59,334 bases of DNA from an uncultured Gemmatimonadota bacterium (GTDB lineage: Bacteria > Gemmatimonadota > Gemmatimonadetes > Palauibacterales > KS3-K002): positions 1 to 59,334 of the forward strand of contig CAYGCC010000179.1 of the NCBI GenBank assembly GCA_964348165.1, written 5' to 3'. The notes beneath the pieces were generated by a model. That model worked only from the letters and a program-made list of their open reading frames with translations. It had not been told where the DNA came from and did no database searches. Made by a program: the position numbers and the translations under genes. This document shows, one piece after another, positions 1-59,334 of the stretch. Within the stretch, counting starts at the first letter, position 1. Every line of letters begins with the position of its first letter.

Positions 1-80
1 CTCTGCGGCGGGAGGGTGTGCAGCTTGTGCCGCAATCGCTGATCCTTTTGCGCTACAGACATCGAAAGAGCTGATCCTAA

Positions 81-2318
81 ATGAGCCGTGAGCCGCGACA
101 GACCCGGGACAAGGCGCACAGTTCTCTGCTCACCGTTGACCGTGATCAACACGAACGGCTGCTGGCGGGCAACCACCATGATCCCCACAGCATCCTGGGA
201 GCGCACCGCCGTGGCGAAGGCGGGCAACAGGGCGTCGTGATCCGCGCTTTCCACCCCGACGCCGCGTCGGCTGAGTGTATTCTGCCCAGTGGAGAGACCG
301 TCACGCTCGAACCGCTGGGAAAAGGCGGGCTCTTTGCCACGTTCCTCCCGCGTGCGGAGCTGCCGCTCCGCTACCGTCTGCGTTTTAACTTTGCAGACGG
401 CGCGAGCTGGGAGCGGGACGATCCCTACCGGTTCCTGCCCACACTGGGCGATGTCGACCTGCACCTCTTCAACGAAGGTACACATCGCCGCCTCTGGCAT
501 TGCCTCGGCGCGCACCGACGGCAGATCGACGGGATCGATGGTGTGGCGTTCGCCGTGTGGGCGCCGAGTGCTCATCGCGTCAGCGTCATCGGCGATTTTT
601 GTCGCTGGGATGGGCGCGTCTTTCCTATGCGTTCAATGGGAGCCTCTGGGATCTTCGAAATCTTCATCCCCGAGCTCGATCCCGGTGCTCTGTATAAGTA
701 CGAGATCAAGACGCACGGCGGTGCAATCCGCGTGAAAACCGACCCCTTTGCCTTCTACATGGAGCTGCCTCCCGGTTCGGCGTCGCGGGTCTTCTCTTCC
801 AGCTACCGCTGGGGCGACGCCCAGTGGTTGGCGCAGCGTGGGCAGCGAGACCCGAAGAAAGAGCCGATGGCCGTTTACGAGGTCCACCTCGGCTCCTGGG
901 CACGGGTCCCGGAAGAAGGCAACCGGCCGTTGAGCTACAGAGAGATCGCGCCGAAACTGGTCGAGCACGTCAAGCGCTTCGGATTCACTCACCTCGAGCT
1001 TCTGCCCATCAGCGAGTATCCGTTTGCCGGTTCCTGGGGTTATCAGGTCAGCGGCTACTATGCGCCGACGTCGCGGTACGGTACGCCCGACGATTTCCGC
1101 TACCTGGTCGATCTCTGTCACCAGAACGACATCGGCGTCATCCTCGATTGGGTTCCCGCCCACTTTCCCAAGGACGACTTCGCGCTGCGGCTGTTTGATG
1201 GCACCGCGCTTTACGAGCACCAGGACCCGCGTCGCGGGGAGCACCCCGACTGGGGAACTTTGATCTTCAACTACGGGCGCAAGGAGGTCATGAACTTTCT
1301 GATCGCCAACGCGCTGTATTGGATCGACGAGTTTCACATCGATGGCCTGCGCGTCGATGCCGTCGCCTCAATGCTCTATCTCGACTACAGCCGCGAGGAG
1401 GGCGAGTGGGTCCCTAACATCTACGGCGGCAGGGAGAACCTCGAAGCGGTCGAGTTTCTCAAGACCCTCAACGGCACCATCGCGGCGGAAAGGCCAGGTT
1501 GCCTGACCATCGCGGAAGAGTCGACCGCCTGGCCCGGCGTGAGCCGTCCGACCTTCGAAGGGGGCCTCGGCTTCGCGTTCAAGTGGAACATGGGCTGGAT
1601 GCACGATACGCTCGAGTTCTTCAAGAAAGATCCTGTGCACCGAAAGTGGCATCTCGATCAGCTGACCTTCGCCATGCTTTACGAGTACAGCGAGCGCTTC
1701 CTCATGCCGCTCTCGCACGATGAGGTCGTGCACGGCAAGGGATCCTTACTCAGCAAGATGCCCGGAGATGAGTGGCAGAAGTTCGCCAACCTCCGGCTGT
1801 TGCTGACCTACCAGTACACTCGACCCGGCAAGGTTCTGCTGTTCATGGGCGCCGAGCTCGCCCCATATAATGAGTGGCATCACGACGCCAGCCTCGACTG
1901 GCATCTCCAGCACGATCTGTTTCGCGCCGGCCTCGCCCGCTTCCTGGAGGCGCTGGGACAGTTGTATCGGCGAACCCCGGCGCTCTGGCGTGATGACCAC
2001 GAGCACCACGGCTTTTCCTGGATCGACTGCAACGACCGCGACAACACGGTCGTCTCTTATCTACGGCGTAGTGGCGAGGAGCTGGCAGTCGTGGTCCTCA
2101 ACTTCACCTCGGCACCTCGCGACGGGTACCGCATCGGCACGCCCAGCGCCGGCCGCTACGATATCGTCCTCTCCAGTGACAACTCGGAGTTCGGGGGCAG
2201 CCAATTCGAGACCCAGCGGGCCGTCGAAACAGATTCCGTTGCCTTTCACGGATATCCCCAGTCGCTGCAACTCAGGATTCCACCGCTCGGCGCGCTGATC
2301 CTGGTGCCGTCGCGCTAG
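81..2318 (+). CDS. glgB: 1,4-alpha-glucan branching enzyme (GH13)
   Basis: 745-aa ORF with strings typical of GlgB: HDPHSILGAH, GFTHLELLPISEYPFAGSWGYQVSGYYAPTSRYG, GVILDWVPAHFP, HIDGLRVDAVASMLY, TIAEESTAWPGV, LSHDEVVHGKGS. Confidence 0.95.
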   Translation: MSREPRQTRDKAHSSLLTVDRDQHERLLAGNHHDPHSILGAHRRGEGGQQGVVIRAFHPDAASAECILPSGETVTLEPLGKGGLFATFLPRAELPLRYRLRFNFADGASWERDDPYRFLPTLGDVDLHLFNEGTHRRLWHCLGAHRRQIDGIDGVAFAVWAPSAHRVSVIGDFCRWDGRVFPMRSMGASGIFEIFIPELDPGALYKYEIKTHGGAIRVKTDPFAFYMELPPGSASRVFSSSYRWGDAQWLAQRGQRDPKKEPMAVYEVHLGSWARVPEEGNRPLSYREIAPKLVEHVKRFGFTHLELLPISEYPFAGSWGYQVSGYYAPTSRYGTPDDFRYLVDLCHQNDIGVILDWVPAHFPKDDFALRLFDGTALYEHQDPRRGEHPDWGTLIFNYGRKEVMNFLIANALYWIDEFHIDGLRVDAVASMLYLDYSREEGEWVPNIYGGRENLEAVEFLKTLNGTIAAERPGCLTIAEESTAWPGVSRPTFEGGLGFAFKWNMGWMHDTLEFFKKDPVHRKWHLDQLTFAMLYEYSERFLMPLSHDEVVHGKGSLLSKMPGDEWQKFANLRLLLTYQYTRPGKVLLFMGAELAPYNEWHHDASLDWHLQHDLFRAGLARFLEALGQLYRRTPALWRDDHEHHGFSWIDCNDRDNTVVSYLRRSGEELAVVVLNFTSAPRDGYRIGTPSAGRYDIVLSSDNSEFGGSQFETQRAVETDSVAFHGYPQSLQLRIPPLGALILVPSR

Positions 2319-2342
2319 AGTGACCACGCGCTCACCGCTCAG

Positions 2343-5216
2343 GTGGCCGCCCCGCAGATGACAGCGGTTCTTTCCACCTATCGCATCCAAGTGCGCCCGG
2401 ATTTCGACCTGAAGGCCGTCCGCGCGCTCGTTCCCTACCTGGCTGGGCTCGGCGTGAGCCACGTTTATCTCTCTCCCCTGCTGCGCGCTCGCTCCGGCAG
2501 CGACCATGGCTACGACGTCGTCGATCCGACGATGCTCAACCCGGCGCTGGGCTCGGAGGCCGACCTCGAAGCGCTGGTGGAAACACTGCGACGCCGCGAC
2601 ATGGGGCTGATCCTCGACATCGTCCCCAACCACATGGCCACCGGCAGCGAAAACCGGTTCTGGGAGGATGTCCTGATGCACGGGCCGGCCTCGGCTTTCA
2701 GCCCCTGGTTCGACATCGACTGGGGTCCGCCCGAAGCTCGGCGACCCCGACGCATCCTGCAGCCGGTGCTCGGGGAGAGGCTTGGCCGGGTGATCGCCGG
2801 CGGCGACCTGAAGGTCGTAGTGCGCGACCGGCAGTTCCGCATCGAGTACTTTGACCAGAGCTTCCCCCTCGACCCCGCCACGATCCCGTTGATCGCCGAA
2901 GCAGGCGCCACCGACATGGCGAGGGCGGCCCGTGAAGATCAAAAGCTGCGCGAGCTTGAGGCCGTGCTCGGGCGATTGCGGTCGCTGCCGCCCCGCGATC
3001 CGAGTGCGAGAGCGGAGCGCGGCCCCGAGGCGCAGGCAGCCCTCGCACAGCTATGGAGACTCTTCGAGTCCGCTCCGCAGGTGCGCGATCACCTCACCTC
3101 AGCCGTCGCCGCCTTCGCGTCGGAGCGTGAAGGGCGGCGACGCCTGCGCCGGTTGGTGGCGGCACAGGCCTATCGGCTCGCCTACTGGCGAAGAGCGGCG
3201 CGGGAAATCAACTACCGCCGTTTCTTCACGATCAGCCATCTGGTCGCGTTGCGTATGGAGGACGCGCCGGTCTTCGGCGCCACCCACGAGCACATACTGC
3301 GTTGGATTCGCGAGGGAAAAGTAGACGGACTCAGGATCGATCACATCGACGGGCTGCTCGACCCGGGCGGCTACCTCAGGCGCCTTCGAGACACCATCGC
3401 CTCAGTCGCGGCAGACCGGTCCCCGACGCCTTTCCCTCTGTACGTGGAGAAGATCCTTGGGCGCGAGGAACGCCTGCCGGAGCATTGGCCCGTGGCCGGG
3501 ACCACCGGCTACGACTTTCTGGCGGAGCTGGAGGATGCCTTTCTGGACGCGGACGGTTTCCGGGCCGTCGTTCAGACGTATCGGCGTTTCACGCGGCGCG
3601 ACATCGTCTACGCCCAGGTCGCGCGTTCGGCCAAGCGAAAAATGCTCGCCGGGCCTCTGGCCGCCGAGGTCCGACGCCTCTCAAGGCTGTTAGAGCGATT
3701 CGCCCGTTGCTCGACCCAGACACCACTGGATGCCGACGCGCTCACACAAGCGATCATGGAGGCGCTGGTCGCTTTGCCGGTCTATCGCACCTATCTCGAT
3801 TCCGAGCGGCTGGTTTATCGCAAAGAAGACCGGGCGATCCTGATGCAGGCGCTCGCCGAGGCCCGTCGTGCGGGGCGCGCCGATGGCGACGCCCTCGAGC
3901 TTCTGTCCGGCGCCTTGTTGCTTTCAGGACGCGACGCGCTCCCGGCGCTGGCGACCGATCACGCCACGCAGTTCGTTCGGAGGTTCCAGCAAACCAGTGT
4001 GTCTGTCGCGGCCAAGAGCATCGAGGACACAGCCTTCTACATCTTCGTGCCACTGGCCTCTCGCAACGAGGTGGGCAACGATCCCGACGCTCCGCTGGCC
4101 GACGGCGCGGCCACGCTCCACGCTGCGAACCGGCGCCGTGCCAACCGCTGGCCGAACGCTATGCTCTGTACCAGCACCCATGACACCAAACGAAGCGCCG
4201 ATGTGCGGGCGCGCCTCTCCGTTCTGTCCGAGATCCCCGAAGCTTGGGACAGACACCTGCGGCGCTGGCACCGCTGGAATCGCCACCACCGCGGGCGCGT
4301 GCGAGGGAGCTACGCGCCGGATCGCAACACCGAGTATCTGCTGTACCAGACCCTCGTCGGCGTCTGGCCCCTCGACCAAACGGCGCTCGCTGAGCAGCAC
4401 GTCCCGGCGACGTTCAAGCAGCGGATTGAGGCGTACATGTTGAAGGCGGCCCGCGAGGCGAAGCTGCAAACGAGCTGGGTCGAGCCCAACGCCCGGTTCG
4501 AGGCCGCGTTATCGAGTTTCGTGGATGCCGTGCTCTCGCCGCCGGCGTCGCGGCGCTTTCTCGCCGACCTGGCAAGCTTCGCCGGGGTGGTCGGCCGCTC
4601 GGCAATCTGGGCCGGCCTGGCCAGAGCGCTCATCCACCTGACATCGCCGGGGTTACCCGACATCTATCAAGGCGACGAACTCCGGAACGCGAACCTCGTC
4701 GATCCGGATAATCGGCGACCCGTGGACTTCGACCAGCGGCGTGCCCTGCTGGCGATGGTCGTCAACAGGCACGAGTCGGCGACCGATCGCCGAGCCTTCA
4801 TTGAAGAGATGCTCGCCTCACCCGAGGACGGGCGCGTCAAGCTTCACGTCATTCACCGGGCGCTTCGATCGCGCCGGGACCTTCCCGAGCTCTTCTCGCA
4901 AGGCGACTACATCGCCCTCCCAGTCTCGGGCCCGCACGCCGCCCATGTCTTCGCCTTTGCGCGCCGCCTGGGAGACCGGGCAGCGATCACCGTCGCCCCC
5001 TTGCGCGTCACGCGGCTGACCGGAGCGTCAGGACTTCCGCCCATCGGGCCTGAGGTCTGGCGCGAGACGCGCCTCTCGCTACCGGAGGGGCTTTCACGAG
5101 GCGCTTGGCAATCTCAGTTGACCTACGAGTCGCAGCCAGCGGTTGCCAGCGACCCAAGCCTCCTCGTCGGGGAAGCTCTTCGGTCTTTCCCTGTGGCGCT
5201 GCTGGTTTCGACCTGA
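2343..5216 (+). CDS. treY: malto-oligosyltrehalose synthase
   Basis: 957-aa ORF with a GTG start 25 nt after glgB. Family hallmarks present: STYRIQVRPDFDL, PYLAGLGVSHVYLSPLLRARSGSDHGYDVVDP, ILDIVPNHMA, VDGLRIDHIDGL, TSTHDTKRSADVRAR. Confidence 0.93.
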   Translation: MAAPQMTAVLSTYRIQVRPDFDLKAVRALVPYLAGLGVSHVYLSPLLRARSGSDHGYDVVDPTMLNPALGSEADLEALVETLRRRDMGLILDIVPNHMATGSENRFWEDVLMHGPASAFSPWFDIDWGPPEARRPRRILQPVLGERLGRVIAGGDLKVVVRDRQFRIEYFDQSFPLDPATIPLIAEAGATDMARAAREDQKLRELEAVLGRLRSLPPRDPSARAERGPEAQAALAQLWRLFESAPQVRDHLTSAVAAFASEREGRRRLRRLVAAQAYRLAYWRRAAREINYRRFFTISHLVALRMEDAPVFGATHEHILRWIREGKVDGLRIDHIDGLLDPGGYLRRLRDTIASVAADRSPTPFPLYVEKILGREERLPEHWPVAGTTGYDFLAELEDAFLDADGFRAVVQTYRRFTRRDIVYAQVARSAKRKMLAGPLAAEVRRLSRLLERFARCSTQTPLDADALTQAIMEALVALPVYRTYLDSERLVYRKEDRAILMQALAEARRAGRADGDALELLSGALLLSGRDALPALATDHATQFVRRFQQTSVSVAAKSIEDTAFYIFVPLASRNEVGNDPDAPLADGAATLHAANRRRANRWPNAMLCTSTHDTKRSADVRARLSVLSEIPEAWDRHLRRWHRWNRHHRGRVRGSYAPDRNTEYLLYQTLVGVWPLDQTALAEQHVPATFKQRIEAYMLKAAREAKLQTSWVEPNARFEAALSSFVDAVLSPPASRRFLADLASFAGVVGRSAIWAGLARALIHLTSPGLPDIYQGDELRNANLVDPDNRRPVDFDQRRALLAMVVNRHESATDRRAFIEEMLASPEDGRVKLHVIHRALRSRRDLPELFSQGDYIALPVSGPHAAHVFAFARRLGDRAAITVAPLRVTRLTGASGLPPIGPEVWRETRLSLPEGLSRGAWQSQLTYESQPAVASDPSLLVGEALRSFPVALLVST

Positions 5217-5403
5217 CCGCTCGGCTCAGGCAAGATCGGGACTGCCAGCGCGCCGTCACGCGGCTGGCACGACGTGTGTAGGGTTCCGTTCGGGCAGCCC
5301 GCTCTTGACAAAACCGGCCCGCCGGAGAGTCTATGCGGATCGTGTTCGGCGGGGGGTGTGGCCCGGCCGCTGTTGATGGCCCGGAGCCCGGGGCGAAAGG
5401 GTT

Positions 5404-7143
5404 ATGGCGCTTACAGTACATCGCGATCGGCCCGCGATCGCTTACTTCTCGATGGAGATCGCCCTCGATGCCGCGATCCCGACCTACTCGGGGGGGCTGG
5501 GGGTCCTGGCCGGCGACATCCTGCGAGCCGCAGCTGACCTGGGGCTGCCGATGGTCGGCGTGACTCTGCTCCACCGCAAAGGCTATTTCGCTCAGCGGAT
5601 CGACTCAGCGGGCAACCAGTCCGAGCGCCCCTCGTTCTGGTCACCTGAAGAGCTGCTCGAACCGCTGCACACCATCGTCCGTGTGAACGTCGAGGGCAGG
5701 AAGGTCAGTCTGCGGCCGTGGCAGTTCTACGTGCGTGGCATCGACGGTCACGCGCTTCCGGTTCTGCTGCTCGACACCCAGCTGTCCGAGAACAGCAAGT
5801 GGGACCAGACCCTCACCGATCAGCTTTACGGCGGCGATGAGCGCTACCGACTCTGCCAGGAGACGCTGCTGGGGATCGGCGGAGTGGCCGTGCTGAGGGC
5901 GCTCGGCTATGAGAAACATCTCGTCTATCACATGAACGAAGGGCACTCGGCACTACTCACGCTGGCGCTTTTGGAAGAGCGACTGGGTGCGCAGCGATCG
6001 CAGATCGACGCTGAGACCATCGAGTCTGTTCGCCGTCGCTGCATCTTCACGACTCACACCCCCGTGCCCGCGGGGCACGATCAGTTTCCGCTCGATCTCG
6101 TCACCGGGGTGCTCGGCGAGGCTCGGACCCAGGCGCTGAGAGACGGCCAGTGTCTCCTCAACGGCACGCTGAACATGACCTACCTGGGACTTCGGTTGTC
6201 CCGATACGTCAATGGCGTCTCGATGCGGCACGGCGAGGTGTCGCTCGACATGTTTCCGGGCTATCCCATTCATGCGATCACCAACGGCGTACATGCCTCT
6301 ACCTGGACCGCCCAGCCCTTCTGCGAGCTCTTCGACCGACACACGCCCGGCTGGCGGCACGACAACCGCTATCTGCGTTACGCGATACAGATCCCGGTCG
6401 AAGAGATCCAGCAGAGCCACCTTCGGGCCAAGCAGGATCTGCTCCGCACAGTTGAGCGTGTGAGCGGCGTGCGCTTGTCCGAGGAGGTCATGACCATTGG
6501 CTTCGCTCGGCGAGCGACCCCGTACAAACGAGCCGATCTGCTGTTACGGGATCCCGAGCGGCTGAGAGAGCTGGCCCGGCGCGTCGGGGGCCTGCAGATC
6601 ATCTACGCCGGCAAGGCCCACCCTCGCGACGAGCCGGGCAAAGACTTGATCCGACGAATCGTCGCCAGGGCGAAAGAGCTGGCGGAGGATGTGCGCGTGG
6701 TCTTTATCGAGAACTACGACATGGGGCTGGCGAAGGATCTGTGCTCCGGGGTCGACCTTTGGCTCAACACGCCGCGCCGTCCTCAAGAGGCGTCCGGGAC
6801 CAGCGGGATGAAGGCCGCCTGCAACGGCGTGCCGAGCCTGAGTGTGCTGGACGGCTGGTGGATCGAGGGACACATCGAGGGCGTGACCGGCTGGTCGGTC
6901 CTGCCCAGGGACGGTGCCGCCCATGATGAGTCGGTTGAGATCGCCGGGCTCTACGAGAAGCTGGAGACGGTGATAGCGCCTCTCTTCTACGACCGGCCCG
7001 CCGCCTACGCCGAGGTCATGCGCTCGGCGATCGCCCTGAACGCCTCTTTCTTCAACACGCAGCGGGTGGTGTCGCAGTATCTGCGGAACGCTTACGCGGT
7101 GCCGGGCAGCTTCGAATCCGAGAGCTGGGCTCCCGCGCTGTAA
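5404..7143 (+). CDS. glgP: alpha-glucan family phosphorylase (GT35, short form)
   Basis: 579-aa ORF. N-terminus IAYFSMEIALDAAIPTYSGGLGVLAGDILRAAADLGLPMVGVTLLHRKGYF. PLP-lysine region EASGTSGMKAACNGVPSLSVLDGWW. Confidence 0.88.
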   Translation: MALTVHRDRPAIAYFSMEIALDAAIPTYSGGLGVLAGDILRAAADLGLPMVGVTLLHRKGYFAQRIDSAGNQSERPSFWSPEELLEPLHTIVRVNVEGRKVSLRPWQFYVRGIDGHALPVLLLDTQLSENSKWDQTLTDQLYGGDERYRLCQETLLGIGGVAVLRALGYEKHLVYHMNEGHSALLTLALLEERLGAQRSQIDAETIESVRRRCIFTTHTPVPAGHDQFPLDLVTGVLGEARTQALRDGQCLLNGTLNMTYLGLRLSRYVNGVSMRHGEVSLDMFPGYPIHAITNGVHASTWTAQPFCELFDRHTPGWRHDNRYLRYAIQIPVEEIQQSHLRAKQDLLRTVERVSGVRLSEEVMTIGFARRATPYKRADLLLRDPERLRELARRVGGLQIIYAGKAHPRDEPGKDLIRRIVARAKELAEDVRVVFIENYDMGLAKDLCSGVDLWLNTPRRPQEASGTSGMKAACNGVPSLSVLDGWWIEGHIEGVTGWSVLPRDGAAHDESVEIAGLYEKLETVIAPLFYDRPAAYAEVMRSAIALNASFFNTQRVVSQYLRNAYAVPGSFESESWAPAL

Positions 7144-7230
7144 GGGCAGACGCCGCCGCCGACGCGAGCCCGGCGATCTCAGGTTCCGGGCCGCGGCGAC
7201 GCGGGGGGCGCGTCGCGGCCGGTGGGAGAG

Positions 7231-9708
7231 CTACCGGCCGCGGCTGGAGCCTCGCTGCGGCTTCGTGGCTTCGCCGGAATCGATCTTCGACTCCGCCGGG
7301 CTCTTCTCCCTCCTGACCAGATCGAAACTCTTTGTCTCGCCGCGCTTGAAGGTGTAAATGCGGCCGTCCACGCCGATCCGTGCATAGGGCGACCAAGCTC
7401 CTTCGAACGACACGGTCAGCTTCTCGTGGTTCATGTGAAGCGTGAACCAGTGGCCGCGGTATTGGATGCGCGAGCTTACGCTCTTCAGCTCCTTGGGAAG
7501 CGCAGGGTGCAGCCACAGCACCCCCTCCCGCAACGCGATTCCGCTGTAACAGCGCTGGATGATGTCCACGGTGCCGGCCATAGCACCGAGGTGTATTCCC
7601 TCCGGCGTGGTGCCGCCCTGCACGTCCTTGAGATCGCTCATCAGAGCGGCCTCGAACCAACGCCAGCTGCGCGCACGGTCCGACCGCGCCTGCACCCAAG
7701 AGTTGATCAGCGCGCTCAGGGTGGAACCGTGGGATGTGCGTCGCAGGTAGTATTCGATGTTCTTGGGAATCCATTCCGGCTTGAACTCGTAGTCGAGCCG
7801 CTCGAAGAGCTGGGTGAGTCGCTCAGCCGAAAACAGGTACAAAAGCATGAGCACGTCCGCCTGTTTGCTGACCTTGTACCGGTTGGCCGAGTCGCCCTCG
7901 GCTTCCAGGATGCGATCGAGCCGGTGGATATCCCCATACTTCGCCCTGTAGCCTTCCCAGTCGAATTCCTCCAGATCTTCGTAACCCTCGAACTGGCTGA
8001 TTATGCACTCATCGTGGAATGGCACGAACAAACGCCGGCCGATTCGATCCCACTCGGCGATCTCTTCATCTGTAAGCTGCAGATCCTCGAAGATCTCTTC
8101 CCGACAGTCGCCGTCGAGCAGCTCTGCCACGTGACCGGCACACTCCAGCACCCACGCGGCCATCACGTTGGTATAGGCGTTGTTGTCGAGCCCCGGCTGC
8201 TTGGCATCAGGTAACGCCGTGTGGTACTCGTCGGGACCTACAACGCCGCGGATCTCGTAGCGGTCGCGGTCGGGGTTGTAGGTAGCGATGCTGGCCCAGA
8301 AGCGGGCGATCTCTAAGATGATCCGCGAACCGTAGGTGCAGATGAACTCGCGGCGCCCGGTACTCTGGTAGTGGCGCCAGACGTTGTAGGCGATGGCAGA
8401 GTTCACATGCCGCTGTAGATGAGTGTCGTCGGGTATCCAGCGGCCCGACTTCGGATTGAGATGAACCACCTGGCTCTCTTCCCGACCGTCGCTGCCACTC
8501 TGCCAGGGGTAAAGTGCCCCGCGAAAGCCGGCCTCACGCGCCAGGCGGCGCGCCTCGGGCAACCGGCGGAATCGATACATCAACAGAGCGCGGGCGATCT
8601 CCGGGACGCGCAGCTCGAGGAACGGGAAGATGTAGAGCTCATCCCAGAAGATGTGGCCGCGGTACGCCTCTCCGTGCAGGCCGCGGGCCGGAACACCGAC
8701 ATCGAGCTCGACCGTGTTGGGCGAAACGGTCTGCAGCAGGTGGAAGATGTGAACCCTCAGCGCCAGCTGCGCTTCCGGCACGCCTTCCAGCTCGATATCA
8801 CAGCGGTGCCAGAGTCGGTGCCAGGCGAGGATGTGGGTTCGCAACAACTCGTCGAACTTTCCCGACCGCTGACTCGCGCGCCCCGCCTCATCAGCTGGAG
8901 AGCTGATCGCCCAGTCCCGAGACGTGTAGATCGCCGCTACCTTCTCGATCTTGAAGGGCTCGCCCTCACGACACTGGAAGCTGAGCAGCTGCTCGATGTA
9001 GCCCGACTCCTGCTTCGTCGCCCGCTCGACCTCCAGTGGCTCGGCGCCTCGGTAAACCCGGGTACGCGCCGCCTGAGCCATCTCGATCCGCGACTGGCTG
9101 GTCTGTACCAGCAGGCCGATACCATCCTCGCCTACCGGCTCCGTCGACAAGTGCTCGAGATGGCGGCCGTCGAAGTCGCGATAACGCGCCACGCCACGGT
9201 TCTCGACTCTGCCGTCCAGCGCCGAGCGCACCTGCACCGGCCCGGACCAGTCCTCGGGAGTAAGGATCCATTCCGTCGCCGCCATGTGCATGTCCGCCAT
9301 GTGCACCAGGCGGCGACTGCGCAGCGAGGTCCTTCGCCCCTCACGGTCTCGAAAGCGGATGGCCCATTCGAGGATGCCGTTCCTGATATCAAGCTCCTGC
9401 CGGTAGTCCAGAACATCGACCGATTCCAACGCGAACCAATCGCCGCCCTCCAGCCGAAACGTGAGGAAGGTCCAGTTGGGCCAGTTGACCAGGTCTTCGT
9501 TTTCTACGATCCGGCCGGCGATCTCGGTCTTGAGGCGGTTGTAGCCACCGGCGAGATAGGTTCCCGGGTAATGACCCCCCCCGGCCATCACCATGCTCAT
9601 GGCACCGCGGGTGGCGAAATAGCCGTTGCCGAGCGTACACAACGCTTCGCGCAGAGGCTCTTCCTTTGGATTCCACCCTTCGTAGATCAGCCTCCACCCA
9701 TCCATCAT
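7231..9708 (-). CDS. glycoside hydrolase family 65 phosphorylase (trehalose/kojibiose/maltose phosphorylase-like)
   Basis: 825-aa ORF. N-terminus EGWNPKEEPLREALCTLGNGYFATRGA and central GEAYRGHIFWDELYIFPF are GH65-type. Its start overlaps the otsB stop by 4 nt. Confidence 0.88.
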   Translation of the reverse strand: MMDGWRLIYEGWNPKEEPLREALCTLGNGYFATRGAMSMVMAGGGHYPGTYLAGGYNRLKTEIAGRIVENEDLVNWPNWTFLTFRLEGGDWFALESVDVLDYRQELDIRNGILEWAIRFRDREGRRTSLRSRRLVHMADMHMAATEWILTPEDWSGPVQVRSALDGRVENRGVARYRDFDGRHLEHLSTEPVGEDGIGLLVQTSQSRIEMAQAARTRVYRGAEPLEVERATKQESGYIEQLLSFQCREGEPFKIEKVAAIYTSRDWAISSPADEAGRASQRSGKFDELLRTHILAWHRLWHRCDIELEGVPEAQLALRVHIFHLLQTVSPNTVELDVGVPARGLHGEAYRGHIFWDELYIFPFLELRVPEIARALLMYRFRRLPEARRLAREAGFRGALYPWQSGSDGREESQVVHLNPKSGRWIPDDTHLQRHVNSAIAYNVWRHYQSTGRREFICTYGSRIILEIARFWASIATYNPDRDRYEIRGVVGPDEYHTALPDAKQPGLDNNAYTNVMAAWVLECAGHVAELLDGDCREEIFEDLQLTDEEIAEWDRIGRRLFVPFHDECIISQFEGYEDLEEFDWEGYRAKYGDIHRLDRILEAEGDSANRYKVSKQADVLMLLYLFSAERLTQLFERLDYEFKPEWIPKNIEYYLRRTSHGSTLSALINSWVQARSDRARSWRWFEAALMSDLKDVQGGTTPEGIHLGAMAGTVDIIQRCYSGIALREGVLWLHPALPKELKSVSSRIQYRGHWFTLHMNHEKLTVSFEGAWSPYARIGVDGRIYTFKRGETKSFDLVRREKSPAESKIDSGEATKPQRGSSRGR

Positions 9709-10535
9709 CGCCCGTCCTTCAGCAGTGTGACCATTTGCTGCAAAAACTGCCGCACCTCGCCCGTGTCTCGCAAGCCGTAGGTCGCGTGCGTCAGGTACGA
9801 GGGGCTGCCCACGAGAACTCCAACCCCGCAGTCCGCCAGCGTCAGAAACGCATCTTCATCGGTCACATCATCGCCGACGTAGAACGGCACGAATCTCGAA
9901 TCGTCGAGTTCGAGAGCTTCGAGCAGCCAGATCACGGCACGGCCCTTGTCCCAGTCGATGTCCGGCCTCAGCTCGAATACCTTCTTTCCGTGCGATATCC
10001 TCAAACTCGGATGTTGGGCTGCCACCTCACGCACCACCTTCTCGACCCTGGGGGCATCCGACTCGGCGACGTTGCGATAGTGGTTGGCGATCGCGAATCG
10101 TTTACGCTCTACGCGGGCCCCGCCAATCGCCCCGAGCGCCGACCGCAGTCCGGCCTCGGCCTCCTCGAGTTCGGGCAGACAGGCGCGGCCACCCTCATGT
10201 TCCATCCGCAGTCCGTCGGGCCCGCGGATGTCGAAGCCATGGCTCCCGGCGTAGACCAACCCGTCAAGCGCCACCAACGGTTCCACATCCGCCCGATCGC
10301 GACCGCTGACGATGGCAACTGTGCAGAGACCGGCCAGCTCGCGCAGCACCCGCCGCATGTCTTCCGACAGCAACGCATCCTCCGGCTGCGACACGATCGG
10401 CGTCAACGTGCCATCGTAATCCAGAAACAAGGCCGGCCAGCGCCCCTTGAGCTCCGCGACGATCGCGTCGCCCGACTCCAGCGCCGAGGGAAGCTCGTCG
10501 GCTCGTCGCGTGCCCTCGCGATGCCCTTCGATCAT
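9705..10535 (-). CDS. otsB: trehalose-phosphatase (HAD)
   Basis: 276-aa ORF with LFLDYDGTLTP, IVSGRDRADV and FYVGDDVTDEDAF motifs. It has 4-nt overlaps with both neighbours. Confidence 0.88.
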   Translation of the reverse strand: MIEGHREGTRRADELPSALESGDAIVAELKGRWPALFLDYDGTLTPIVSQPEDALLSEDMRRVLRELAGLCTVAIVSGRDRADVEPLVALDGLVYAGSHGFDIRGPDGLRMEHEGGRACLPELEEAEAGLRSALGAIGGARVERKRFAIANHYRNVAESDAPRVEKVVREVAAQHPSLRISHGKKVFELRPDIDWDKGRAVIWLLEALELDDSRFVPFYVGDDVTDEDAFLTLADCGVGVLVGSPSYLTHATYGLRDTGEVRQFLQQMVTLLKDGR

Positions 10536-11293
10536 GATCTCAACCCTTCCGTCGGCAGCTCACGCAGGTCGCTCACCACCGTGTCGGCGCCGCTCCGCAG
10601 CAAAACCTCTTTCGCCCCCACCCGGTCGACCCCGACCACCCAGCCGAAGCCGCCTGCTCTTCCCGCTTCGACGCCCGACACCGCGTCCTCGAAGACGACG
10701 GTCCGCGCGGGCTCGACGCCGAGAAGCTCCGCCGCCTTGACGAAGATGTCCGGAGCCGGTTTCCCCTCCAACCCGAGCCGCGCCGCGACCGATCCGTCCA
10801 CCCGAACATCGAACAGGTCGGTGAGCCCTGCCGCCTCGAGCACCGCCGCGCAGTTCTTGCTCGAGGAGACGATGGCCGTCTTAAAGCCAAGCTCGCGCCA
10901 ATGTCGAATCCGCTCGACGGTGTCCTCGAAGACCTCCACACCGCCGGACTCGAGCAGATCGTTGTACAGTTCGTTCTTGCGATTGCCCAGTCCACACACC
11001 GTCGCCCGGTCCGGCGCATCTTCCGGCTTACCTTCGGGTAGCGTGATCCCGCGGCTCGCCAGAAAGTCGCGTACCCCATCGTATCTCGGCTTGCCGTCCA
11101 CGTGCTGTGGATAGTCGGTCTCGATCTCAAAGGGCTCGAACCGCTCGCCGGACCGCTCAGCCCGCCGGCGCAGAAACTCATCGAATACCTGCTTCCAGGC
11201 GCTGGCATGGACGCTGGCCGTCCGCGTCACTACTCCGTCCAGGTCGAAGATCACCGCGTCGAAATCGTCCCGGTTTACCGAGGTCTTGCTCAT
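10532..11293 (-). CDS. pgmB: beta-phosphoglucomutase family HAD hydrolase
   Basis: Start trimmed to ATG 11293 (MSKTSVNRDDFDAVIFDLDGVVTRT). HAD motifs DLDGV, TAIVSSSKN and FEDAVSGVEAGRAGGF are present. The upstream part of the 306-aa track ORF has no homology-like content. Confidence 0.8.
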   Translation of the reverse strand: MSKTSVNRDDFDAVIFDLDGVVTRTASVHASAWKQVFDEFLRRRAERSGERFEPFEIETDYPQHVDGKPRYDGVRDFLASRGITLPEGKPEDAPDRATVCGLGNRKNELYNDLLESGGVEVFEDTVERIRHWRELGFKTAIVSSSKNCAAVLEAAGLTDLFDVRVDGSVAARLGLEGKPAPDIFVKAAELLGVEPARTVVFEDAVSGVEAGRAGGFGWVVGVDRVGAKEVLLRSGADTVVSDLRELPTEGLRS

Positions 11294-11505
11294 CAGCTTG
11301 AAGCTCCCAACCTCCCGACTTCGTGGATGTCGGCTCGCGACTACAACGTAGCATAGCATACGGTCGGCGGAGCCTCGCGCCAAGACCCCACGAACCAACC
11401 CGGCACTTCCTCTCCGCCAAGCCGCACAGGGCTTGAAGCTCGCGAGCCCCACGGCTCGAACGCGCGGCGAGAACTCGAAGCGGGGACCCGGGCTGGCCGG
11501 TCCGG

Positions 11506-12267
11506 CTAGTCTGGAGTGAAGCGATCGAGGAACGCCCGTTCGTCGGCGGTCAGGCTCGCGACTCCATTCGCCTTGATCTTGGCGAGAACCCGGTCAAGCT
11601 CGTCGCGGTTGACCGGGTGGAGGTCCTCGCGCCGAATCTTCTGCCAGCGCTTGAGATCGGCGCCGTCACCACCGGCGCTGCGGCGGCCGGGCGCACTGAC
11701 CTTCTCTTTGAACCGCCGTGCGGGCGAGCGTGATTCCATCCACTTCAGGTAGAGGAAACCGCCGACGAAGCCGCCGAGATGCGCGAAATGGGCGACGCCA
11801 CCGGAACGGCCGATGAAGCCCCCGTACAGCGACAGCGCCGTCATGATCGCCACCAACCAGCGTGCCTCGATCGGGATGACCCCCCAGATATAGATCTGAT
11901 CGCGAGGCCAGATGCGAGCGAAGCCGAGCAGCACTCCGAACACGGCCCCCGACGCCCCGACGATGGCCACGGTCGGCGTGAACAGCGAGAGCAAGGCTCC
12001 GCCGACTCCGCTGGCGAAGTAGAGGCCCAGGAAGTGCCGGCTACCGAGTCGAGCTTCCAGTCGCGGACCGAAGAAGAAGAGCGCGATCATGTTGAACGCC
12101 AGGTGCCAGAGCCCGCCGTGAAGAAACATGTAGGTGACCGGCGTCCACGGCCGCACTGGAATCAGCAGCGGCACCAGCCACAAAGCAGGCATGAGGCCCG
12201 GCTGCAGTTGCGTGAGCAGGAAGACAGCCGCGTTGGCGTAGATGAGCCTGGAAGCCCAACGGGTCAT
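11506..12267 (-). CDS. rhomboid family intramembrane serine protease
   Basis: 253-aa ORF. FLHGGLWHLAFNMIALFFFGP and GASGAVFGVLLGFA (catalytic Ser) and AHLGGFVGG (catalytic His) are rhomboid signatures. Confidence 0.9.
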   Translation of the reverse strand: MTRWASRLIYANAAVFLLTQLQPGLMPALWLVPLLIPVRPWTPVTYMFLHGGLWHLAFNMIALFFFGPRLEARLGSRHFLGLYFASGVGGALLSLFTPTVAIVGASGAVFGVLLGFARIWPRDQIYIWGVIPIEARWLVAIMTALSLYGGFIGRSGGVAHFAHLGGFVGGFLYLKWMESRSPARRFKEKVSAPGRRSAGGDGADLKRWQKIRREDLHPVNRDELDRVLAKIKANGVASLTADERAFLDRFTPD

Positions 12268-12379
12268 AGTGCGATGTATTCGATTGTTGCGAGCTGATCC
12301 TCGCCCGCGAATATACGGCCCGCTTCACAGCAGTGCGAGGACCCAGCGAGGCAGATAGCGCGCGGTGACGCCGATCGGA

Positions 12380-12664
12380 TCAGGACTCGACCTTGACGCC
12401 CTTCCAGAACGCCACGTGGTCCTTGATGTTCTTGGCCGCCTCCGAAGGCTCGGGGTAATACCAGGCGGCGTTGCGATTCGTCTGGCCCTCCACCACGATG
12501 TCGTAGTAGCTCGCGGTTCCCTTCCACGGGCACACCGTCTGGTGGTTACTCTCACGCAACAGGTCACGGTTGACCGACTCTGGCGGGAAGTAAACGTTGT
12601 TCTCGACGACCTCGTACGTGTCGCTTTCCGCAACCACGACACCGTTCCACGTCGCTTTAGCCAT
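12380..12664 (-). CDS. DUF427 domain-containing protein
   Basis: 94-aa ORF. WNGVVVAESD..VENNVYFPPESV..TVCPWKGTASYYDIVV..NAAWYYPEPSEAA matches the DUF427 pattern. It overlaps the kinase stop by 8 nt. Confidence 0.85.
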   Translation of the reverse strand: MAKATWNGVVVAESDTYEVVENNVYFPPESVNRDLLRESNHQTVCPWKGTASYYDIVVEGQTNRNAAWYYPEPSEAAKNIKDHVAFWKGVKVES

Positions 12665-14912
12665 TTCGCCTTTCCTTGATCTCTGTCCGTTCGAATTGAT
12701 CTAGCTCAAGCCGTTCATCGGACGGCTCATCCAAAACCTCGCGCACGATTCGGAGCAACGACTCGACTCCAAACGGCTTCTGTAAGAACGCCACTTCGCT
12801 CTCGAGCATACCCTGTTCATACATAGTATCGTGCATGTAGCCCGACATATATAACACTCGAACACCCGGCCGTGTCTCCCGCACGCGTTGGGCCAGGTCG
12901 CGACCGCTCATCTGCGGCAGAACCACGTCCGTCAGCAACAGTGAGATCGAATCGCCATGTCTTTCCAGCAGCTTCAAAGCCTCGCTGGGATCATGCGCTG
13001 ACAGCACTGTGTAGCCGTGATCCTGGAGGATTTGGCTCGCGAGTGCTCTGACCATCTTCTCGTCTTCCACAAGCAACACGGTCTCCGATCCGCGCCGTGA
13101 TTGGCTCTGAGGCAGCTTCCGCCTCACGCGCTCAGCCCGTGCCTCGACGCGGGGCAAATAGACGCTGCAGACCGTGCCCTGGCCTACCTCGCTATCCAGC
13201 CAAACCTGGCCACCGCTCTGCTGGACGATCCCGTAGACCATAGACAGACCGAGACCCGTGCCTCGTCCCGCTTCTTTCGTCGTGAAAAACGGCTCGAAAG
13301 CGTGCCGGCGGGTTTCACCGTCCATGCCGCAGCCGCTGTCCTGAACCGACAAGAGTACGTAGGCGCCCGGGACGATGCCCAAGTGCGTGCGGGCGAAAGC
13401 TTCATCCAGTTCGACGTTCTCGGTCTTGATCACCAGCTCGCCGCCGATTGGCATGGCGTCTCTGGCGTTGATCGAGAGATTTAGGATCACCTGCTCCAAC
13501 TGCACCGGGTCGCCGCGGACGAGTCCCAGATCGCTGGCCGGCAGGATCGAGAGTTCGATGTGCTCGCCGATCAGTCGACGCAGCATGCCCTCGAGACCTG
13601 CCACTGCGTCATTCAGATTCAAAGTCCGTGGCACCAACACCTGACGGCGGCTGAAGGCTAGGAGCTGTCGGGTGAGCGCGGCCCCGCGCTCTGCTGCCGC
13701 CTGGATCTCCTCGATGTCGCGCCGCATTGATTCGGCAAGCCCCGCATCTCGCAAGACGATCTCACCATGTCCCAGAATCGACGTGAGCAGGTTGTTGAAA
13801 TCGTGGGCCACACCGCCCGCTAGCTGCCCAACGACCTCCATCTTTTGCGATTGACGAAGCTGCTCGGTCAGCTGTTGGCGCTCTTCCTCCTCTTGCTTGC
13901 GTTTCGATATGTCCCGCACGATGCCCTGAAGCCGGCCGTCGGGGAGCAGTTTGGCGCTGACCTCCACGGGAAGCAGCGTCCCATCCTTCCGTTTCACAAG
14001 GCGCTCGCGGATGATCGTCTTACCGGTTCGCAGCTGATCGAGTTGCGGCGGATCGTCAGCCCGTTCCTCGTCCGGGATCAGATCGCGAACGTTCATGCTC
14101 AGCATCTCTTCGTGGGTGTACCCGAGCAGTTCGCAGCCGGCCGTGTTGACATCGAGGTAATCACCTTTGGCGTCGGTGACGAAGATACCGTCCGACGCCT
14201 GCTCGACGAGTGTTCGGTAGCGCGCCTCGCTCTCGCGCACCTTCTCTTCTGTCGCCTTGCGCTCGGTGATGTCTTCGTAGGAGCCGAAGACGCCGATCAC
14301 CTCACCGCTCTCATCGCGCAGCGGCAGCTTGGTCGTTCGTAGCCAGAGCCGGGTACCATCGGCCCTGACCTGAGGTTCCTCGTAGTTGATCTTCGACACG
14401 CCCCGTTCGACCACCGCGATATCGTCCTCGCGGTACAGGTGCGCCGACGCCTTCCAGCTCAGCTCGAAGTCGTGCTTAGCGATGATTTGCTCCGGTGACT
14501 GCAGACCCGCGTCCTGCGCAAATACTTTGTTGCAGCCGATGTAATGGTAAGACCTGTCCTTCCAGAAGAGCCGTTGCGGGATCGTGTCCATCACCAGCTT
14601 CATGATCCGCTCAGACCGGCGGATGCGGCTCGTAGCCTCCCGCTGTTCCGAGATGATGCGCTCGAGGACGAACACGGCGAGCAGAGCGAAAATGCTCACG
14701 AGCAGCCCAGGCAGCTCCTCGGGGTTGCCCATGAGCGAGATCGACCAGGTGGGATCCGCCGCCAGCAGCGTCAAGATCTGGCGCAACGCCATCAGCCCCA
14801 CCATCACGCAGAGCAGAGCCATGCGCCAATCCCGCAGCAGGCGCGCCAGGGCGATGGCCCAGCCGAGCGTGACGAGACGAATCAAAATGGATAGGACGAG
14901 AATCAGGCTCAT
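12657..14912 (-). CDS. hybrid sensor histidine kinase (TM, PAS repeats, HisKA, HATPase, receiver)
   Basis: 751-aa ORF. It has an N-terminal TM segment, PAS-like repeats, H-box [14 protein letters not shown]-box [13 protein letters not shown], and a C-terminal receiver [24 protein letters not shown]. Confidence 0.9.
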
Positions 14913-15236
14913 GGGGCTGCCTCTCCTCGGACGGCGCCGCCGAGCCGACCCCAGGGTCGCCTCGCGCCGCTCCTCCCCCTCGAGCGCCGGGCGGCCTCCT
15001 CTCCCGGGCCATCAGCGCCTGCCCCGCCGCGGGGCTCAGCGGGGCCAGCCAGCAAACACAAGTTTAGAAAGACGGCGCTCTCGGTCAAACGCAATACGAC
15101 ACCCCATTGAAGAACTGTCGAGCCGCTGTCCCGACATCGAGCCGGCGATCCACCTAGCTCACCGGCGCCCGCGCCGACCCGGTGGCCTCGCATACCGTAC
15201 GAGCAGGTCGCGCCATCCGCTCGAGCGTCCTTAGGG

Positions 15237-16484
15237 CTAGACGCGCAGCTCCTCGAGTACAGCCTCCGCGGCACGGAGGCCAGAGGCCAAGCTGCCCTCG
15301 ATCGATGCACTGTCTCGATGGTCGCCGCAGACGTACAGCCCGGGCTTGATTCGAACGGTTCGTCGTTCCGCTTCGAAAGCGGGGGGGCGCTGAGCAGGCA
15401 ACGCCGCCGCGATACGGTAAGTTCGCAGATGGCGCCAGCCACCGACGCGGGCGCCGAACCATTCCTGGAGCTGGGCACGCACTTGCTGCTCCAGCGCCGC
15501 ATCATCGACTCTCGGGTTTCCGACGATCGACGCCGAGATCAGTGCCGCTCCGGGCGGGGCGTACGAGGGCGCGACCTGACTCGGCACGCAGAGGTTGTTG
15601 ACCCAACCCTTCCCCTCCCCGTTGAGCACGAGTACCGGCTGGTCGACCGGCGGCTCATCCGCCGCGAAATACAGACAGACGGTGGAGTTGAAAGCGGGCT
15701 TCCTCAGTTCGGGGATCAGGCGCGCCGCCGTGACCCCATCCGTGGCCATGACGACAGCACGCCCTTCCACCCGAGCACCCTCCACCGATATCACCGCTCC
15801 CAACTCGATCGCCCGCACCCGTGTTCCCAGCCGGAGCGCGCCGTCGCTGAGCCGGCCCGCCAACTGTTGGGCCAGCGCTCCCATGCCTGCGGCTGGCAGG
15901 GCCGCGTCACCCCGGGCGAACATCCGGAACACGAACTCGAAGAAGCGGCTGGAGGTTTCGAGATCGCTCTCGAGGAAGATCCCGCTCAGAAACGGGCGTA
16001 GGAACCGTTCGATCATCGCCTCCGAGAATCCCCACGCCTGAAGCGCTGCCAAGGTCGAGCGCTCGGGCCGCTGGAACAACCCCTCGATATCTCCCTTCTC
16101 GACTGAGGCGCGCAGGCGCGCGATGCGAAGCTTGTCCGCCAGCGAACCCACCGGCGCTTTCAACGTCGCCGGGAGTTCGCTGGGCCGCCGCCGGGGATCG
16201 GCGATGCGGTGAAAGCCCCCCTGGGTCCGCACCAGCGCACCGGGCAGGAACGTCCGCAGGTCGAGCGCCTCGAAGTCCAAGACACGGCGCGCCTGTGAAT
16301 AAGCCGTCAGCAAGACCTGGAAGCCACGGTCCAGAAGGAACCCGTCCACCGAGTCCGTGCGAGCCCGACCTCCCACGCCGTCGGATGCCTCGAGGACCGC
16401 CACCCGGGCTCCCCCCTCTTCTAAGCGCGTCGCGCAGGCCAGGCCCGCGAGCCCGGCTCCCACGACGATCACATCGTACCCCAC
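15237..16484 (-). CDS. NAD(P)/FAD-dependent oxidoreductase (amine oxidase / desaturase superfamily)
   Basis: 415-aa ORF with the dinucleotide fold YDVIVVGAGLAGLACATRLEEGGARVAVLEASDGVGGRARTD. Substrate is not inferable from sequence. Confidence 0.8.
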   Translation of the reverse strand: MGYDVIVVGAGLAGLACATRLEEGGARVAVLEASDGVGGRARTDSVDGFLLDRGFQVLLTAYSQARRVLDFEALDLRTFLPGALVRTQGGFHRIADPRRRPSELPATLKAPVGSLADKLRIARLRASVEKGDIEGLFQRPERSTLAALQAWGFSEAMIERFLRPFLSGIFLESDLETSSRFFEFVFRMFARGDAALPAAGMGALAQQLAGRLSDGALRLGTRVRAIELGAVISVEGARVEGRAVVMATDGVTAARLIPELRKPAFNSTVCLYFAADEPPVDQPVLVLNGEGKGWVNNLCVPSQVAPSYAPPGAALISASIVGNPRVDDAALEQQVRAQLQEWFGARVGGWRHLRTYRIAAALPAQRPPAFEAERRTVRIKPGLYVCGDHRDSASIEGSLASGLRAAEAVLEELRV

Positions 16485-16514
16485 AGCGACGACCTCCGGT
16501 TTGTCGAGCCCCGA

Positions 16515-17300
16515 CTAGGCGCTCACTCGTGTCCGCACGGTCGACAGACCGCCGTCGATGCCTAAGGTCTGTCCCGTGACCCAATCATTCCGCGGGTTTA
16601 GGAGCCAGGCCATGACCGAAGCGATGTCTCGCGGCAGACCCAACCGGCCGATCGCGTGCATGGCGATCGATGCCCGCTCGGCCGTTGCGTTTGAAGTAAT
16701 CATCTCCGTCAGTGGCGTGCGAACCAGGCCCGGTGCGACGCCGTTCACCCGCACCCCGTAGCGCGCGTAAGAGGCGGCGGCAGCGCGAACGAGTCCCTCG
16801 ATGCCCGCCTTCGCGGCAGCTATCGCCTCATGGTTGACCAAACCGACACGGGCGGCGGCCGAGGAGACCAAGACGATGGATCCGCCCGACTTCATCATCG
16901 CCCGCGCCCCTGCGCGAACCGTGGCAAAAGCAGAACCGAGATTCAAGTCAAGCGTCGCCTGCCACTCGTCCTCGCTCGTCAGGTGAGCCGGCTTCAGCAG
17001 GACTGAGCCGACGCAGTTTGCCACCCCATCGACGCGACCGTACCGCTCCACAGCCAGTTGCACGCCGCGCTCCACTTCTTCGAACCGGGTTGCGTCGAGG
17101 ACATGAGGCATCACGTCGATCGAGTGGGCCAGTTCCTCCAGCCTCTCCGGGTTGCGGGCCGCCACCAGCAATCGGGCCCCGCCTGCGGCGAGCCTGCGGG
17201 CCAGCGCCGTGCCGATGCCACCGGTGGCGCCGATCACCACATACACGGCTCCGGGAGCAGGCTCGAGCGGTTCAATCTCGTTCATCGATCTATCCTCCAC
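16515..17300 (-). CDS. SDR family oxidoreductase
   Basis: 261-aa ORF with VIGATGGIGTALARRLAAGG, VSSAAARVG and the YxxxK region AIAAAKAGIEGL. Confidence 0.9.
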   Translation of the reverse strand: MEDRSMNEIEPLEPAPGAVYVVIGATGGIGTALARRLAAGGARLLVAARNPERLEELAHSIDVMPHVLDATRFEEVERGVQLAVERYGRVDGVANCVGSVLLKPAHLTSEDEWQATLDLNLGSAFATVRAGARAMMKSGGSIVLVSSAAARVGLVNHEAIAAAKAGIEGLVRAAAASYARYGVRVNGVAPGLVRTPLTEMITSNATAERASIAMHAIGRLGLPRDIASVMAWLLNPRNDWVTGQTLGIDGGLSTVRTRVSA

Positions 17301-17341
17301 CTAGCGCCGAGACCGGCGCGCTCATCTCGTGGCGTACGAAC

Positions 17342-17368
17342 GGGGAGAAGGTGCAATCCCTTCTCCCC
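17342..17368 (-). terminator. 10-bp perfect GC-rich hairpin downstream of the fasciclin gene
   Basis: GGGGAGAAGG-tgcaatc-CCTTCTCCCC read directly from the sequence. It has no clear U-tract, so terminator function is tentative. Confidence 0.4.
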
Positions 17369-17386
17369 GTGTCGACGTCTACTGTA

Positions 17387-17408
17387 GTGGCGGACCGAAG
17401 TCCGCCAC
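17387..17408 (-). terminator. 9-bp hairpin immediately after the fasciclin stop
   Basis: GTGGCGGAC-cgaa-GTCCGCCAC, starting 18 nt beyond the stop codon on the minus strand. There is no U-tract. Confidence 0.4.
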
Positions 17409-17425
17409 CTGTGAACGATCACAAC

Positions 17426-17932
17426 TTACTTGCTCGGCAAGATCACAGTGTCGATCACGTGAATCACACCGTTGCTCGCCATGATGTCCGTCTTTATAAT
17501 GCGAGCATTGTCAACCATGGGCTGCCCGTCTTTCAGCGAAATCTTGACCGACTGACCCTGGGCCGTCTTCGCCGACTCGAGCTTGAGCACATCTTCTGCC
17601 AAAACTTTGCCCGGAACGACGTGATACGTCAGCATGGCCTGCAGCTTGGAGCGATTCTCCGGCTTCAACAGTTCTTCCACCGTGCCCGCGGGCAGCTTGG
17701 CAAAAGCCTCATCGGTCGGCGCGAAAACTGTGAACGGCCCCTCGCCTTTCAGCGTCTCGACGAGACCCGCCGCCTTCACGGCCGCGACCAACGTCTCGAA
17801 GGAACCAGCCGACGCGGCGATGTCAACGATGTCGTTCTGACCCTTCTTTGACTCATACTTGTGCTGTGCCATAGCGGTACCGGCGAATGTCAGAATAGCG
17901 GCTACGGCGACGAGAGAAGTGCGCTTGAACAT
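17426..17932 (-). CDS. fasciclin (FAS1) domain protein, secreted
   Basis: Start trimmed to ATG 17932, with an AGGAGG 6 nt upstream. Signal peptide [25 protein letters not shown]1 strings [33 protein letters not shown] and [11 protein letters not shown]. Confidence 0.9.
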
Positions 17933-17986
17933 GGAATTCCTCCTGAGTGTTGAGTGAAACAAAAACATCCAACGGGTAGTCATCGA

Positions 17987-18208
17987 TTAGGCACGAGTCC
18001 GGGCGAGGGCCCACCGCCGCTGAATCGCCTTCCAGGTCACGGCCTGATACAACGCGCCGAGCCCGACGAGGCCGTAAACCAGACGGCTAAAGAGGCTCAT
18101 GTCGCCGAACAGCGTGCCCACCAGGTCGAAGCCGAACATCCCGATCAGCCCCCAATTGGCACCGCCGATCACCAGCAGCACGGCGGCGATGACGTCCAGA
18201 GTTTTCAT
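17987..18208 (-). CDS. DUF378 small membrane protein
   Basis: Start trimmed to ATG 18208, with GAGGAG upstream. MKTLDVIAAVLLVIGGANWGLIGMFGFDLVGTLFG is the DUF378 pattern. Confidence 0.85.
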   Translation of the reverse strand: MKTLDVIAAVLLVIGGANWGLIGMFGFDLVGTLFGDMSLFSRLVYGLVGLGALYQAVTWKAIQRRWALARTRA

Positions 18209-18287
18209 GGTCCCCACTCCTCGCTGCTTCCTGGTTAGCCCAGCGCCCAAGGCGCCTTGGCGTTCCGTTGTTTGCTTAACGTCCAGC

Positions 18288-18316
18288 AATCTACATGGAC
18301 ACTTCTATCCTGTCAA
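18288..18316 (-). promoter_or_regulatory. sigma70-like promoter with embedded inverted repeat (candidate CarH/LitR operator) for the DUF378-fasciclin genes
   Basis: Minus strand reads TTGACA(18316-18311)-N17-TAGATT(18293-18288). TGTCCA (18301-18296) forms TTGACA-N9-TGTCCA. The same layout recurs at 26109-26137. Confidence 0.55.
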
Positions 18317-18404
18317 GGTTTTATATATTATATTCATCGACACATAGTGAACAACATGTGCAATGACCCAGGGAGCCCTGGGATAAACCTCCTCATATAC
18401 CACG

Positions 18405-18897
18405 ATGAGCCAGATAAATTGTAAGAAACAATACCCGATTCGAGCCGTTTCCCGGCGGACCCGCCTCTCTCGCGACGTCTTGCGGGCCTGGCAACACCGG
18501 TACGGAGCGATGCACCCTGAGCGGAGCCCGGGTGGGCAGAGGTTTTACTCGGACGCGGACATCGAGCGGCTCCATTTGATCTGCCAGGCCCTCGACGCGG
18601 GCCGCCGAATCGGCCAGGTCGCTGACTTGACGACCGAGGAGCTCGAGCGGCTCGTGGGCGAGGATCGGCGAGCGGAGGCAGAACTGGATGGTGGCGGCGC
18701 CCGGCGAGCTGATCGAACGCGTCGTCGCACCGCTGATGACCCGGATCGGCGACCTGTGGTGGCGCAATCAGCTAACGCCGGGGCACGAGCGTCTGGCCAC
18801 CACTGTGGTGCGTCGCACCCTCGACGACATCCGGGCTACTGTCCAGAGCGATGCGGGGCCCGTCATGGTCGTGGCCACGCCCTCTGGTCAGCCCTGA
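18405..18897 (+). pseudogene. decayed CarH/LitR-type MerR regulator (frameshifted, B12-binding Rossmann domain missing)
   Basis: The MerR HTH (YPIRAVSRRTRLSRDVLRAWQHRYGAMHPERSPGGQRFYSDADIERL) is in frame 3. The homology to the intact paralog at 27289-28236 continues in frame 1 from about 18690 (LIERVVAPLMTRIGDLWW..VVATPSGQP). It stops at 18897, exactly where the paralog continues RHEFG. Confidence 0.7.
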
Positions 18898-18945
18898 GAT
18901 CCGCGCTAGAGCGGATCGGCAGCATCGAACCGCGCGAGGTCGGCC

Positions 18946-20442
18946 GTGGCTGACTCGCGCGACCTCGGGCACGTAGCGAACCCGGGCGTGCCCCGGGAAC
19001 GAATCCTTATTGGGAATGACGCGGCCGTCTCCCAGCGTGCCGAGTTTGTCCTCTACTGGATGATCGCCAACCGGCGGGTGGCGTGGAACTTCAGCTTGCA
19101 ACGCGCCATCGAGTGGGCCACACAGCTGAACAAGCCGCTCGTGGTCTTGGAGCCGCTACGTTGCGGTTATCGCTGGGCCAGCGACCGCCTGCACCAGTTC
19201 ATCCTGGACGGCATGGCGGACAACGCCGCTCGACTCGAGCGGACCCCGGCGCATTACTACAGCTATGTCGAAGCGAAGGCCGGCGACGGCCACGGTCTTC
19301 TGGCCGCCCTCGCCGAGCGCGCGTGCGCGGTCGTGACCGATGACTATCCGGCGTTTTTCTACCCGAGCCTGCTGCACGCCGCGGCGCAACGCTCCCCAAT
19401 TCGCTTCGAGATAGTCGATTCCAACGGGCTGTACCCCATTCGCTCGTCGAAGCGGCTGTTCGGAACCGCTTACGCATTCCGGCGCTACCTCCAGAAGAAC
19501 ATTCGCACTCACCTGTCCATGCTCCCATACCCCGAACCGTTGGCCGCCGCGCGCCTAACTCGCCTTGAAGAGCTGCCGGCTGAGATCACGGAACGGTGGC
19601 CGGATTTCACCCGGCGTCTGCGGGACGGATCGGGCCTTCGACTGGACGAGCTGCCAATCGATCACTCCGTAGGCGCCGCGGGCATCCGAGGAGGCACCAC
19701 CGCCGGAGTCGAAGCGCTCGGGCGCTTCGTGTCTCAGCGGTTGCCTCGCTACGCGGCCAATCGGAATCAGCCGGAAATCGAGGCCACAAGCGGTCTCTCG
19801 CCCTACCTACATTTCGGCCATCTTTCCAGTCATCAGATCTTCGCCGAGCTGATGGATCGAGAGAACTGGGATGTGGACAGACTTGGATCGCAGGCCACGG
19901 GTCAGCGTCGCGGCTGGTGGGGCGCCAGCGAGAACGCCGAGGCGATCCTGGATCAACTGGTAACTTGGCGCGAGCTCGGCTTTAACATGTGCGTCGAACG
20001 TTCCGATTACGACACGTTTGACTCGCTGCCCGACTGGGCGCGCGACACGCTGGCCGCGCACGCTTCAGACCCGCGGCCCCACGTGTACGCGTCGAGCGAG
20101 TTCGAGGAGGCGCAAACCCATGATCGACTGTGGAACGCGGCGCAGAATCAGCTCTTGCGAGAGGGACGAATGCACAATTATCTGCGGATGCTCTGGGGTA
20201 AGAAGATTCTCGAGTGGAGCACCACGCCCACGGATGCTCTTGAAACGATGATCGAGCTCAACAACACGTACGCGCTCGACGGTCGAGATCCGAATTCTTA
20301 CAGCGGGATTTTCTGGTGCCTGGGCCGCTACGATCGGCCCTGGGGACCGGAGCGGCCGATCTTCGGGAAAGTCCGCTACATGAGCTCGGAAAACACCGCC
20401 CGGAAGCTCCGCGTCAAGAACTTCATCGAGAAGTACGGCTGA
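18946..20442 (+). CDS. phr: class II CPD photolyase
   Basis: 498-aa ORF. FVLYWMIANRRVAWNFSLQRAIEWA, LSPYLHFGHLSSHQI, THDRLWNAAQNQLLREGRMHNYLRMLWGKKILEW and DGRDPNSYSGIFWCLGRYDRPWGPERPIFGKVRYMS are class II photolyase signatures. Confidence 0.9.
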   Translation: MADSRDLGHVANPGVPRERILIGNDAAVSQRAEFVLYWMIANRRVAWNFSLQRAIEWATQLNKPLVVLEPLRCGYRWASDRLHQFILDGMADNAARLERTPAHYYSYVEAKAGDGHGLLAALAERACAVVTDDYPAFFYPSLLHAAAQRSPIRFEIVDSNGLYPIRSSKRLFGTAYAFRRYLQKNIRTHLSMLPYPEPLAAARLTRLEELPAEITERWPDFTRRLRDGSGLRLDELPIDHSVGAAGIRGGTTAGVEALGRFVSQRLPRYAANRNQPEIEATSGLSPYLHFGHLSSHQIFAELMDRENWDVDRLGSQATGQRRGWWGASENAEAILDQLVTWRELGFNMCVERSDYDTFDSLPDWARDTLAAHASDPRPHVYASSEFEEAQTHDRLWNAAQNQLLREGRMHNYLRMLWGKKILEWSTTPTDALETMIELNNTYALDGRDPNSYSGIFWCLGRYDRPWGPERPIFGKVRYMSSENTARKLRVKNFIEKYG

Positions 20443-22118
20443 TGAGCAGCTTCGTTTCGCGCCTCGCAGAGCACGGGTCGGAAGTCAATGGCCGGCGCTG
20501 GATCTATGTGCCCTACGACCAGCTCTCGGACCGCATCGGTCCGTTGGCCGAGGCAGAGCCGGGCGATGTCGGCATCGTCATGATCGAGAGCAGTTGGAAA
20601 GGCGAGTGGCGACCGTACCACAAACAGAAACTGGCCTTGATCCTTGCCAACCAGCGGCACTTCGCCCTGGAGCAGGCGAAGCGGGGTGTGGCCGTTCGAT
20701 ACGAGACGACCGATCAGCCGTATAGCGAAGCGCTGGCACGGGTCATCGCGGAGCTGGGCCCGCTGCAGGCGATGGAGCCGGCGGAGCGCGAGTTGCGTCT
20801 CGATCTCCAGCCGCTCGTCGACGACGGGGTTCTCAGACTGCTCGACCATGAGGGTTGGCTCACCACCACCGAGCAGTTCGAAGTCAGCCAGAAGCGCGGA
20901 CCCCCTTGGCGGATGGATGCCTTCTACCGTCACGTCCGCAGGGAGACCGGCATCTTGATTCGAGACGGTAAGCCGGTGGGAGGAAAGTACAGCTTCGACG
21001 CCGAGAATCGTGAGCGCTGGGACGGTGAGCCGGCAGCACCCGCCGCACCAACGTTCCCGGTAGACGAAGTGAAAGAGGAGGTCGCCGACCTCATCCGCGA
21101 CCGCTTCGATCATCATCCGGGTGAACTCGACCTCCCCTCGCTACCGGCCACGGCAAAGGATGCGCGGAAGCTGTGGGATTGGGCAAAGAAGGATTGCATG
21201 GCCAACTTCGGTCCGTTCGAGGACGCGATGTCGACGCGATCGAGAAGCCTCTTTCATACACGGATGTCGGCTCTGCTCAACCTACACCGGCTGCTCCCAG
21301 CCCAGGTCGTCGCTGAGGCGCTCGAGTTGGACATTCCCCTCGCCAGCAAGGAGGGATTTGTCCGCCAGATTCTGGGCTGGCGCGAGTTCGTCCGCCATGT
21401 CCACCGCGCGACCGACGGCTTTCGAGAGCTGCCAGGCCGCGAGGTCACGGTGGCGGAGGCACCCGGCGATGGTGGGTATGAGCGCTGGTCGGGTGAGCGC
21501 TGGTCAGGAAGCGCGAAGCTGGACTGTCTCGACGGAGGGGCCGCACCCTCCGAGCTGACGAGTTCCGACCCGCTGCCGCCGGCTTACTGGGGCGAGACCT
21601 CCGGCCTGCGCTGCCTCGATCATGTCGTGGCCGACGTCTGGGCGAGCGCTTATGGGCACCACATCACACGCCTCATGGTGCTGTCCAACATCGCGACCCT
21701 GATCGACACGTCGCCGCGGGAGCTAACGGACTGGTTCTGGGTGGCGTACGCCGATGCCTACGACTGGGTGGTCGAGCCGAACGTTCTGGGTATGGGCAGC
21801 TTCGCGGTCGGCGAGCTGATGACGACGAAGCCCTACGTGTCGGGCGCGGCATACATCAATCGGATGAGCGACTACTGTGCGGAATGTGAGTTTGATCCCA
21901 AGAGCGATTGCCCCATCACGAGCCTTTACTGGGCCTTTCTCTCACGCCATGAGAAGCAGCTAAACGACAACCCGCGCCTCCGCCTGCCGCTCGCCAATCT
22001 GCGCCGTCGTGGCAAGAAGCGTCAAAACCACGACGCCAGCGTTTTCCGCTGGGTTCGCGACACGCTGAGCGCGGGTGGAATCTTACACCCCGTGGACGCC
22101 CCCAACGAAGACGATTGA
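20442..22118 (+). CDS. cryptochrome/photolyase family protein, FeS-BCP type (PhrB/CryB-like, COG3046)
   Basis: Start trimmed to ATG 20442, which overlaps the phr stop (TGATG). N-terminus RRWIYVPYDQLSD. It has a Cys cluster typical of [4Fe-4S] bacterial cryptochrome/(6-4) photolyases: LRCLDHV and SDYCAECEFDPKSDCPITSLYWAFL. Confidence 0.82.
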   Translation: MSSFVSRLAEHGSEVNGRRWIYVPYDQLSDRIGPLAEAEPGDVGIVMIESSWKGEWRPYHKQKLALILANQRHFALEQAKRGVAVRYETTDQPYSEALARVIAELGPLQAMEPAERELRLDLQPLVDDGVLRLLDHEGWLTTTEQFEVSQKRGPPWRMDAFYRHVRRETGILIRDGKPVGGKYSFDAENRERWDGEPAAPAAPTFPVDEVKEEVADLIRDRFDHHPGELDLPSLPATAKDARKLWDWAKKDCMANFGPFEDAMSTRSRSLFHTRMSALLNLHRLLPAQVVAEALELDIPLASKEGFVRQILGWREFVRHVHRATDGFRELPGREVTVAEAPGDGGYERWSGERWSGSAKLDCLDGGAAPSELTSSDPLPPAYWGETSGLRCLDHVVADVWASAYGHHITRLMVLSNIATLIDTSPRELTDWFWVAYADAYDWVVEPNVLGMGSFAVGELMTTKPYVSGAAYINRMSDYCAECEFDPKSDCPITSLYWAFLSRHEKQLNDNPRLRLPLANLRRRGKKRQNHDASVFRWVRDTLSAGGILHPVDAPNEDD

Positions 22119-22122
22119 CGCG

Positions 22123-23532
22123 ATGCCAGTGTTCACGCGACGTGTTCTCGTCGCCGCGCCCGCGACGCACGTATTCGATTGGCATGCGCGACCCGGCGCG
22201 CTCGAGCGTCTCATACCCCCCTGGGAAGACATCCGCGTGCTAAGGCGGACGGGCGGCATCGAGGACGGCGCACGTACGGTCATCCAGATGAGAAAGGGCC
22301 CGTTCAAGCTTCGCTGGGTGGCTGTCCACAGAGACTTCGTGCCCGGCCGCCAATTCGTGGATGAGCAAGTCAGTGGACCCTTCGCCACCTGGCAACACGC
22401 GCATCGGGTCACCCCTGAGGGTCACGACCAGGCGTACCTCGAAGACCAGATCACTTACCGTCTTCCCGGCGGCAAGCTCGGTCAATGGCTCGCGGGTCCC
22501 AAAGTGCAGAGTGATCTCCACCGCACCTTCCGCTTTCGCCACCGACGCACCACCGACGATCTGAGCCGGCACCTCGCGCAGGCGCACAGGCCTCGTCTTC
22601 ACGTGGCGATCAGCGGCGCTTCCGGTCTCATCGGGCGGAACCTTGCCGCGTTTCTCACTACGGGGGGCCACACGGTGACGACGCTGGTGCGTCGTTCCCC
22701 GCGACACGGCCGTCGGGAAGCGGGTTGGGACCCTTACGCCGGATTGATCGACACTGTCGCTCTCGAAGGCACGGACGCTGTGATCCACCTGTCCGGGCGA
22801 AGCGTCTCCGCCTGGCGCTGGACGGAATCGGTGAAACGCGAGATCTGGGACAGCCGCGTAAAGACCACTCGGTTTCTCGCCGAATCGCTCGCTCGACTCG
22901 ATCGACCGCCCCGCGCCCTGATCACCGCCTCGGCGGTCGGCTGTTACGGGGACCGAGGCGAAGAGGCGGTCGACGAAGACAGTTCGCCCGGCGCCGGCTT
23001 CCTCGCGGAGCTCTGCCGAGAGTGGGAGGCCGCAACAGAACCGGCTCGGGCGGCCGGCATTCGCGTCGTCAATCTGCGGGTCGGCCTGGTCATCACCGCG
23101 GCCGGCGGCGTTCTGCCGCGCTTGCTGCTTCCCTTCGGCCTGGGGCTCGGCGGCGTGCTGGGCAGCGGGCGACAGTACATGAGTTGGATCGCCCTCGACG
23201 ACCTGCTCGGCGCCGTTCTGCATTTGCTGTATGCGGACGAACTCGACGGTCCCGTCAATGCCGTGTCGCCCCAGCCGCTCACCAACCGGGGGTTCACACG
23301 CACCCTCGGGGCGGTTCTCCGCCGTCCGACCGTTCTTCCCATTCCAGCATTCGTCCTCAGGACGCTGTTCGGAGAGATGGGTCAGGCACTGTTCCTCGAC
23401 GGGGCTCGGGTCGAGCCACGCCGCCTCCAGGGGCACCCGGAATTTCGCTACCTCTACCCGACGCTCGAGAGCGCGCTGCGACACGAGCTGGGCCTTTATA
23501 CTCAGGACGAAGGCGATGGCGGAGGGGCATAG
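22123..23532 (+). CDS. SRPBCC domain fused to TIGR01777/YfcH-like NAD-dependent epimerase (DUF1731)
   Basis: Start at ATG 22123, 5 nt after the previous stop. N-terminal SRPBCC-like part (VLVAAPATHVFDWHARPGALERLIPPW). Then ISGASGLIGRNLAAFLTTGGHTVTTLVRR and the C-terminal DUF1731-like part. Confidence 0.78.
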   Translation: MPVFTRRVLVAAPATHVFDWHARPGALERLIPPWEDIRVLRRTGGIEDGARTVIQMRKGPFKLRWVAVHRDFVPGRQFVDEQVSGPFATWQHAHRVTPEGHDQAYLEDQITYRLPGGKLGQWLAGPKVQSDLHRTFRFRHRRTTDDLSRHLAQAHRPRLHVAISGASGLIGRNLAAFLTTGGHTVTTLVRRSPRHGRREAGWDPYAGLIDTVALEGTDAVIHLSGRSVSAWRWTESVKREIWDSRVKTTRFLAESLARLDRPPRALITASAVGCYGDRGEEAVDEDSSPGAGFLAELCREWEAATEPARAAGIRVVNLRVGLVITAAGGVLPRLLLPFGLGLGGVLGSGRQYMSWIALDDLLGAVLHLLYADELDGPVNAVSPQPLTNRGFTRTLGAVLRRPTVLPIPAFVLRTLFGEMGQALFLDGARVEPRRLQGHPEFRYLYPTLESALRHELGLYTQDEGDGGGA

Positions 23533-24325
23533 CATCCTCCGCTGGGCGCGAGCGCTGCGGCCCCTCGTCGGGCAGCCGCTGGTCCAGGTGGACCTTCCCA
23601 AACGTTGGGCCGACCGGGCGGCCGGCTTGCCAGGCCAACATCTTCGCGAGATCCAGACCCACGGTAAGCACCTGCTTCTACACCTGTCGGAAGGGTTGTC
23701 GCTTCATTGTCACGCCATGATGTACGGATCATGGCAGTTCGGGACGCCGGCGATGAAACTGCGCAAGCCGGAGAAGAACGTGCGGCTGCGGCTTCGTACC
23801 GCACGTCACGAGGCGGTGTTCTTCAACGGCCCCGTCGTTGAGCTGCTGAGCGCAGAAGAGCTGCAGGCGCACAAGCGACTCTCCGCCCTCGGCCCGGACA
23901 TCCTTCACCCCGACTTCGAGCGTGCGGAGGCTTGGGAGCGATTACGTCGTGCAAAGGAGCGCCCGATCGGCGATGCGTTGCTCGATCAGCGGATCGTGGC
24001 CGGGATCGGCAACATCTTCAAATCCGAGGGTCTGTTCCTGGCTGGCCTCGATCCACGGGTGCCCGTGAAGCTCACAAGCCAAAGTCAGGTCGAGCAGTTA
24101 TGGGACCGCTTGATCCCCGTGATGCTCGAGAACTCGCGCCGCTCCGGACCAGTGGTCACCTTGCACCGCAGCCTCCGGCGCGGCGGTGAGCGCTACTGGG
24201 CCTACCGCAGGACCGGCCGTCCCTGCTTTCGCTGCAACGCTATGATCGAGATGGTACGTCAGGGCGAGCTACGAAGAACCACTTATTTCTGCAGTCGCTG
24301 TCAGGGTAACCGAGGCGTCTTGTAG
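23516..24325 (+). CDS. Fpg/Nei family DNA glycosylase (Nei-like) with Ala at position 2
   Basis: ATG 23516 overlaps the previous gene by 17 nt. N-terminus MAEGHSI (the family normally has MPEGH). Also HGKHLLLH, an H2TH region GIGNIFKSEGLFLAGLDP, and a C-terminal zinc finger CFRCNAMIEMVRQGELRRTTYFCSRCQ. Confidence 0.83.
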   Translation: MAEGHSILRWARALRPLVGQPLVQVDLPKRWADRAAGLPGQHLREIQTHGKHLLLHLSEGLSLHCHAMMYGSWQFGTPAMKLRKPEKNVRLRLRTARHEAVFFNGPVVELLSAEELQAHKRLSALGPDILHPDFERAEAWERLRRAKERPIGDALLDQRIVAGIGNIFKSEGLFLAGLDPRVPVKLTSQSQVEQLWDRLIPVMLENSRRSGPVVTLHRSLRRGGERYWAYRRTGRPCFRCNAMIEMVRQGELRRTTYFCSRCQGNRGVL

Positions 24326-24379
24326 GGGCGGCCCGCTCTCATCTTCGACCGGATACCGCTATGAGAGGCTTATTCTTGT

Positions 24380-24401
24380 CGGCTCTTAATCGGCTCTTAA
24401 T
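24380..24401. repeat. perfect 11-bp tandem duplication (CGGCTCTTAAT x2)
   Basis: Read directly from the sequence. It lies in the AT-rich convergent gap between nei and the SDR-DUF2867 gene. A related GGCTTATT lies 10 nt upstream. Confidence 0.9.
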
Positions 24402-24426
24402 AAGATATATGTGTCAGCGGTCCCAG

Positions 24427-26031
24427 CTAAACTGCCGTCCGCACCTTGGCGGCGCCGATCGAGTTTTCATCGCTCTCCGCCTCCATCGCCTTGACGATCC
24501 CGCGCAGCATCCCGGCAAAGACGAGCTGGTGCAGGGGGTAGAGTCCATACCAATAAAGGTTACCGAAAAGTCCGACAGGGTCGAAGATCGCAGTTTGCCG
24601 CACCGTGCTCCCGTCGCCCTCCTCCGTGACCTCGAACTGCAGCCAGGCGCGCCCCGGCAGCTTCATCTCCGCCGAAAGGCGAAGTAGCTCGTCCGGACTG
24701 AAACGCTCGACGCGCCAGAAATCCACCGTCGCGCCGGGGGCGAGGTGTTCGGCGTCACGGCGGCCGCGCCGCGAACCCACACCGCCGAACCAGAGGTCGA
24801 TAAAGCCCCGGAGGCGCCACAACCAATCGGCGAAGTACCAACCAACTTCTCCACCTAGCCTCCGAATTGGCCGGAACGCCTGCCGGGGCTCGTAAGGAAC
24901 CCATACGGACCGGGAATCGACGATGCGGGAACCGAATTTCTCGCCTCCCCAACGTTGCTGGTCGCCGGAAGAGAGGGCATCGGACCAGCGGGTCTCCGCG
25001 AATTCCTGATCTTCATTGACCAGCGCGCGCTGAATGGCCTCGCGGATACCGCGGGGGCGTATCTGGAAGGTCCGCAAAGCCGCGTCGTCCTCCACCACCG
25101 TCGGATTGCGAACGCTGTCGATGAGATCCTTGCCCACCCGAGCGTAGACGGGCGTGACGAGCCCCAACCAGAGGCTCGAGAGTCGAGGCGTGAGCACGGG
25201 CACGGGGATCATCAGCCGTCGCAACCCACGCTGGTGAGCGTACTCCTTCATGATATCCATGTAGGAGACCTGATCCGCGCCACCGATCTCGAACACCGCG
25301 CTACCCCCGGCCGCGACATCGAGCGCCTCGACCAGGTAATCGATCAGGTCTTCCACGGCGAGCGGCTGCGCTGGTACCCTGACCCAGTGGGGTGTAACCA
25401 TCACCGGCAGCTTCTCAACCAGCGAACGGATCATCTCGAAAGACAAGCTTCCCGAGCCGATGATGATCGAAGCGCGAAACTCCAGAGTGAGCACCCCCGA
25501 CTCACGAAGGATTCGACCGACTTCTTGCCGGCTTCGCAGGTGTTGCGACAGACCGGGCTCACGACCCAGTCCGCCCAGGTAGATAATCCGTTTCACCCCG
25601 GCTGCCTTGGCCGCACGGGCGAAGTTCTCCGCAGCGCGCCGGTCCTTCTCCTCGAAATCCTCCTTGGATCCCATCGAATGGATCAGGTAGTAGGCGACAT
25701 CTACACCGGCGAGCGCCCGCTGCAGCGACGCGAAGTCGGCCGCATCGCCGCCCACGACCTCCGTGTCCCCCTCCACCCGCGGTTCCAGAAACTCGGGCCG
25801 CCGCGCCAGGCAGCGCAGGCGGACGCCGCGCCGACCTAGCGCCCGCATCAGGCGGCCACCGACGTAGCCGCTCGCCCCGGTCAGCAATACGCGCTGGCGC
25901 CCACGCCCCTCCGGCTCGCCGTCTGAACGAGCCGACCCAGCCGGCCCTCCCTGGACGGAGCGCCCGCAGCTGGTGTTCGACCCGGCGGGGGCCGGAGCGA
26001 TTTGCTGGTCGTTGTTGGCGGCTTTGGCCAT
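24427..26031 (-). CDS. SDR/NmrA-like oxidoreductase fused to DUF2867
   Basis: 534-aa ORF. VLLTGASGYVGGRLMRAL, AYYLIHSMGS and IIYLGGLG form the N-terminal Rossmann part. The C-terminal about 180 aa resembles DUF2867. This architecture commonly neighbours photolyase genes. Confidence 0.78.
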   Translation of the reverse strand: MAKAANNDQQIAPAPAGSNTSCGRSVQGGPAGSARSDGEPEGRGRQRVLLTGASGYVGGRLMRALGRRGVRLRCLARRPEFLEPRVEGDTEVVGGDAADFASLQRALAGVDVAYYLIHSMGSKEDFEEKDRRAAENFARAAKAAGVKRIIYLGGLGREPGLSQHLRSRQEVGRILRESGVLTLEFRASIIIGSGSLSFEMIRSLVEKLPVMVTPHWVRVPAQPLAVEDLIDYLVEALDVAAGGSAVFEIGGADQVSYMDIMKEYAHQRGLRRLMIPVPVLTPRLSSLWLGLVTPVYARVGKDLIDSVRNPTVVEDDAALRTFQIRPRGIREAIQRALVNEDQEFAETRWSDALSSGDQQRWGGEKFGSRIVDSRSVWVPYEPRQAFRPIRRLGGEVGWYFADWLWRLRGFIDLWFGGVGSRRGRRDAEHLAPGATVDFWRVERFSPDELLRLSAEMKLPGRAWLQFEVTEEGDGSTVRQTAIFDPVGLFGNLYWYGLYPLHQLVFAGMLRGIVKAMEAESDENSIGAAKVRTAV

Positions 26032-26108
26032 GCTTGTGGGCCCATCCCGGTTGCGCTTAAGCTGGCGGGGTGGCGCTCAACGCGGCGCGCCACCCGCACT
26101 TGTCGTAT

Positions 26109-26152
26109 AACGTAGCCTGGACAAGATTTACTGTCAATATAATGTCTAATTA
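26109..26152 (-). promoter_or_regulatory. sigma70-like promoter plus CarH-type 11-bp repeats / inverted repeat (candidate operator) for the SDR-DUF2867 gene
   Basis: Minus strand reads TTGACA(26137-26132)-N17-TACGTT(26114-26109), and TTGACA-N8-TGTCCA(26123-26118). Tandem 11-mers TAATTAGACAT (26152-26142) and TATATTGACAG (26141-26131) both fit nAnnTnnACAn. Confidence 0.55.
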
Positions 26153-26263
26153 TTAACTTTACACATTTTGCATACGCCCGCCGGCGCCCTCAGATTCGCC
26201 GACAGCGGGCGCTGTCAGGTCTCGAGCCCCATATCTCGGGCTCAGGAATAACGGAGGTGGTGG

Positions 26264-27235
26264 TTGATCGACAAGCAGGTTAAGCCCGTCGTAGTGCTGA
26301 GCCGGTGCCTGGAGTTAGAGCCTGTTCGCTACAACGCCCAGGTGATCCCTTACGACTTCGTGCGCGAGCTGGAGCCCTGGGTGACGTTCGTCCCCGTCTG
26401 TCCAGAGCTGGAAATTGGCCTGGGGGTGCCTCGCGAGCCCGTCCGGATCGTCGCGGTCGCCGGTGAGGCGCGGCTGCTGCAGCCGGCGACGGACCGGGAC
26501 GTCACCGCTGAGATGCGAGATTTCGCCGAACGGTTCCTGGGTTCCCTGGACACGGTGGACGGCTTCATCCTCAAGAATCGATCGCCGTCCTGCGGCATCT
26601 CGGACGTGAAGCACTATCAAGGACTCGACAAGTCGGCATCGTCCACGCGTGGCGCCGGTCTATTTGGCAGGCGGGTGCTGGACCGCTACGGCGGGCTGGC
26701 GATCGAGGACGAGGGGCGCCTACGCAACTATCGGATTCGCGAGCATTTCCTCACCAAGCTCTTTAGCCTGGCCCGGTTCCGCATCCTCAAGAGGTCGGGA
26801 TCGTTAGGCGAGCTGGTTCGTTTTCACTCGGTGAACAAGTTTCTACTGATGGCCTACAACCAGAAAGAGATGCGCACGCTGGGGCGAATTGTTGCCAATC
26901 ACGAGAAGCGCCCCTTCGCCCGCCTGATCGACGAGTATGAGCAGCACTTCCAGGCGGCGCTGGGGCGGGCGCCTCGCTACACGTCGGTCGTCAACGTGCT
27001 GCAACACGCCTCGGGTTACTTTTCCGACCAGCTGTACGCCAGTGAGAAGGCTTTCTTCCAGAAGTCTCTTGAGCGCTACCGAAACGGGCGAACGCCGGTG
27101 AGCGCCGTAACCTCCATCCTCAGAGCCTGGATCGTCCGCTTCGATCAGGACTACTTGATGCCGCAGACGTTCTTCGACCCTTATCCGGAAGCTCTGATGA
27201 GCGTCAGTGATTCCGGCAAGGGAAGAGATCTCTGA
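26264..27235 (+). CDS. DUF523 (TudS-like) plus DUF1722 (YbgA-like) fusion protein
   Basis: TTG start with a GGAGGT 5 nt upstream. N-terminal half has the three DUF523 Cys (LSRCLE, PVCPELEIGLGVPREP, NRSPSCGI). C-terminal half is YbgA/DUF1722-like (HFLTKLF..LVRFHSVNKFLLMAYN). E. coli ybgA precedes phr. Confidence 0.83.
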   Translation: MIDKQVKPVVVLSRCLELEPVRYNAQVIPYDFVRELEPWVTFVPVCPELEIGLGVPREPVRIVAVAGEARLLQPATDRDVTAEMRDFAERFLGSLDTVDGFILKNRSPSCGISDVKHYQGLDKSASSTRGAGLFGRRVLDRYGGLAIEDEGRLRNYRIREHFLTKLFSLARFRILKRSGSLGELVRFHSVNKFLLMAYNQKEMRTLGRIVANHEKRPFARLIDEYEQHFQAALGRAPRYTSVVNVLQHASGYFSDQLYASEKAFFQKSLERYRNGRTPVSAVTSILRAWIVRFDQDYLMPQTFFDPYPEALMSVSDSGKGRDL

Positions 27236-27288
27236 TGGAAGTCGGATAGGGTCAGAGCGCCTTGAGTCTGCGGCCGCCAAGCGAGGGG

Positions 27289-28236
27289 TCATTTCAGCTT
27301 GGAAAGAGCGGCACGTAGATCACCCAGGTCGGAAAGCTCGATCGCTTCGATCTCGTCCAGAACCCTACGATAAGTGGGCGCGGCCGCACCCCCCGCCAGA
27401 ATCGGCACCGCCGGGGGCAGCTTGAGCCGCAGCTCGCGCAGCTCGTTCTCGAGATCGGCGTCCCCCTCCGGAAAGACGAGGCTGATGGCGACGGCCTCGG
27501 CACCCGTGTCACGGACCGCGGCCGCCAGATCGTCAGCCGGCAGGTTGGGGCCGAGATAAGTGACCCGCCACCCCTCCGCCGCCGCGATTACTGCGACAAA
27601 CAACGCACCGAACTCGTGCCTCTGACCGGCGGGTGTGGCCACCACTAGATTGGCAGCGACGCTGGGAGACTCCGTCGCCTCGAGCACCTTGCCCACGACA
27701 CGCAGGAGCAATGCCGACGTCAGGTGCTCGTGCGAAGGCCGCACGCCACCCTCGCTCCAGCGCTCGCCGACCGTCCGCATCAACGGAGCCGCGACCTGCT
27801 CGATCAGAACCTGAGCACTGAGGACGGCCATGGCGCGGTTGAGCACCCGTTCGAGTTCGCGGCCGTCGAGGCGCTCCGCCGCGGCCAGCGCCGCCTTGAG
27901 GTGCATCTCGGCCGCCTCGGCATCGTCCCCCAGTGCCTGGGGTCCAACCACGGCCTCTTCGCGCTCATCCTCGTGCACTAGCGCCGCGAGCTCTTTGCTA
28001 CCCAGAGTCGCGATCTGGCTGATGCGACGGCCGGCGCGGCTGGCGCGGCGCAGCAGACGCAGCCGCTCGATATCATCGTCCGAGTAAAGGCGCCGCCCGC
28101 CTTCCGAGCGACCGGGCTCGACGACCGAATACCGCTTCTCCCAGGCGCGCAAGACGTCGGCGCTGAGGCCGGTTCGGCGGGCGACGACCTGGATCGGGTG
28201 GCGCTTGCGGCTGCTGTCGAACTTGTCTGTCATCAT
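27289..28236 (-). CDS. CarH/LitR family MerR regulator with B12-binding domain (putative AdoCbl photoreceptor)
   Basis: Start trimmed to ATG 28236. MerR HTH IQVVARRTGLSADVLRAWEKRYSVVEPGRSEGGRRLYSDDDIERL. W-x9-E-H motif (WSEGGVRPSHEH). B12 His-loop VVATPAGQRHEFGALFV plus a Rossmann part. Confidence 0.88.
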   Translation of the reverse strand: MMTDKFDSSRKRHPIQVVARRTGLSADVLRAWEKRYSVVEPGRSEGGRRLYSDDDIERLRLLRRASRAGRRISQIATLGSKELAALVHEDEREEAVVGPQALGDDAEAAEMHLKAALAAAERLDGRELERVLNRAMAVLSAQVLIEQVAAPLMRTVGERWSEGGVRPSHEHLTSALLLRVVGKVLEATESPSVAANLVVATPAGQRHEFGALFVAVIAAAEGWRVTYLGPNLPADDLAAAVRDTGAEAVAISLVFPEGDADLENELRELRLKLPPAVPILAGGAAAPTYRRVLDEIEAIELSDLGDLRAALSKLK

Positions 28237-28248
28237 TTGTCGAACCGA

Positions 28249-28278
28249 AGTGTAGCACAAACGCGCGACAGGCGTCAA
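28249..28278 (-). promoter_or_regulatory. candidate promoter of the CarH/LitR gene giving a near-leaderless mRNA
   Basis: Minus strand reads TTGACG(28278-28273)-N18-TACACT(28254-28249). Only 12 nt lie between the -10 and ATG 28236, and there is no Shine-Dalgarno. Confidence 0.5.
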
Positions 28279-28452
28279 CCCTGCACGGCGCACCGGCCCC
28301 GCCCCAGCGATTTAGGGTGAAAACAGGGGGGAGCCGGTGACAAGCTCGCTCTCCCCGCAAGTGTTATCTTCGGGTGCTTCCCGAGCGTGCGCGCTCGATT
28401 CGGCGCTTGAAGAGGGTCGGTGCGCGAGCTGTCGGCCCCAAAGGAGGAGACG

Positions 28453-29883
<1,431 letters not shown>

Positions 29884-30030
29884 TGAGCCTAACGGCGCTG
29901 GCTGGCGGCGGCGGCCGGGGCTAGAATCACCTGGTCCAGTCGCCGGGTTGGCGGCTCCAGGCCAACGTCACGGTCGTCACCGTAACCCGAATGGTGCACT
30001 AGCGACCCAGCAAACGACGGGAGGAATCGC

Positions 30031-30963
30031 ATGGGGATCGCCCGGGAGATCCTGCTGCGCGGATCGCGGAGCGAATGGCTCGCCGGCCAGCTCACGCGTC
30101 GTAAGTTCACGCGCAGCGCGGTCGAGCGGTTCATGCCGGGTAAGGACACGACGGCTGCGCTCGACGCGACCGAGTCGCTCCGCCACCACGGGATCGGCAC
30201 GATCCTGACCCTGCTGGGCGAGAACATATCGCAAAGCGAACAAGCCGACGGCGTGACTCAGCACTACCTGGACGTGCTCAACCGCGTTCAGGACCTCTCA
30301 CTCGATACCGACATCTCGATCAAGCCGACTCAGCTGGGGCTCGACCTCGACTTCGATCAAACCCTGTGCCGCTATCAAACCCTTGTTTCCCGCGCGGCGG
30401 GGCTTGGCCGGCTGGTCGCCATCGACATGGAAGACAGCTCTTACGTCGACCGAACGATTGAGCTCTACAAACGTCTGCGAGCCGACCACAACAACGTGGT
30501 GCTTTGTCTCCAGGCCTACCTCTATCGGACGGCCGCTGACCTCGCCACGCTCCTGCCACTCGCGCCCGCGATTCGGCTGGTCAAAGGTGCGTACAACGAG
30601 CCCCACAACCTGGCCTACCGGCGGAAGAAAGGTGTGGATGCCAGCTTCCTTCGCCTCGCCGACGTCTTGATCCAGGAGTCCGCCCGCGGCAGCGGCGTGC
30701 GGGCATTTTTCGGGACCCACGACCCACGCATGGTCTCCGCCGTTTGCCGCCGCGCTGAAGCGCTCGGGCTGCCCAAAGACTCTTACGAGTTCCAGATGCT
30801 CTATGGCATTCAGCGCGAGGCTCAAACCCGCCTCGCCAGCGACGGCTATCAGATGCGTGTCCTGATCAGCTACGGAGACTCCTGGTTCCCCTGGTTCATG
30901 AGGCGGCTCGCCGAGCGGCCGGCCAACGTGTTGTTCGTCGTTCGTAATCTGGTGCACAGCTGA
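30031..30963 (+). CDS. proline dehydrogenase family protein (monofunctional)
   Basis: 310-aa ORF with GGGAGG upstream. IKPTQLGLDL, AIDMEDSSYVDRT, LQAYLYRT, IRLVKGAYNEP, FGTHDPRMV and EFQMLYGI match the PutA ProDH barrel. Confidence 0.85.
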   Translation: MGIAREILLRGSRSEWLAGQLTRRKFTRSAVERFMPGKDTTAALDATESLRHHGIGTILTLLGENISQSEQADGVTQHYLDVLNRVQDLSLDTDISIKPTQLGLDLDFDQTLCRYQTLVSRAAGLGRLVAIDMEDSSYVDRTIELYKRLRADHNNVVLCLQAYLYRTAADLATLLPLAPAIRLVKGAYNEPHNLAYRRKKGVDASFLRLADVLIQESARGSGVRAFFGTHDPRMVSAVCRRAEALGLPKDSYEFQMLYGIQREAQTRLASDGYQMRVLISYGDSWFPWFMRRLAERPANVLFVVRNLVHS

Positions 30964-31038
30964 GGCCCGCCCCAGTCACGACATGCTCAATTGATGATCG
31001 TCGCTCTCGGTGCGCGGCTGCCTCGAGACCATCGCCCC

Positions 31039-31144
31039 GTTACCGTTCCCATACCGGTTACCTAATGGTAACATACCCCGGGCCCCGCGCGATCGGTCCT
31101 ATCCCGCTTTCTCAGTCTAACTGACCTATTAACAACACGTTACC
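31039..31144. repeat. cluster of four GTTACC hexamers (including GTTACC-TAAT-GGTAAC palindrome) plus TCAGT-cta-ACTGA palindrome
   Basis: GTTACC occurs at 31039, 31057 and 31139, and GGTAAC at 31067. The palindrome spans 31057-31072. A second palindrome lies at 31112-31124. All are in a non-coding stretch upstream of the small ORF at 31229. Confidence 0.8.
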
Positions 31145-31228
31145 GCCTCCGCCCCCGGCTGGTACGGCCCGTGCACGAGTAATCTGGCGCAGTTGACGCC
31201 CCCCGTCCGCTGCTTGTGAGAGGCGACG

Positions 31229-31423
31229 ATGGCCCAAGATCGATTGATGTTCTGCCCCCACTGCCACAACGTCAGCGACTGTGTCTGGCCCGGGTTCGGA
31301 AGAGACTGGGTGCTCTGTCACCACTGTCAGCGCCGGGTCCGCTGGACCGAGGTGGAAACTCGTTATCTGCTGCGGGATGAAGGTGAAGAGCGGCAGGTAG
31401 AACTGAACGCCGGCTACCACTAA
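31229..31423 (+). CDS. hypothetical small zinc-ribbon protein (CxxC...CxxC)
   Basis: 64-aa ORF with a GAGAGG 6 nt upstream and high GC3. CPHC and CHHC pairs are spaced 20 residues apart. No family recognised. Confidence 0.45.
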   Translation: MAQDRLMFCPHCHNVSDCVWPGFGRDWVLCHHCQRRVRWTEVETRYLLRDEGEERQVELNAGYH

Positions 31424-31438
31424 CTGCCGCTGACGACG

Positions 31439-31774
31439 ATGAAGCGGGAACAGTTCCTGGAGCTTCTGGCACGAACCCCGCGGGATTGGCGTTTGTCGGC
31501 GGGAAAGATTCGCCGTGGAACGCGCACCGACCCCGATTGCCCGCTTACGGCGGTCGCGCGTCAGTTGAAACCAAGCCAGAACACTCCAACGTCTCAGCCG
31601 GCGGCGGGGCTGGCGCTCAGCCCGGACCTTGTCAACGAGATCCTTGCGGCGTCAGACAACCTTGATCGGGCCGACCCGTTGCTGCGGGCCAGCCTGCTAG
31701 AAGCCTGCGGTCTGTTGACCCGACGCGCCGGCGTCGCTCAGAAGCTGGCGGGTACGGAGCCGTCCAGCCGCTAA
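31439..31774 (+). CDS. hypothetical protein
   Basis: 111-aa ORF starting 15 nt after the previous stop. Codon bias is compatible with coding. There is no recognisable domain and only a weak RBS. Confidence 0.4.
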   Translation: MKREQFLELLARTPRDWRLSAGKIRRGTRTDPDCPLTAVARQLKPSQNTPTSQPAAGLALSPDLVNEILAASDNLDRADPLLRASLLEACGLLTRRAGVAQKLAGTEPSSR

Positions 31775-32022
31775 CGCGGCCCGCCCGAGCGTGGCGCATC
31801 TCTCAGACGAGCGCGCCGGGCTACAGCCAACTTAATCTCCCCGTCCTCCACCTCTCGCCGCTCGCCGAACGGCACCAACCAGCCTCAGCCTGAAACCAGG
31901 CGACCATCGCCACGCGTACGGAACATAGAAGTCATCGGCAGCGGCAAAGGTCCGGGCGCAACCTTATGCCGAGCATCACGATCGAAGAGAGCTGAAAGGA
32001 AGACATTTCAGCCTCACGAGTC

Positions 32023-34374
32023 ATGAGAACCCGTATGTCGTCTGCTCCTTTTGTTCGGCGGCCCGCCATGACCGCACAGATGTCCTCGTTGCTCGCCCTG
32101 CTGACCCTGTCGCAACCACTTCTCCTTTTTGGCGCCGAGCGGCATCGGCTCCGGGGCCAGACAAACGATCACCAGACGGAAGAGAGCGGCGAGGCGGAGT
32201 TTCGGCCTAACGAAAAACCGACCCTCGTAATCCGTCGCGCGTCCGGGCCGATCGCGCTGGACGGTGAGCTGGACGATGCCGGGTGGGTCGGCGCCGCCCG
32301 CGCTACCAATTTCTCGGAGCACTGGCCGCGCGAGAGAGCTCGGCCGCCGGTGGAGAGCGAGGTATGGGTGACGTACGACCAGGACAACTTCTACCTGGCG
32401 TTCATCGCTTACGACGACCCCAGCACCATTCGCGCATCGCTCCGCGACCGCGATGAGATGTGGAGCGACGACTACTTTGGGATCTTGCTCGACACGTACG
32501 GCGACGCCTCCTGGGCGTACTTCCTGTTCGCCAACCCTCTGGGTGTTCAGGGCGACTCGCGCTTCTCGACCAACGGCGGTGAGGACGATGGCTTTGACAT
32601 CATCTTCTATTCAGAGGCTCAGATCACCGATCAGGGTTACCAGATCGAGATGGCCATCCCCTTCAAGAGCCTGCGCTTCCCGAACCGCCAGACGCATTCC
32701 TGGCGCGCGACGTTCTGGCGTACCCGCCCGCGGGCCAGTCGCGCCCAGCATACCTGGGCCGCGATGAACCGCGACGACCCTTGCTTCCTGTGCCAATTCG
32801 GGACCCTCACGGGCATCAGCGACGTGAAACCGGGCGGTGCGCTCGAGCTGCTGCCAGCGGTGATCGCGAATCAGACCGGTCAGTTGCGAGATCCCGATGC
32901 TCCGACTTCAGGCCTGCGTAACAGCAGCCTCGGGGGCGAGCTGGCGTTGAGCGTGCGCTATCCATTCTCGTCGGGTCTCACGGCCGAGGCGACGCTGAAC
33001 CCCGACTTCAGTCAGATCGAGTCAGACGTGGCCCAGATCGACGTCAACACGACTTTCGCGCTCTTCTTTCCCGAGCGGCGGCCGTTCTTCCTCGAAGGCA
33101 GCGACCTCTTCGATAGCTACTTCAACGTTTTGTACACCCGACAAATCAACGACCCGCAGGTGGCCGGCAAGTTCATTGGCCGGCTGGGGCGGGCCAGCTT
33201 CGCCTACCTGGGAGCGGTAGACGAAAACTCTCCGCTTATCCTGCCGTTCGAGGAGCAGAGCTTCGTGGGTCAGGCGGGCACGAGCATCAGCAACATCGCG
33301 CGTGTAAGGCAGACGTTCCTCAGACAGTCGTACGTCGGCGCGATCGTGACCGACCGGCGTATGCAGCATAGCGGGGGCTCCGGCACGGCCGCCGGCATCG
33401 ACGGGCGCCTGCGTTTCCTCGAGAAGTACAGCTTCGAGTTCCAGGCGCTGGCGAGCCACACGCAGGAACCGGACAACCCGAGCCTCACTGAAGACGTAAA
33501 CGGACTGACGTTCGATCGGGGGAAACACACCGCCGCCTTCGACGGGGAGTCGTTCTGGGGACACGGGATGTACGCGAGCCTGGAGCGTGACGCGCGTTTC
33601 TGGAGCTTCGACTTCGACTATTGGGCCTCCAGCCCGACTTTCCGAGCCGATAACGGCTTCGAGTTCCGAAACGACTTCAGGCGTGTCTCGATGTGGCAAG
33701 GTTTGTTCCTCTATATGGACACCAATCTGCTCGACCGCATACTTCCGAACATCTACACGCAGCGGAGCTGGAACTTCGACGGCGTTCGCAAGAACGACTT
33801 CATCGCGCCCTCGCTCGAGTTCAGCCTCAAGGGCGACTCCTACATCGACATCGAGTATCAGTGGGAGCGCGAGCGCTTCGCCGACATCGACTTCACAGGT
33901 CTGCGTCGCCTGTTCCTATTCGCGAGAACCAACATCATCGATGCAATCCGGCCCGGATTCTGGGTGTCCCACGGCCGGCGCATCGCGCGCTTCACCGATC
34001 CACCGGTCAAGGGCGACGGGACGAACGCCGAGGCCTGGGTTACCCTAAAGCCGCTGACTCGCCTGGTCATCGAGCCTGCGCTGCAATACTCACAGCTGAG
34101 CGACGTGGCCGGCGGCGAGCTGTTCGAGGGCTTCATCCTGCGGACGCGGACGGCGTTTCAGTTCAACCGGGAGCTTTTCCTGAGGCTGGTTGTGCAGTAC
34201 GACAACTTCTCCGAGGGTGTCACGATCGAGCCGTTGCTGACCTATAAAATCAACCCGTTCACGCTCTTCTATGTCGGCTCGACTCACGGCTTCCAGGACT
34301 ACGACAACCCGGACGACTTCGCACAGACGTCCCGGCAGTTCTTCGCGAAGTTCCAGTACCTCTTCCGGGGCTGA
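32023..34374 (+). CDS. CBM9-like / DUF5916 domain protein (predicted secreted, beta-rich)
   Basis: 783-aa ORF. After an N-terminal hydrophobic segment it has IALDGELDDAGWVGAARATNF..VWVTYDQDNFYLAF..GYQIEMAIPFKSLRF (CBM9/DOMON-like). A long beta-rich C-terminal part resembles DUF5916. Family assignment is from memory. Confidence 0.7.
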   Translation: MRTRMSSAPFVRRPAMTAQMSSLLALLTLSQPLLLFGAERHRLRGQTNDHQTEESGEAEFRPNEKPTLVIRRASGPIALDGELDDAGWVGAARATNFSEHWPRERARPPVESEVWVTYDQDNFYLAFIAYDDPSTIRASLRDRDEMWSDDYFGILLDTYGDASWAYFLFANPLGVQGDSRFSTNGGEDDGFDIIFYSEAQITDQGYQIEMAIPFKSLRFPNRQTHSWRATFWRTRPRASRAQHTWAAMNRDDPCFLCQFGTLTGISDVKPGGALELLPAVIANQTGQLRDPDAPTSGLRNSSLGGELALSVRYPFSSGLTAEATLNPDFSQIESDVAQIDVNTTFALFFPERRPFFLEGSDLFDSYFNVLYTRQINDPQVAGKFIGRLGRASFAYLGAVDENSPLILPFEEQSFVGQAGTSISNIARVRQTFLRQSYVGAIVTDRRMQHSGGSGTAAGIDGRLRFLEKYSFEFQALASHTQEPDNPSLTEDVNGLTFDRGKHTAAFDGESFWGHGMYASLERDARFWSFDFDYWASSPTFRADNGFEFRNDFRRVSMWQGLFLYMDTNLLDRILPNIYTQRSWNFDGVRKNDFIAPSLEFSLKGDSYIDIEYQWERERFADIDFTGLRRLFLFARTNIIDAIRPGFWVSHGRRIARFTDPPVKGDGTNAEAWVTLKPLTRLVIEPALQYSQLSDVAGGELFEGFILRTRTAFQFNRELFLRLVVQYDNFSEGVTIEPLLTYKINPFTLFYVGSTHGFQDYDNPDDFAQTSRQFFAKFQYLFRG

Positions 34375-34416
34375 GGCGACCGCGGGAGGTGGCGCCCGCA
34401 GCCGACTCGAGCCGTC

Positions 34417-35348
34417 TTACGTGAGGGCGGCGACTATTCTCTCTCCGTGAAAGCGGCCGTTCTCGATGAAGAGCTTGTTGGCATCAAAGCCGGCCGCCAA
34501 CACGCCGGCGATGAACCCGGCACGTTCGTCTCCATCGTCTCCGCATCGTGCCGCGGCACGCCGTCCGGCTCGCCTCGCAGCGTCACATGACCTGAATCGA
34601 TCTCCGTGACTCGCGTCCGGAAGCGGGCGGCGATGGAGCCCTCACGAACGCGATTCTCAATGTCGGGGCGCACCCACGGCTTCACCCCCGGATCGAAGTT
34701 CTCCAGAAAGTGCACCAGCGTGACACGGGCGCCGGCGCGCCAGAGGTCGAGCGCGGCCTCGACGGCCGAGTTACCGCCACCGACGACCAGACAATCCTGA
34801 TCGAAATAACGGTGAGCTTCCCGGAAGTAGTGAGTCACTTTCGAAAGATCCTCCCTGTTTACACCCAGCAGGTTAAGGGTGTCGAAGTAACCGGTCGCCA
34901 CCACAACGTATTTCGCTCGGTAGACCGATTCTTTTCCAACCCCGGTACGGGTCGAGACGCTGAAGTCGTTTGGGGCACCTTCGACCCCCGTGACCTCCTC
35001 GTATTGGCGCACCGGCAGCCGAAAGTGCTGAGCCACCCGACGGTAGTACGTGAGGGCCTCGGCTCGTGAGGGCTTGTCGCGCGCGCAGACGAACGGAACG
35101 CCGCCCACCTCCAGGTTTTCCGGGGTGCTGAAGAACGTCATGCCGATCGGATAGCCCACGATGGCGTTGACGATGCAGCCCCGATCGAAGACCACGCTGC
35201 GCAATCCGGCCCTGGACGCTGCCACCCCAACCGCCAGACCGCAGGGGCCGGCGCCGACGATGGCGAGATCGAGTGTGTGATTACGGATATCGTCCACTTC
35301 ATTCCGAGTTAGGCGTGCATTTCGGCGTGCATTTCGGCGATCCTTCAC
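34417..35348 (-). pseudogene. ypdA-like (bacillithiol-disulfide-reductase family) flavoprotein with internal deletion and frameshift
   Basis: LDLAIVGAGPCGLAVG, MTFFSTPENLE and LVVGGGNSAVEAALDL are YpdA/TrxR-like. About 30 codons are missing between VTLRGE and PDGVPRHDAETMETNVPG. The conserved C-terminus FIAGVLAAGFDANKLFIENGRFHGERIVAALT is only readable after a 1-nt shift near 34513-34522. Confidence 0.68.
35312..35335. repeat. perfect 12-bp tandem duplication (GGCGTGCATTTC x2)
   Basis: Read directly from the sequence. It encodes the RRNARRNA stretch in the N-terminal extension or 5' region of the ypdA-like gene. Confidence 0.9.
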
Positions 35349-35432
35349 GACGATCGAGCGCGCTCAGACGCCTGGCGGCCTAGGCGCCGGCATCGGGATG
35401 GCGGCGCGATCAAAGGTGAAGTAAGCCAGTGA

Positions 35433-35735
35433 TCAGACGCCCGTGTCGAGTGCCACCTCGTGTATCTCGAGCTGGGCGTGACCTTTGAACATCTCTTTGG
35501 GAGGAACTCGGCTGTGCGCCTCTTTGAAGGCCGCGCTTTTTGTCCAGCCGCGAAAGTTCTCCTCGCTATCCCAGAAAGTCAGCACGATGAAGGTGTCCCC
35601 TTTGATCGGCCGGAGCACCATGTTGCGTATGAAACCCGGCTGCCGATCCACCAACGCTTTGCGAGTTCGGAAGCGATCGATAAACGCTTCCTCCTGGCCT
35701 TCCGCCACCGGCACTCGATTCTGAACGATGATCAA
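35433..35735 (-). CDS. antibiotic biosynthesis monooxygenase (ABM) / IsdG-HmoA-like protein
   Basis: 100-aa ORF. The ferredoxin-like ABM pattern FIDRFRTR..QPGFIRNMVLRP..FIVLTFWDSEENFRGWTKSAAFKEAH is present. Its ATG overlaps the upstream stop (ATGA). Confidence 0.8.
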   Translation of the reverse strand: MIIVQNRVPVAEGQEEAFIDRFRTRKALVDRQPGFIRNMVLRPIKGDTFIVLTFWDSEENFRGWTKSAAFKEAHSRVPPKEMFKGHAQLEIHEVALDTGV

Positions 35736-36022
35736 TGCTCTGGCGCCTTGAGCTGAGCTTGAAACTCCTGGACCTCGTGCAGCCGATGAAGCTCCGACTC
35801 GACGCCCGACAGCTGCCGCTCCAGGAGGTCGAGCCGCTGCGCCATGATCGACATCTCCTGGTTGGCACCCTGCGATTCCCTGATCCTGGCGATCGCCTCG
35901 GCGATCGGCTTGAGGGCGAAGCGAATGGTCACACCCGCGACGGGGATGAGAACGATCAGCGTCCCCATGAACACAGAAACGACGGCGGTGACGTCGATGG
36001 GCAATACCGGTGGGCCCTGCAT
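35732..36022 (-). CDS. hypothetical single-TM protein with C-terminal coiled coil
   Basis: Start chosen at ATG 36022, 6 nt after an AAGGAG. It has a TM segment VTAVVSVFMGTLIVLIPVAGV, then heptad-like MAQRLDLLERQLSGVESELHRLHEV. Confidence 0.5.
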   Translation of the reverse strand: MQGPPVLPIDVTAVVSVFMGTLIVLIPVAGVTIRFALKPIAEAIARIRESQGANQEMSIMAQRLDLLERQLSGVESELHRLHEVQEFQAQLKAPEH

Positions 36023-36145
36023 GATCATCTCCTTACTCCAGCACGACACCGGGCTGTGACCGCAAACCATCTCGCCCGGCACCCGTATGGGCGCAAAGGG
36101 GTTGCCGACCCTCGCGGCGACGCTGATCGCTCTGTCGCAGCTTCG

Positions 36146-38368
36146 TCAAGCCGGATAATCGAGGGCCTCGGGGATCGTCACGGTGGTCAGCGCCTGCGCC
36201 GCCCGGTCCTTCGCCAGCCGATAGCCGGTGAGGCAGCCGTCCAGCTTGCCGCGACGAAGGTTGAACGGCTCGTACCCGTCGAATCGCACGCAGGGGCCAC
36301 GTTTGGACGGCAGCGCGCCTTCCTCGTCGAGCGCGTCGACGGCGCAGGAGCAGATACCCGGCATCACGCTCTCCAGCACCACCAGCTCGCGCCTATTGTA
36401 AACACGCTCTCCTTGCTCGTCCCACGACGGATGGCGGTTGTACCCGAACACCAGCCCCGAACAGATGCGAGCCACCTCGCCGGCAGCGACGGCCGCCTGA
36501 ACGTGGCAAAGGTCGGTGAAGAAGCGAACCAGCCCCGGAAGCCGTTCCGTCAGCGTCGTGTTGTTTACCCCCTCGGTTTCCAGCTCGATCAAATCCAGGA
36601 TCTGGTATCGGGAGGCGAGCAGCCAGCAGAGAGCATCCGCCATGGTGAAGGTCACCCCTTGGCGGTGTCCTTTATATAGAGGCTGCCCGTCGGCGTCCTT
36701 CGACCCCAGCAAGTGCCCCAGCGTCCAGATCCACAGCTCCATGGCCGAGGCCAGCGCGCAGGCGCCCGAGCCGGGACGGCGACCGGCGATGCGCCGCATC
36801 TCGCGGACCCACTCCTCGAACTGGGCGAGAAAGATCGGATTCGTCATCGTAACGCTCAGCTGACGCCGCTGTACCGCTTCCGGCCCTTCGTACGTCGCCT
36901 CGAACTGCGCATCCATCCATTTTTGCGGTAGGAAGCCGGGGCAATCCTCGGTGATGCCGTAGCCACCCATCAGGCTGACGGCCTCGCGCATCATGTTGGC
37001 CCCGTGTCCGGTGTTCCAGAGCTTCACTGCCGGGCTGAGCACGTTGGCCAAAGCATCTTTGACCAGATACACGAGCAACGCATTCCGCTCCAGCTCCTCG
37101 AAGCGGTTCTGATCGCGCTCCGACGGCGGCTTCGCCACCAGCCGTAAATACTCGACCGCTTCATCCGCCCACTTCGCCCGCGCACGAAGCGCCCGCCGCT
37201 TTCCAGGGATCTCGGACTCGGCGAAGATCTCAGCGCGACGGTGATCCAACGGATCGAGCTCGTCGAACAGACGCGCCGCCGCGAAGCCCAGTGAGGCGCT
37301 CGCTTCGCCGGTGGCCCAGACGTCCACTAACCGGTGAAGCGCGTCCTCCTTCAGCTGCAGACCCAGTTCGCGACGCGGACTATCGGAAACATCGGAGGCA
37401 CCGCCGCGGAAGCGGCCGCGCTGGTAGCGGATGATCGGTTCCACAGCGGAGAGCAGCTTGGCGGCCGTCATTAAACCGACGGTCACTCGAGTTCGCTTGA
37501 AAACCGCGTCGATAACCTGCGAGTGCGTGTAGTTGGGTACGATCACACCGTCTTTCACCTTATAGCCGCCGACGATCCGGCTGGCCGGGACGTCGAGGCT
37601 GAAGATCGGGTCGCTGGACGACGAGAGCTGATGAGCCAGCTTCCGGGTGGGCGTCCCGCGATCGAAGGTCCCGGGGTCCGTCTCCTCCAGGACGATGATG
37701 CAGCTCGTTTTGATCCGCTCGTCCGCCGTGTCCACCGCCACCGACACGAAGCTGGCAAAGGCCATGTTGGTGATGAAACGGCCGCGCTTCTCGACGTGCA
37801 GGATCGGCTCTTCCCCGTCCTTCCACTCCTTCACCGTTACCTGGCCGCCCAGCACACCGGTGTCGACTCCCACGTGGGGGATTGGCTCGGTCAGAGCGAA
37901 GGCGCCCCGGCCGGGCTTTCGGTCCTCGCCCGGCTGGGGAGGTGCCGAGCGCCTCATGTAGCTCTCCCGTTGCTCCGGAGTCCCCGTCTCGTGGATCGGC
38001 GCCAGGCCCAGGTGACCGGCCACGGCTGCGGTGGCGGCTCCGCCATCCACCCAGGCCAGCTCCAGAGCGGCCAGCGCCAGCGCCAGATTCTTGGGGCCCT
38101 CCAGAGCCCCGCCGTACTCCCGATCGAGCAAAACGGAGCTGATCCCCGCCTCATCGAAGGCCTCGAGCAGCGCCGCCTTCTCCGGCGTCCACTCGTGGGT
38201 GTGGCGCCCGCCGTCCGCCACCAGCCGCGCCACCGGTCCCCGGGCGACCGATCTCACCGACTGGACGAGCGACTGCAAATCAGGTCGGGCACGGAACCGC
38301 CACATGATTTGGCGGGCCTCGTCTCCGGGGAGCGTGCTCAGACTCGGCTCAAGCTGTGACCTGCTCAT
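36146..38368 (-). CDS. acyl-CoA dehydrogenase family protein, large form with C-terminal extension
   Basis: 740-aa ORF. ACAD N-terminal and middle domains (GAFALTEPIPHVGVDTG.., FITNMAFASF) and an ACAD C-terminal helical part (EATYEGPEAVQRRQL). It is followed by about 230 extra residues with several Cys. Confidence 0.78.
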   Translation of the reverse strand: MSRSQLEPSLSTLPGDEARQIMWRFRARPDLQSLVQSVRSVARGPVARLVADGGRHTHEWTPEKAALLEAFDEAGISSVLLDREYGGALEGPKNLALALAALELAWVDGGAATAAVAGHLGLAPIHETGTPEQRESYMRRSAPPQPGEDRKPGRGAFALTEPIPHVGVDTGVLGGQVTVKEWKDGEEPILHVEKRGRFITNMAFASFVSVAVDTADERIKTSCIIVLEETDPGTFDRGTPTRKLAHQLSSSSDPIFSLDVPASRIVGGYKVKDGVIVPNYTHSQVIDAVFKRTRVTVGLMTAAKLLSAVEPIIRYQRGRFRGGASDVSDSPRRELGLQLKEDALHRLVDVWATGEASASLGFAAARLFDELDPLDHRRAEIFAESEIPGKRRALRARAKWADEAVEYLRLVAKPPSERDQNRFEELERNALLVYLVKDALANVLSPAVKLWNTGHGANMMREAVSLMGGYGITEDCPGFLPQKWMDAQFEATYEGPEAVQRRQLSVTMTNPIFLAQFEEWVREMRRIAGRRPGSGACALASAMELWIWTLGHLLGSKDADGQPLYKGHRQGVTFTMADALCWLLASRYQILDLIELETEGVNNTTLTERLPGLVRFFTDLCHVQAAVAAGEVARICSGLVFGYNRHPSWDEQGERVYNRRELVVLESVMPGICSCAVDALDEEGALPSKRGPCVRFDGYEPFNLRRGKLDGCLTGYRLAKDRAAQALTTVTIPEALDYPA

Positions 38369-38537
38369 GACGGATTACCCCCTCGGGCGGTTGGCGCTCG
38401 TGGAGCGTCAGCGATGGCCCGACGTGAGCCAGCGCCGCACCCAGTGGTGTGAGGCCAACCTCGACAACCTGCGAACCGTGGGCGTGGGCCGTGGATTCGC
38501 TTCTTTGCAGGAGGGTAACCCAGTCGGGGCTGCCGGG

Positions 38538-38810
38538 CTACCCGCCCTCGGCAAGCTCGACCGGGCTCGTGTGCTTGCAGCAGTCGAGCAGCATCTCCAG
38601 CCGCTCGGGGTTGAAGCCGATGATAAAGTCGTTGCCGTGGGCGACCACCGGCACACCGACACCGCCGCTGAGCTTCCGCCACTCCCTCAGCTCGAAGACG
38701 TCTTTGCTGATGTCCGCCTCGTCGAACTCGCAACCGTGTTCAGTTAGCCAATCCTTGACCATTTTGCAGTAGGGTCAAGTCGGTGTGGTGTATACTTTGA
38801 TCGTCGCCAT
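38538..38810 (-). CDS. glutaredoxin/NrdH-like protein with in-frame TGA at the first active-site Cys (probable selenoprotein, U-P-Y-C)
   Basis: Minus-strand reading from ATG 38810 gives MATIKVYTTPT-TGA(38777-38775)-PYCKMVKDWLTEHGCEFDEADISKD..GVPVV..IIGFNPERL. A GGGAGAG SD ends 5 nt before ATG 38810. The track ORF (38762) starts after the active site. Confidence 0.72.
38746..38760 (-). other. candidate SECIS-like hairpin downstream of the UGA
   Basis: RNA GGUCAA-GGA-UUGGCU, 14-28 nt 3' of the UGA, with a G-rich apical loop. It can be enclosed by UGCAA/UUGCG pairing. It was folded by eye only. Confidence 0.3.
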
Positions 38811-38883
38811 ATCGGCTCTCCCGTTCGTGTCGCTGGTGGAGTACTTATCGTTGGATAACATTGAGTCTGACCCTTAGTCAGCC

Positions 38884-41817
38884 ATGACGTCAAGCCCGGA
38901 AGAGCTCAGACCGTTCCCGCAGCAGCGGGCCGCCATCGAAGCGCCGCTGGGGCCGACGCTCGTCCTGGCGGGTCCCGGCGCCGGCAAGACGTTCTGCCTG
39001 ATTCGCCGCGTCCAGCACCTGATCGAGGCGCGGGACTTCGCACCCGAACACATCTGCGCGGTTACCTTCACCAACAAAGCCGCGGAAGAGGTCACGGCGC
39101 GTCTGCACCGCCGGCTGGGCGATCGCGCCGACCGTGTGACCCGCGGCACCCTTCACGCCCTCTGCCTGGGGATCCTCCGCGAGCACCCGGAAGCCGCTGG
39201 CCTGCGGCGCGGCTTCGGGGTGGCCGACGAGCTGTACCAGCGGCTGCTGTTGCGGCGCCTGGGGGTCCAGCCGGCGCGGCGCCGCGGCCACTTGCTCAAC
39301 CTCTTCGGCCGGAGCCGGCTGCAAGGTTACACCCTCACCGAGGGCGACGACGCGCTGCTCGACAGCTACCTGTCGATGCTGCGTCAGAAGAACCTGGTGG
39401 ACTTCGATGATATCATCGCGCTCACCGACCGGTTGTTCCATGATCATCCCGCGATCGCCGACGCGGTAGCGACACGCTGGCGCTACCTGCTGGTCGACGA
39501 AGCGCAGGATCTGGACGCCGCGCAGTACCGCATTCTCAAGCGGCTGGTTCAAGCTCACCGCAACATCTTCGCGGTGGGCGACGACGAGCAGTCGATTTTC
39601 TCCTGGCGTGGCTCGGACCCACGCATACTCTGGCGTTATCAAACGGACTTCGAGATCGAACATTCCGTCATCCTTGACCGAAACTTGCGTTGCAGCCGGC
39701 AGATCTTTAAGGCGGCGCGGCGACTGATGCGGGAAAACCCCGAGCTGTTCGACAAGAAGATCGAGGCGGAGCGCGATTCCGAGTTCGACGTCGAGTGCTA
39801 CATCTTCGAAGACGAGGCCGCGGAGGCCGATTGGCTGCTCAGAAGCATCGACGCCGACCGTGAGGCCAATGGCTGCGACTGGGGCGATTACGCCGTCCTC
39901 TACCGCAAGCACGACGTCGGACGCGAGCTGGAAAAGCGCTTCGTGGCCGCCGGCGTCCCCTGCCGGCTGGCGCGGGGCCGCGCGCTCCTGGACGATCGAG
40001 TGATCGCTTACGTGGTCGCCTCGTTGCGAGTGATGACCCGGCCCGAAGACCCCGTGGCGCTGGAGGCCTTCGCCCAGCGTCTGCTGCCGCGCGAGCTGAT
40101 GGCCGAGGTTCGTACGCTGGCCGCCGGCCGCGACGGTGATCTGTTAGGGGCGATGCGCGCCTACGCGCGCCACCACCCCAAAGGGCACCCGGACAGCAAG
40201 AAGGCCTGGCGCTTCGTCTATCATGTGGAGAACCTGCGGGCCGTCTACGCGTCGCACGCCACACTGCCCGAACTGATCGACGAGCTGCTTTCCCAGCGGG
40301 TGCGGCGCTACGAGAACCGCCTGGAGGAACGGTACGACGAGCTGGAGGACCCTGAGGTCTTTCCCGGCGCGCTCGAACTGGCGCAACGCCTGACGGCGGT
40401 AGTAACCGGCGGAGGATCGGTGTACCTGGCCGCGCAGGGGGGCATCGAGGTCGCGGCCCGCGGGATGCTCCACGCCGTAGAGCTGCCGGCGCGCTGCGAT
40501 TACCTGACGCCCGCTGTGAAGCCTCGCCCCGAGGACCTGGTGCTGGGAAGCGATACGCTGCGAGGACGGCCCCTGGCCACCACCCTGTTCAAGGCGCTCC
40601 AACTCATCCACGCCCGCGGCTTCCGCGACGTGCTCCGGGATTACGTGACCTTCGACGTGGAAACCACCGACCTCGACCCGGCCGGCTGCGAGATCATCGA
40701 GCTGGGCGCCGCCAAAGTCATCGGCGGCGAAGTCGTGGACACCTTCCGTTCCTTCGTGCGCTGTCAGAAGCCGATCTCACTCAAGGCGACCGAGAAGCAC
40801 GGTTACACCCAGCAAGATCTGCAGGGGGCACCGAGCCTCGAAGAGGTGTGGCCGCGATTCGTTGAATTCGCGCGGGGCCATGTCCTGGTCGCCCACAACG
40901 GCCACGAGTTCGACGTGCCCGTGCTGCGGCGTAACGTCGAGAGCTTCGCCAGCGTCGACGACCTGGTCTTCTTCGACACCCTGCCTCTGGCCCGCTCGCT
41001 CTTCCACGAGAGCGCCCGCCTGGAAGACCTGGCCGTACGCTTCGGAATCGCCGCGGGCGTCGCCCACCATGCCCTGGATGACGCGGTGACCCTGGCGCAT
41101 GTGTTCCAGGCCCTGGGCGATCACAAGCGCGCCCGGGCCCGTAAGGCGGCGCTGGTTAACCTTCTCGATCACCTGGCCATCGGCCTGGCGCTGGAGCCAC
41201 CGAGGCGTCTACAGCCCGAGGACCAGTTGCTGCTGGAACTCGCCGTGTCCTTCGCGCTGGGACGCTACAGCGACTGTCTGGAATTCTATGCGACGGAACG
41301 AGATCGAATCTCCGGCCCGGCGCCGCATCCAGAGGAGTTGATCGCGCGGTTGGGCGGCCGCCAGCTCATGGAGAGGATCCGGACCGAGCGTCGCCCCTCC
41401 GAGCGCTATCCTGCCGCGGTGGCCCGCCTCCATACCCTGGTCGAGGCCAGCCAGGCGGACGACCTGGCGGAGTCCGTTCGCCGACTTCTCGAGCGCGTCG
41501 CGCTTTCCACCTCGGAAGGCGTCGAGGCCGATCCGCACCGCGTCAACCTGCTCACCCTGCACTCGACCAAAGGGCTCGAGTTCTCGCGCGTCTACCTGGT
41601 CGGCGTCGAGGATCATCAGATCCCCGGCTACTACGCCGTGGTCGACAACCGCCAGGATGAGATCCAGGAGGCGCGGCGTCTGCTTTACGTGGGGATGACG
41701 AGGGCGAAGGACCGCTTGATCCTCACGCGCACCGTTCGCCGGCACGGCCGCGACTCCGGTGGAAGCACCTTCCTGAACGAGATTGGCCTCACGCCTACGG
41801 CTGCAGGTTCCCCTTAG
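38884..41817 (+). CDS. UvrD/PcrA-type SF1 helicase with an embedded DnaQ-like DEDDh 3'-5' exonuclease domain
   Basis: 977-aa ORF. Walker A LAGPGAGKTFCL, TFTNKAAEE, LLVDEAQDL, AVGDDEQSIFSWRG. Then the exonuclease motifs FDVETTDL, LVAHNGHEFDVPVL and HHALDDAV (about 40639-41118). Then helicase motifs V-VI: TLHSTKGLEF, YVGMTRAKDRL. Confidence 0.9.
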   Translation: MTSSPEELRPFPQQRAAIEAPLGPTLVLAGPGAGKTFCLIRRVQHLIEARDFAPEHICAVTFTNKAAEEVTARLHRRLGDRADRVTRGTLHALCLGILREHPEAAGLRRGFGVADELYQRLLLRRLGVQPARRRGHLLNLFGRSRLQGYTLTEGDDALLDSYLSMLRQKNLVDFDDIIALTDRLFHDHPAIADAVATRWRYLLVDEAQDLDAAQYRILKRLVQAHRNIFAVGDDEQSIFSWRGSDPRILWRYQTDFEIEHSVILDRNLRCSRQIFKAARRLMRENPELFDKKIEAERDSEFDVECYIFEDEAAEADWLLRSIDADREANGCDWGDYAVLYRKHDVGRELEKRFVAAGVPCRLARGRALLDDRVIAYVVASLRVMTRPEDPVALEAFAQRLLPRELMAEVRTLAAGRDGDLLGAMRAYARHHPKGHPDSKKAWRFVYHVENLRAVYASHATLPELIDELLSQRVRRYENRLEERYDELEDPEVFPGALELAQRLTAVVTGGGSVYLAAQGGIEVAARGMLHAVELPARCDYLTPAVKPRPEDLVLGSDTLRGRPLATTLFKALQLIHARGFRDVLRDYVTFDVETTDLDPAGCEIIELGAAKVIGGEVVDTFRSFVRCQKPISLKATEKHGYTQQDLQGAPSLEEVWPRFVEFARGHVLVAHNGHEFDVPVLRRNVESFASVDDLVFFDTLPLARSLFHESARLEDLAVRFGIAAGVAHHALDDAVTLAHVFQALGDHKRARARKAALVNLLDHLAIGLALEPPRRLQPEDQLLLELAVSFALGRYSDCLEFYATERDRISGPAPHPEELIARLGGRQLMERIRTERRPSERYPAAVARLHTLVEASQADDLAESVRRLLERVALSTSEGVEADPHRVNLLTLHSTKGLEFSRVYLVGVEDHQIPGYYAVVDNRQDEIQEARRLLYVGMTRAKDRLILTRTVRRHGRDSGGSTFLNEIGLTPTAAGSP

Positions 41818-42592
41818 TCTCGGCGGACCCCGACGCGCCCGCCCGAACACCTTCCACCTCCGGGAACGGTTTCAAGCCATCACCGCGATACCGGTAACGG
41901 AAAGCCACGCAGCCCGGCCGCCCGCCTGGGCAGTAGCAGCCCCTAAAGCGGACGACGGCGTACCTGCCATCTGCCGTGCGGATGGCAAGGGCGCGGTCGG
42001 CTGGGTTCAGCAGCGCGACGCGGTGCGGTTGCTGATCGACCAAGCCTTCGACGAAGATGCCTTCGCCTTCGATCCGCAGATGCTCAACCAGCTCGCCGCC
42101 AACCGTTACACGCACTGGGGCGTGGGCTGGGGGGTCACGCCCGTGGACTTCCCGGTTCACAGCCTGGTCGAACAGGTACAGAGCATATTGCTGGCGCAGC
42201 TGCTCAATCCGATCCGCATCGAGCGGATGATCGACAACGAGCTGCGCACGACCGGCGACGTTTACACGGCGGCCGAGCTGTTCAGCGACCTGACCGCGGC
42301 GGCCTGGTCCGAGCTTGCCGGCCAGCGCGTGCGGCCCGTGAACTCGTTCCGGCGCAACCTGCAGCGCGCCTACGCAGACCAGCTGATCAACCTCATGCTC
42401 TCGCCTTCACCCACGATACCGGAGGACGCCCGGTCGCTGGCGCGCCTCCACCTCAAGCGAATCCTCGGGCGTGTCGAGAGCGCTTTGGGGCAAAGCGGTC
42501 TCGATGATTTCAGCGAAGCGCACCTGGACGAAACGGGAGCACGGATCGAACGAGCGCTCAACGCCGAGGTCAGTATCGAGATCAAGAGCTGA
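41783..42592 (+). pseudogene. orphan 3' fragment resembling the C-terminal region of a large zinc-dependent metalloprotease family
   Basis: The ORF has no credible start and its 5' end overlaps the helicase. From about 41990 the translation (QQRDAVRLLIDQAF..LLNPIRIERMIDNE..FRRNLQRAYADQLINLM..ARLHLKRILGRVESAL) resembles only the last about 200 aa of about 800-aa proteases. Family recall is from memory. Confidence 0.45.
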
Positions 42593-42616
42593 GACAACCA
42601 CCCGTTTATCTAGTGG

Positions 42617-42647
42617 GGGTCGCCGAACGGCGGCCCTCTTCTTTTTT
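42617..42647 (+). terminator. rho-independent terminator
   Basis: GGGTCGCC-gaac-GGCGGCCC (8-bp stem with one G-U pair) followed by TCTTCTTTTTT, 25 nt after the stop at 42592. Confidence 0.75.
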
Positions 42648-42725
42648 GGGCCTGGGCCCGCGCTCGGCGTCATCGCATTCCGGGGCCGATCGGTCCCTTT
42701 ACACCCGCGAGACGGACGGATAGCC

Positions 42726-43559
42726 TTGGGCGTGCCCAACGTCATTGCGCTCTGTCTGTTGCTCGCGGCCGCTGGCCAGGCGCGCGCCGCACAGACGACT
42801 TCGCTGCCCGAGCTGCTGCTCGAGAATCGCACCGCCCGCGATCTGCGGGTGGAGATCGGGGATACGGTCTGGGTCTCGGGTCTGGATACCGGCGAGCGGG
42901 GCTTCCTGGTCGCGGGCACCTATCGGCGCCCGGCCGACCCTGCCACGGTGACCGTGCGGGACTACCGCGCGATCTTTCATCTCCCGGATCTGCAGGGGTT
43001 ATTGGGGTCGGGCGACCGGGTGGACCGCTTTAGCGTCAAGCTGCGCCCGGGCAGCGATCAGGACGCGGTCATCGCCCTGATCGATCGCCTGGCGTTCGGG
43101 GCGGATGCTTTGCCGAGCGAGACGGTCGCCAACGCGACGTCCGAGACCTTTCGTGTCGTCTCCCGATTCCACCGCGCCCTCGCCGGGATCACCATCACCG
43201 GCAGTGCCGTCTTTCTGCTCTGCCTGGTGGTCCTCAAGATCGAGGAGCGGCGCCTCGAGGGTGCGTCGATGCGTGACGTCGGCATTTCGCGCCGCACCCT
43301 GTTCCTCTGGATGTTCGCCGAGACGCTGGCTATGGCCGCCGCGGGCACGGCGCTCGGCCTCGCTCTCGGCTGGGTCGGCTCCGCCGTCATCAACGCCTAC
43401 TTCCGCGGGCTGTACGACACCTCGCTCGCCTTCGCGAAAGTGACTTCCGACCTGACGCTGCTCGTCAGCGTCATCGGACTTGCCACAGGCGTCGCCGTCG
43501 GCATCCTCGCAGGGCTCGGGATGGTCCGGACGCGCTCGGCCCGTCTGCGCGGGATATGA
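42726..43559 (+). CDS. ABC transporter permease, FtsX/MacB-like (AttF/AttG-like)
   Basis: The start is uncertain: TTG 42726 or GTG 42732, with no ATG available. N-terminal hydrophobic segment VPNVIALCLLLAAAGQARA, then a periplasmic domain, then the FtsX TM bundle. The stop overlaps the next start by 4 nt. Confidence 0.75.
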   Translation: MGVPNVIALCLLLAAAGQARAAQTTSLPELLLENRTARDLRVEIGDTVWVSGLDTGERGFLVAGTYRRPADPATVTVRDYRAIFHLPDLQGLLGSGDRVDRFSVKLRPGSDQDAVIALIDRLAFGADALPSETVANATSETFRVVSRFHRALAGITITGSAVFLLCLVVLKIEERRLEGASMRDVGISRRTLFLWMFAETLAMAAAGTALGLALGWVGSAVINAYFRGLYDTSLAFAKVTSDLTLLVSVIGLATGVAVGILAGLGMVRTRSARLRGI

Positions 43560-44755
43560 TTAACGCCCTCGTCATCGGCTGGCGCACGCTCGTTCGCCGT
43601 CACGGCCGGCTCGCCCTGTTCATCGCCGCCGTCACCGTGGCCGCGGCCGTCCTCATCGACATGGTGATGCTGGCGGCGGGCCTGCAGCGCAGCCTGACCG
43701 ATCTGCTCGAAGCCACGGGTTACCAGGTCCGGGTGCTTCCAAAAGGCTTGCTGCCGTTCGAGACCGAGGCGGCGATCCTCAGCTCCGATTCGCTGGCCGA
43801 GCTACTGCGCGCCGATCCCCGGATCGACGAGGTGACACCGATCTGGGCCCGCACCGTGTACGTCGCGCGCCCGGCCGGCGGGGCGATGAGCCCCGAGGCC
43901 ACCTTCTGCTATGGGGTGCCGGCGGGGACGACGCCCGCTCTGCGCCTGCTCGAGGGCCGATCGGTGGAACGAGGTGGTGAGGTGATCGTCGATGCGCGTC
44001 TGGCTGGGGATCTCGAATTGACGCCCGGCGGCTCTCTCGAGATCGGTCTCGAGCCCGACGCCGCTCTAGGAGCGATGCGGCGCCAGCGCAGCGTGCGCGT
44101 GGTGGGGGTGGCGGAGTTCATGTTCGCCGCCGAGGGCTCCGCCACCATCGGCATGACCATCGAAGATCTGTGGAATCTCGCCGGCACCGCCTCGCACCCC
44201 GCCGCGATGATCGCCCTGCGCGTGGCCCGCGACGCGGACGCCTACGCTGTGGCGCGGGACTACCGCGGCCGTCTGGGCTTTGTCGATGTGTACGCGATCC
44301 CCGAGATGATCGAGGCAGCGGGCGACCGGCTGACCTACTTTCAACAGCTTTCGTTGGTGCTCGGCACCGTTAGCCTGGGCGTGGCCTTCTTACTGGTCGC
44401 CACGCTGTTGACCCTCTCGGTGAACGAGCGCTGGGGCGAGATCGCCGCCTTGCGCGCGCTGGGCATCACGCGTGGCCGGATGCTAGCTCAGGTGGCCTGG
44501 CAGGGATTGATCATCTCGGCTTCGGGAACCGCCGCCGGTTTCGGGGTGGGATTGATCGTCGCTCGCTATCTGGACGGCATTCTGACGCGCTTTCCCGGGC
44601 TGCCGCTCAATGTGTCGTTCTTCATCCTGGAGCCGTTCGACGCCGGCCTCTCAGCGACTTTGCTGCTGACGACAGGTCTGCTCGCCGGCCTCTATCCGGC
44701 CTGGCGGGCGGCGAGCGTGAACATCGCGTTGGTCCTCAGGCAGGAGATCGAATGA
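43556..44755 (+). CDS. ABC transporter permease, FtsX/MacB-like
   Basis: 399-aa ORF. It has TM1, a periplasmic domain, and the FtsX C-terminal bundle (ALRALGITRGRMLAQV..). It has 4-nt overlaps on both sides. Confidence 0.85.
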   Translation: MINALVIGWRTLVRRHGRLALFIAAVTVAAAVLIDMVMLAAGLQRSLTDLLEATGYQVRVLPKGLLPFETEAAILSSDSLAELLRADPRIDEVTPIWARTVYVARPAGGAMSPEATFCYGVPAGTTPALRLLEGRSVERGGEVIVDARLAGDLELTPGGSLEIGLEPDAALGAMRRQRSVRVVGVAEFMFAAEGSATIGMTIEDLWNLAGTASHPAAMIALRVARDADAYAVARDYRGRLGFVDVYAIPEMIEAAGDRLTYFQQLSLVLGTVSLGVAFLLVATLLTLSVNERWGEIAALRALGITRGRMLAQVAWQGLIISASGTAAGFGVGLIVARYLDGILTRFPGLPLNVSFFILEPFDAGLSATLLLTTGLLAGLYPAWRAASVNIALVLRQEIE

Positions 44756-45438
44756 AGGAGATCGTCGCCGAAGCACGCGACCTGCACCGCGCTTACCAGC
44801 GAGGCGATACGCGGGTGCACGCCGTCCGCGGCATCGACCTGGCGATTCACGCCGCTGACTATGTTGTAGTGGTCGGCCCCAGCGGGTCGGGAAAGTCGAC
44901 GCTGCTCAACCTGCTGGGTGGGATCGACGTCCCCACATCGGGCAGCGTGCAGCTTCTCGGCCACGATACCGGCCAGCTCAGCGACCGGCGGCTAACCCGG
45001 CTCCGCCTGGAACGGGTCGGCTTCGTCTTTCAGCGCTTTCATCTGATACCGGCGCTCACGGCAACGGAGAACGTGGAGTTGCCGATGGCCGAGGCCGGCC
45101 TTGCTCGGATGCGCCGGCGCACCCGGGCGCGTGAGCTGCTCGAATACGTGGGGCTGGGCCACCGAATCGACCACCGACCGGGACAGTTGTCGGGCGGCGA
45201 GATGCAGAGGGTCGCCATCGCCCGGGCCCTCGCCAACGAACCCGCCATCATCCTGGCGGACGAGCCCACCGGTGAGCTGGACCGAGACACGGGGGCGGAG
45301 ATCGCCGAGCTGTTCAAGCGGCTCAACCGGGATGGCACGACCCTGGTGATCGTGACTCACGATTCGGCACTGGCCGAAGCGGCGACGGTGGTTCGAGAGA
45401 TGCGCGATGGCCGGCTCAGCAACTCGGATCCCCGATGA
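44752..45438 (+). CDS. ABC transporter ATP-binding protein (MacB/LolD type)
   Basis: Walker A GPSGSGKST, Q-loop, signature LSGGEMQRVAIARAL, and Walker B IILADEPTGELD. Confidence 0.95.
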   Translation: MKEIVAEARDLHRAYQRGDTRVHAVRGIDLAIHAADYVVVVGPSGSGKSTLLNLLGGIDVPTSGSVQLLGHDTGQLSDRRLTRLRLERVGFVFQRFHLIPALTATENVELPMAEAGLARMRRRTRARELLEYVGLGHRIDHRPGQLSGGEMQRVAIARALANEPAIILADEPTGELDRDTGAEIAELFKRLNRDGTTLVIVTHDSALAEAATVVREMRDGRLSNSDPR

Positions 45439-46916
45439 TCGGCCGCCTGGTTCTCCGCCACATCGCGTTGCACCCGATCCGCTCGATCGTCTTCGTCGGC
45501 GCCTACGCCTCAGGCGTCGCCGTCATGCTCGCCCTGCTCTCGATCGGTGAGGTGATGGTGGCGCAGTCACGGGACGAGAAGTGGGTGGGTGGTGGAGACG
45601 TCTCCGTGCTGCCCGCCGGAGTCGATCTGGAGACGCTGAGGACGGGCGGCGCCGTCTTTTTTGGTCTCGAGCAGGCCCGCTTCGTCGCCCGCTCGATACT
45701 GGACGGCCCCCGGCTCGCCCACGCGGTCGACGCCATCGCGCCCTGGATCGACGATCGCGCCGTCTATGTTCGGCGCGCCGGATCGGACGCCGCCGTCGCC
45801 GTTCGGGCCAGCGGTCAGATTCCTTCGACGGCCCGAACGTTAGGCGCGGCGCCCGAGGTCACGAGCGGTGATTGGCACGATAGTGAGGCCGACCGCCTCT
45901 GGCTTAGCCCCACGCCGTTCGAGCTCTACTCGGACATCGACCGCTTTCACCTGCCGCCCATCAGCGTCCGCGGCGATACCACCTGGGCCGAATGGCATTA
46001 CTTCAACTTGCTCTGGCCCGGTGAGGAGCGCTGGCTTTATCTCTCCTACATCCTCGGCGGCGATCTCTCGAGCGAGCGCTGGGGGGGCCTCGTGCTGGCA
46101 CGGCTCCGGACGCCTGACGGACACCACCGCTCTTTTTCCGACACCGTTCGTGCGGGCGAGATCGAGTTCTCCACGACATCTCCTGATTTGCGCTTGGGCG
46201 CTCACACCGTGGAGCTGCTCGACGGACCCGCTCGTTATCGAGTGCGGGCTGTTCTCCCGAGCTTCCAGGGGGGCTCGCGGCTGCAAATTGACCTGGAGAT
46301 CGAACCGGAGCGCCATCGCTATTTCCCGCCCGCCGAGCTGGCGTCGTCCGGCTCGTTTGTAAGCGGATACGTGGTTCCGGCGCTCCGCGCGCGGGCGCGG
46401 GGGACGCTCTGCTGGGACGCGCGCTGCTGGGACGTCGAAGAGACGCTCGCTTACCACGATCACAACTGGGGAACGTGGGGCGGTGTGCTCTGGGATTGGG
46501 GCGTGGCTCACGCGGGCGACTTGGACCTGCTGTACGGGGGCGTTCACGGCTCGGCGGTCGAGGAGGCGCGCCGTCGCGGCGCTCGCTTCCTCGTTTACGC
46601 GGTCGACTCGTCGGGCGTCGCCGCCGTCCTCGAGCCCGAGACGCTCGATTACTCTGGCTCTCGGGCGGTCGCCTTCAACGGCGAGTTCGTCCCGTTACCG
46701 GAGAAGCTGACCTGGACGGCGCGTCGTGGGGAAGACTCGTTGACCGCGGTCATCGACCTGCGACACATCGGTCTCTCGCGTCTGTCGCTCGGTGCCGACG
46801 CGGGCGTCTATTTCACTCAGGTGCAAGGAACGATGACGGTGGCGGGTCACCTGGGTTCCCGGGCCGTCTCGGCTCGAGGACCCGGGTTCTTCGAGACCTA
46901 CCTTCGCCGCCCGTAG
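45435..46916 (+). CDS. membrane-anchored protein: MacB-type TM1/periplasmic N-terminus fused to an AttH/CrtC-like lipocalin domain
   Basis: The N-terminus LRHIALHPIRSIVFVGAYASGVAVMLALLSIGE looks like the first TM of FtsX/MacB permeases. The C-terminal part (TWAEWHYFNLLW.., YHDHNWGTWGG) resembles the hydroxyneurosporene-synthase/AttH fold. Domain call is from memory and needs an HMM check. Confidence 0.55.
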   Translation: MIGRLVLRHIALHPIRSIVFVGAYASGVAVMLALLSIGEVMVAQSRDEKWVGGGDVSVLPAGVDLETLRTGGAVFFGLEQARFVARSILDGPRLAHAVDAIAPWIDDRAVYVRRAGSDAAVAVRASGQIPSTARTLGAAPEVTSGDWHDSEADRLWLSPTPFELYSDIDRFHLPPISVRGDTTWAEWHYFNLLWPGEERWLYLSYILGGDLSSERWGGLVLARLRTPDGHHRSFSDTVRAGEIEFSTTSPDLRLGAHTVELLDGPARYRVRAVLPSFQGGSRLQIDLEIEPERHRYFPPAELASSGSFVSGYVVPALRARARGTLCWDARCWDVEETLAYHDHNWGTWGGVLWDWGVAHAGDLDLLYGGVHGSAVEEARRRGARFLVYAVDSSGVAAVLEPETLDYSGSRAVAFNGEFVPLPEKLTWTARRGEDSLTAVIDLRHIGLSRLSLGADAGVYFTQVQGTMTVAGHLGSRAVSARGPGFFETYLRRP

Positions 46917-47047
46917 CTAGACCGTTTGCGCGGAAGCGCTTATCTTTACGCGACCTCAAGTCCACTAATGCTCCAAGAACAACCGCGCGTACGGCGGCCT
47001 AGTTCCTGGCCAGCCGTTGCGGCGGGATCCACTCAAGCACGGAGGAA

Positions 47048-48766
47048 ATGATGAGGACACGCCGCTATCCTCGGATCGCGGTACAAGCGGGAGTGCTGGC
47101 TCTGGCGCTGGCGGTGCCGACAGCGAACGGCCGAGCGCAGGTCGACACCGCACAAACGCAGCAGGCGCCGGCAGGCCAGCAACAGCCGGCGGCGCAGCAA
47201 ACGCCCCAGGTCGAGCCCGACCGGGCCGCGGTCACCCTGCGCGGTCGCACGCTTTTCTTTGTTCAGGAGAGAATCCTTTCCTTCACGCCTGAGGATCGCG
47301 CCAGGGCGATCGCCGAACGGCTCGAGAGGTTATACAAGGATCCCCTTTCCAGCCTAGAACCCGTGAACCTCGAAGAGGGCGAAAGCACAACCGACCTTGT
47401 CATCGGCGATCGCGTCATCATGAGCGTCACCGAGCGGGACGCCCGGGCCGCGGGTCGCTCGAGACAGGAGTTGGCCGCGGAGTATGCGGGAGTCATCGAA
47501 AGCACGCTGCAGGAGCTGCACAAGCAATACAGCCTCACCAGCCTAATGCTGGGCGCGCTCTACACGCTGCTCACCCTGGCAGCCGTTGCGGTCATCCTGT
47601 TCTTGTTCAGCAAGGTGTTCCCGCGAGTCTACGCCAAACTGGACGCCTGGCGTGACACGCGGATTCCCTCGCTCCGGATCCAGAAGCTCACGCTGGCATC
47701 TTCCTCCCGACTCACCGATCTGCTCATCTGGCTGGCGAAGGCCGTCCGGGTCGCGGCCACGGTCATAGTGCTTTACATCAGCCTACCGCTCGTGCTCGGC
47801 TTCTTCCCCTGGACCCGGGGCTACGCCGCTACCGTCTTTCGCTTCATCAGCACGCCCGTCGGCGCGGTCGTACGCGGCTTCGTCGCCTATCTGCCCAACC
47901 TGTTCTTCATCGCCGTCATCTTACTCGTCACCTACTACGTGATAAAGTTCACGAAGCTGATCTTCACCGAGATCGGCAAGGGAACGATATCACTCCCCGG
48001 CTTCTACACAGGGTGGGCACGGCCGACATTTAAGATCGTCCGGTTACTAATCATCGCTTTTACGGCCATCGCAATTTTCCCCTATCTACCCGGCGCGGGT
48101 TCCGACGCGTTCAAAGGCGTTTCGCTGTTCCTTGGCATTCTCTTTTCCCTCGGTTCGACAGGCGCCATCGCGAACCTCGTCGCCGGCGTCGTGCTCACCT
48201 ACACCCGCGCGTTCGAAATAGGTCACCGCGTCAAGATCTCCGATACGGTCGGCGACGTCACGGACCGAACACTGCTCGCCACATACGTGCGAACAACCAA
48301 AAACGTGGACATCACCGTGCCGAACGCCATGGTGCTGGGCAGCCACATCATCAACTACAGCACTTCGGCGCAGACCGGCCTCATTCTGCACACCGGCGTG
48401 ACGATCGGCTACGACGTACCGTGGAAGCAGGTGCACGAGCTGCTACTGGCGGCGGCGCGGGATACGGAGAACGTCGAGGAAGATCCCGCACCGTTCGTCC
48501 TGCAGACGAGCCTCGACGACTTCTATGTCAGCTACGAACTGAACGCCTACACCGATAAGCCTCAGCTCATGGCGAAGACCTACTCGGAGCTGCACCAGAA
48601 CATCCAGGACAAGTTTAGCGAGGCGGGTGTGGAGATCATGTCGCCGCACTTCTCGGCCGTGAGGGATGGGCACCAGGTGAACATCCCGCAGCAGTATCTG
48701 CCGAAGGACTACGCCGCGCCCGGATTCCGGTTCACCCCGCTGCAAAACCTGGTGCCGAAGAGCTGA
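47048..48766 (+). CDS. mechanosensitive ion channel family protein (MscS-like, large)
   Basis: 572-aa ORF with GGAGGAAATG upstream. It has a signal-like N-terminus, multiple TMs, and the MscS core GAIANLVAGVVLTYTRAFEIGHRVKISDTVGDVTDRTLLATYVRT. Confidence 0.9.
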   Translation: MMRTRRYPRIAVQAGVLALALAVPTANGRAQVDTAQTQQAPAGQQQPAAQQTPQVEPDRAAVTLRGRTLFFVQERILSFTPEDRARAIAERLERLYKDPLSSLEPVNLEEGESTTDLVIGDRVIMSVTERDARAAGRSRQELAAEYAGVIESTLQELHKQYSLTSLMLGALYTLLTLAAVAVILFLFSKVFPRVYAKLDAWRDTRIPSLRIQKLTLASSSRLTDLLIWLAKAVRVAATVIVLYISLPLVLGFFPWTRGYAATVFRFISTPVGAVVRGFVAYLPNLFFIAVILLVTYYVIKFTKLIFTEIGKGTISLPGFYTGWARPTFKIVRLLIIAFTAIAIFPYLPGAGSDAFKGVSLFLGILFSLGSTGAIANLVAGVVLTYTRAFEIGHRVKISDTVGDVTDRTLLATYVRTTKNVDITVPNAMVLGSHIINYSTSAQTGLILHTGVTIGYDVPWKQVHELLLAAARDTENVEEDPAPFVLQTSLDDFYVSYELNAYTDKPQLMAKTYSELHQNIQDKFSEAGVEIMSPHFSAVRDGHQVNIPQQYLPKDYAAPGFRFTPLQNLVPKS

Positions 48767-48844
48767 TCGGGCGAGGCTCAGCGCTCAATGCGATGCTCGG
48801 GCCTGGGCGTCGCCGACGCCCGGCCCGCAATAACTGGAGGATTC

Positions 48845-49765
48845 GTGGAAAACTTCGTTGACCGGTGGCTGTTCGACCCCACGGTGGGCAAGCTGCTCGC
48901 CGCCGTGCTCGGCTTGCTTGTCATCCACGTCGTCGTGCGCATCGCGCAACGGGCGATTACGCCACATATCAAAGACTCGGATGCACGCTATCGTACACGA
49001 AAGTTCGTCACCTTCATCGGCTACGCCGCCGGGTTGCTCTTGCTTGCCGCGGTGTTCAGCGACCGCCTCGGTCGCCTGACCGTCGCCTTCGGAGTCGCCG
49101 GCGCGGGCGTGGCGTTTGCCCTTCAAGAGGTGATCGCCAGCGTGGCCGGCTGGGTTGCGGTCAACTTCGCCGCCTTCTATCGCGTCGGCGATCGTGTCCA
49201 GCTCGGTGGCATCAAAGGCGACGTGATCGACATCGGTATACTGCGAACGACGCTGATGGAATGCGGACAATGGATCAACGCCGATCAGTACAACGGTCGC
49301 ATCGTCCGCGTCGCCAACAGCTTTGTTTTCAAGGACCCTGTGTTCAATTACTCAGGCGACTTCCCGTTCTTATGGGACGAGATCGTCGTTCCGGTGCGGT
49401 ATGGCAGCGATCCACGGCTGGCGCGCGAGCTGCTCACCCGGGCGGTCATCGAAGTCGTCGGAGAGTATGCCAGATCGGCCAAGGCAGGTTGGAAGGAGAT
49501 CGTCAACCGCTACCGGATCGAGGATGCGCGGATCGATCCCATGGTGACGCTGATTGCCAACGACAACTGGATGGAGTTCACGCTCCGCTACGTCGTGGAT
49601 TACAAGAAGCGCCGGACCACCAAGGACGAGCTGTGGCAGCGAGTACTCGAAGAGGTCGACCGGACTGGTGGCCGTGTCGCCCTGGCTTCTGCGACCTTCG
49701 AGATCGTGCAGACACCGGTGATCGATGTCCGTCTCGCGGACGGAACGACGGCCCGGGCCAGTTGA
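48845..49765 (+). CDS. mechanosensitive ion channel family protein (MscS-like, small)
   Basis: Start chosen at GTG 48845, 5 nt after TGGAGG. Core VAFALQEVIASVAGWVAVNFAAFYRVGDRVQLGGIKGDVIDIGILRTTL. Confidence 0.83.
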   Translation: MENFVDRWLFDPTVGKLLAAVLGLLVIHVVVRIAQRAITPHIKDSDARYRTRKFVTFIGYAAGLLLLAAVFSDRLGRLTVAFGVAGAGVAFALQEVIASVAGWVAVNFAAFYRVGDRVQLGGIKGDVIDIGILRTTLMECGQWINADQYNGRIVRVANSFVFKDPVFNYSGDFPFLWDEIVVPVRYGSDPRLARELLTRAVIEVVGEYARSAKAGWKEIVNRYRIEDARIDPMVTLIANDNWMEFTLRYVVDYKKRRTTKDELWQRVLEEVDRTGGRVALASATFEIVQTPVIDVRLADGTTARAS

Positions 49766-49797
49766 AGTCGACCGACGGGGAGGCCGTCACTCCACGG

Positions 49798-51153
49798 TTA
49801 CACGGTCGCGCGCTCAGGCGTAAGGCGGGACCGTTCTGCCGAGTCCCGGCGTTCACGCGCCAGCGCCACGGACAGCCCAAAGCCCAGCACGATGGCTCCG
49901 AGCACCGGAAGTGAGAAGGCCTGCATGAGCCTCCAGGCCGAGGACGACACCAGGACGAACGAGGCCAAAGCGGCCCAGAACAGCAAGCGTTCCGTGTCAG
50001 GCGATCCTTGTTTCGAGCGCAGGTAGTAGACCGCCACCGTGTACGGGAAGAGCAAGAACACGTAGTGGTTGATCCAGGAGATCGGCGACACGAACAGGGT
50101 GGCGATCCAGATCAGCGAGTACTCCAGCGACAGCGCAGGCCGGCCCCGATCGCTGAGCGACGTCCGACAGATCACTGCCAGGAACACGAGGATCGCCAGT
50201 ACCATCGCCTTGATGATTCGATCGGCCGTGCCCAGACTCAGCGAAAAGACGTTCAGGTAAAGGCTGCCCACGCCGCCGCGGCTCCAACGCGCCGGCACCT
50301 CGGTGAAGAAGCGGTGAAAGGCGGCGGCCAAAGACTGGTTGGTGTCCCGGAATCCTTGCAATCCCTCGGCGAGCGTGCCCTCTGCGATGAAGCCACTCAC
50401 GATGTCGTACCAACCCACCATGATCTCGCTGAAGTTGGCGGGGCCGAAGACAAGTGGCGGTATCAGCAGCCAGCAGAAGATCACTGCCAGCCCGGCGCCC
50501 ACCACGACGCGGTAGGCCCTCTTATACAGGAAGTAAAGGACGAATAGCCCCGGCGTCAGCTTGAGCGCCGTGGCCACCCCCAACAATCCCCCCGCGGCGA
50601 GGTCGGCCCGTTGTCGAAAGGCGTAAAGGGCAAGGCAGACGACGAACAGCGTGACGGTGTTGACCTGAGCCGTCTCCAGATTACTCCCGATGATCCCGGC
50701 GGTCAGCAGCAGCGGGACGACCACCAAAGCCCGGTCCCGACGCACCTTTGCCGGTCCGCCAACGGTGACAGCGCACAGATAAGCCGAGCCCACGGCCAGC
50801 CCCAGGCTCAGCCAGAACCAGAGCGACGCCCCGATGATAGTGGGTAGCGGGACCAGCGGCGCGAACAGCAGGCTAAAGAAAGGCGGATACTTGGTGATCG
50901 TGTAGTCGGCCGGATACTCCCTGTACACGTTGAGCTTGGCGTACACCAAATCCCGGCTGAACCGCACGAAATCGTCGTACTGCGAACCGTGGCCGTTGAC
51001 TGCCCGGCGGACCATGTTGTACCAGAGAAAAGCGACCAGCAGCACGAGCAGGACGGCGTAGATCCGCTTTGCGGTCGGCGAGCGGAGCATTTGGCCGATC
51101 CGACCATCGCTCCAGCCTCCGGCGCTGCCGTTCACTTCACGCTCTAGCGCCAA
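49798..51153 (-). CDS. polytopic membrane glycosyltransferase, GT87/DUF2029-like
   Basis: 451-aa ORF with a TTG start 4 nt after GGAGG. It has about 10 TM segments and an early motif YPPFFSLLFAPL typical of DUF2029 mannosyltransferase-like proteins. Family assignment is from memory. Confidence 0.7.
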   Translation of the reverse strand: MALEREVNGSAGGWSDGRIGQMLRSPTAKRIYAVLLVLLVAFLWYNMVRRAVNGHGSQYDDFVRFSRDLVYAKLNVYREYPADYTITKYPPFFSLLFAPLVPLPTIIGASLWFWLSLGLAVGSAYLCAVTVGGPAKVRRDRALVVVPLLLTAGIIGSNLETAQVNTVTLFVVCLALYAFRQRADLAAGGLLGVATALKLTPGLFVLYFLYKRAYRVVVGAGLAVIFCWLLIPPLVFGPANFSEIMVGWYDIVSGFIAEGTLAEGLQGFRDTNQSLAAAFHRFFTEVPARWSRGGVGSLYLNVFSLSLGTADRIIKAMVLAILVFLAVICRTSLSDRGRPALSLEYSLIWIATLFVSPISWINHYVFLLFPYTVAVYYLRSKQGSPDTERLLFWAALASFVLVSSSAWRLMQAFSLPVLGAIVLGFGLSVALARERRDSAERSRLTPERATV

Positions 51154-51341
51154 CTATCCTCCGGACCGGCATCGCCCGACGCCGAAGTCTGTTAGCATCA
51201 GATCGATCTCGCCTCCGCACCGGGCGCTGGAGTATTCCGAGGTTCGCCCGGAGACCGTAGATTGCCGACGCGGCGACGCCCGCCTGCAGCTGGCGGGAGA
51301 TTGCCGTCTGTGTCTGCCTTCGCCAAAGACAGGAAAAGATA

Positions 51342-51833
51342 ATGCGCTATCCTCTCGCTGGAAGGGAAACGCTGGCGGCGCTGACGACGGGGGGCGGCCT
51401 TTTTGCCGGTGCTCTCGGCCTCGCCAAGGCCGCCGCCAAGCGGGCCGTGGGGCCGCTGGCGGTTCCGCTGGCGATCGGCGGCGGCCTGATGTGGCTGGGA
51501 CGCAGCCTGGGCGATGCTTTCGTCGAGATCGGCGACACTGACATGCGGATCAAGCTCGGGCCGTTGTTCGACGAGACGATCCCGCTGACCGACGTGGCTC
51601 GGGTCCGAGAGACCGAGTGGAGTATCCTGGGAGGTCTCGGCGTGCGAACCAACCTGAGCAACATGGTCGCCGTCGTAACGAAAGCAGGCCCCGTGGCGGA
51701 GATATCCTTCTGGCGGCCGTTAAGCCTCCCGGTCATCCCGCGCGTCTATCACGTGCGGGCGCAGCGCCTGCTGGTCAGCCCACAGCAGCTGGCGACCTTC
51801 ATCGAAGACCTTCGCGGCCGGCTGCGATCCTAG
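51342..51833 (+). CDS. hypothetical membrane protein
   Basis: 163-aa ORF with two N-terminal hydrophobic segments and then a soluble beta-rich part. No family recognised. Confidence 0.5.
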   Translation: MRYPLAGRETLAALTTGGGLFAGALGLAKAAAKRAVGPLAVPLAIGGGLMWLGRSLGDAFVEIGDTDMRIKLGPLFDETIPLTDVARVRETEWSILGGLGVRTNLSNMVAVVTKAGPVAEISFWRPLSLPVIPRVYHVRAQRLLVSPQQLATFIEDLRGRLRS

Positions 51834-51916
51834 CCGCAGTGTGTCGGTCGCCTCTCGTCGACACAGCACCTCCAGAATCTCCAGGCGAAGGCGTGTCGTC
51901 CCGGCGCCGGACCAGC

Positions 51917-52906
51917 TCATTCAACAGCCGGCCGCTCCCCCTCGCCGAGCCCGATCAGGCGCGTCTGCACCCGGTCCAGAACTCGCTCCGCCCGGCTCAG
52001 GTTCGTAAGAGAATGACGCGCCTGCCTCGCGGCCCTGGCGAGCTCGGAACCCAGTTCCGTCAGATCCGACTGTAGATGACCGAGGTGGTCGAGCAGTTCG
52101 CGGGCGCTCTCCTGCAGCCGAAATCCCGACATCCCCAGTCGCACCACGGTCAGATAGGCATAGAGCGTGTTCGGTGAGACCGGCACCACCCGCTTGCATA
52201 GCGCGTAACGTACCAGCGGCTCGCCGTCGAGTTCGAAGCCGTCCAGCGCCAGCTCGTGAAAGATCGACTCCGACGGGATATACATGAAGGCGACGTCCAG
52301 CGACCCATCGTCCGGCGACAGATATTTGGCCGCGACGTCATCGACATGGCGGCGCACGTCACGGGCGAAGGCCCGATGCGCCGCAGCCACGCCGGGATCC
52401 GACGATCGTCGCAGATCGAGATAACGACGAAAGTTGTCGAGCGGGAACTTGGCGTCGATGGCGAGAAGCCGACCATCGCCGAGGAAGACGGCGGCATCGA
52501 CACGCACGCCCCTGCTCGGGAAAGTGTACTGTAGGGCGAAGCGATCCCGAGGCAGCACGTCGGCGATCGCTTCCTCGAGCAGCCGTTCGGCGAAAGCTCC
52601 GCGCAGCTGGGGCGGCTGCAAGATCTTCTGCAGCTCGTCGAGCCCCACACCGAGTCTCTCGACCTGCTGGGTGGCCTCCTGCAACCGCCCGATGCGCTGG
52701 CTCAACTCGTGAGCCTGCTGGAAATTCTCGCGCAACCGCTCGTCAACGCCCGACCGCAGGGCCTGGACTTCGCGCTGCAGCAACTGCAGCGAGGCGGGCG
52801 GGGTCTCCGCCATCCGCTTGAGCTCTCTTTCGGCCCGAGCCAGCCGCCAGACGAGCCAGACAGCGCCCAGTATCAACGCCGAGAGCAGCACCACCGACAC
52901 ATCCAT
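51917..52906 (-). CDS. rmuC: DNA recombination protein RmuC
   Basis: Start trimmed to ATG 52906, with GGGAGGGG 4 nt upstream. It has an N-terminal TM and coiled coil, then the RmuC nuclease-like core (IDAKFPLDNF.., VAFMYIPSESIFHEL). Confidence 0.88.
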   Translation of the reverse strand: MDVSVVLLSALILGAVWLVWRLARAERELKRMAETPPASLQLLQREVQALRSGVDERLRENFQQAHELSQRIGRLQEATQQVERLGVGLDELQKILQPPQLRGAFAERLLEEAIADVLPRDRFALQYTFPSRGVRVDAAVFLGDGRLLAIDAKFPLDNFRRYLDLRRSSDPGVAAAHRAFARDVRRHVDDVAAKYLSPDDGSLDVAFMYIPSESIFHELALDGFELDGEPLVRYALCKRVVPVSPNTLYAYLTVVRLGMSGFRLQESARELLDHLGHLQSDLTELGSELARAARQARHSLTNLSRAERVLDRVQTRLIGLGEGERPAVE

Positions 52907-53023
52907 CTGCCCCTCCCTGATGCAACCTGGCCGCACGGCGGCGCGCTGTAACGGATGTGAGGGGGATTGGAGCTGGAGTGCCGTTTAAGGGTATCGCCGG
53001 GCGGCCCGTGGTGGCAAGGACTC

Positions 53024-53063
53024 GCGGCGGAAGGCCGATTATAGCGGCGGAAGGCCGATTATA
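53024..53063. repeat. perfect 20-bp tandem duplication (GCGGCGGAAGGCCGATTATA x2)
   Basis: Read directly from the sequence. A third degenerate copy of the core (GAAGGCTGAT, 53071-53080) contains the ATG of the methyltransferase gene. Confidence 0.9.
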
Positions 53064-53078
53064 ATAGATTGAAGGCTG

Positions 53079-53927
53079 ATGGCCACCAAAGATACGACTC
53101 AGGATCCGCAGATGTCCGCCGAGGAGTTCTCCTTCAAGGCGTTCAGCGAGCACGCCTTCTACCGCAAGGTGAACGAATGTCTGGTGGATCGCGCCAAGCT
53201 GGAGCGCGGCTGGACGGTGGTCGACGTCGCCTGTGGCAGCGGGGCCGTCACCGAGCTGATCCTCGAGAAGATCCGCGGTGCGCGTGACGCGATGGTGATC
53301 GGCGTCGACATGTCCGCAACGGCGCTTCGAGACGCTCGGCAGAAGGTCGCCGGGGCCTACGATGCGGTCGTCGAGTTCGTCCAGGCTCGGGCTGAAGACC
53401 TTTCCCAGTCGATCAAGCGCGCGGCAGACGCCGTCGTCTTCTGCAACGGTATACACTATATCGAGGACAAGACCGGCCTGGTGAAGGAGGTTCACCGTAC
53501 GCTCCGCCCCGGCGGGGTCTTCGCCTTCAACACCGGCTTCTTCGAGGGTGCCCTGCCGCCGGAAACGATCGCCTACTACCGGCGCTGGATGATGAAGGCG
53601 CTGCGCCGGCTCAAGACCGAATACAACCTCCGGCCTTCGCGCGACAGGGTGGAGTCGCGAAACCAGCTGACACCAGACCAGTATCGCGAACTGCTCGTGG
53701 CCGCGGGGTTCGAGGTGAAGACTCAAGAGATCTTGCCGAGCGCGATCACCAAGGAAGGCTGGACGGACCTCAGCCGCTTTTCCGATTTCATCGCCGGCGC
53801 GCTCCCCGGCATACCGCTCAAGACGGCCAGCGACGTCCTAGTTACGTCACTACGCGAGACCTTCGACGAGCTCAAGGTCTCCGCCTGGCCGCGGAACTGG
53901 CTCACCGTGGTCGCGGCCCGGCGCTAG
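53079..53927 (+). CDS. class I SAM-dependent methyltransferase
   Basis: 282-aa ORF with motif I VVDVACGSGAVTELIL and post-I/II regions VFCNGIHYI and LRPGGVFAF. Confidence 0.88.
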   Translation: MATKDTTQDPQMSAEEFSFKAFSEHAFYRKVNECLVDRAKLERGWTVVDVACGSGAVTELILEKIRGARDAMVIGVDMSATALRDARQKVAGAYDAVVEFVQARAEDLSQSIKRAADAVVFCNGIHYIEDKTGLVKEVHRTLRPGGVFAFNTGFFEGALPPETIAYYRRWMMKALRRLKTEYNLRPSRDRVESRNQLTPDQYRELLVAAGFEVKTQEILPSAITKEGWTDLSRFSDFIAGALPGIPLKTASDVLVTSLRETFDELKVSAWPRNWLTVVAARR

Positions 53928-54047
53928 CTTCCCGTCTCGCTTGTCCTTAGGGCCGACAGGCACCCCAACTCACGTCAGAGGACCGGAATACTCCGCGCGC
54001 TGCCGGAGCGTTGGCAGGAGAGCTGGGGGCTGCGCGCGGTCGCAGCT

Positions 54048-54530
54048 TCAAGCCGCTGAGGTCTCGGGCATCGATCCGCAAAGCTTCTTCACCAGCTTCG
54101 GATCGTCCAGCAGTACCCGGGTGTGGGCGCCTCGATCTCGCACGGTCAGCACATCGCGCTCGGCCGAACCCAGAAAGAAATGAGGGACCGTTTCACCCGC
54201 CTTGAGGAAAAAGGCCACGGCCTCGAGCGCATCGACGAGCGAGTGGACGCGGAAGGACCGGGCCTTGCCCTTCAGCTCGGGATAGGCCGGGCCCTGGCAC
54301 GGTTCCTCCTTGAGATGTCGGTAAAGGCTGACGCAAATCGGATCGAAGTGCACGCTACCCGAGCCTGACAGCTCGAACTCACCGACCTCCAGAAGATAGG
54401 TGGCGCGGTCGGCCCGCTTCTCGAACACCAGCGCGGTGACCAGGTTGAAAAGCACACCGAAGAACTCGGCTTCGTTCAGATCGTAAATCTTGCCCCCCAG
54501 CTCCAGGCTGAAGCGCCGCGCAGATTCCAT
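54048..54530 (-). CDS. hypothetical protein
   Basis: Start trimmed to ATG 54530 (MESARRFSLELGGKIYDL..). 160 aa, with no recognisable domain. Confidence 0.45.
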   Translation of the reverse strand: MESARRFSLELGGKIYDLNEAEFFGVLFNLVTALVFEKRADRATYLLEVGEFELSGSGSVHFDPICVSLYRHLKEEPCQGPAYPELKGKARSFRVHSLVDALEAVAFFLKAGETVPHFFLGSAERDVLTVRDRGAHTRVLLDDPKLVKKLCGSMPETSAA

Positions 54531-54715
54531 GGAGCGCCCCCCAGCAGAGATGATCGTGCCAACCCCATCATAGGAGGCGGCGCGACAGCGGGCAACATAT
54601 CTTGTAAGGACGAGGGGAAGGGCGGCTTGCTGCCGGCAGGAACCGGCCCGCTCACGGCGACACGGGCTTCGACAGCGGGTCGCCCGGCACACTAAGCGCT
54701 AACGCCAACGCCGAT

Positions 54716-55705
54716 ATGCCCGCGAATCTGCCACCGATCTACCACACGGCCGAAAAGCGATACCGCCAGGCGAACACGGCCGAGGAGAAGATCGAAGCGC
54801 TGCGCGAGATGCTCGCCGTGATGCCCAAACATAAGGGCACCGATAAGCTGCAGGCCGACATCAAGCGGCGGATCGCGCAACTCAAGGACCAGGCCAAAAA
54901 AGCACCCGCCGCCCGGCAAGTGCCCCAGTGGGTGATCGAGAAGGTCGGGGCCGGCCAGGTACCGGTGATCGGACCCCCGAACGCCGGCAAGTCAGCGCTC
55001 ATCGCTCGGGTCACGCACGCCGAGGTGCGCGTGGCGGAATACCCGTTCACCACGCAATCGCCGATCCCGGCGATGATGCCGTTCGAGAACATCCAGATCC
55101 AGCTCGTCGATACACCCGCCTGGTCGGAGGACTTCGATGTCGGTTGGATACCAGAGCTGACTCGGCGTGCTGACGCCTGCGTCTTGATCGCCGACCTCTC
55201 GGACTCGAACGCGCCCGATGCCACCGACTTCATCCTCGAGGCGTTGGCGGCTCGCGACGTCGTGCTTGTGGGCGAAGTCCCCGAGGAGCGAGAGGGCTTC
55301 GAAGTCTGCGTCCCCACGCTGCTGGTTGGAAACAAGCTGGATGCGCCGGGCGCAGATCAGATGCACGAGCGCTTAGAGCAGCGCTTCGCCGACCGGTTCC
55401 CGACCTGTGGCATATCCGTCGAGAGCGGGCGCGGCATCGACGACTTCAAGCGCGCGCTGTTCGAAGTGATGCAGATCTCCCGCGTGTTTACCAAACAGCC
55501 CGGAAAGGATGCCGACCTGGGCGAGCCGTTTGTCCTTCCGGTTGGCAGTACCGTGCGCGATCTCGCCGGGAAGATCCACAAGGAGATCCTCGCCAACTTC
55601 CGCTTCGGTCGAGTTTGGGGAGAATCAGGCAGGTTTCAGGGTCAGCGGGTGGGCGAGGACCATGTGCTGGTCGACGGTGACATCGTGGAACTTCACACTC
55701 GATAG
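54716..55705 (+). CDS. DRG/Rbg-like OBG-family GTPase with C-terminal TGS domain
   Basis: 329-aa ORF. DRG-type N-terminal helix PKHKGTDKLQADIKRRIAQLK. G1 GPPNAGKS, G2 YPFTT, G3 variant DTPA, G4 NKLD. C-terminal TGS-like FVLPVGSTVRDLAGKIH..LVDGDIVELH. Confidence 0.82.
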   Translation: MPANLPPIYHTAEKRYRQANTAEEKIEALREMLAVMPKHKGTDKLQADIKRRIAQLKDQAKKAPAARQVPQWVIEKVGAGQVPVIGPPNAGKSALIARVTHAEVRVAEYPFTTQSPIPAMMPFENIQIQLVDTPAWSEDFDVGWIPELTRRADACVLIADLSDSNAPDATDFILEALAARDVVLVGEVPEEREGFEVCVPTLLVGNKLDAPGADQMHERLEQRFADRFPTCGISVESGRGIDDFKRALFEVMQISRVFTKQPGKDADLGEPFVLPVGSTVRDLAGKIHKEILANFRFGRVWGESGRFQGQRVGEDHVLVDGDIVELHTR

Positions 55706-55742
55706 CTCCGATTCCGCCCGCTGAGCCCCGCTTCCCAGGCCG

Positions 55743-56954
55743 TTACCGGCTGACCCGGTTGCGGCCGGTCCGTTTGGCACGATATAGGGCGCGATCCGCC
55801 GCCTGGAGCACCTTCTCTGCCGTGGGGTATCTACCACTCCGCTCCGCCACTCCGATGCTGACAGTCACCGCCAGTCGCTTGCCTCGGGAAGACCGCTTCG
55901 CGCCCTTTGGCTCCGGCTTGGCCTTGGGGCGGCGGCGACCTCTCAACTTGAACGAGTAACTTTCGATCGCGCCACGAAGCTGCTCGAGGTGTGGCTCCGC
56001 CTCGTCGCGGTTCTTGCCCGGAAAAAGCACAGCGAACTCTTCACCGCCATAGCGAAACGCCCGGCCTCCACCCATGATGCGCCGCAGGTGGCTAGCGACC
56101 ATAGCCAGCACCTGATCGCCCACGTCGTGGCCGTGGCGGTCGTTGAAGCGTTTGAAATGATCGATGTCCACCATGGCGATGCTGTAGTCCTCACCCAATG
56201 CCGCCAGCGCGTCCCGCATGGCGCGCCGTGCAGGCAGGCCGGTCAGGTCGTCGTGGTAGGCCATCCTGTACGAGCTCTCGATGACCGAGAGCGCCAGGAT
56301 GACGCCGGCCGCCATGAAGAACAAGCTCGATTCGGCGCTCGCCGCTGGAGCCCGAATGGCCAAGAACGCCGCCAGGATCGCCCACAGAAAACCGCGCTCC
56401 ACCACTTTGCGCCGCCGAACCGCCGCCGTGGCGCTCGCCGCCAGACCCACGGCGGTGGCGAGCAGGGCGGGTTGTGGGATGCCAACTGCGGCCAGAAAGT
56501 CCAACTTGATCAGTTCACGCCCAAACAGCGCCGCGACGGTCGGGTGCTGGATGAGAAGGAACGCCGTCGCCCCTGCGAGGACGATCACCCCGATGTTCTG
56601 GACCAGGCCGCGGAACACGAGCACGCCGCGATCATGCGCCACGGCCAGGCACCCCAGCGCCAGCGGAAGCAGGAAGGCGGCCGCGGCCTGGATGGCTTGC
56701 ACCTCCGCCGCGCCGACGATGTGCAGCGTCCGTTCGACGATGCCGATCGCCAAAATCGCCGCGACGACGCGACTGCGGTGAAACCGCCAGCCGAGCAGGA
56801 TCGCGGCTCCGAAGACGACATAGGGATAGCCGCTGCCAATCCCGCCGAGCAGACCCGAATCGCCGGCCAGGCGAAGCGCGGCCACCGCGGCGAGGATGAC
56901 CAGGCCGCCGGGAGCCACCCAGGAAAAGACTTGCCTTACCTGCGTAGAGGCCAA
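55743..56954 (-). CDS. membrane-bound diguanylate cyclase (GGDEF)
   Basis: 403-aa ORF with about 6 N-terminal TMs, then DDLTGLPARRA, DIDHFKRFNDRHGHDVGDQVL and the active site RYGGEEFAVLF. Confidence 0.9.
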   Translation of the reverse strand: MASTQVRQVFSWVAPGGLVILAAVAALRLAGDSGLLGGIGSGYPYVVFGAAILLGWRFHRSRVVAAILAIGIVERTLHIVGAAEVQAIQAAAAFLLPLALGCLAVAHDRGVLVFRGLVQNIGVIVLAGATAFLLIQHPTVAALFGRELIKLDFLAAVGIPQPALLATAVGLAASATAAVRRRKVVERGFLWAILAAFLAIRAPAASAESSLFFMAAGVILALSVIESSYRMAYHDDLTGLPARRAMRDALAALGEDYSIAMVDIDHFKRFNDRHGHDVGDQVLAMVASHLRRIMGGGRAFRYGGEEFAVLFPGKNRDEAEPHLEQLRGAIESYSFKLRGRRRPKAKPEPKGAKRSSRGKRLAVTVSIGVAERSGRYPTAEKVLQAADRALYRAKRTGRNRVSR

Positions 56955-57003
56955 AGCGTCTCGCTAACCAGTGACGAACGTCGGGACGACGGCCGTGAAC
57001 CGT

Positions 57004-57558
57004 CTAGCCATCGCTGAAGAGATCTGGCTGCTCGGCCGCTGATTCGGGGTAGACGAGCCGGAGGTCACGCAGCACACGGGCGTTCGCGTTGAGCGAATGG
57101 CCCTCCGATTTCCCCGAGCCGAGCACATGTATCACCTCATAGCCACGCGCCACCAGCGCGTCCGAGATCAGCTGGCGATGGCACCGCCAGGGCATGGCCT
57201 CAGCGCACATGATAGTCACGGTCCTCTCGGACGCCAGCCCGATCACCCGGCTCAACGCTTCGCGGAACTCGGGCGAGTCCATATGATCGGCGTAGGCCTG
57301 AAAGCCCGCCGATCGCCACGCTGTGTTCGGCGACTCGGGTCGCGGCTTGCGAAAGCCGCCCAGGTCGGGCTCGTGACTGTACCCGATCCCCGCCTCGGCG
57401 AGGGCCCCGGAGAGGGCCTCCTGGGCGAAATGGGGGTGGCGCCGCGATCCGGGGAACCGGCGCACGTCGACCAGCCGCTCGATCTCGTGCTCGCGCAAGA
57501 GCTCGAGAAACTCCCCCCACGTCCGGGTCGAGTGGCCGATCGTGAAGATCCTGGACAT
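57004..57558 (-). CDS. DUF488 domain-containing protein
   Basis: 184-aa ORF. IFTIGHSTRTWGEFLELLREHEIERLVDVRRFPGSRRHPHF and MCAEAMPWRCHR match DUF488. Confidence 0.85.
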   Translation of the reverse strand: MSRIFTIGHSTRTWGEFLELLREHEIERLVDVRRFPGSRRHPHFAQEALSGALAEAGIGYSHEPDLGGFRKPRPESPNTAWRSAGFQAYADHMDSPEFREALSRVIGLASERTVTIMCAEAMPWRCHRQLISDALVARGYEVIHVLGSGKSEGHSLNANARVLRDLRLVYPESAAEQPDLFSDG

Positions 57559-57564
57559 ACCGGC

Positions 57565-58656
57565 TTAGGCTGTAACCGCGCGGCGGAACCTGGCGATGGC
57601 GAGGAAGAGAACGGCGGCCGCGATCGCCGTCAGTGCCAAGTATTGCGGCCAGAGCTGCGCCAGCCCCGTCCCTTTCAGAAATATGGCGCGCACGATCTCG
57701 AGGAAATGGCGAACTGGGTTGAGAAGTGTGAGCCACTGAAAGACCTTGGGCATGCTACTGATCGGATAGAAGAACCCGGAAAGGATGATCGCCGGCAGCA
57801 GAAACAGGAACATCGTCATGATGGCTTCCTGCTGCGTTCGCGACATCGTCGAGATCAGGAGGCCGAACGAGAGTCCCGAGACGATGTAGAGCAGGGCGGC
57901 GGGCAACAGCGCGAAGAACGAGCCGCGCATAGGGATGCCAAACCAGAGGATCGCGATTGTCGTGATCAGCGCCAGATCGATGAGCCCGATCAAGGTCACC
58001 GGTAAGGTCTTCCCCAGCATCAGCTCGCTCGCCGACAGCGGGCTCACGCTGAGCTGGTCGAGCGTGCCCATCTCTCGCTCCCGCACCACGGCCAGGGCGG
58101 TGAGCAGCAACGACATCAGCAAGATCAAGATGCCGATCACGGCCGGCACGTTGTAGGCCCGGCTCTCCAGCTCCGGGTTGTACCAGGCGCGGGCGCGCAG
58201 GTCGATCCCAGCGGTGGTGAGGTCGCCCAAACCAGCGGCGCGCGCCAGAGCGAAGCGTTGGATGATGCGTTGCGCGTAGCCCTGGGCCACCGTGCCGCTG
58301 TTAGAGTTGGTACCGTCCACGACGACCTGCACGACCCCACGTCCGGCCGCCACATCACGTGCGAAGCCCACCGGAAGATCGATCCCCAGGAGCGCTTCGC
58401 CGTGGTCGAGCGCCCGGACCAGATCGGCTGGCCGGTCTGTGCTCCGCTCAATTCTGAAATAGCCGGTGGAGCGAAAGGCGTCGACCATCTCACGCGCCAG
58501 CGCGGATCCGTCGCGATCCACTACGATCGTCGCCGTGTTGCGAATGTCGGTGTTGACCGCGTAGCCGAACACCAGCAGCTGGATCAGCGGGGAGATGAAC
58601 ACGATGCGCTTCATACGCGGGTCGCGGAATATCTGCCGCAGCTCTTTTTTCAGCAT
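57565..58656 (-). CDS. ABC-2 type transporter permease
   Basis: Start trimmed to ATG 58656 (MLKKELRQIFRDPRMKRIVFISPLIQLLVFGY). It has a large external loop and then 5 C-terminal TMs. The track ORF upstream of this runs through the neighbouring gene in another frame. Confidence 0.85.
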   Translation of the reverse strand: MLKKELRQIFRDPRMKRIVFISPLIQLLVFGYAVNTDIRNTATIVVDRDGSALAREMVDAFRSTGYFRIERSTDRPADLVRALDHGEALLGIDLPVGFARDVAAGRGVVQVVVDGTNSNSGTVAQGYAQRIIQRFALARAAGLGDLTTAGIDLRARAWYNPELESRAYNVPAVIGILILLMSLLLTALAVVREREMGTLDQLSVSPLSASELMLGKTLPVTLIGLIDLALITTIAILWFGIPMRGSFFALLPAALLYIVSGLSFGLLISTMSRTQQEAIMTMFLFLLPAIILSGFFYPISSMPKVFQWLTLLNPVRHFLEIVRAIFLKGTGLAQLWPQYLALTAIAAAVLFLAIARFRRAVTA

Positions 58657-58685
58657 CTCGCGTATGCGCAGCACCGACACGACGG

Positions 58686-59334
58686 CTAACCCAGCTCTTT
58701 CTTGAAGGCGCGGATCGCCAGAGTCAGGCCGGCCGTCGCGAAGATGATCATCGCCAGCCCCTCCACCCAGAGCACGCCGGGGCCGACGCCCTTGAGTATG
58801 ATCCCCCGGGTCACGGTCACGTAGTAACGCGCCGGCACCGCGTAGGTCACCGCCTTCAAGGGAATCGGCATCGTGTCGATCGAGAAGATGAAATCCGACA
58901 ACAGCAGCGCCGGCAGATAGGTGGCGAGTATCGCCACCTGGGTGGCTAACACCTGCGACTTGACCGCCGCCGAGATGAACATGCCAAGGCTCAGCGCACC
59001 CAGCAGGAAAAGCAGGGTAAGGCCCGCCAGCAGCAGCAGATTGCCGCGAAAGGGGACGTCGAAGATGAAGATGCCGGCGGCGATGGCCAGTGCCACGTCG
59101 AACAGCCCGATCACCACGTAGGGGAATAGCTTCCCGAGCACGACCTCCAGCCGATGAACCGGCGTTGCCGCGAGCTGTTCCATCGTGCCGCGTTCCCACT
59201 CACGAGCGATGGTCAGCGCGGTCAACATGGCAGCGATGATCGACATGATCACCGCCACCAGACCGGGGACGATCATGTTGCGGCTCTCGAGCGTCTCGTT
59301 GTACCAGATCCGCGTCTCCGCCTCGACGGGGAGC
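58686..59334 (-). CDS. ABC-2 type transporter permease (5' end outside window)
   Basis: The open frame continues to the window edge (..IWYNETLESRNMIVPGLVAVIMSIIAAML..REWERGTMEQL). It is a paralog of the downstream permease. Confidence 0.8.
   Translation of the reverse strand, partial: LPVEAETRIWYNETLESRNMIVPGLVAVIMSIIAAMLTALTIAREWERGTMEQLAATPVHRLEVVLGKLFPYVVIGLFDVALAIAAGIFIFDVPFRGNLLLLAGLTLLFLLGALSLGMFISAAVKSQVLATQVAILATYLPALLLSDFIFSIDTMPIPLKAVTYAVPARYYVTVTRGIILKGVGPGVLWVEGLAMIIFATAGLTLAIRAFKKELG

Follow-up and report, generated by a model that had tools for sequence, protein, structure and literature searches.

Sec-glutaredoxins with UxxC form a well-established family whose members include experimentally verified selenoproteins (PMC13188914, Table 1; PMC1088965; PMC7642778), and the prokaryotic Glutaredoxin (Grx) selenoprotein family is described by the domain PF00462, the UxxC motif and the representative WP_010943784.1 (PMC13188914, Table 1; PMC1088965, Table 3). 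Clostridium oremlandii cGrx1 (7C10/7C12/7C13) is natively a U-P-x-C selenoprotein (PMC7642778). The alternation of UGA and Cys codons is the classic selenoprotein signature of selenoproteome searches (PMC1088965), and the bacterial SECIS rule calls for a stem-loop immediately 3' of the UGA whose apical loop is small and contains a G (PMC1088965, PMC8659212). The minimal SECIS of E. coli spans nt 15–31, at a distance of 11 nt from the UGA, and its loop carries G23/U24 (PMC8659212). Our literature search found nothing specific on Sec use in Gemmatimonadota, and four selenoproteome papers that we searched for the phylum (PMC13188914, PMC5029168, PMC9312934 and PMC13326102) do not name it in their main text.

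The window analysed here, the whole 59,334-nucleotide stretch from an uncultured Gemmatimonadota bacterium, contains a glutaredoxin-like gene on its minus strand (Table 1). From 38810 to 38538 the frame translates as MATIKVYTTPT up to an in-frame TGA, resumes with PYCKMVKDWL and runs to a terminal AEGG before a TAG stop at 38540–38538. On the sequence comparisons given below, this frame very probably encodes a 90-residue glutaredoxin/NrdH-like thiol oxidoreductase with a U-P-Y-C active site, whose Sec would come from the UGA of codon 12. The gene is real and lineage-wide, and the selenoprotein type is already known; since UxxC Sec-glutaredoxins are an established family, the window gene would be one more member. 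The sequence-only reading had proposed a 90-residue U-P-Y-C selenoprotein, and all of its sequence statements are accurate (the frame, the TGA at 38777–38775, the ORF list and the hairpin GGUCAA-GGA-UUGGCU at 38760–38746), while its interpretation is supported by UGA/Cys alternation, hairpin conservation, selection and missing internal starts. We found no promoter or terminator in a scan of 38300–39000, and no other in-frame TGA flanked by coding-like sequence in the window makes a convincing further selenoprotein candidate. The divergent helicase neighbour is also found in 23 related loci and in L076/L077; the acyl-CoA-dehydrogenase-like gene lies downstream in 10 loci, followed in L076–L079 by ETF-QO and ETF genes.

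Table 1. Positions of the glutaredoxin-like gene, its elements and its neighbours in the window
Feature	Position	Strand	Basis or remark
Full CDS, predicted Sec-containing glutaredoxin-like protein, 90 residues	38538..38810	-	Translation, PF00462 and full-length orthologues (63 loci)
Shine-Dalgarno-like GGGAGAG	38816..38822	-	5 nt 5' of ATG 38810; read directly
In-frame TGA, codon 12, predicted selenocysteine codon	38775..38777	-	Takes the place of the first (nucleophilic) Cys of CPYC
Codon 15 TGC, resolving Cys of U-P-Y-C	38766..38768	-	Cys in 64/64
Internal ATG, codon 17, start of miscalled 74-aa ORF	38760..38762	-	Not a conserved start
SECIS-like hairpin core GUCAA-GGA-UUGGC	38747..38759	-	Invariance in Sec forms, pS, pair counts, uniqueness in window
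Extended helix, 7 bp: core + G18-U32 + U17-A33	38745..38761	-	Window sequence
Codon 27, conserved extra Cys before strand beta-2	38730..38732	-	Cys in 62/64
Codons 52–54 G-V-P, cis-proline loop of thioredoxin fold	38649..38657	-	G52, V53 and P54 invariant
Codons 76–77 Cys-Cys, C-terminal end of helix alpha-3	38580..38585	-	At least one Cys in 64/64; placed from model
UvrD/PcrA-type helicase with inserted DEDD (RNase T/DnaQ-like) exonuclease domain	38884..41817	+	Divergent neighbour, context only
Acyl-CoA-dehydrogenase-like protein, 740 aa	36146..38368	-	Downstream same-strand neighbour, context only

Our comparison identifies cGrx1 as the best PDB sequence match (7C10, 'Dithiol cGrx1'; phmmer E 1e-11). 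A homologue with 80% identity, modelled with AF2 (pLDDT 87), has glutaredoxin topology, and in the structural comparison 7C10 is one of the top two matches (TM 0.90, rmsd 1.2–1.3 Å, 37–38% identity). Both cGrx1 (PMC7642778) and the window protein are single-domain glutaredoxin folds of ~85–90 residues, in which Sec (predicted, in the case of the window protein) replaces the first Cys of U-P-x-C at the end of beta-1; conserved in both are the cis-Pro loop and a G-F motif. By comparison, their sequence identity is only ~35–38%, the motif is UPYC in the window protein and UPHC in cGrx1, and the conserved Cys27, the C-terminal Cys(-Cys) 76/77 and the acidic tail of the Gemmatimonadota family are all absent from cGrx1. 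The window protein belongs to Gemmatimonadota and cGrx1 to Clostridia, and MsrA, the partner selenoprotein of cGrx1, is not seen beside the window gene.

The window protein also agrees with the Grx selenoprotein family in PF00462 and a predicted UxxC, as judged by the family criteria. When the stop is replaced by Cys, residues 4–63 match Pfam Glutaredoxin PF00462 (E 7.6e-15, 55.3 bits; gathering threshold 22.9 bits). The TGA column coincides with the first Cys of CxxC in this alignment and in the orthologues, in agreement with the placement given by the sequence-only reading; Cys homologues exist, conservation extends to both sides of the UGA, and a stem-loop 3' of the UGA carries a G in its small apical loop. 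Within NCBIfam, the protein falls below the curated cut-offs of all glutaredoxin-type models. The best match, YruB TIGR02196, scores 71.5 bits against a cut-off of 88.55 and is aligned over 1–74 of 74, so that the window protein is a near relative of YruB but no member by the NCBI criterion. NrdH-redoxin TIGR02194 reaches 51.8 bits (cut-off 85.75), and the top fold matches include the NrdH structures 4HS1, 4F2I, 4FIW and 1H75; the active site is nevertheless UPYC as opposed to the C-[MV]-Q-C of the NrdH/YruB type, and no ribonucleotide reductase genes adjoin the window gene. The glutathione-dependent TIGR02181 (GRX_bact/Grx3) gives 39.1 bits against 90. The Uxx-star models score 57.2 (NF041212, cut-off 66), 45.2 (NF041211, cut-off 100), 29.3 (NF041114, cut-off 72) and 35.9 (NF047338, cut-off 97), these being models of glutaredoxin-like selenoproteins; the predicted Sec of the window protein is residue 12, the first position of UxxC, and 78 more residues follow it.

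The ortholog set comprises 64 loci, the window and 63 others, almost all from Gemmatimonadota MAGs. All of them are in register across T-P-T-[U/C]-P/S-Y-C, and the codon-12 column holds TGA in 51 and TGC or TGT in 13, with Cys as its sole amino acid, which is the alternation that the sequence-only reading had suggested looking for. A neighbour-joining tree places the Cys forms in at least three separate positions. The same TGA, with its flanks and hairpin, is present in 50 other species-level genomes and is therefore not a product of chance, and the TGA-form proteins extend down to ~59% identity with that of the window. Chromosomes and assemblies with the TGA form include CP070823.1, CP070722.1, CP070815.1, CP070812.1, CP070666.1, OZ250165.1, OZ252253.1 and OZ252244.1, as well as CAYGAJ01, the assembly nearest to the window; old Cys forms occur, for instance, in CAVSPJ01, CAVOPE01 and CAVVTW01. 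Among the Sec forms, codons 2–11 show a pS of 0.65, a pN of 0.17 and a pN/pS of 0.25 (0.145 for codons 4–11), compared with a pN/pS of 0.27 for codons 23–75, and variation at codons 8–11 is almost solely at third positions. These ratios indicate that the 11 codons upstream of the TGA are under purifying selection, as is the remainder of the gene. Elsewhere, UGA is an ordinary stop in the window and the lineage: it ends 17 of the 37 window genes and is the own terminal stop of the glutaredoxin-like gene in 25 of 63 orthologues.

A SECIS-like hairpin follows the UGA within the coding sequence. Its core occupies nt 19–31, numbered with the U of UGA as 1, and covers codons 18–22 (V-K-D-W-L), with the loop nucleotides G24, G25 and A26 at 38754–38752; the window has a single copy of the core pattern (GYCAAGGMTTGGC), and shuffles give an expectation of 0. 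G(C/U)CAA-GGA-UUGGC is nucleotide-invariant among the Sec forms, third positions included: codon 18 ends in C in 51/51, codon 19 is AAG in 51/51, and codon 20 is GAT in 96%, at a genomic GC content of 64%. Across codons 18–22, pS is 0.24 in the Sec forms versus 0.64 in the Cys forms, and it is 0.62 in the rest of the gene. Synonymous change across the hairpin is suppressed in the TGA forms only, and the conserved stem-loop that the sequence-only reading expected at orthologous loci is found there, specific to the UGA forms. Two Cys forms, P0001 and P0002 (at L070 and L075), are nearest the Sec forms and retain the exact hairpin, which is lost in P0003 (L073) and in the 13 genome Cys forms, a distribution indicating that P0001 and P0002 are recently converted Cys forms with a fossil SECIS and that the older Cys forms have none.

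The window hairpin is short (7 bp, including two G-U pairs), and in relatives the lower stem extends to nt 15–36, with or without a bulged U32. Its mean extension is 2.26 bp compared with 1.46 ± 0.10 in partner-shuffled sets (reached in 0/5000 shuffles), and the covariation scores of the two registers are 0.104 versus 0.075 (0/500 shuffles) and 0.125 versus 0.090 (2/500), shuffle statistics that can be inflated by the relatedness of the sequences. Any given extension pair is formed in no more than ~20–70% of sequences. A single fixed lower-stem register was rejected, as two registers, with and without bulged U32, each fit part of the sequences. The five core pairs are conserved and do not covary, and are hence also compatible with a purely sequence-specific signal. 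RNA folding, named in the sequence-only reading as a check on the hairpin, does not bear it out: the fold of 38780–38700 is no better than shuffles (z-score -0.97), and the minimum-free-energy structure pairs the UGA itself with GGUCAAG in preference to the SECIS-like hairpin. Folding alone would therefore not support a SECIS, and the weight of the hairpin comes solely from the ortholog comparison. Rfam returns no family match for the whole window at gathering thresholds, and only a chance HgcG match for 38500–38900 at E<=10.

Like the E. coli fdhF SECIS, the hairpin lies inside the coding sequence and has an apical-loop G at 23–25. Its helix (nt 15/17–33/36, loop G at 24–25) matches the E. 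coli minimal element (nt 15–31) in position, and a bulged U in the stem is shared by fdhF and many relatives of the window hairpin. The bulge, where present, is however on the 3' side (nt 32) here, compared with U17 on the 5' side in fdhF, and the loop is GGA (AGGAU if the last A-U pair opens) as against G23-U24. The conserved core here is only 13 nt, with a primary sequence that is invariant across the clade, which is again distinct from the fdhF element.

In the decoding that we propose, translation would start at ATG 38810, downstream of the GGGAGAG ribosome-binding site, and at the UGA, SelB with Sec-tRNA(Sec) would be held by the mRNA hairpin G(U/C)CAA-GGA-UUGGC, 15 nt downstream, so that selenocysteine would be inserted and the ribosome would proceed to the terminal TAG. 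The protein would most likely be a disulfide reductase, in which Sec12 would act as the attacking nucleophile and Cys15 would resolve the intermediate into a selenenylsulfide, as in C. oremlandii Grx1. We infer the identities of its substrate and reductant. After beta-4 the protein has G-F-x-P-[ED]-[RK]-L, which we take to resemble the S-G-F-R-P-D motif of NrdH, and this likeness would suggest a flavoenzyme as the reductant and not glutathione. A YpdA-like flavoprotein is encoded in the window at 34434–35348.

For this organism the Sec trait remains a prediction, and the window and locus flanks that we searched hold no Sec genes. Using E. coli proteins from NC_000913, tblastn detects no selA, selB or selD, either across the 59-kb window or within 3 kb on each side of 67 loci; ARAGORN finds no tRNA genes in the window and no tRNA-Sec in 60 loci. 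Likewise, no selenium-related genes lie within ±10 kb in L076–L079, and none are among the ~40 window genes annotated with Pfam and NCBIfam. This outcome leaves some room for read-through without selenium, in which a near-cognate tRNA or suppressor would put Trp, Cys or Arg at the UGA and the hairpin would be a generic stimulator. UGA followed by C is a leaky stop context, and it is seen in 50 of the 51 Sec forms. We nonetheless consider such read-through improbable, because the UGA falls exactly at the catalytic Cys, in a column where the orthologues show Cys as the only amino acid, the position of the hairpin and its loop G fit the bacterial SECIS rules, and among characterised proteins the closest homologue is a genuine selenoprotein. 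An enzyme with Trp or Arg as its nucleophile residue would, moreover, be inactive.

The annotated product offers another reading, which we regard as very unlikely: the real protein would be the 74-residue one from Met17, without CxxC, and the 11 upstream codons would be an unrelated leader peptide or untranslated. ATG 38762 is indeed present in the window and is chosen by gene callers, the ORF list giving only 38538..38762 (-), 74 aa, from this internal ATG. However, ATG, GTG or TTG occurs at codons 16–17 in only 8 of the 51 Sec forms, codon 17 being CTG, CTC, GAT, ACG, CAA or others elsewhere; the remaining Sec forms have no canonical start ahead of codon 27, and in 7 of them none is reached until at least codon 60. 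Because most orthologues lack a start codon there, the 74-aa ORF cannot be the real gene in them. The sequence-only reading had also contrasted a Shine-Dalgarno 5 nt before ATG 38810 with none before Met 38762, and rightly so: the former lies at 38822–38816, with GGAGG-type sites at the equivalent place in most orthologues, judged from the 25 nt upstream of each start, and the 12 nt 5' of ATG 38762 (CCCTACTGCAAA) contain no purine-rich site. In addition, the upstream codons specify a canonical beta-1 and the T-P-T motif with a protein-type substitution pattern, and, on the model, a glutaredoxin deprived of beta-1 and of its active site would neither fold nor function.

A decaying pseudogene, that is, a Cys-type glutaredoxin hit by a TGC-to-TGA nonsense mutation and left with no full-length product, would need only a one-base change and would suit an annotation that treats the locus as truncated, with database products of 72–75 aa. 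This scarcely credible alternative is effectively refuted by the conservation of the TGA form, which is kept in 51 species-level genomes over the protein divergence given above. The decay that the sequence-only reading had itself considered leaves no sign, with no further lesions, purifying selection on both sides of the TGA (pN/pS 0.15–0.25 upstream versus 0.27 downstream) and a maintained RNA element specific to the Sec form. A sequencing or assembly error is refuted, since 50 independent assemblies, produced by different projects and including several complete chromosomes, carry the identical codon.

Beyond the probable conserved selenoprotein itself, a wider reading is possible, though we hold it only tentatively and consider it rather unlikely: the gene may represent a distinct, Gemmatimonadota-wide Sec-glutaredoxin-like subfamily outside the curated models, with a second Cys set, an unusually small SECIS and an RNA-dictated protein segment. 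Under this reading, Cys27 and Cys76/77, remote from U-P-Y-C, suggest either another site, for redox chemistry or for metal, or a disulfide with a regulatory role. The invariant 13-nt core with its GGA loop may mean that SelB recognition in this lineage has a mode of its own, and the RNA element may dictate the protein sequence A/V-K-D-W-L. If the subfamily reading is true, selenocysteine use would be common in Gemmatimonadota, a phylum left unnamed by the selenoproteome papers searched.

No concept is changed by these observations, as Sec-glutaredoxins and SECIS-imposed coding constraints are already established. Their practical value lies in annotation. As the sequence-only reading foresaw, the gene is truncated in public databases, where it is recorded as 72–75-residue products without the active site, some named 'hypothetical protein', whereas this database fragment very probably belongs to a conserved selenoprotein of ~50 species-level Gemmatimonadota genomes. 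In these bacteria of sediment and soil, the TGA at the glutaredoxin-like locus would be a marker for Sec decoding, and the invariant 13-nt hairpin could seed the finding of their other selenoproteins. Furthermore, the Sec forms, the recent Cys forms with a fossil SECIS and the old Cys forms without one would provide a natural series for Sec-to-Cys replacement and the rate of SECIS erosion.

The Grx-like gene (minus strand, 38810–38538) translates as MATIKVYTTPT*PYCKMVKDWLTEHGCEFDEADISKDVFELREWRKLSGGVGVPVVAHGNDFIIGFNPERLEMLLDCCKHTSPVELAEGG* (asterisks mark stops), and its internal stop at codon 12 is a TGA (38777–38775). When Cys is substituted for this stop, residues 4–63 match Pfam Glutaredoxin (E 7.6e-15; 55.3 bits against a cut-off of 22.9 bits), and the alignment therefore places the TGA at the position of the first Cys of CxxC, bearing out the assignment to a CPYC-type site made by the sequence-only reading. 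The other sequence statements of that reading on the gene are likewise correct: the sole entry here in the mechanical ORF list is a 74-aa ORF from an internal Met (38538..38762), and the Shine–Dalgarno-like GGGAGAG stands ahead of ATG 38810 (table), with no comparable site ahead of ATG 38762.

A search of the protein collection with the Grx-like protein returned 49 relatives in two length classes. The longer class (~86–101 residues) has CxxC, mostly CPYC, in every sequence read, while many relatives form a shorter class of 72–75 residues that start exactly at the Met17 position (M/V/L-[AV]-K-D-W-L) and looked like products of systematic truncation at the in-frame stop. An orthologue scan with one genome per species yielded 67 loci, nearly throughout from Gemmatimonadota MAGs and with several complete chromosomes among them; most of the 67 loci read M-A-x-I-[KR]-V-Y-T-T-P-T-*-P-Y-C from the aligned start. 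Among the window and the 63 loci readable from the first codon, codon 12 is TGA in 51/64 (TGA or Sec forms) and TGC or TGT in 13/64 (Cys forms); the UGA/Cys alternation proposed as a check on the selenoprotein reading is thus present. The Cys forms fall at no fewer than three separate places among the Sec forms in a neighbour-joining tree, weak because the protein is short, which suggests repeated switches between the two. In one MAG (L063:1368–1559), the orthologue is alignable only from residue 23 on; the frame upstream holds two stops and lacks the beta-1/UPYC sequence, and this copy may be truly degraded or may lie on a chimeric contig.

The hairpin noticed 3' of the UGA is kept across the TGA forms, and only there is synonymous change suppressed. 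Codons 18–22 read G(C/T)C AAG GA(T) TGG CT in all 51 TGA forms, and the RNA pairs as G(C/U)CAA-GG(A/C)-UUGGC. Without exception, codon 18 ends in C and codon 19 is AAG (51/51 each), and codon 20 is GAT in 96% of the TGA forms, in a genome of ~64% GC; third positions adjoining the hairpin codons are 40–60% conserved. Over codons 18–22, pS is 0.24 in TGA forms and 0.64 in Cys forms, against 0.62 elsewhere in the gene, and the synonymous constraint is specific to TGA forms. The constraint also fixes the amino acid at position 20, which is Asp in 47/51 Sec forms and A, E, G, S or D in Cys forms. The 13-nt hairpin pattern occurs once in the window (0 expected) and is confined to the Grx-like gene in the orthologous loci. 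Across the 51 aligned sequences, hardly any variation occurs in the five core pairs, with pair 20–30 alternating between C-G (37) and U-G (10) (the U of UGA is nucleotide 1), so the core is backed by conservation rather than covariation.

Below the core, the helix takes either of two registers, one contiguous and one in which U32 is bulged, and shows compensatory changes (CUC/GAG, CUG/CAG, GUG/CAC and GAG/UUC among others). The mean extension of this lower stem is 2.26 bp versus 1.46 ± 0.10 in controls whose 5' and 3' halves were re-paired between sequences (reached in 0/5000 shuffles), and its covariation scores are 0.104 versus 0.075 (0/500 shuffles) and 0.125 versus 0.090 (2/500). The shuffle controls ignore relatedness, so we regard the lower stem as a moderately supported element. 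On the proposed folding check, the single-sequence fold of the window hairpin is unremarkable (z -0.97), another pairing even being preferred, and the case for the hairpin therefore rests on comparative data. The core spans nt 19–31 with the loop G24 G25 A26, and extended helices begin from nt 15. In E. coli, the minimal SECIS comprises a stem-loop of nt 15–31, 11 nt from the UGA, with a bulged U and a loop containing G23/U24 (PMC8659212), and bacterial SECIS models demand a small apical loop with a G (PMC1088965). The two elements match closely in position, in agreement with the claim that the hairpin lies within bacterial SECIS distance of the UGA, whereas loop sequence and bulge side differ.

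In the 13 genome Cys forms the core stem is never intact, 3–4 of the 5 core pairs being left. Short-read assemblies yielded the Cys forms most like Sec forms. Two of them, P0001 and P0002 (loci L070 and L075; 75–80% identity with the window protein), retain the exact 13-nt SECIS core, and their hairpins look like a 'fossil SECIS' marking recent Sec-to-Cys replacement. In the similarly close Cys form P0003 (L073:1185–1463), the core is lost and reads GCGAAGGACTGGC. Such retention in some Cys forms and loss in others would be expected of a hairpin that serves the UGA and decays when the UGA has been replaced.

A decaying gene, which would be free of purifying selection upstream of the TGA, is contradicted by the TGA forms, in which pN/pS is 0.25 for codons 2–11 (pS 0.65, pN 0.17), 0.145 for codons 4–11 and, in the same regime, 0.27 for codons 23–75; changes in codons 8–11 are almost confined to third positions. 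The 74-aa product is ruled out as a conserved gene because codon 17 is ATG, GTG or TTG in just 8/51 TGA forms; the others have CTG, CTC, GAT, ACG, CAA and so on, with the next canonical start at codon 27–55 or none. Reassignment of TGA is excluded, since TGA is a normal stop in the lineage, terminating 17/37 larger window genes and the Grx-like gene itself in 25/63 orthologues.

The AlphaFold model of P0001 (80% identical; pLDDT 87) adopts the glutaredoxin topology beta1-alpha1-beta2-alpha2-beta3-beta4-alpha3, with the U/C-P-Y-C site at the start of alpha-1. Among PDB entries, the best matches are A. fulgidus Grx-1 (3IC4), 7C10 'Dithiol cGrx1' (TM 0.90, rmsd 1.2–1.3 Å, 37–38% identity) and NrdH-redoxins. 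The cGrx1 of Clostridium oremlandii is a native selenoprotein whose active site is U(C)PXC; it was crystallised with Cys for Sec, and selenoprotein MsrA is its proposed substrate (PMC7642778). The nearest NCBIfam models are YruB (71.5 bits), Uxx-star (57.2) and NrdH (51.8), and the window protein falls under the curated cut-off of each; by sequence it appears to be a distinct subfamily inside the glutaredoxin-like group. Cys27 and Cys76/77, conserved in the Gemmatimonadota family, are absent from cGrx1. From the topology, they should lie at the domain end opposite the active site, and they may act as a second redox site, bind a metal or make a structural disulfide.

Features of the window and of two Cys-form loci
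Feature	Position	Strand	Remark
Shine–Dalgarno-like GGGAGAG	38822–38816	-	ends 5 nt before ATG 38810
Hairpin helix	38761–38745 (nt 17–33)	-	7 bp
Cys27	38730–38732	-	Cys in 62/64, both Sec and Cys forms
Cys(-Cys) 76/77	38580–38585	-	at least one Cys in 64/64, Sec and Cys forms
UvrD/PcrA-type helicase, 977 aa	38884–41817	+	divergent from Grx-like gene
Acyl-CoA-dehydrogenase-like, 740 aa	36146–38368	-	next after Grx-like gene, same strand
YpdA-family putative bacillithiol-disulfide reductase (flavoprotein)	34434–35348	-	3 kb downstream of Sec-Grx gene
Metallo-beta-lactamase-fold + rhodanese fusion	28420–29883	+	persulfide-dioxygenase/sulfurtransferase type
MerR + B12-binding (CarH/LitR-like) regulator	27289–28293		light/DNA-damage cluster
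DUF1722/2-thiouracil-desulfurase-like protein	26264–27235		light/DNA-damage cluster
Fpg-type glycosylase ORF	23231–24325		light/DNA-damage cluster
Photolyase-related protein (DPRP)	20316–22118		light/DNA-damage cluster
Cys form with exact hairpin	L070:359–634		TGC at codon 12
Cys form with exact hairpin	L075:1501–1776		TGC at codon 12

The divergent helicase, which carries an inserted DEDD (RNase T/DnaQ-like) 3'-5' exonuclease domain (residues ~586–747), is paired with the Grx-like gene in 23 related loci, and the acyl-CoA-dehydrogenase-like gene lies downstream in 10; more distant relatives have other genes between the latter two. Only N- and C-terminal ACAD domains are recognised in the acyl-CoA-dehydrogenase-like protein (740–744 aa), its long middle having no assignment. 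In relatives (L076:13887–19851; L078:6910–12894), this gene is followed by ETF-ubiquinone oxidoreductase and two ETF subunits; in the window, a small membrane protein, an ABM monooxygenase and the YpdA-like reductase follow, not ETF genes. The YpdA-like protein (318.6 bits, just below the 339.9 cut-off) is conceivable as the reductant of the Sec-Grx; alternatively, it could point to the lineage having a low-molecular-weight thiol system. The neighbouring genes do not pin down a substrate. Elsewhere in the window, the domain hits of the rhodanese fusion point to sulfur and not to selenium, a cluster related to light and DNA damage occupies 20316–28293, and 18767–20316 holds no convincing gene by codon-position GC; a 498-aa ORF at 18946–20442 (+) is without a Pfam match, and two short ORFs on the minus strand overlap it.

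Sec machinery was found neither in the window nor in the flanks of the 67 loci, nor within ±10 kb around four further loci. Insertion of Sec, as opposed to another residue, at the UGA is suggested by the U/C alternation at the catalytic Cys, the SECIS-like element and the analogy to cGrx1. The U-P-Y-C selenoprotein reading is supported by this alternation, by selection across the TGA and by the TGA-form hairpin, and we consider it highly probable that the gene is a functional Sec-encoding gene. Sec-glutaredoxins (PF00462, UxxC) were counted as a prokaryotic selenoprotein family in the Sargasso Sea survey, with ten UxxC sequences (PMC1088965), and a 2026 review classes Sec-containing glutaredoxins as experimentally verified (PMC13188914 Table 1). 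The main texts of four selenoproteome papers, PMC13188914, PMC5029168, PMC9312934 and PMC13326102, do not name Gemmatimonadota; the 2026 database described in the last, comprising 57,630 bacterial selenoproteins across 88 lineages, may well already contain Gemmatimonadota Sec-Grx genes. As Sec-containing UxxC glutaredoxins are already listed, the Grx-like gene adds a member to a known family, and the finding amounts to a sound correction of the annotation together with a neat evolutionary series, leaving concepts unchanged.
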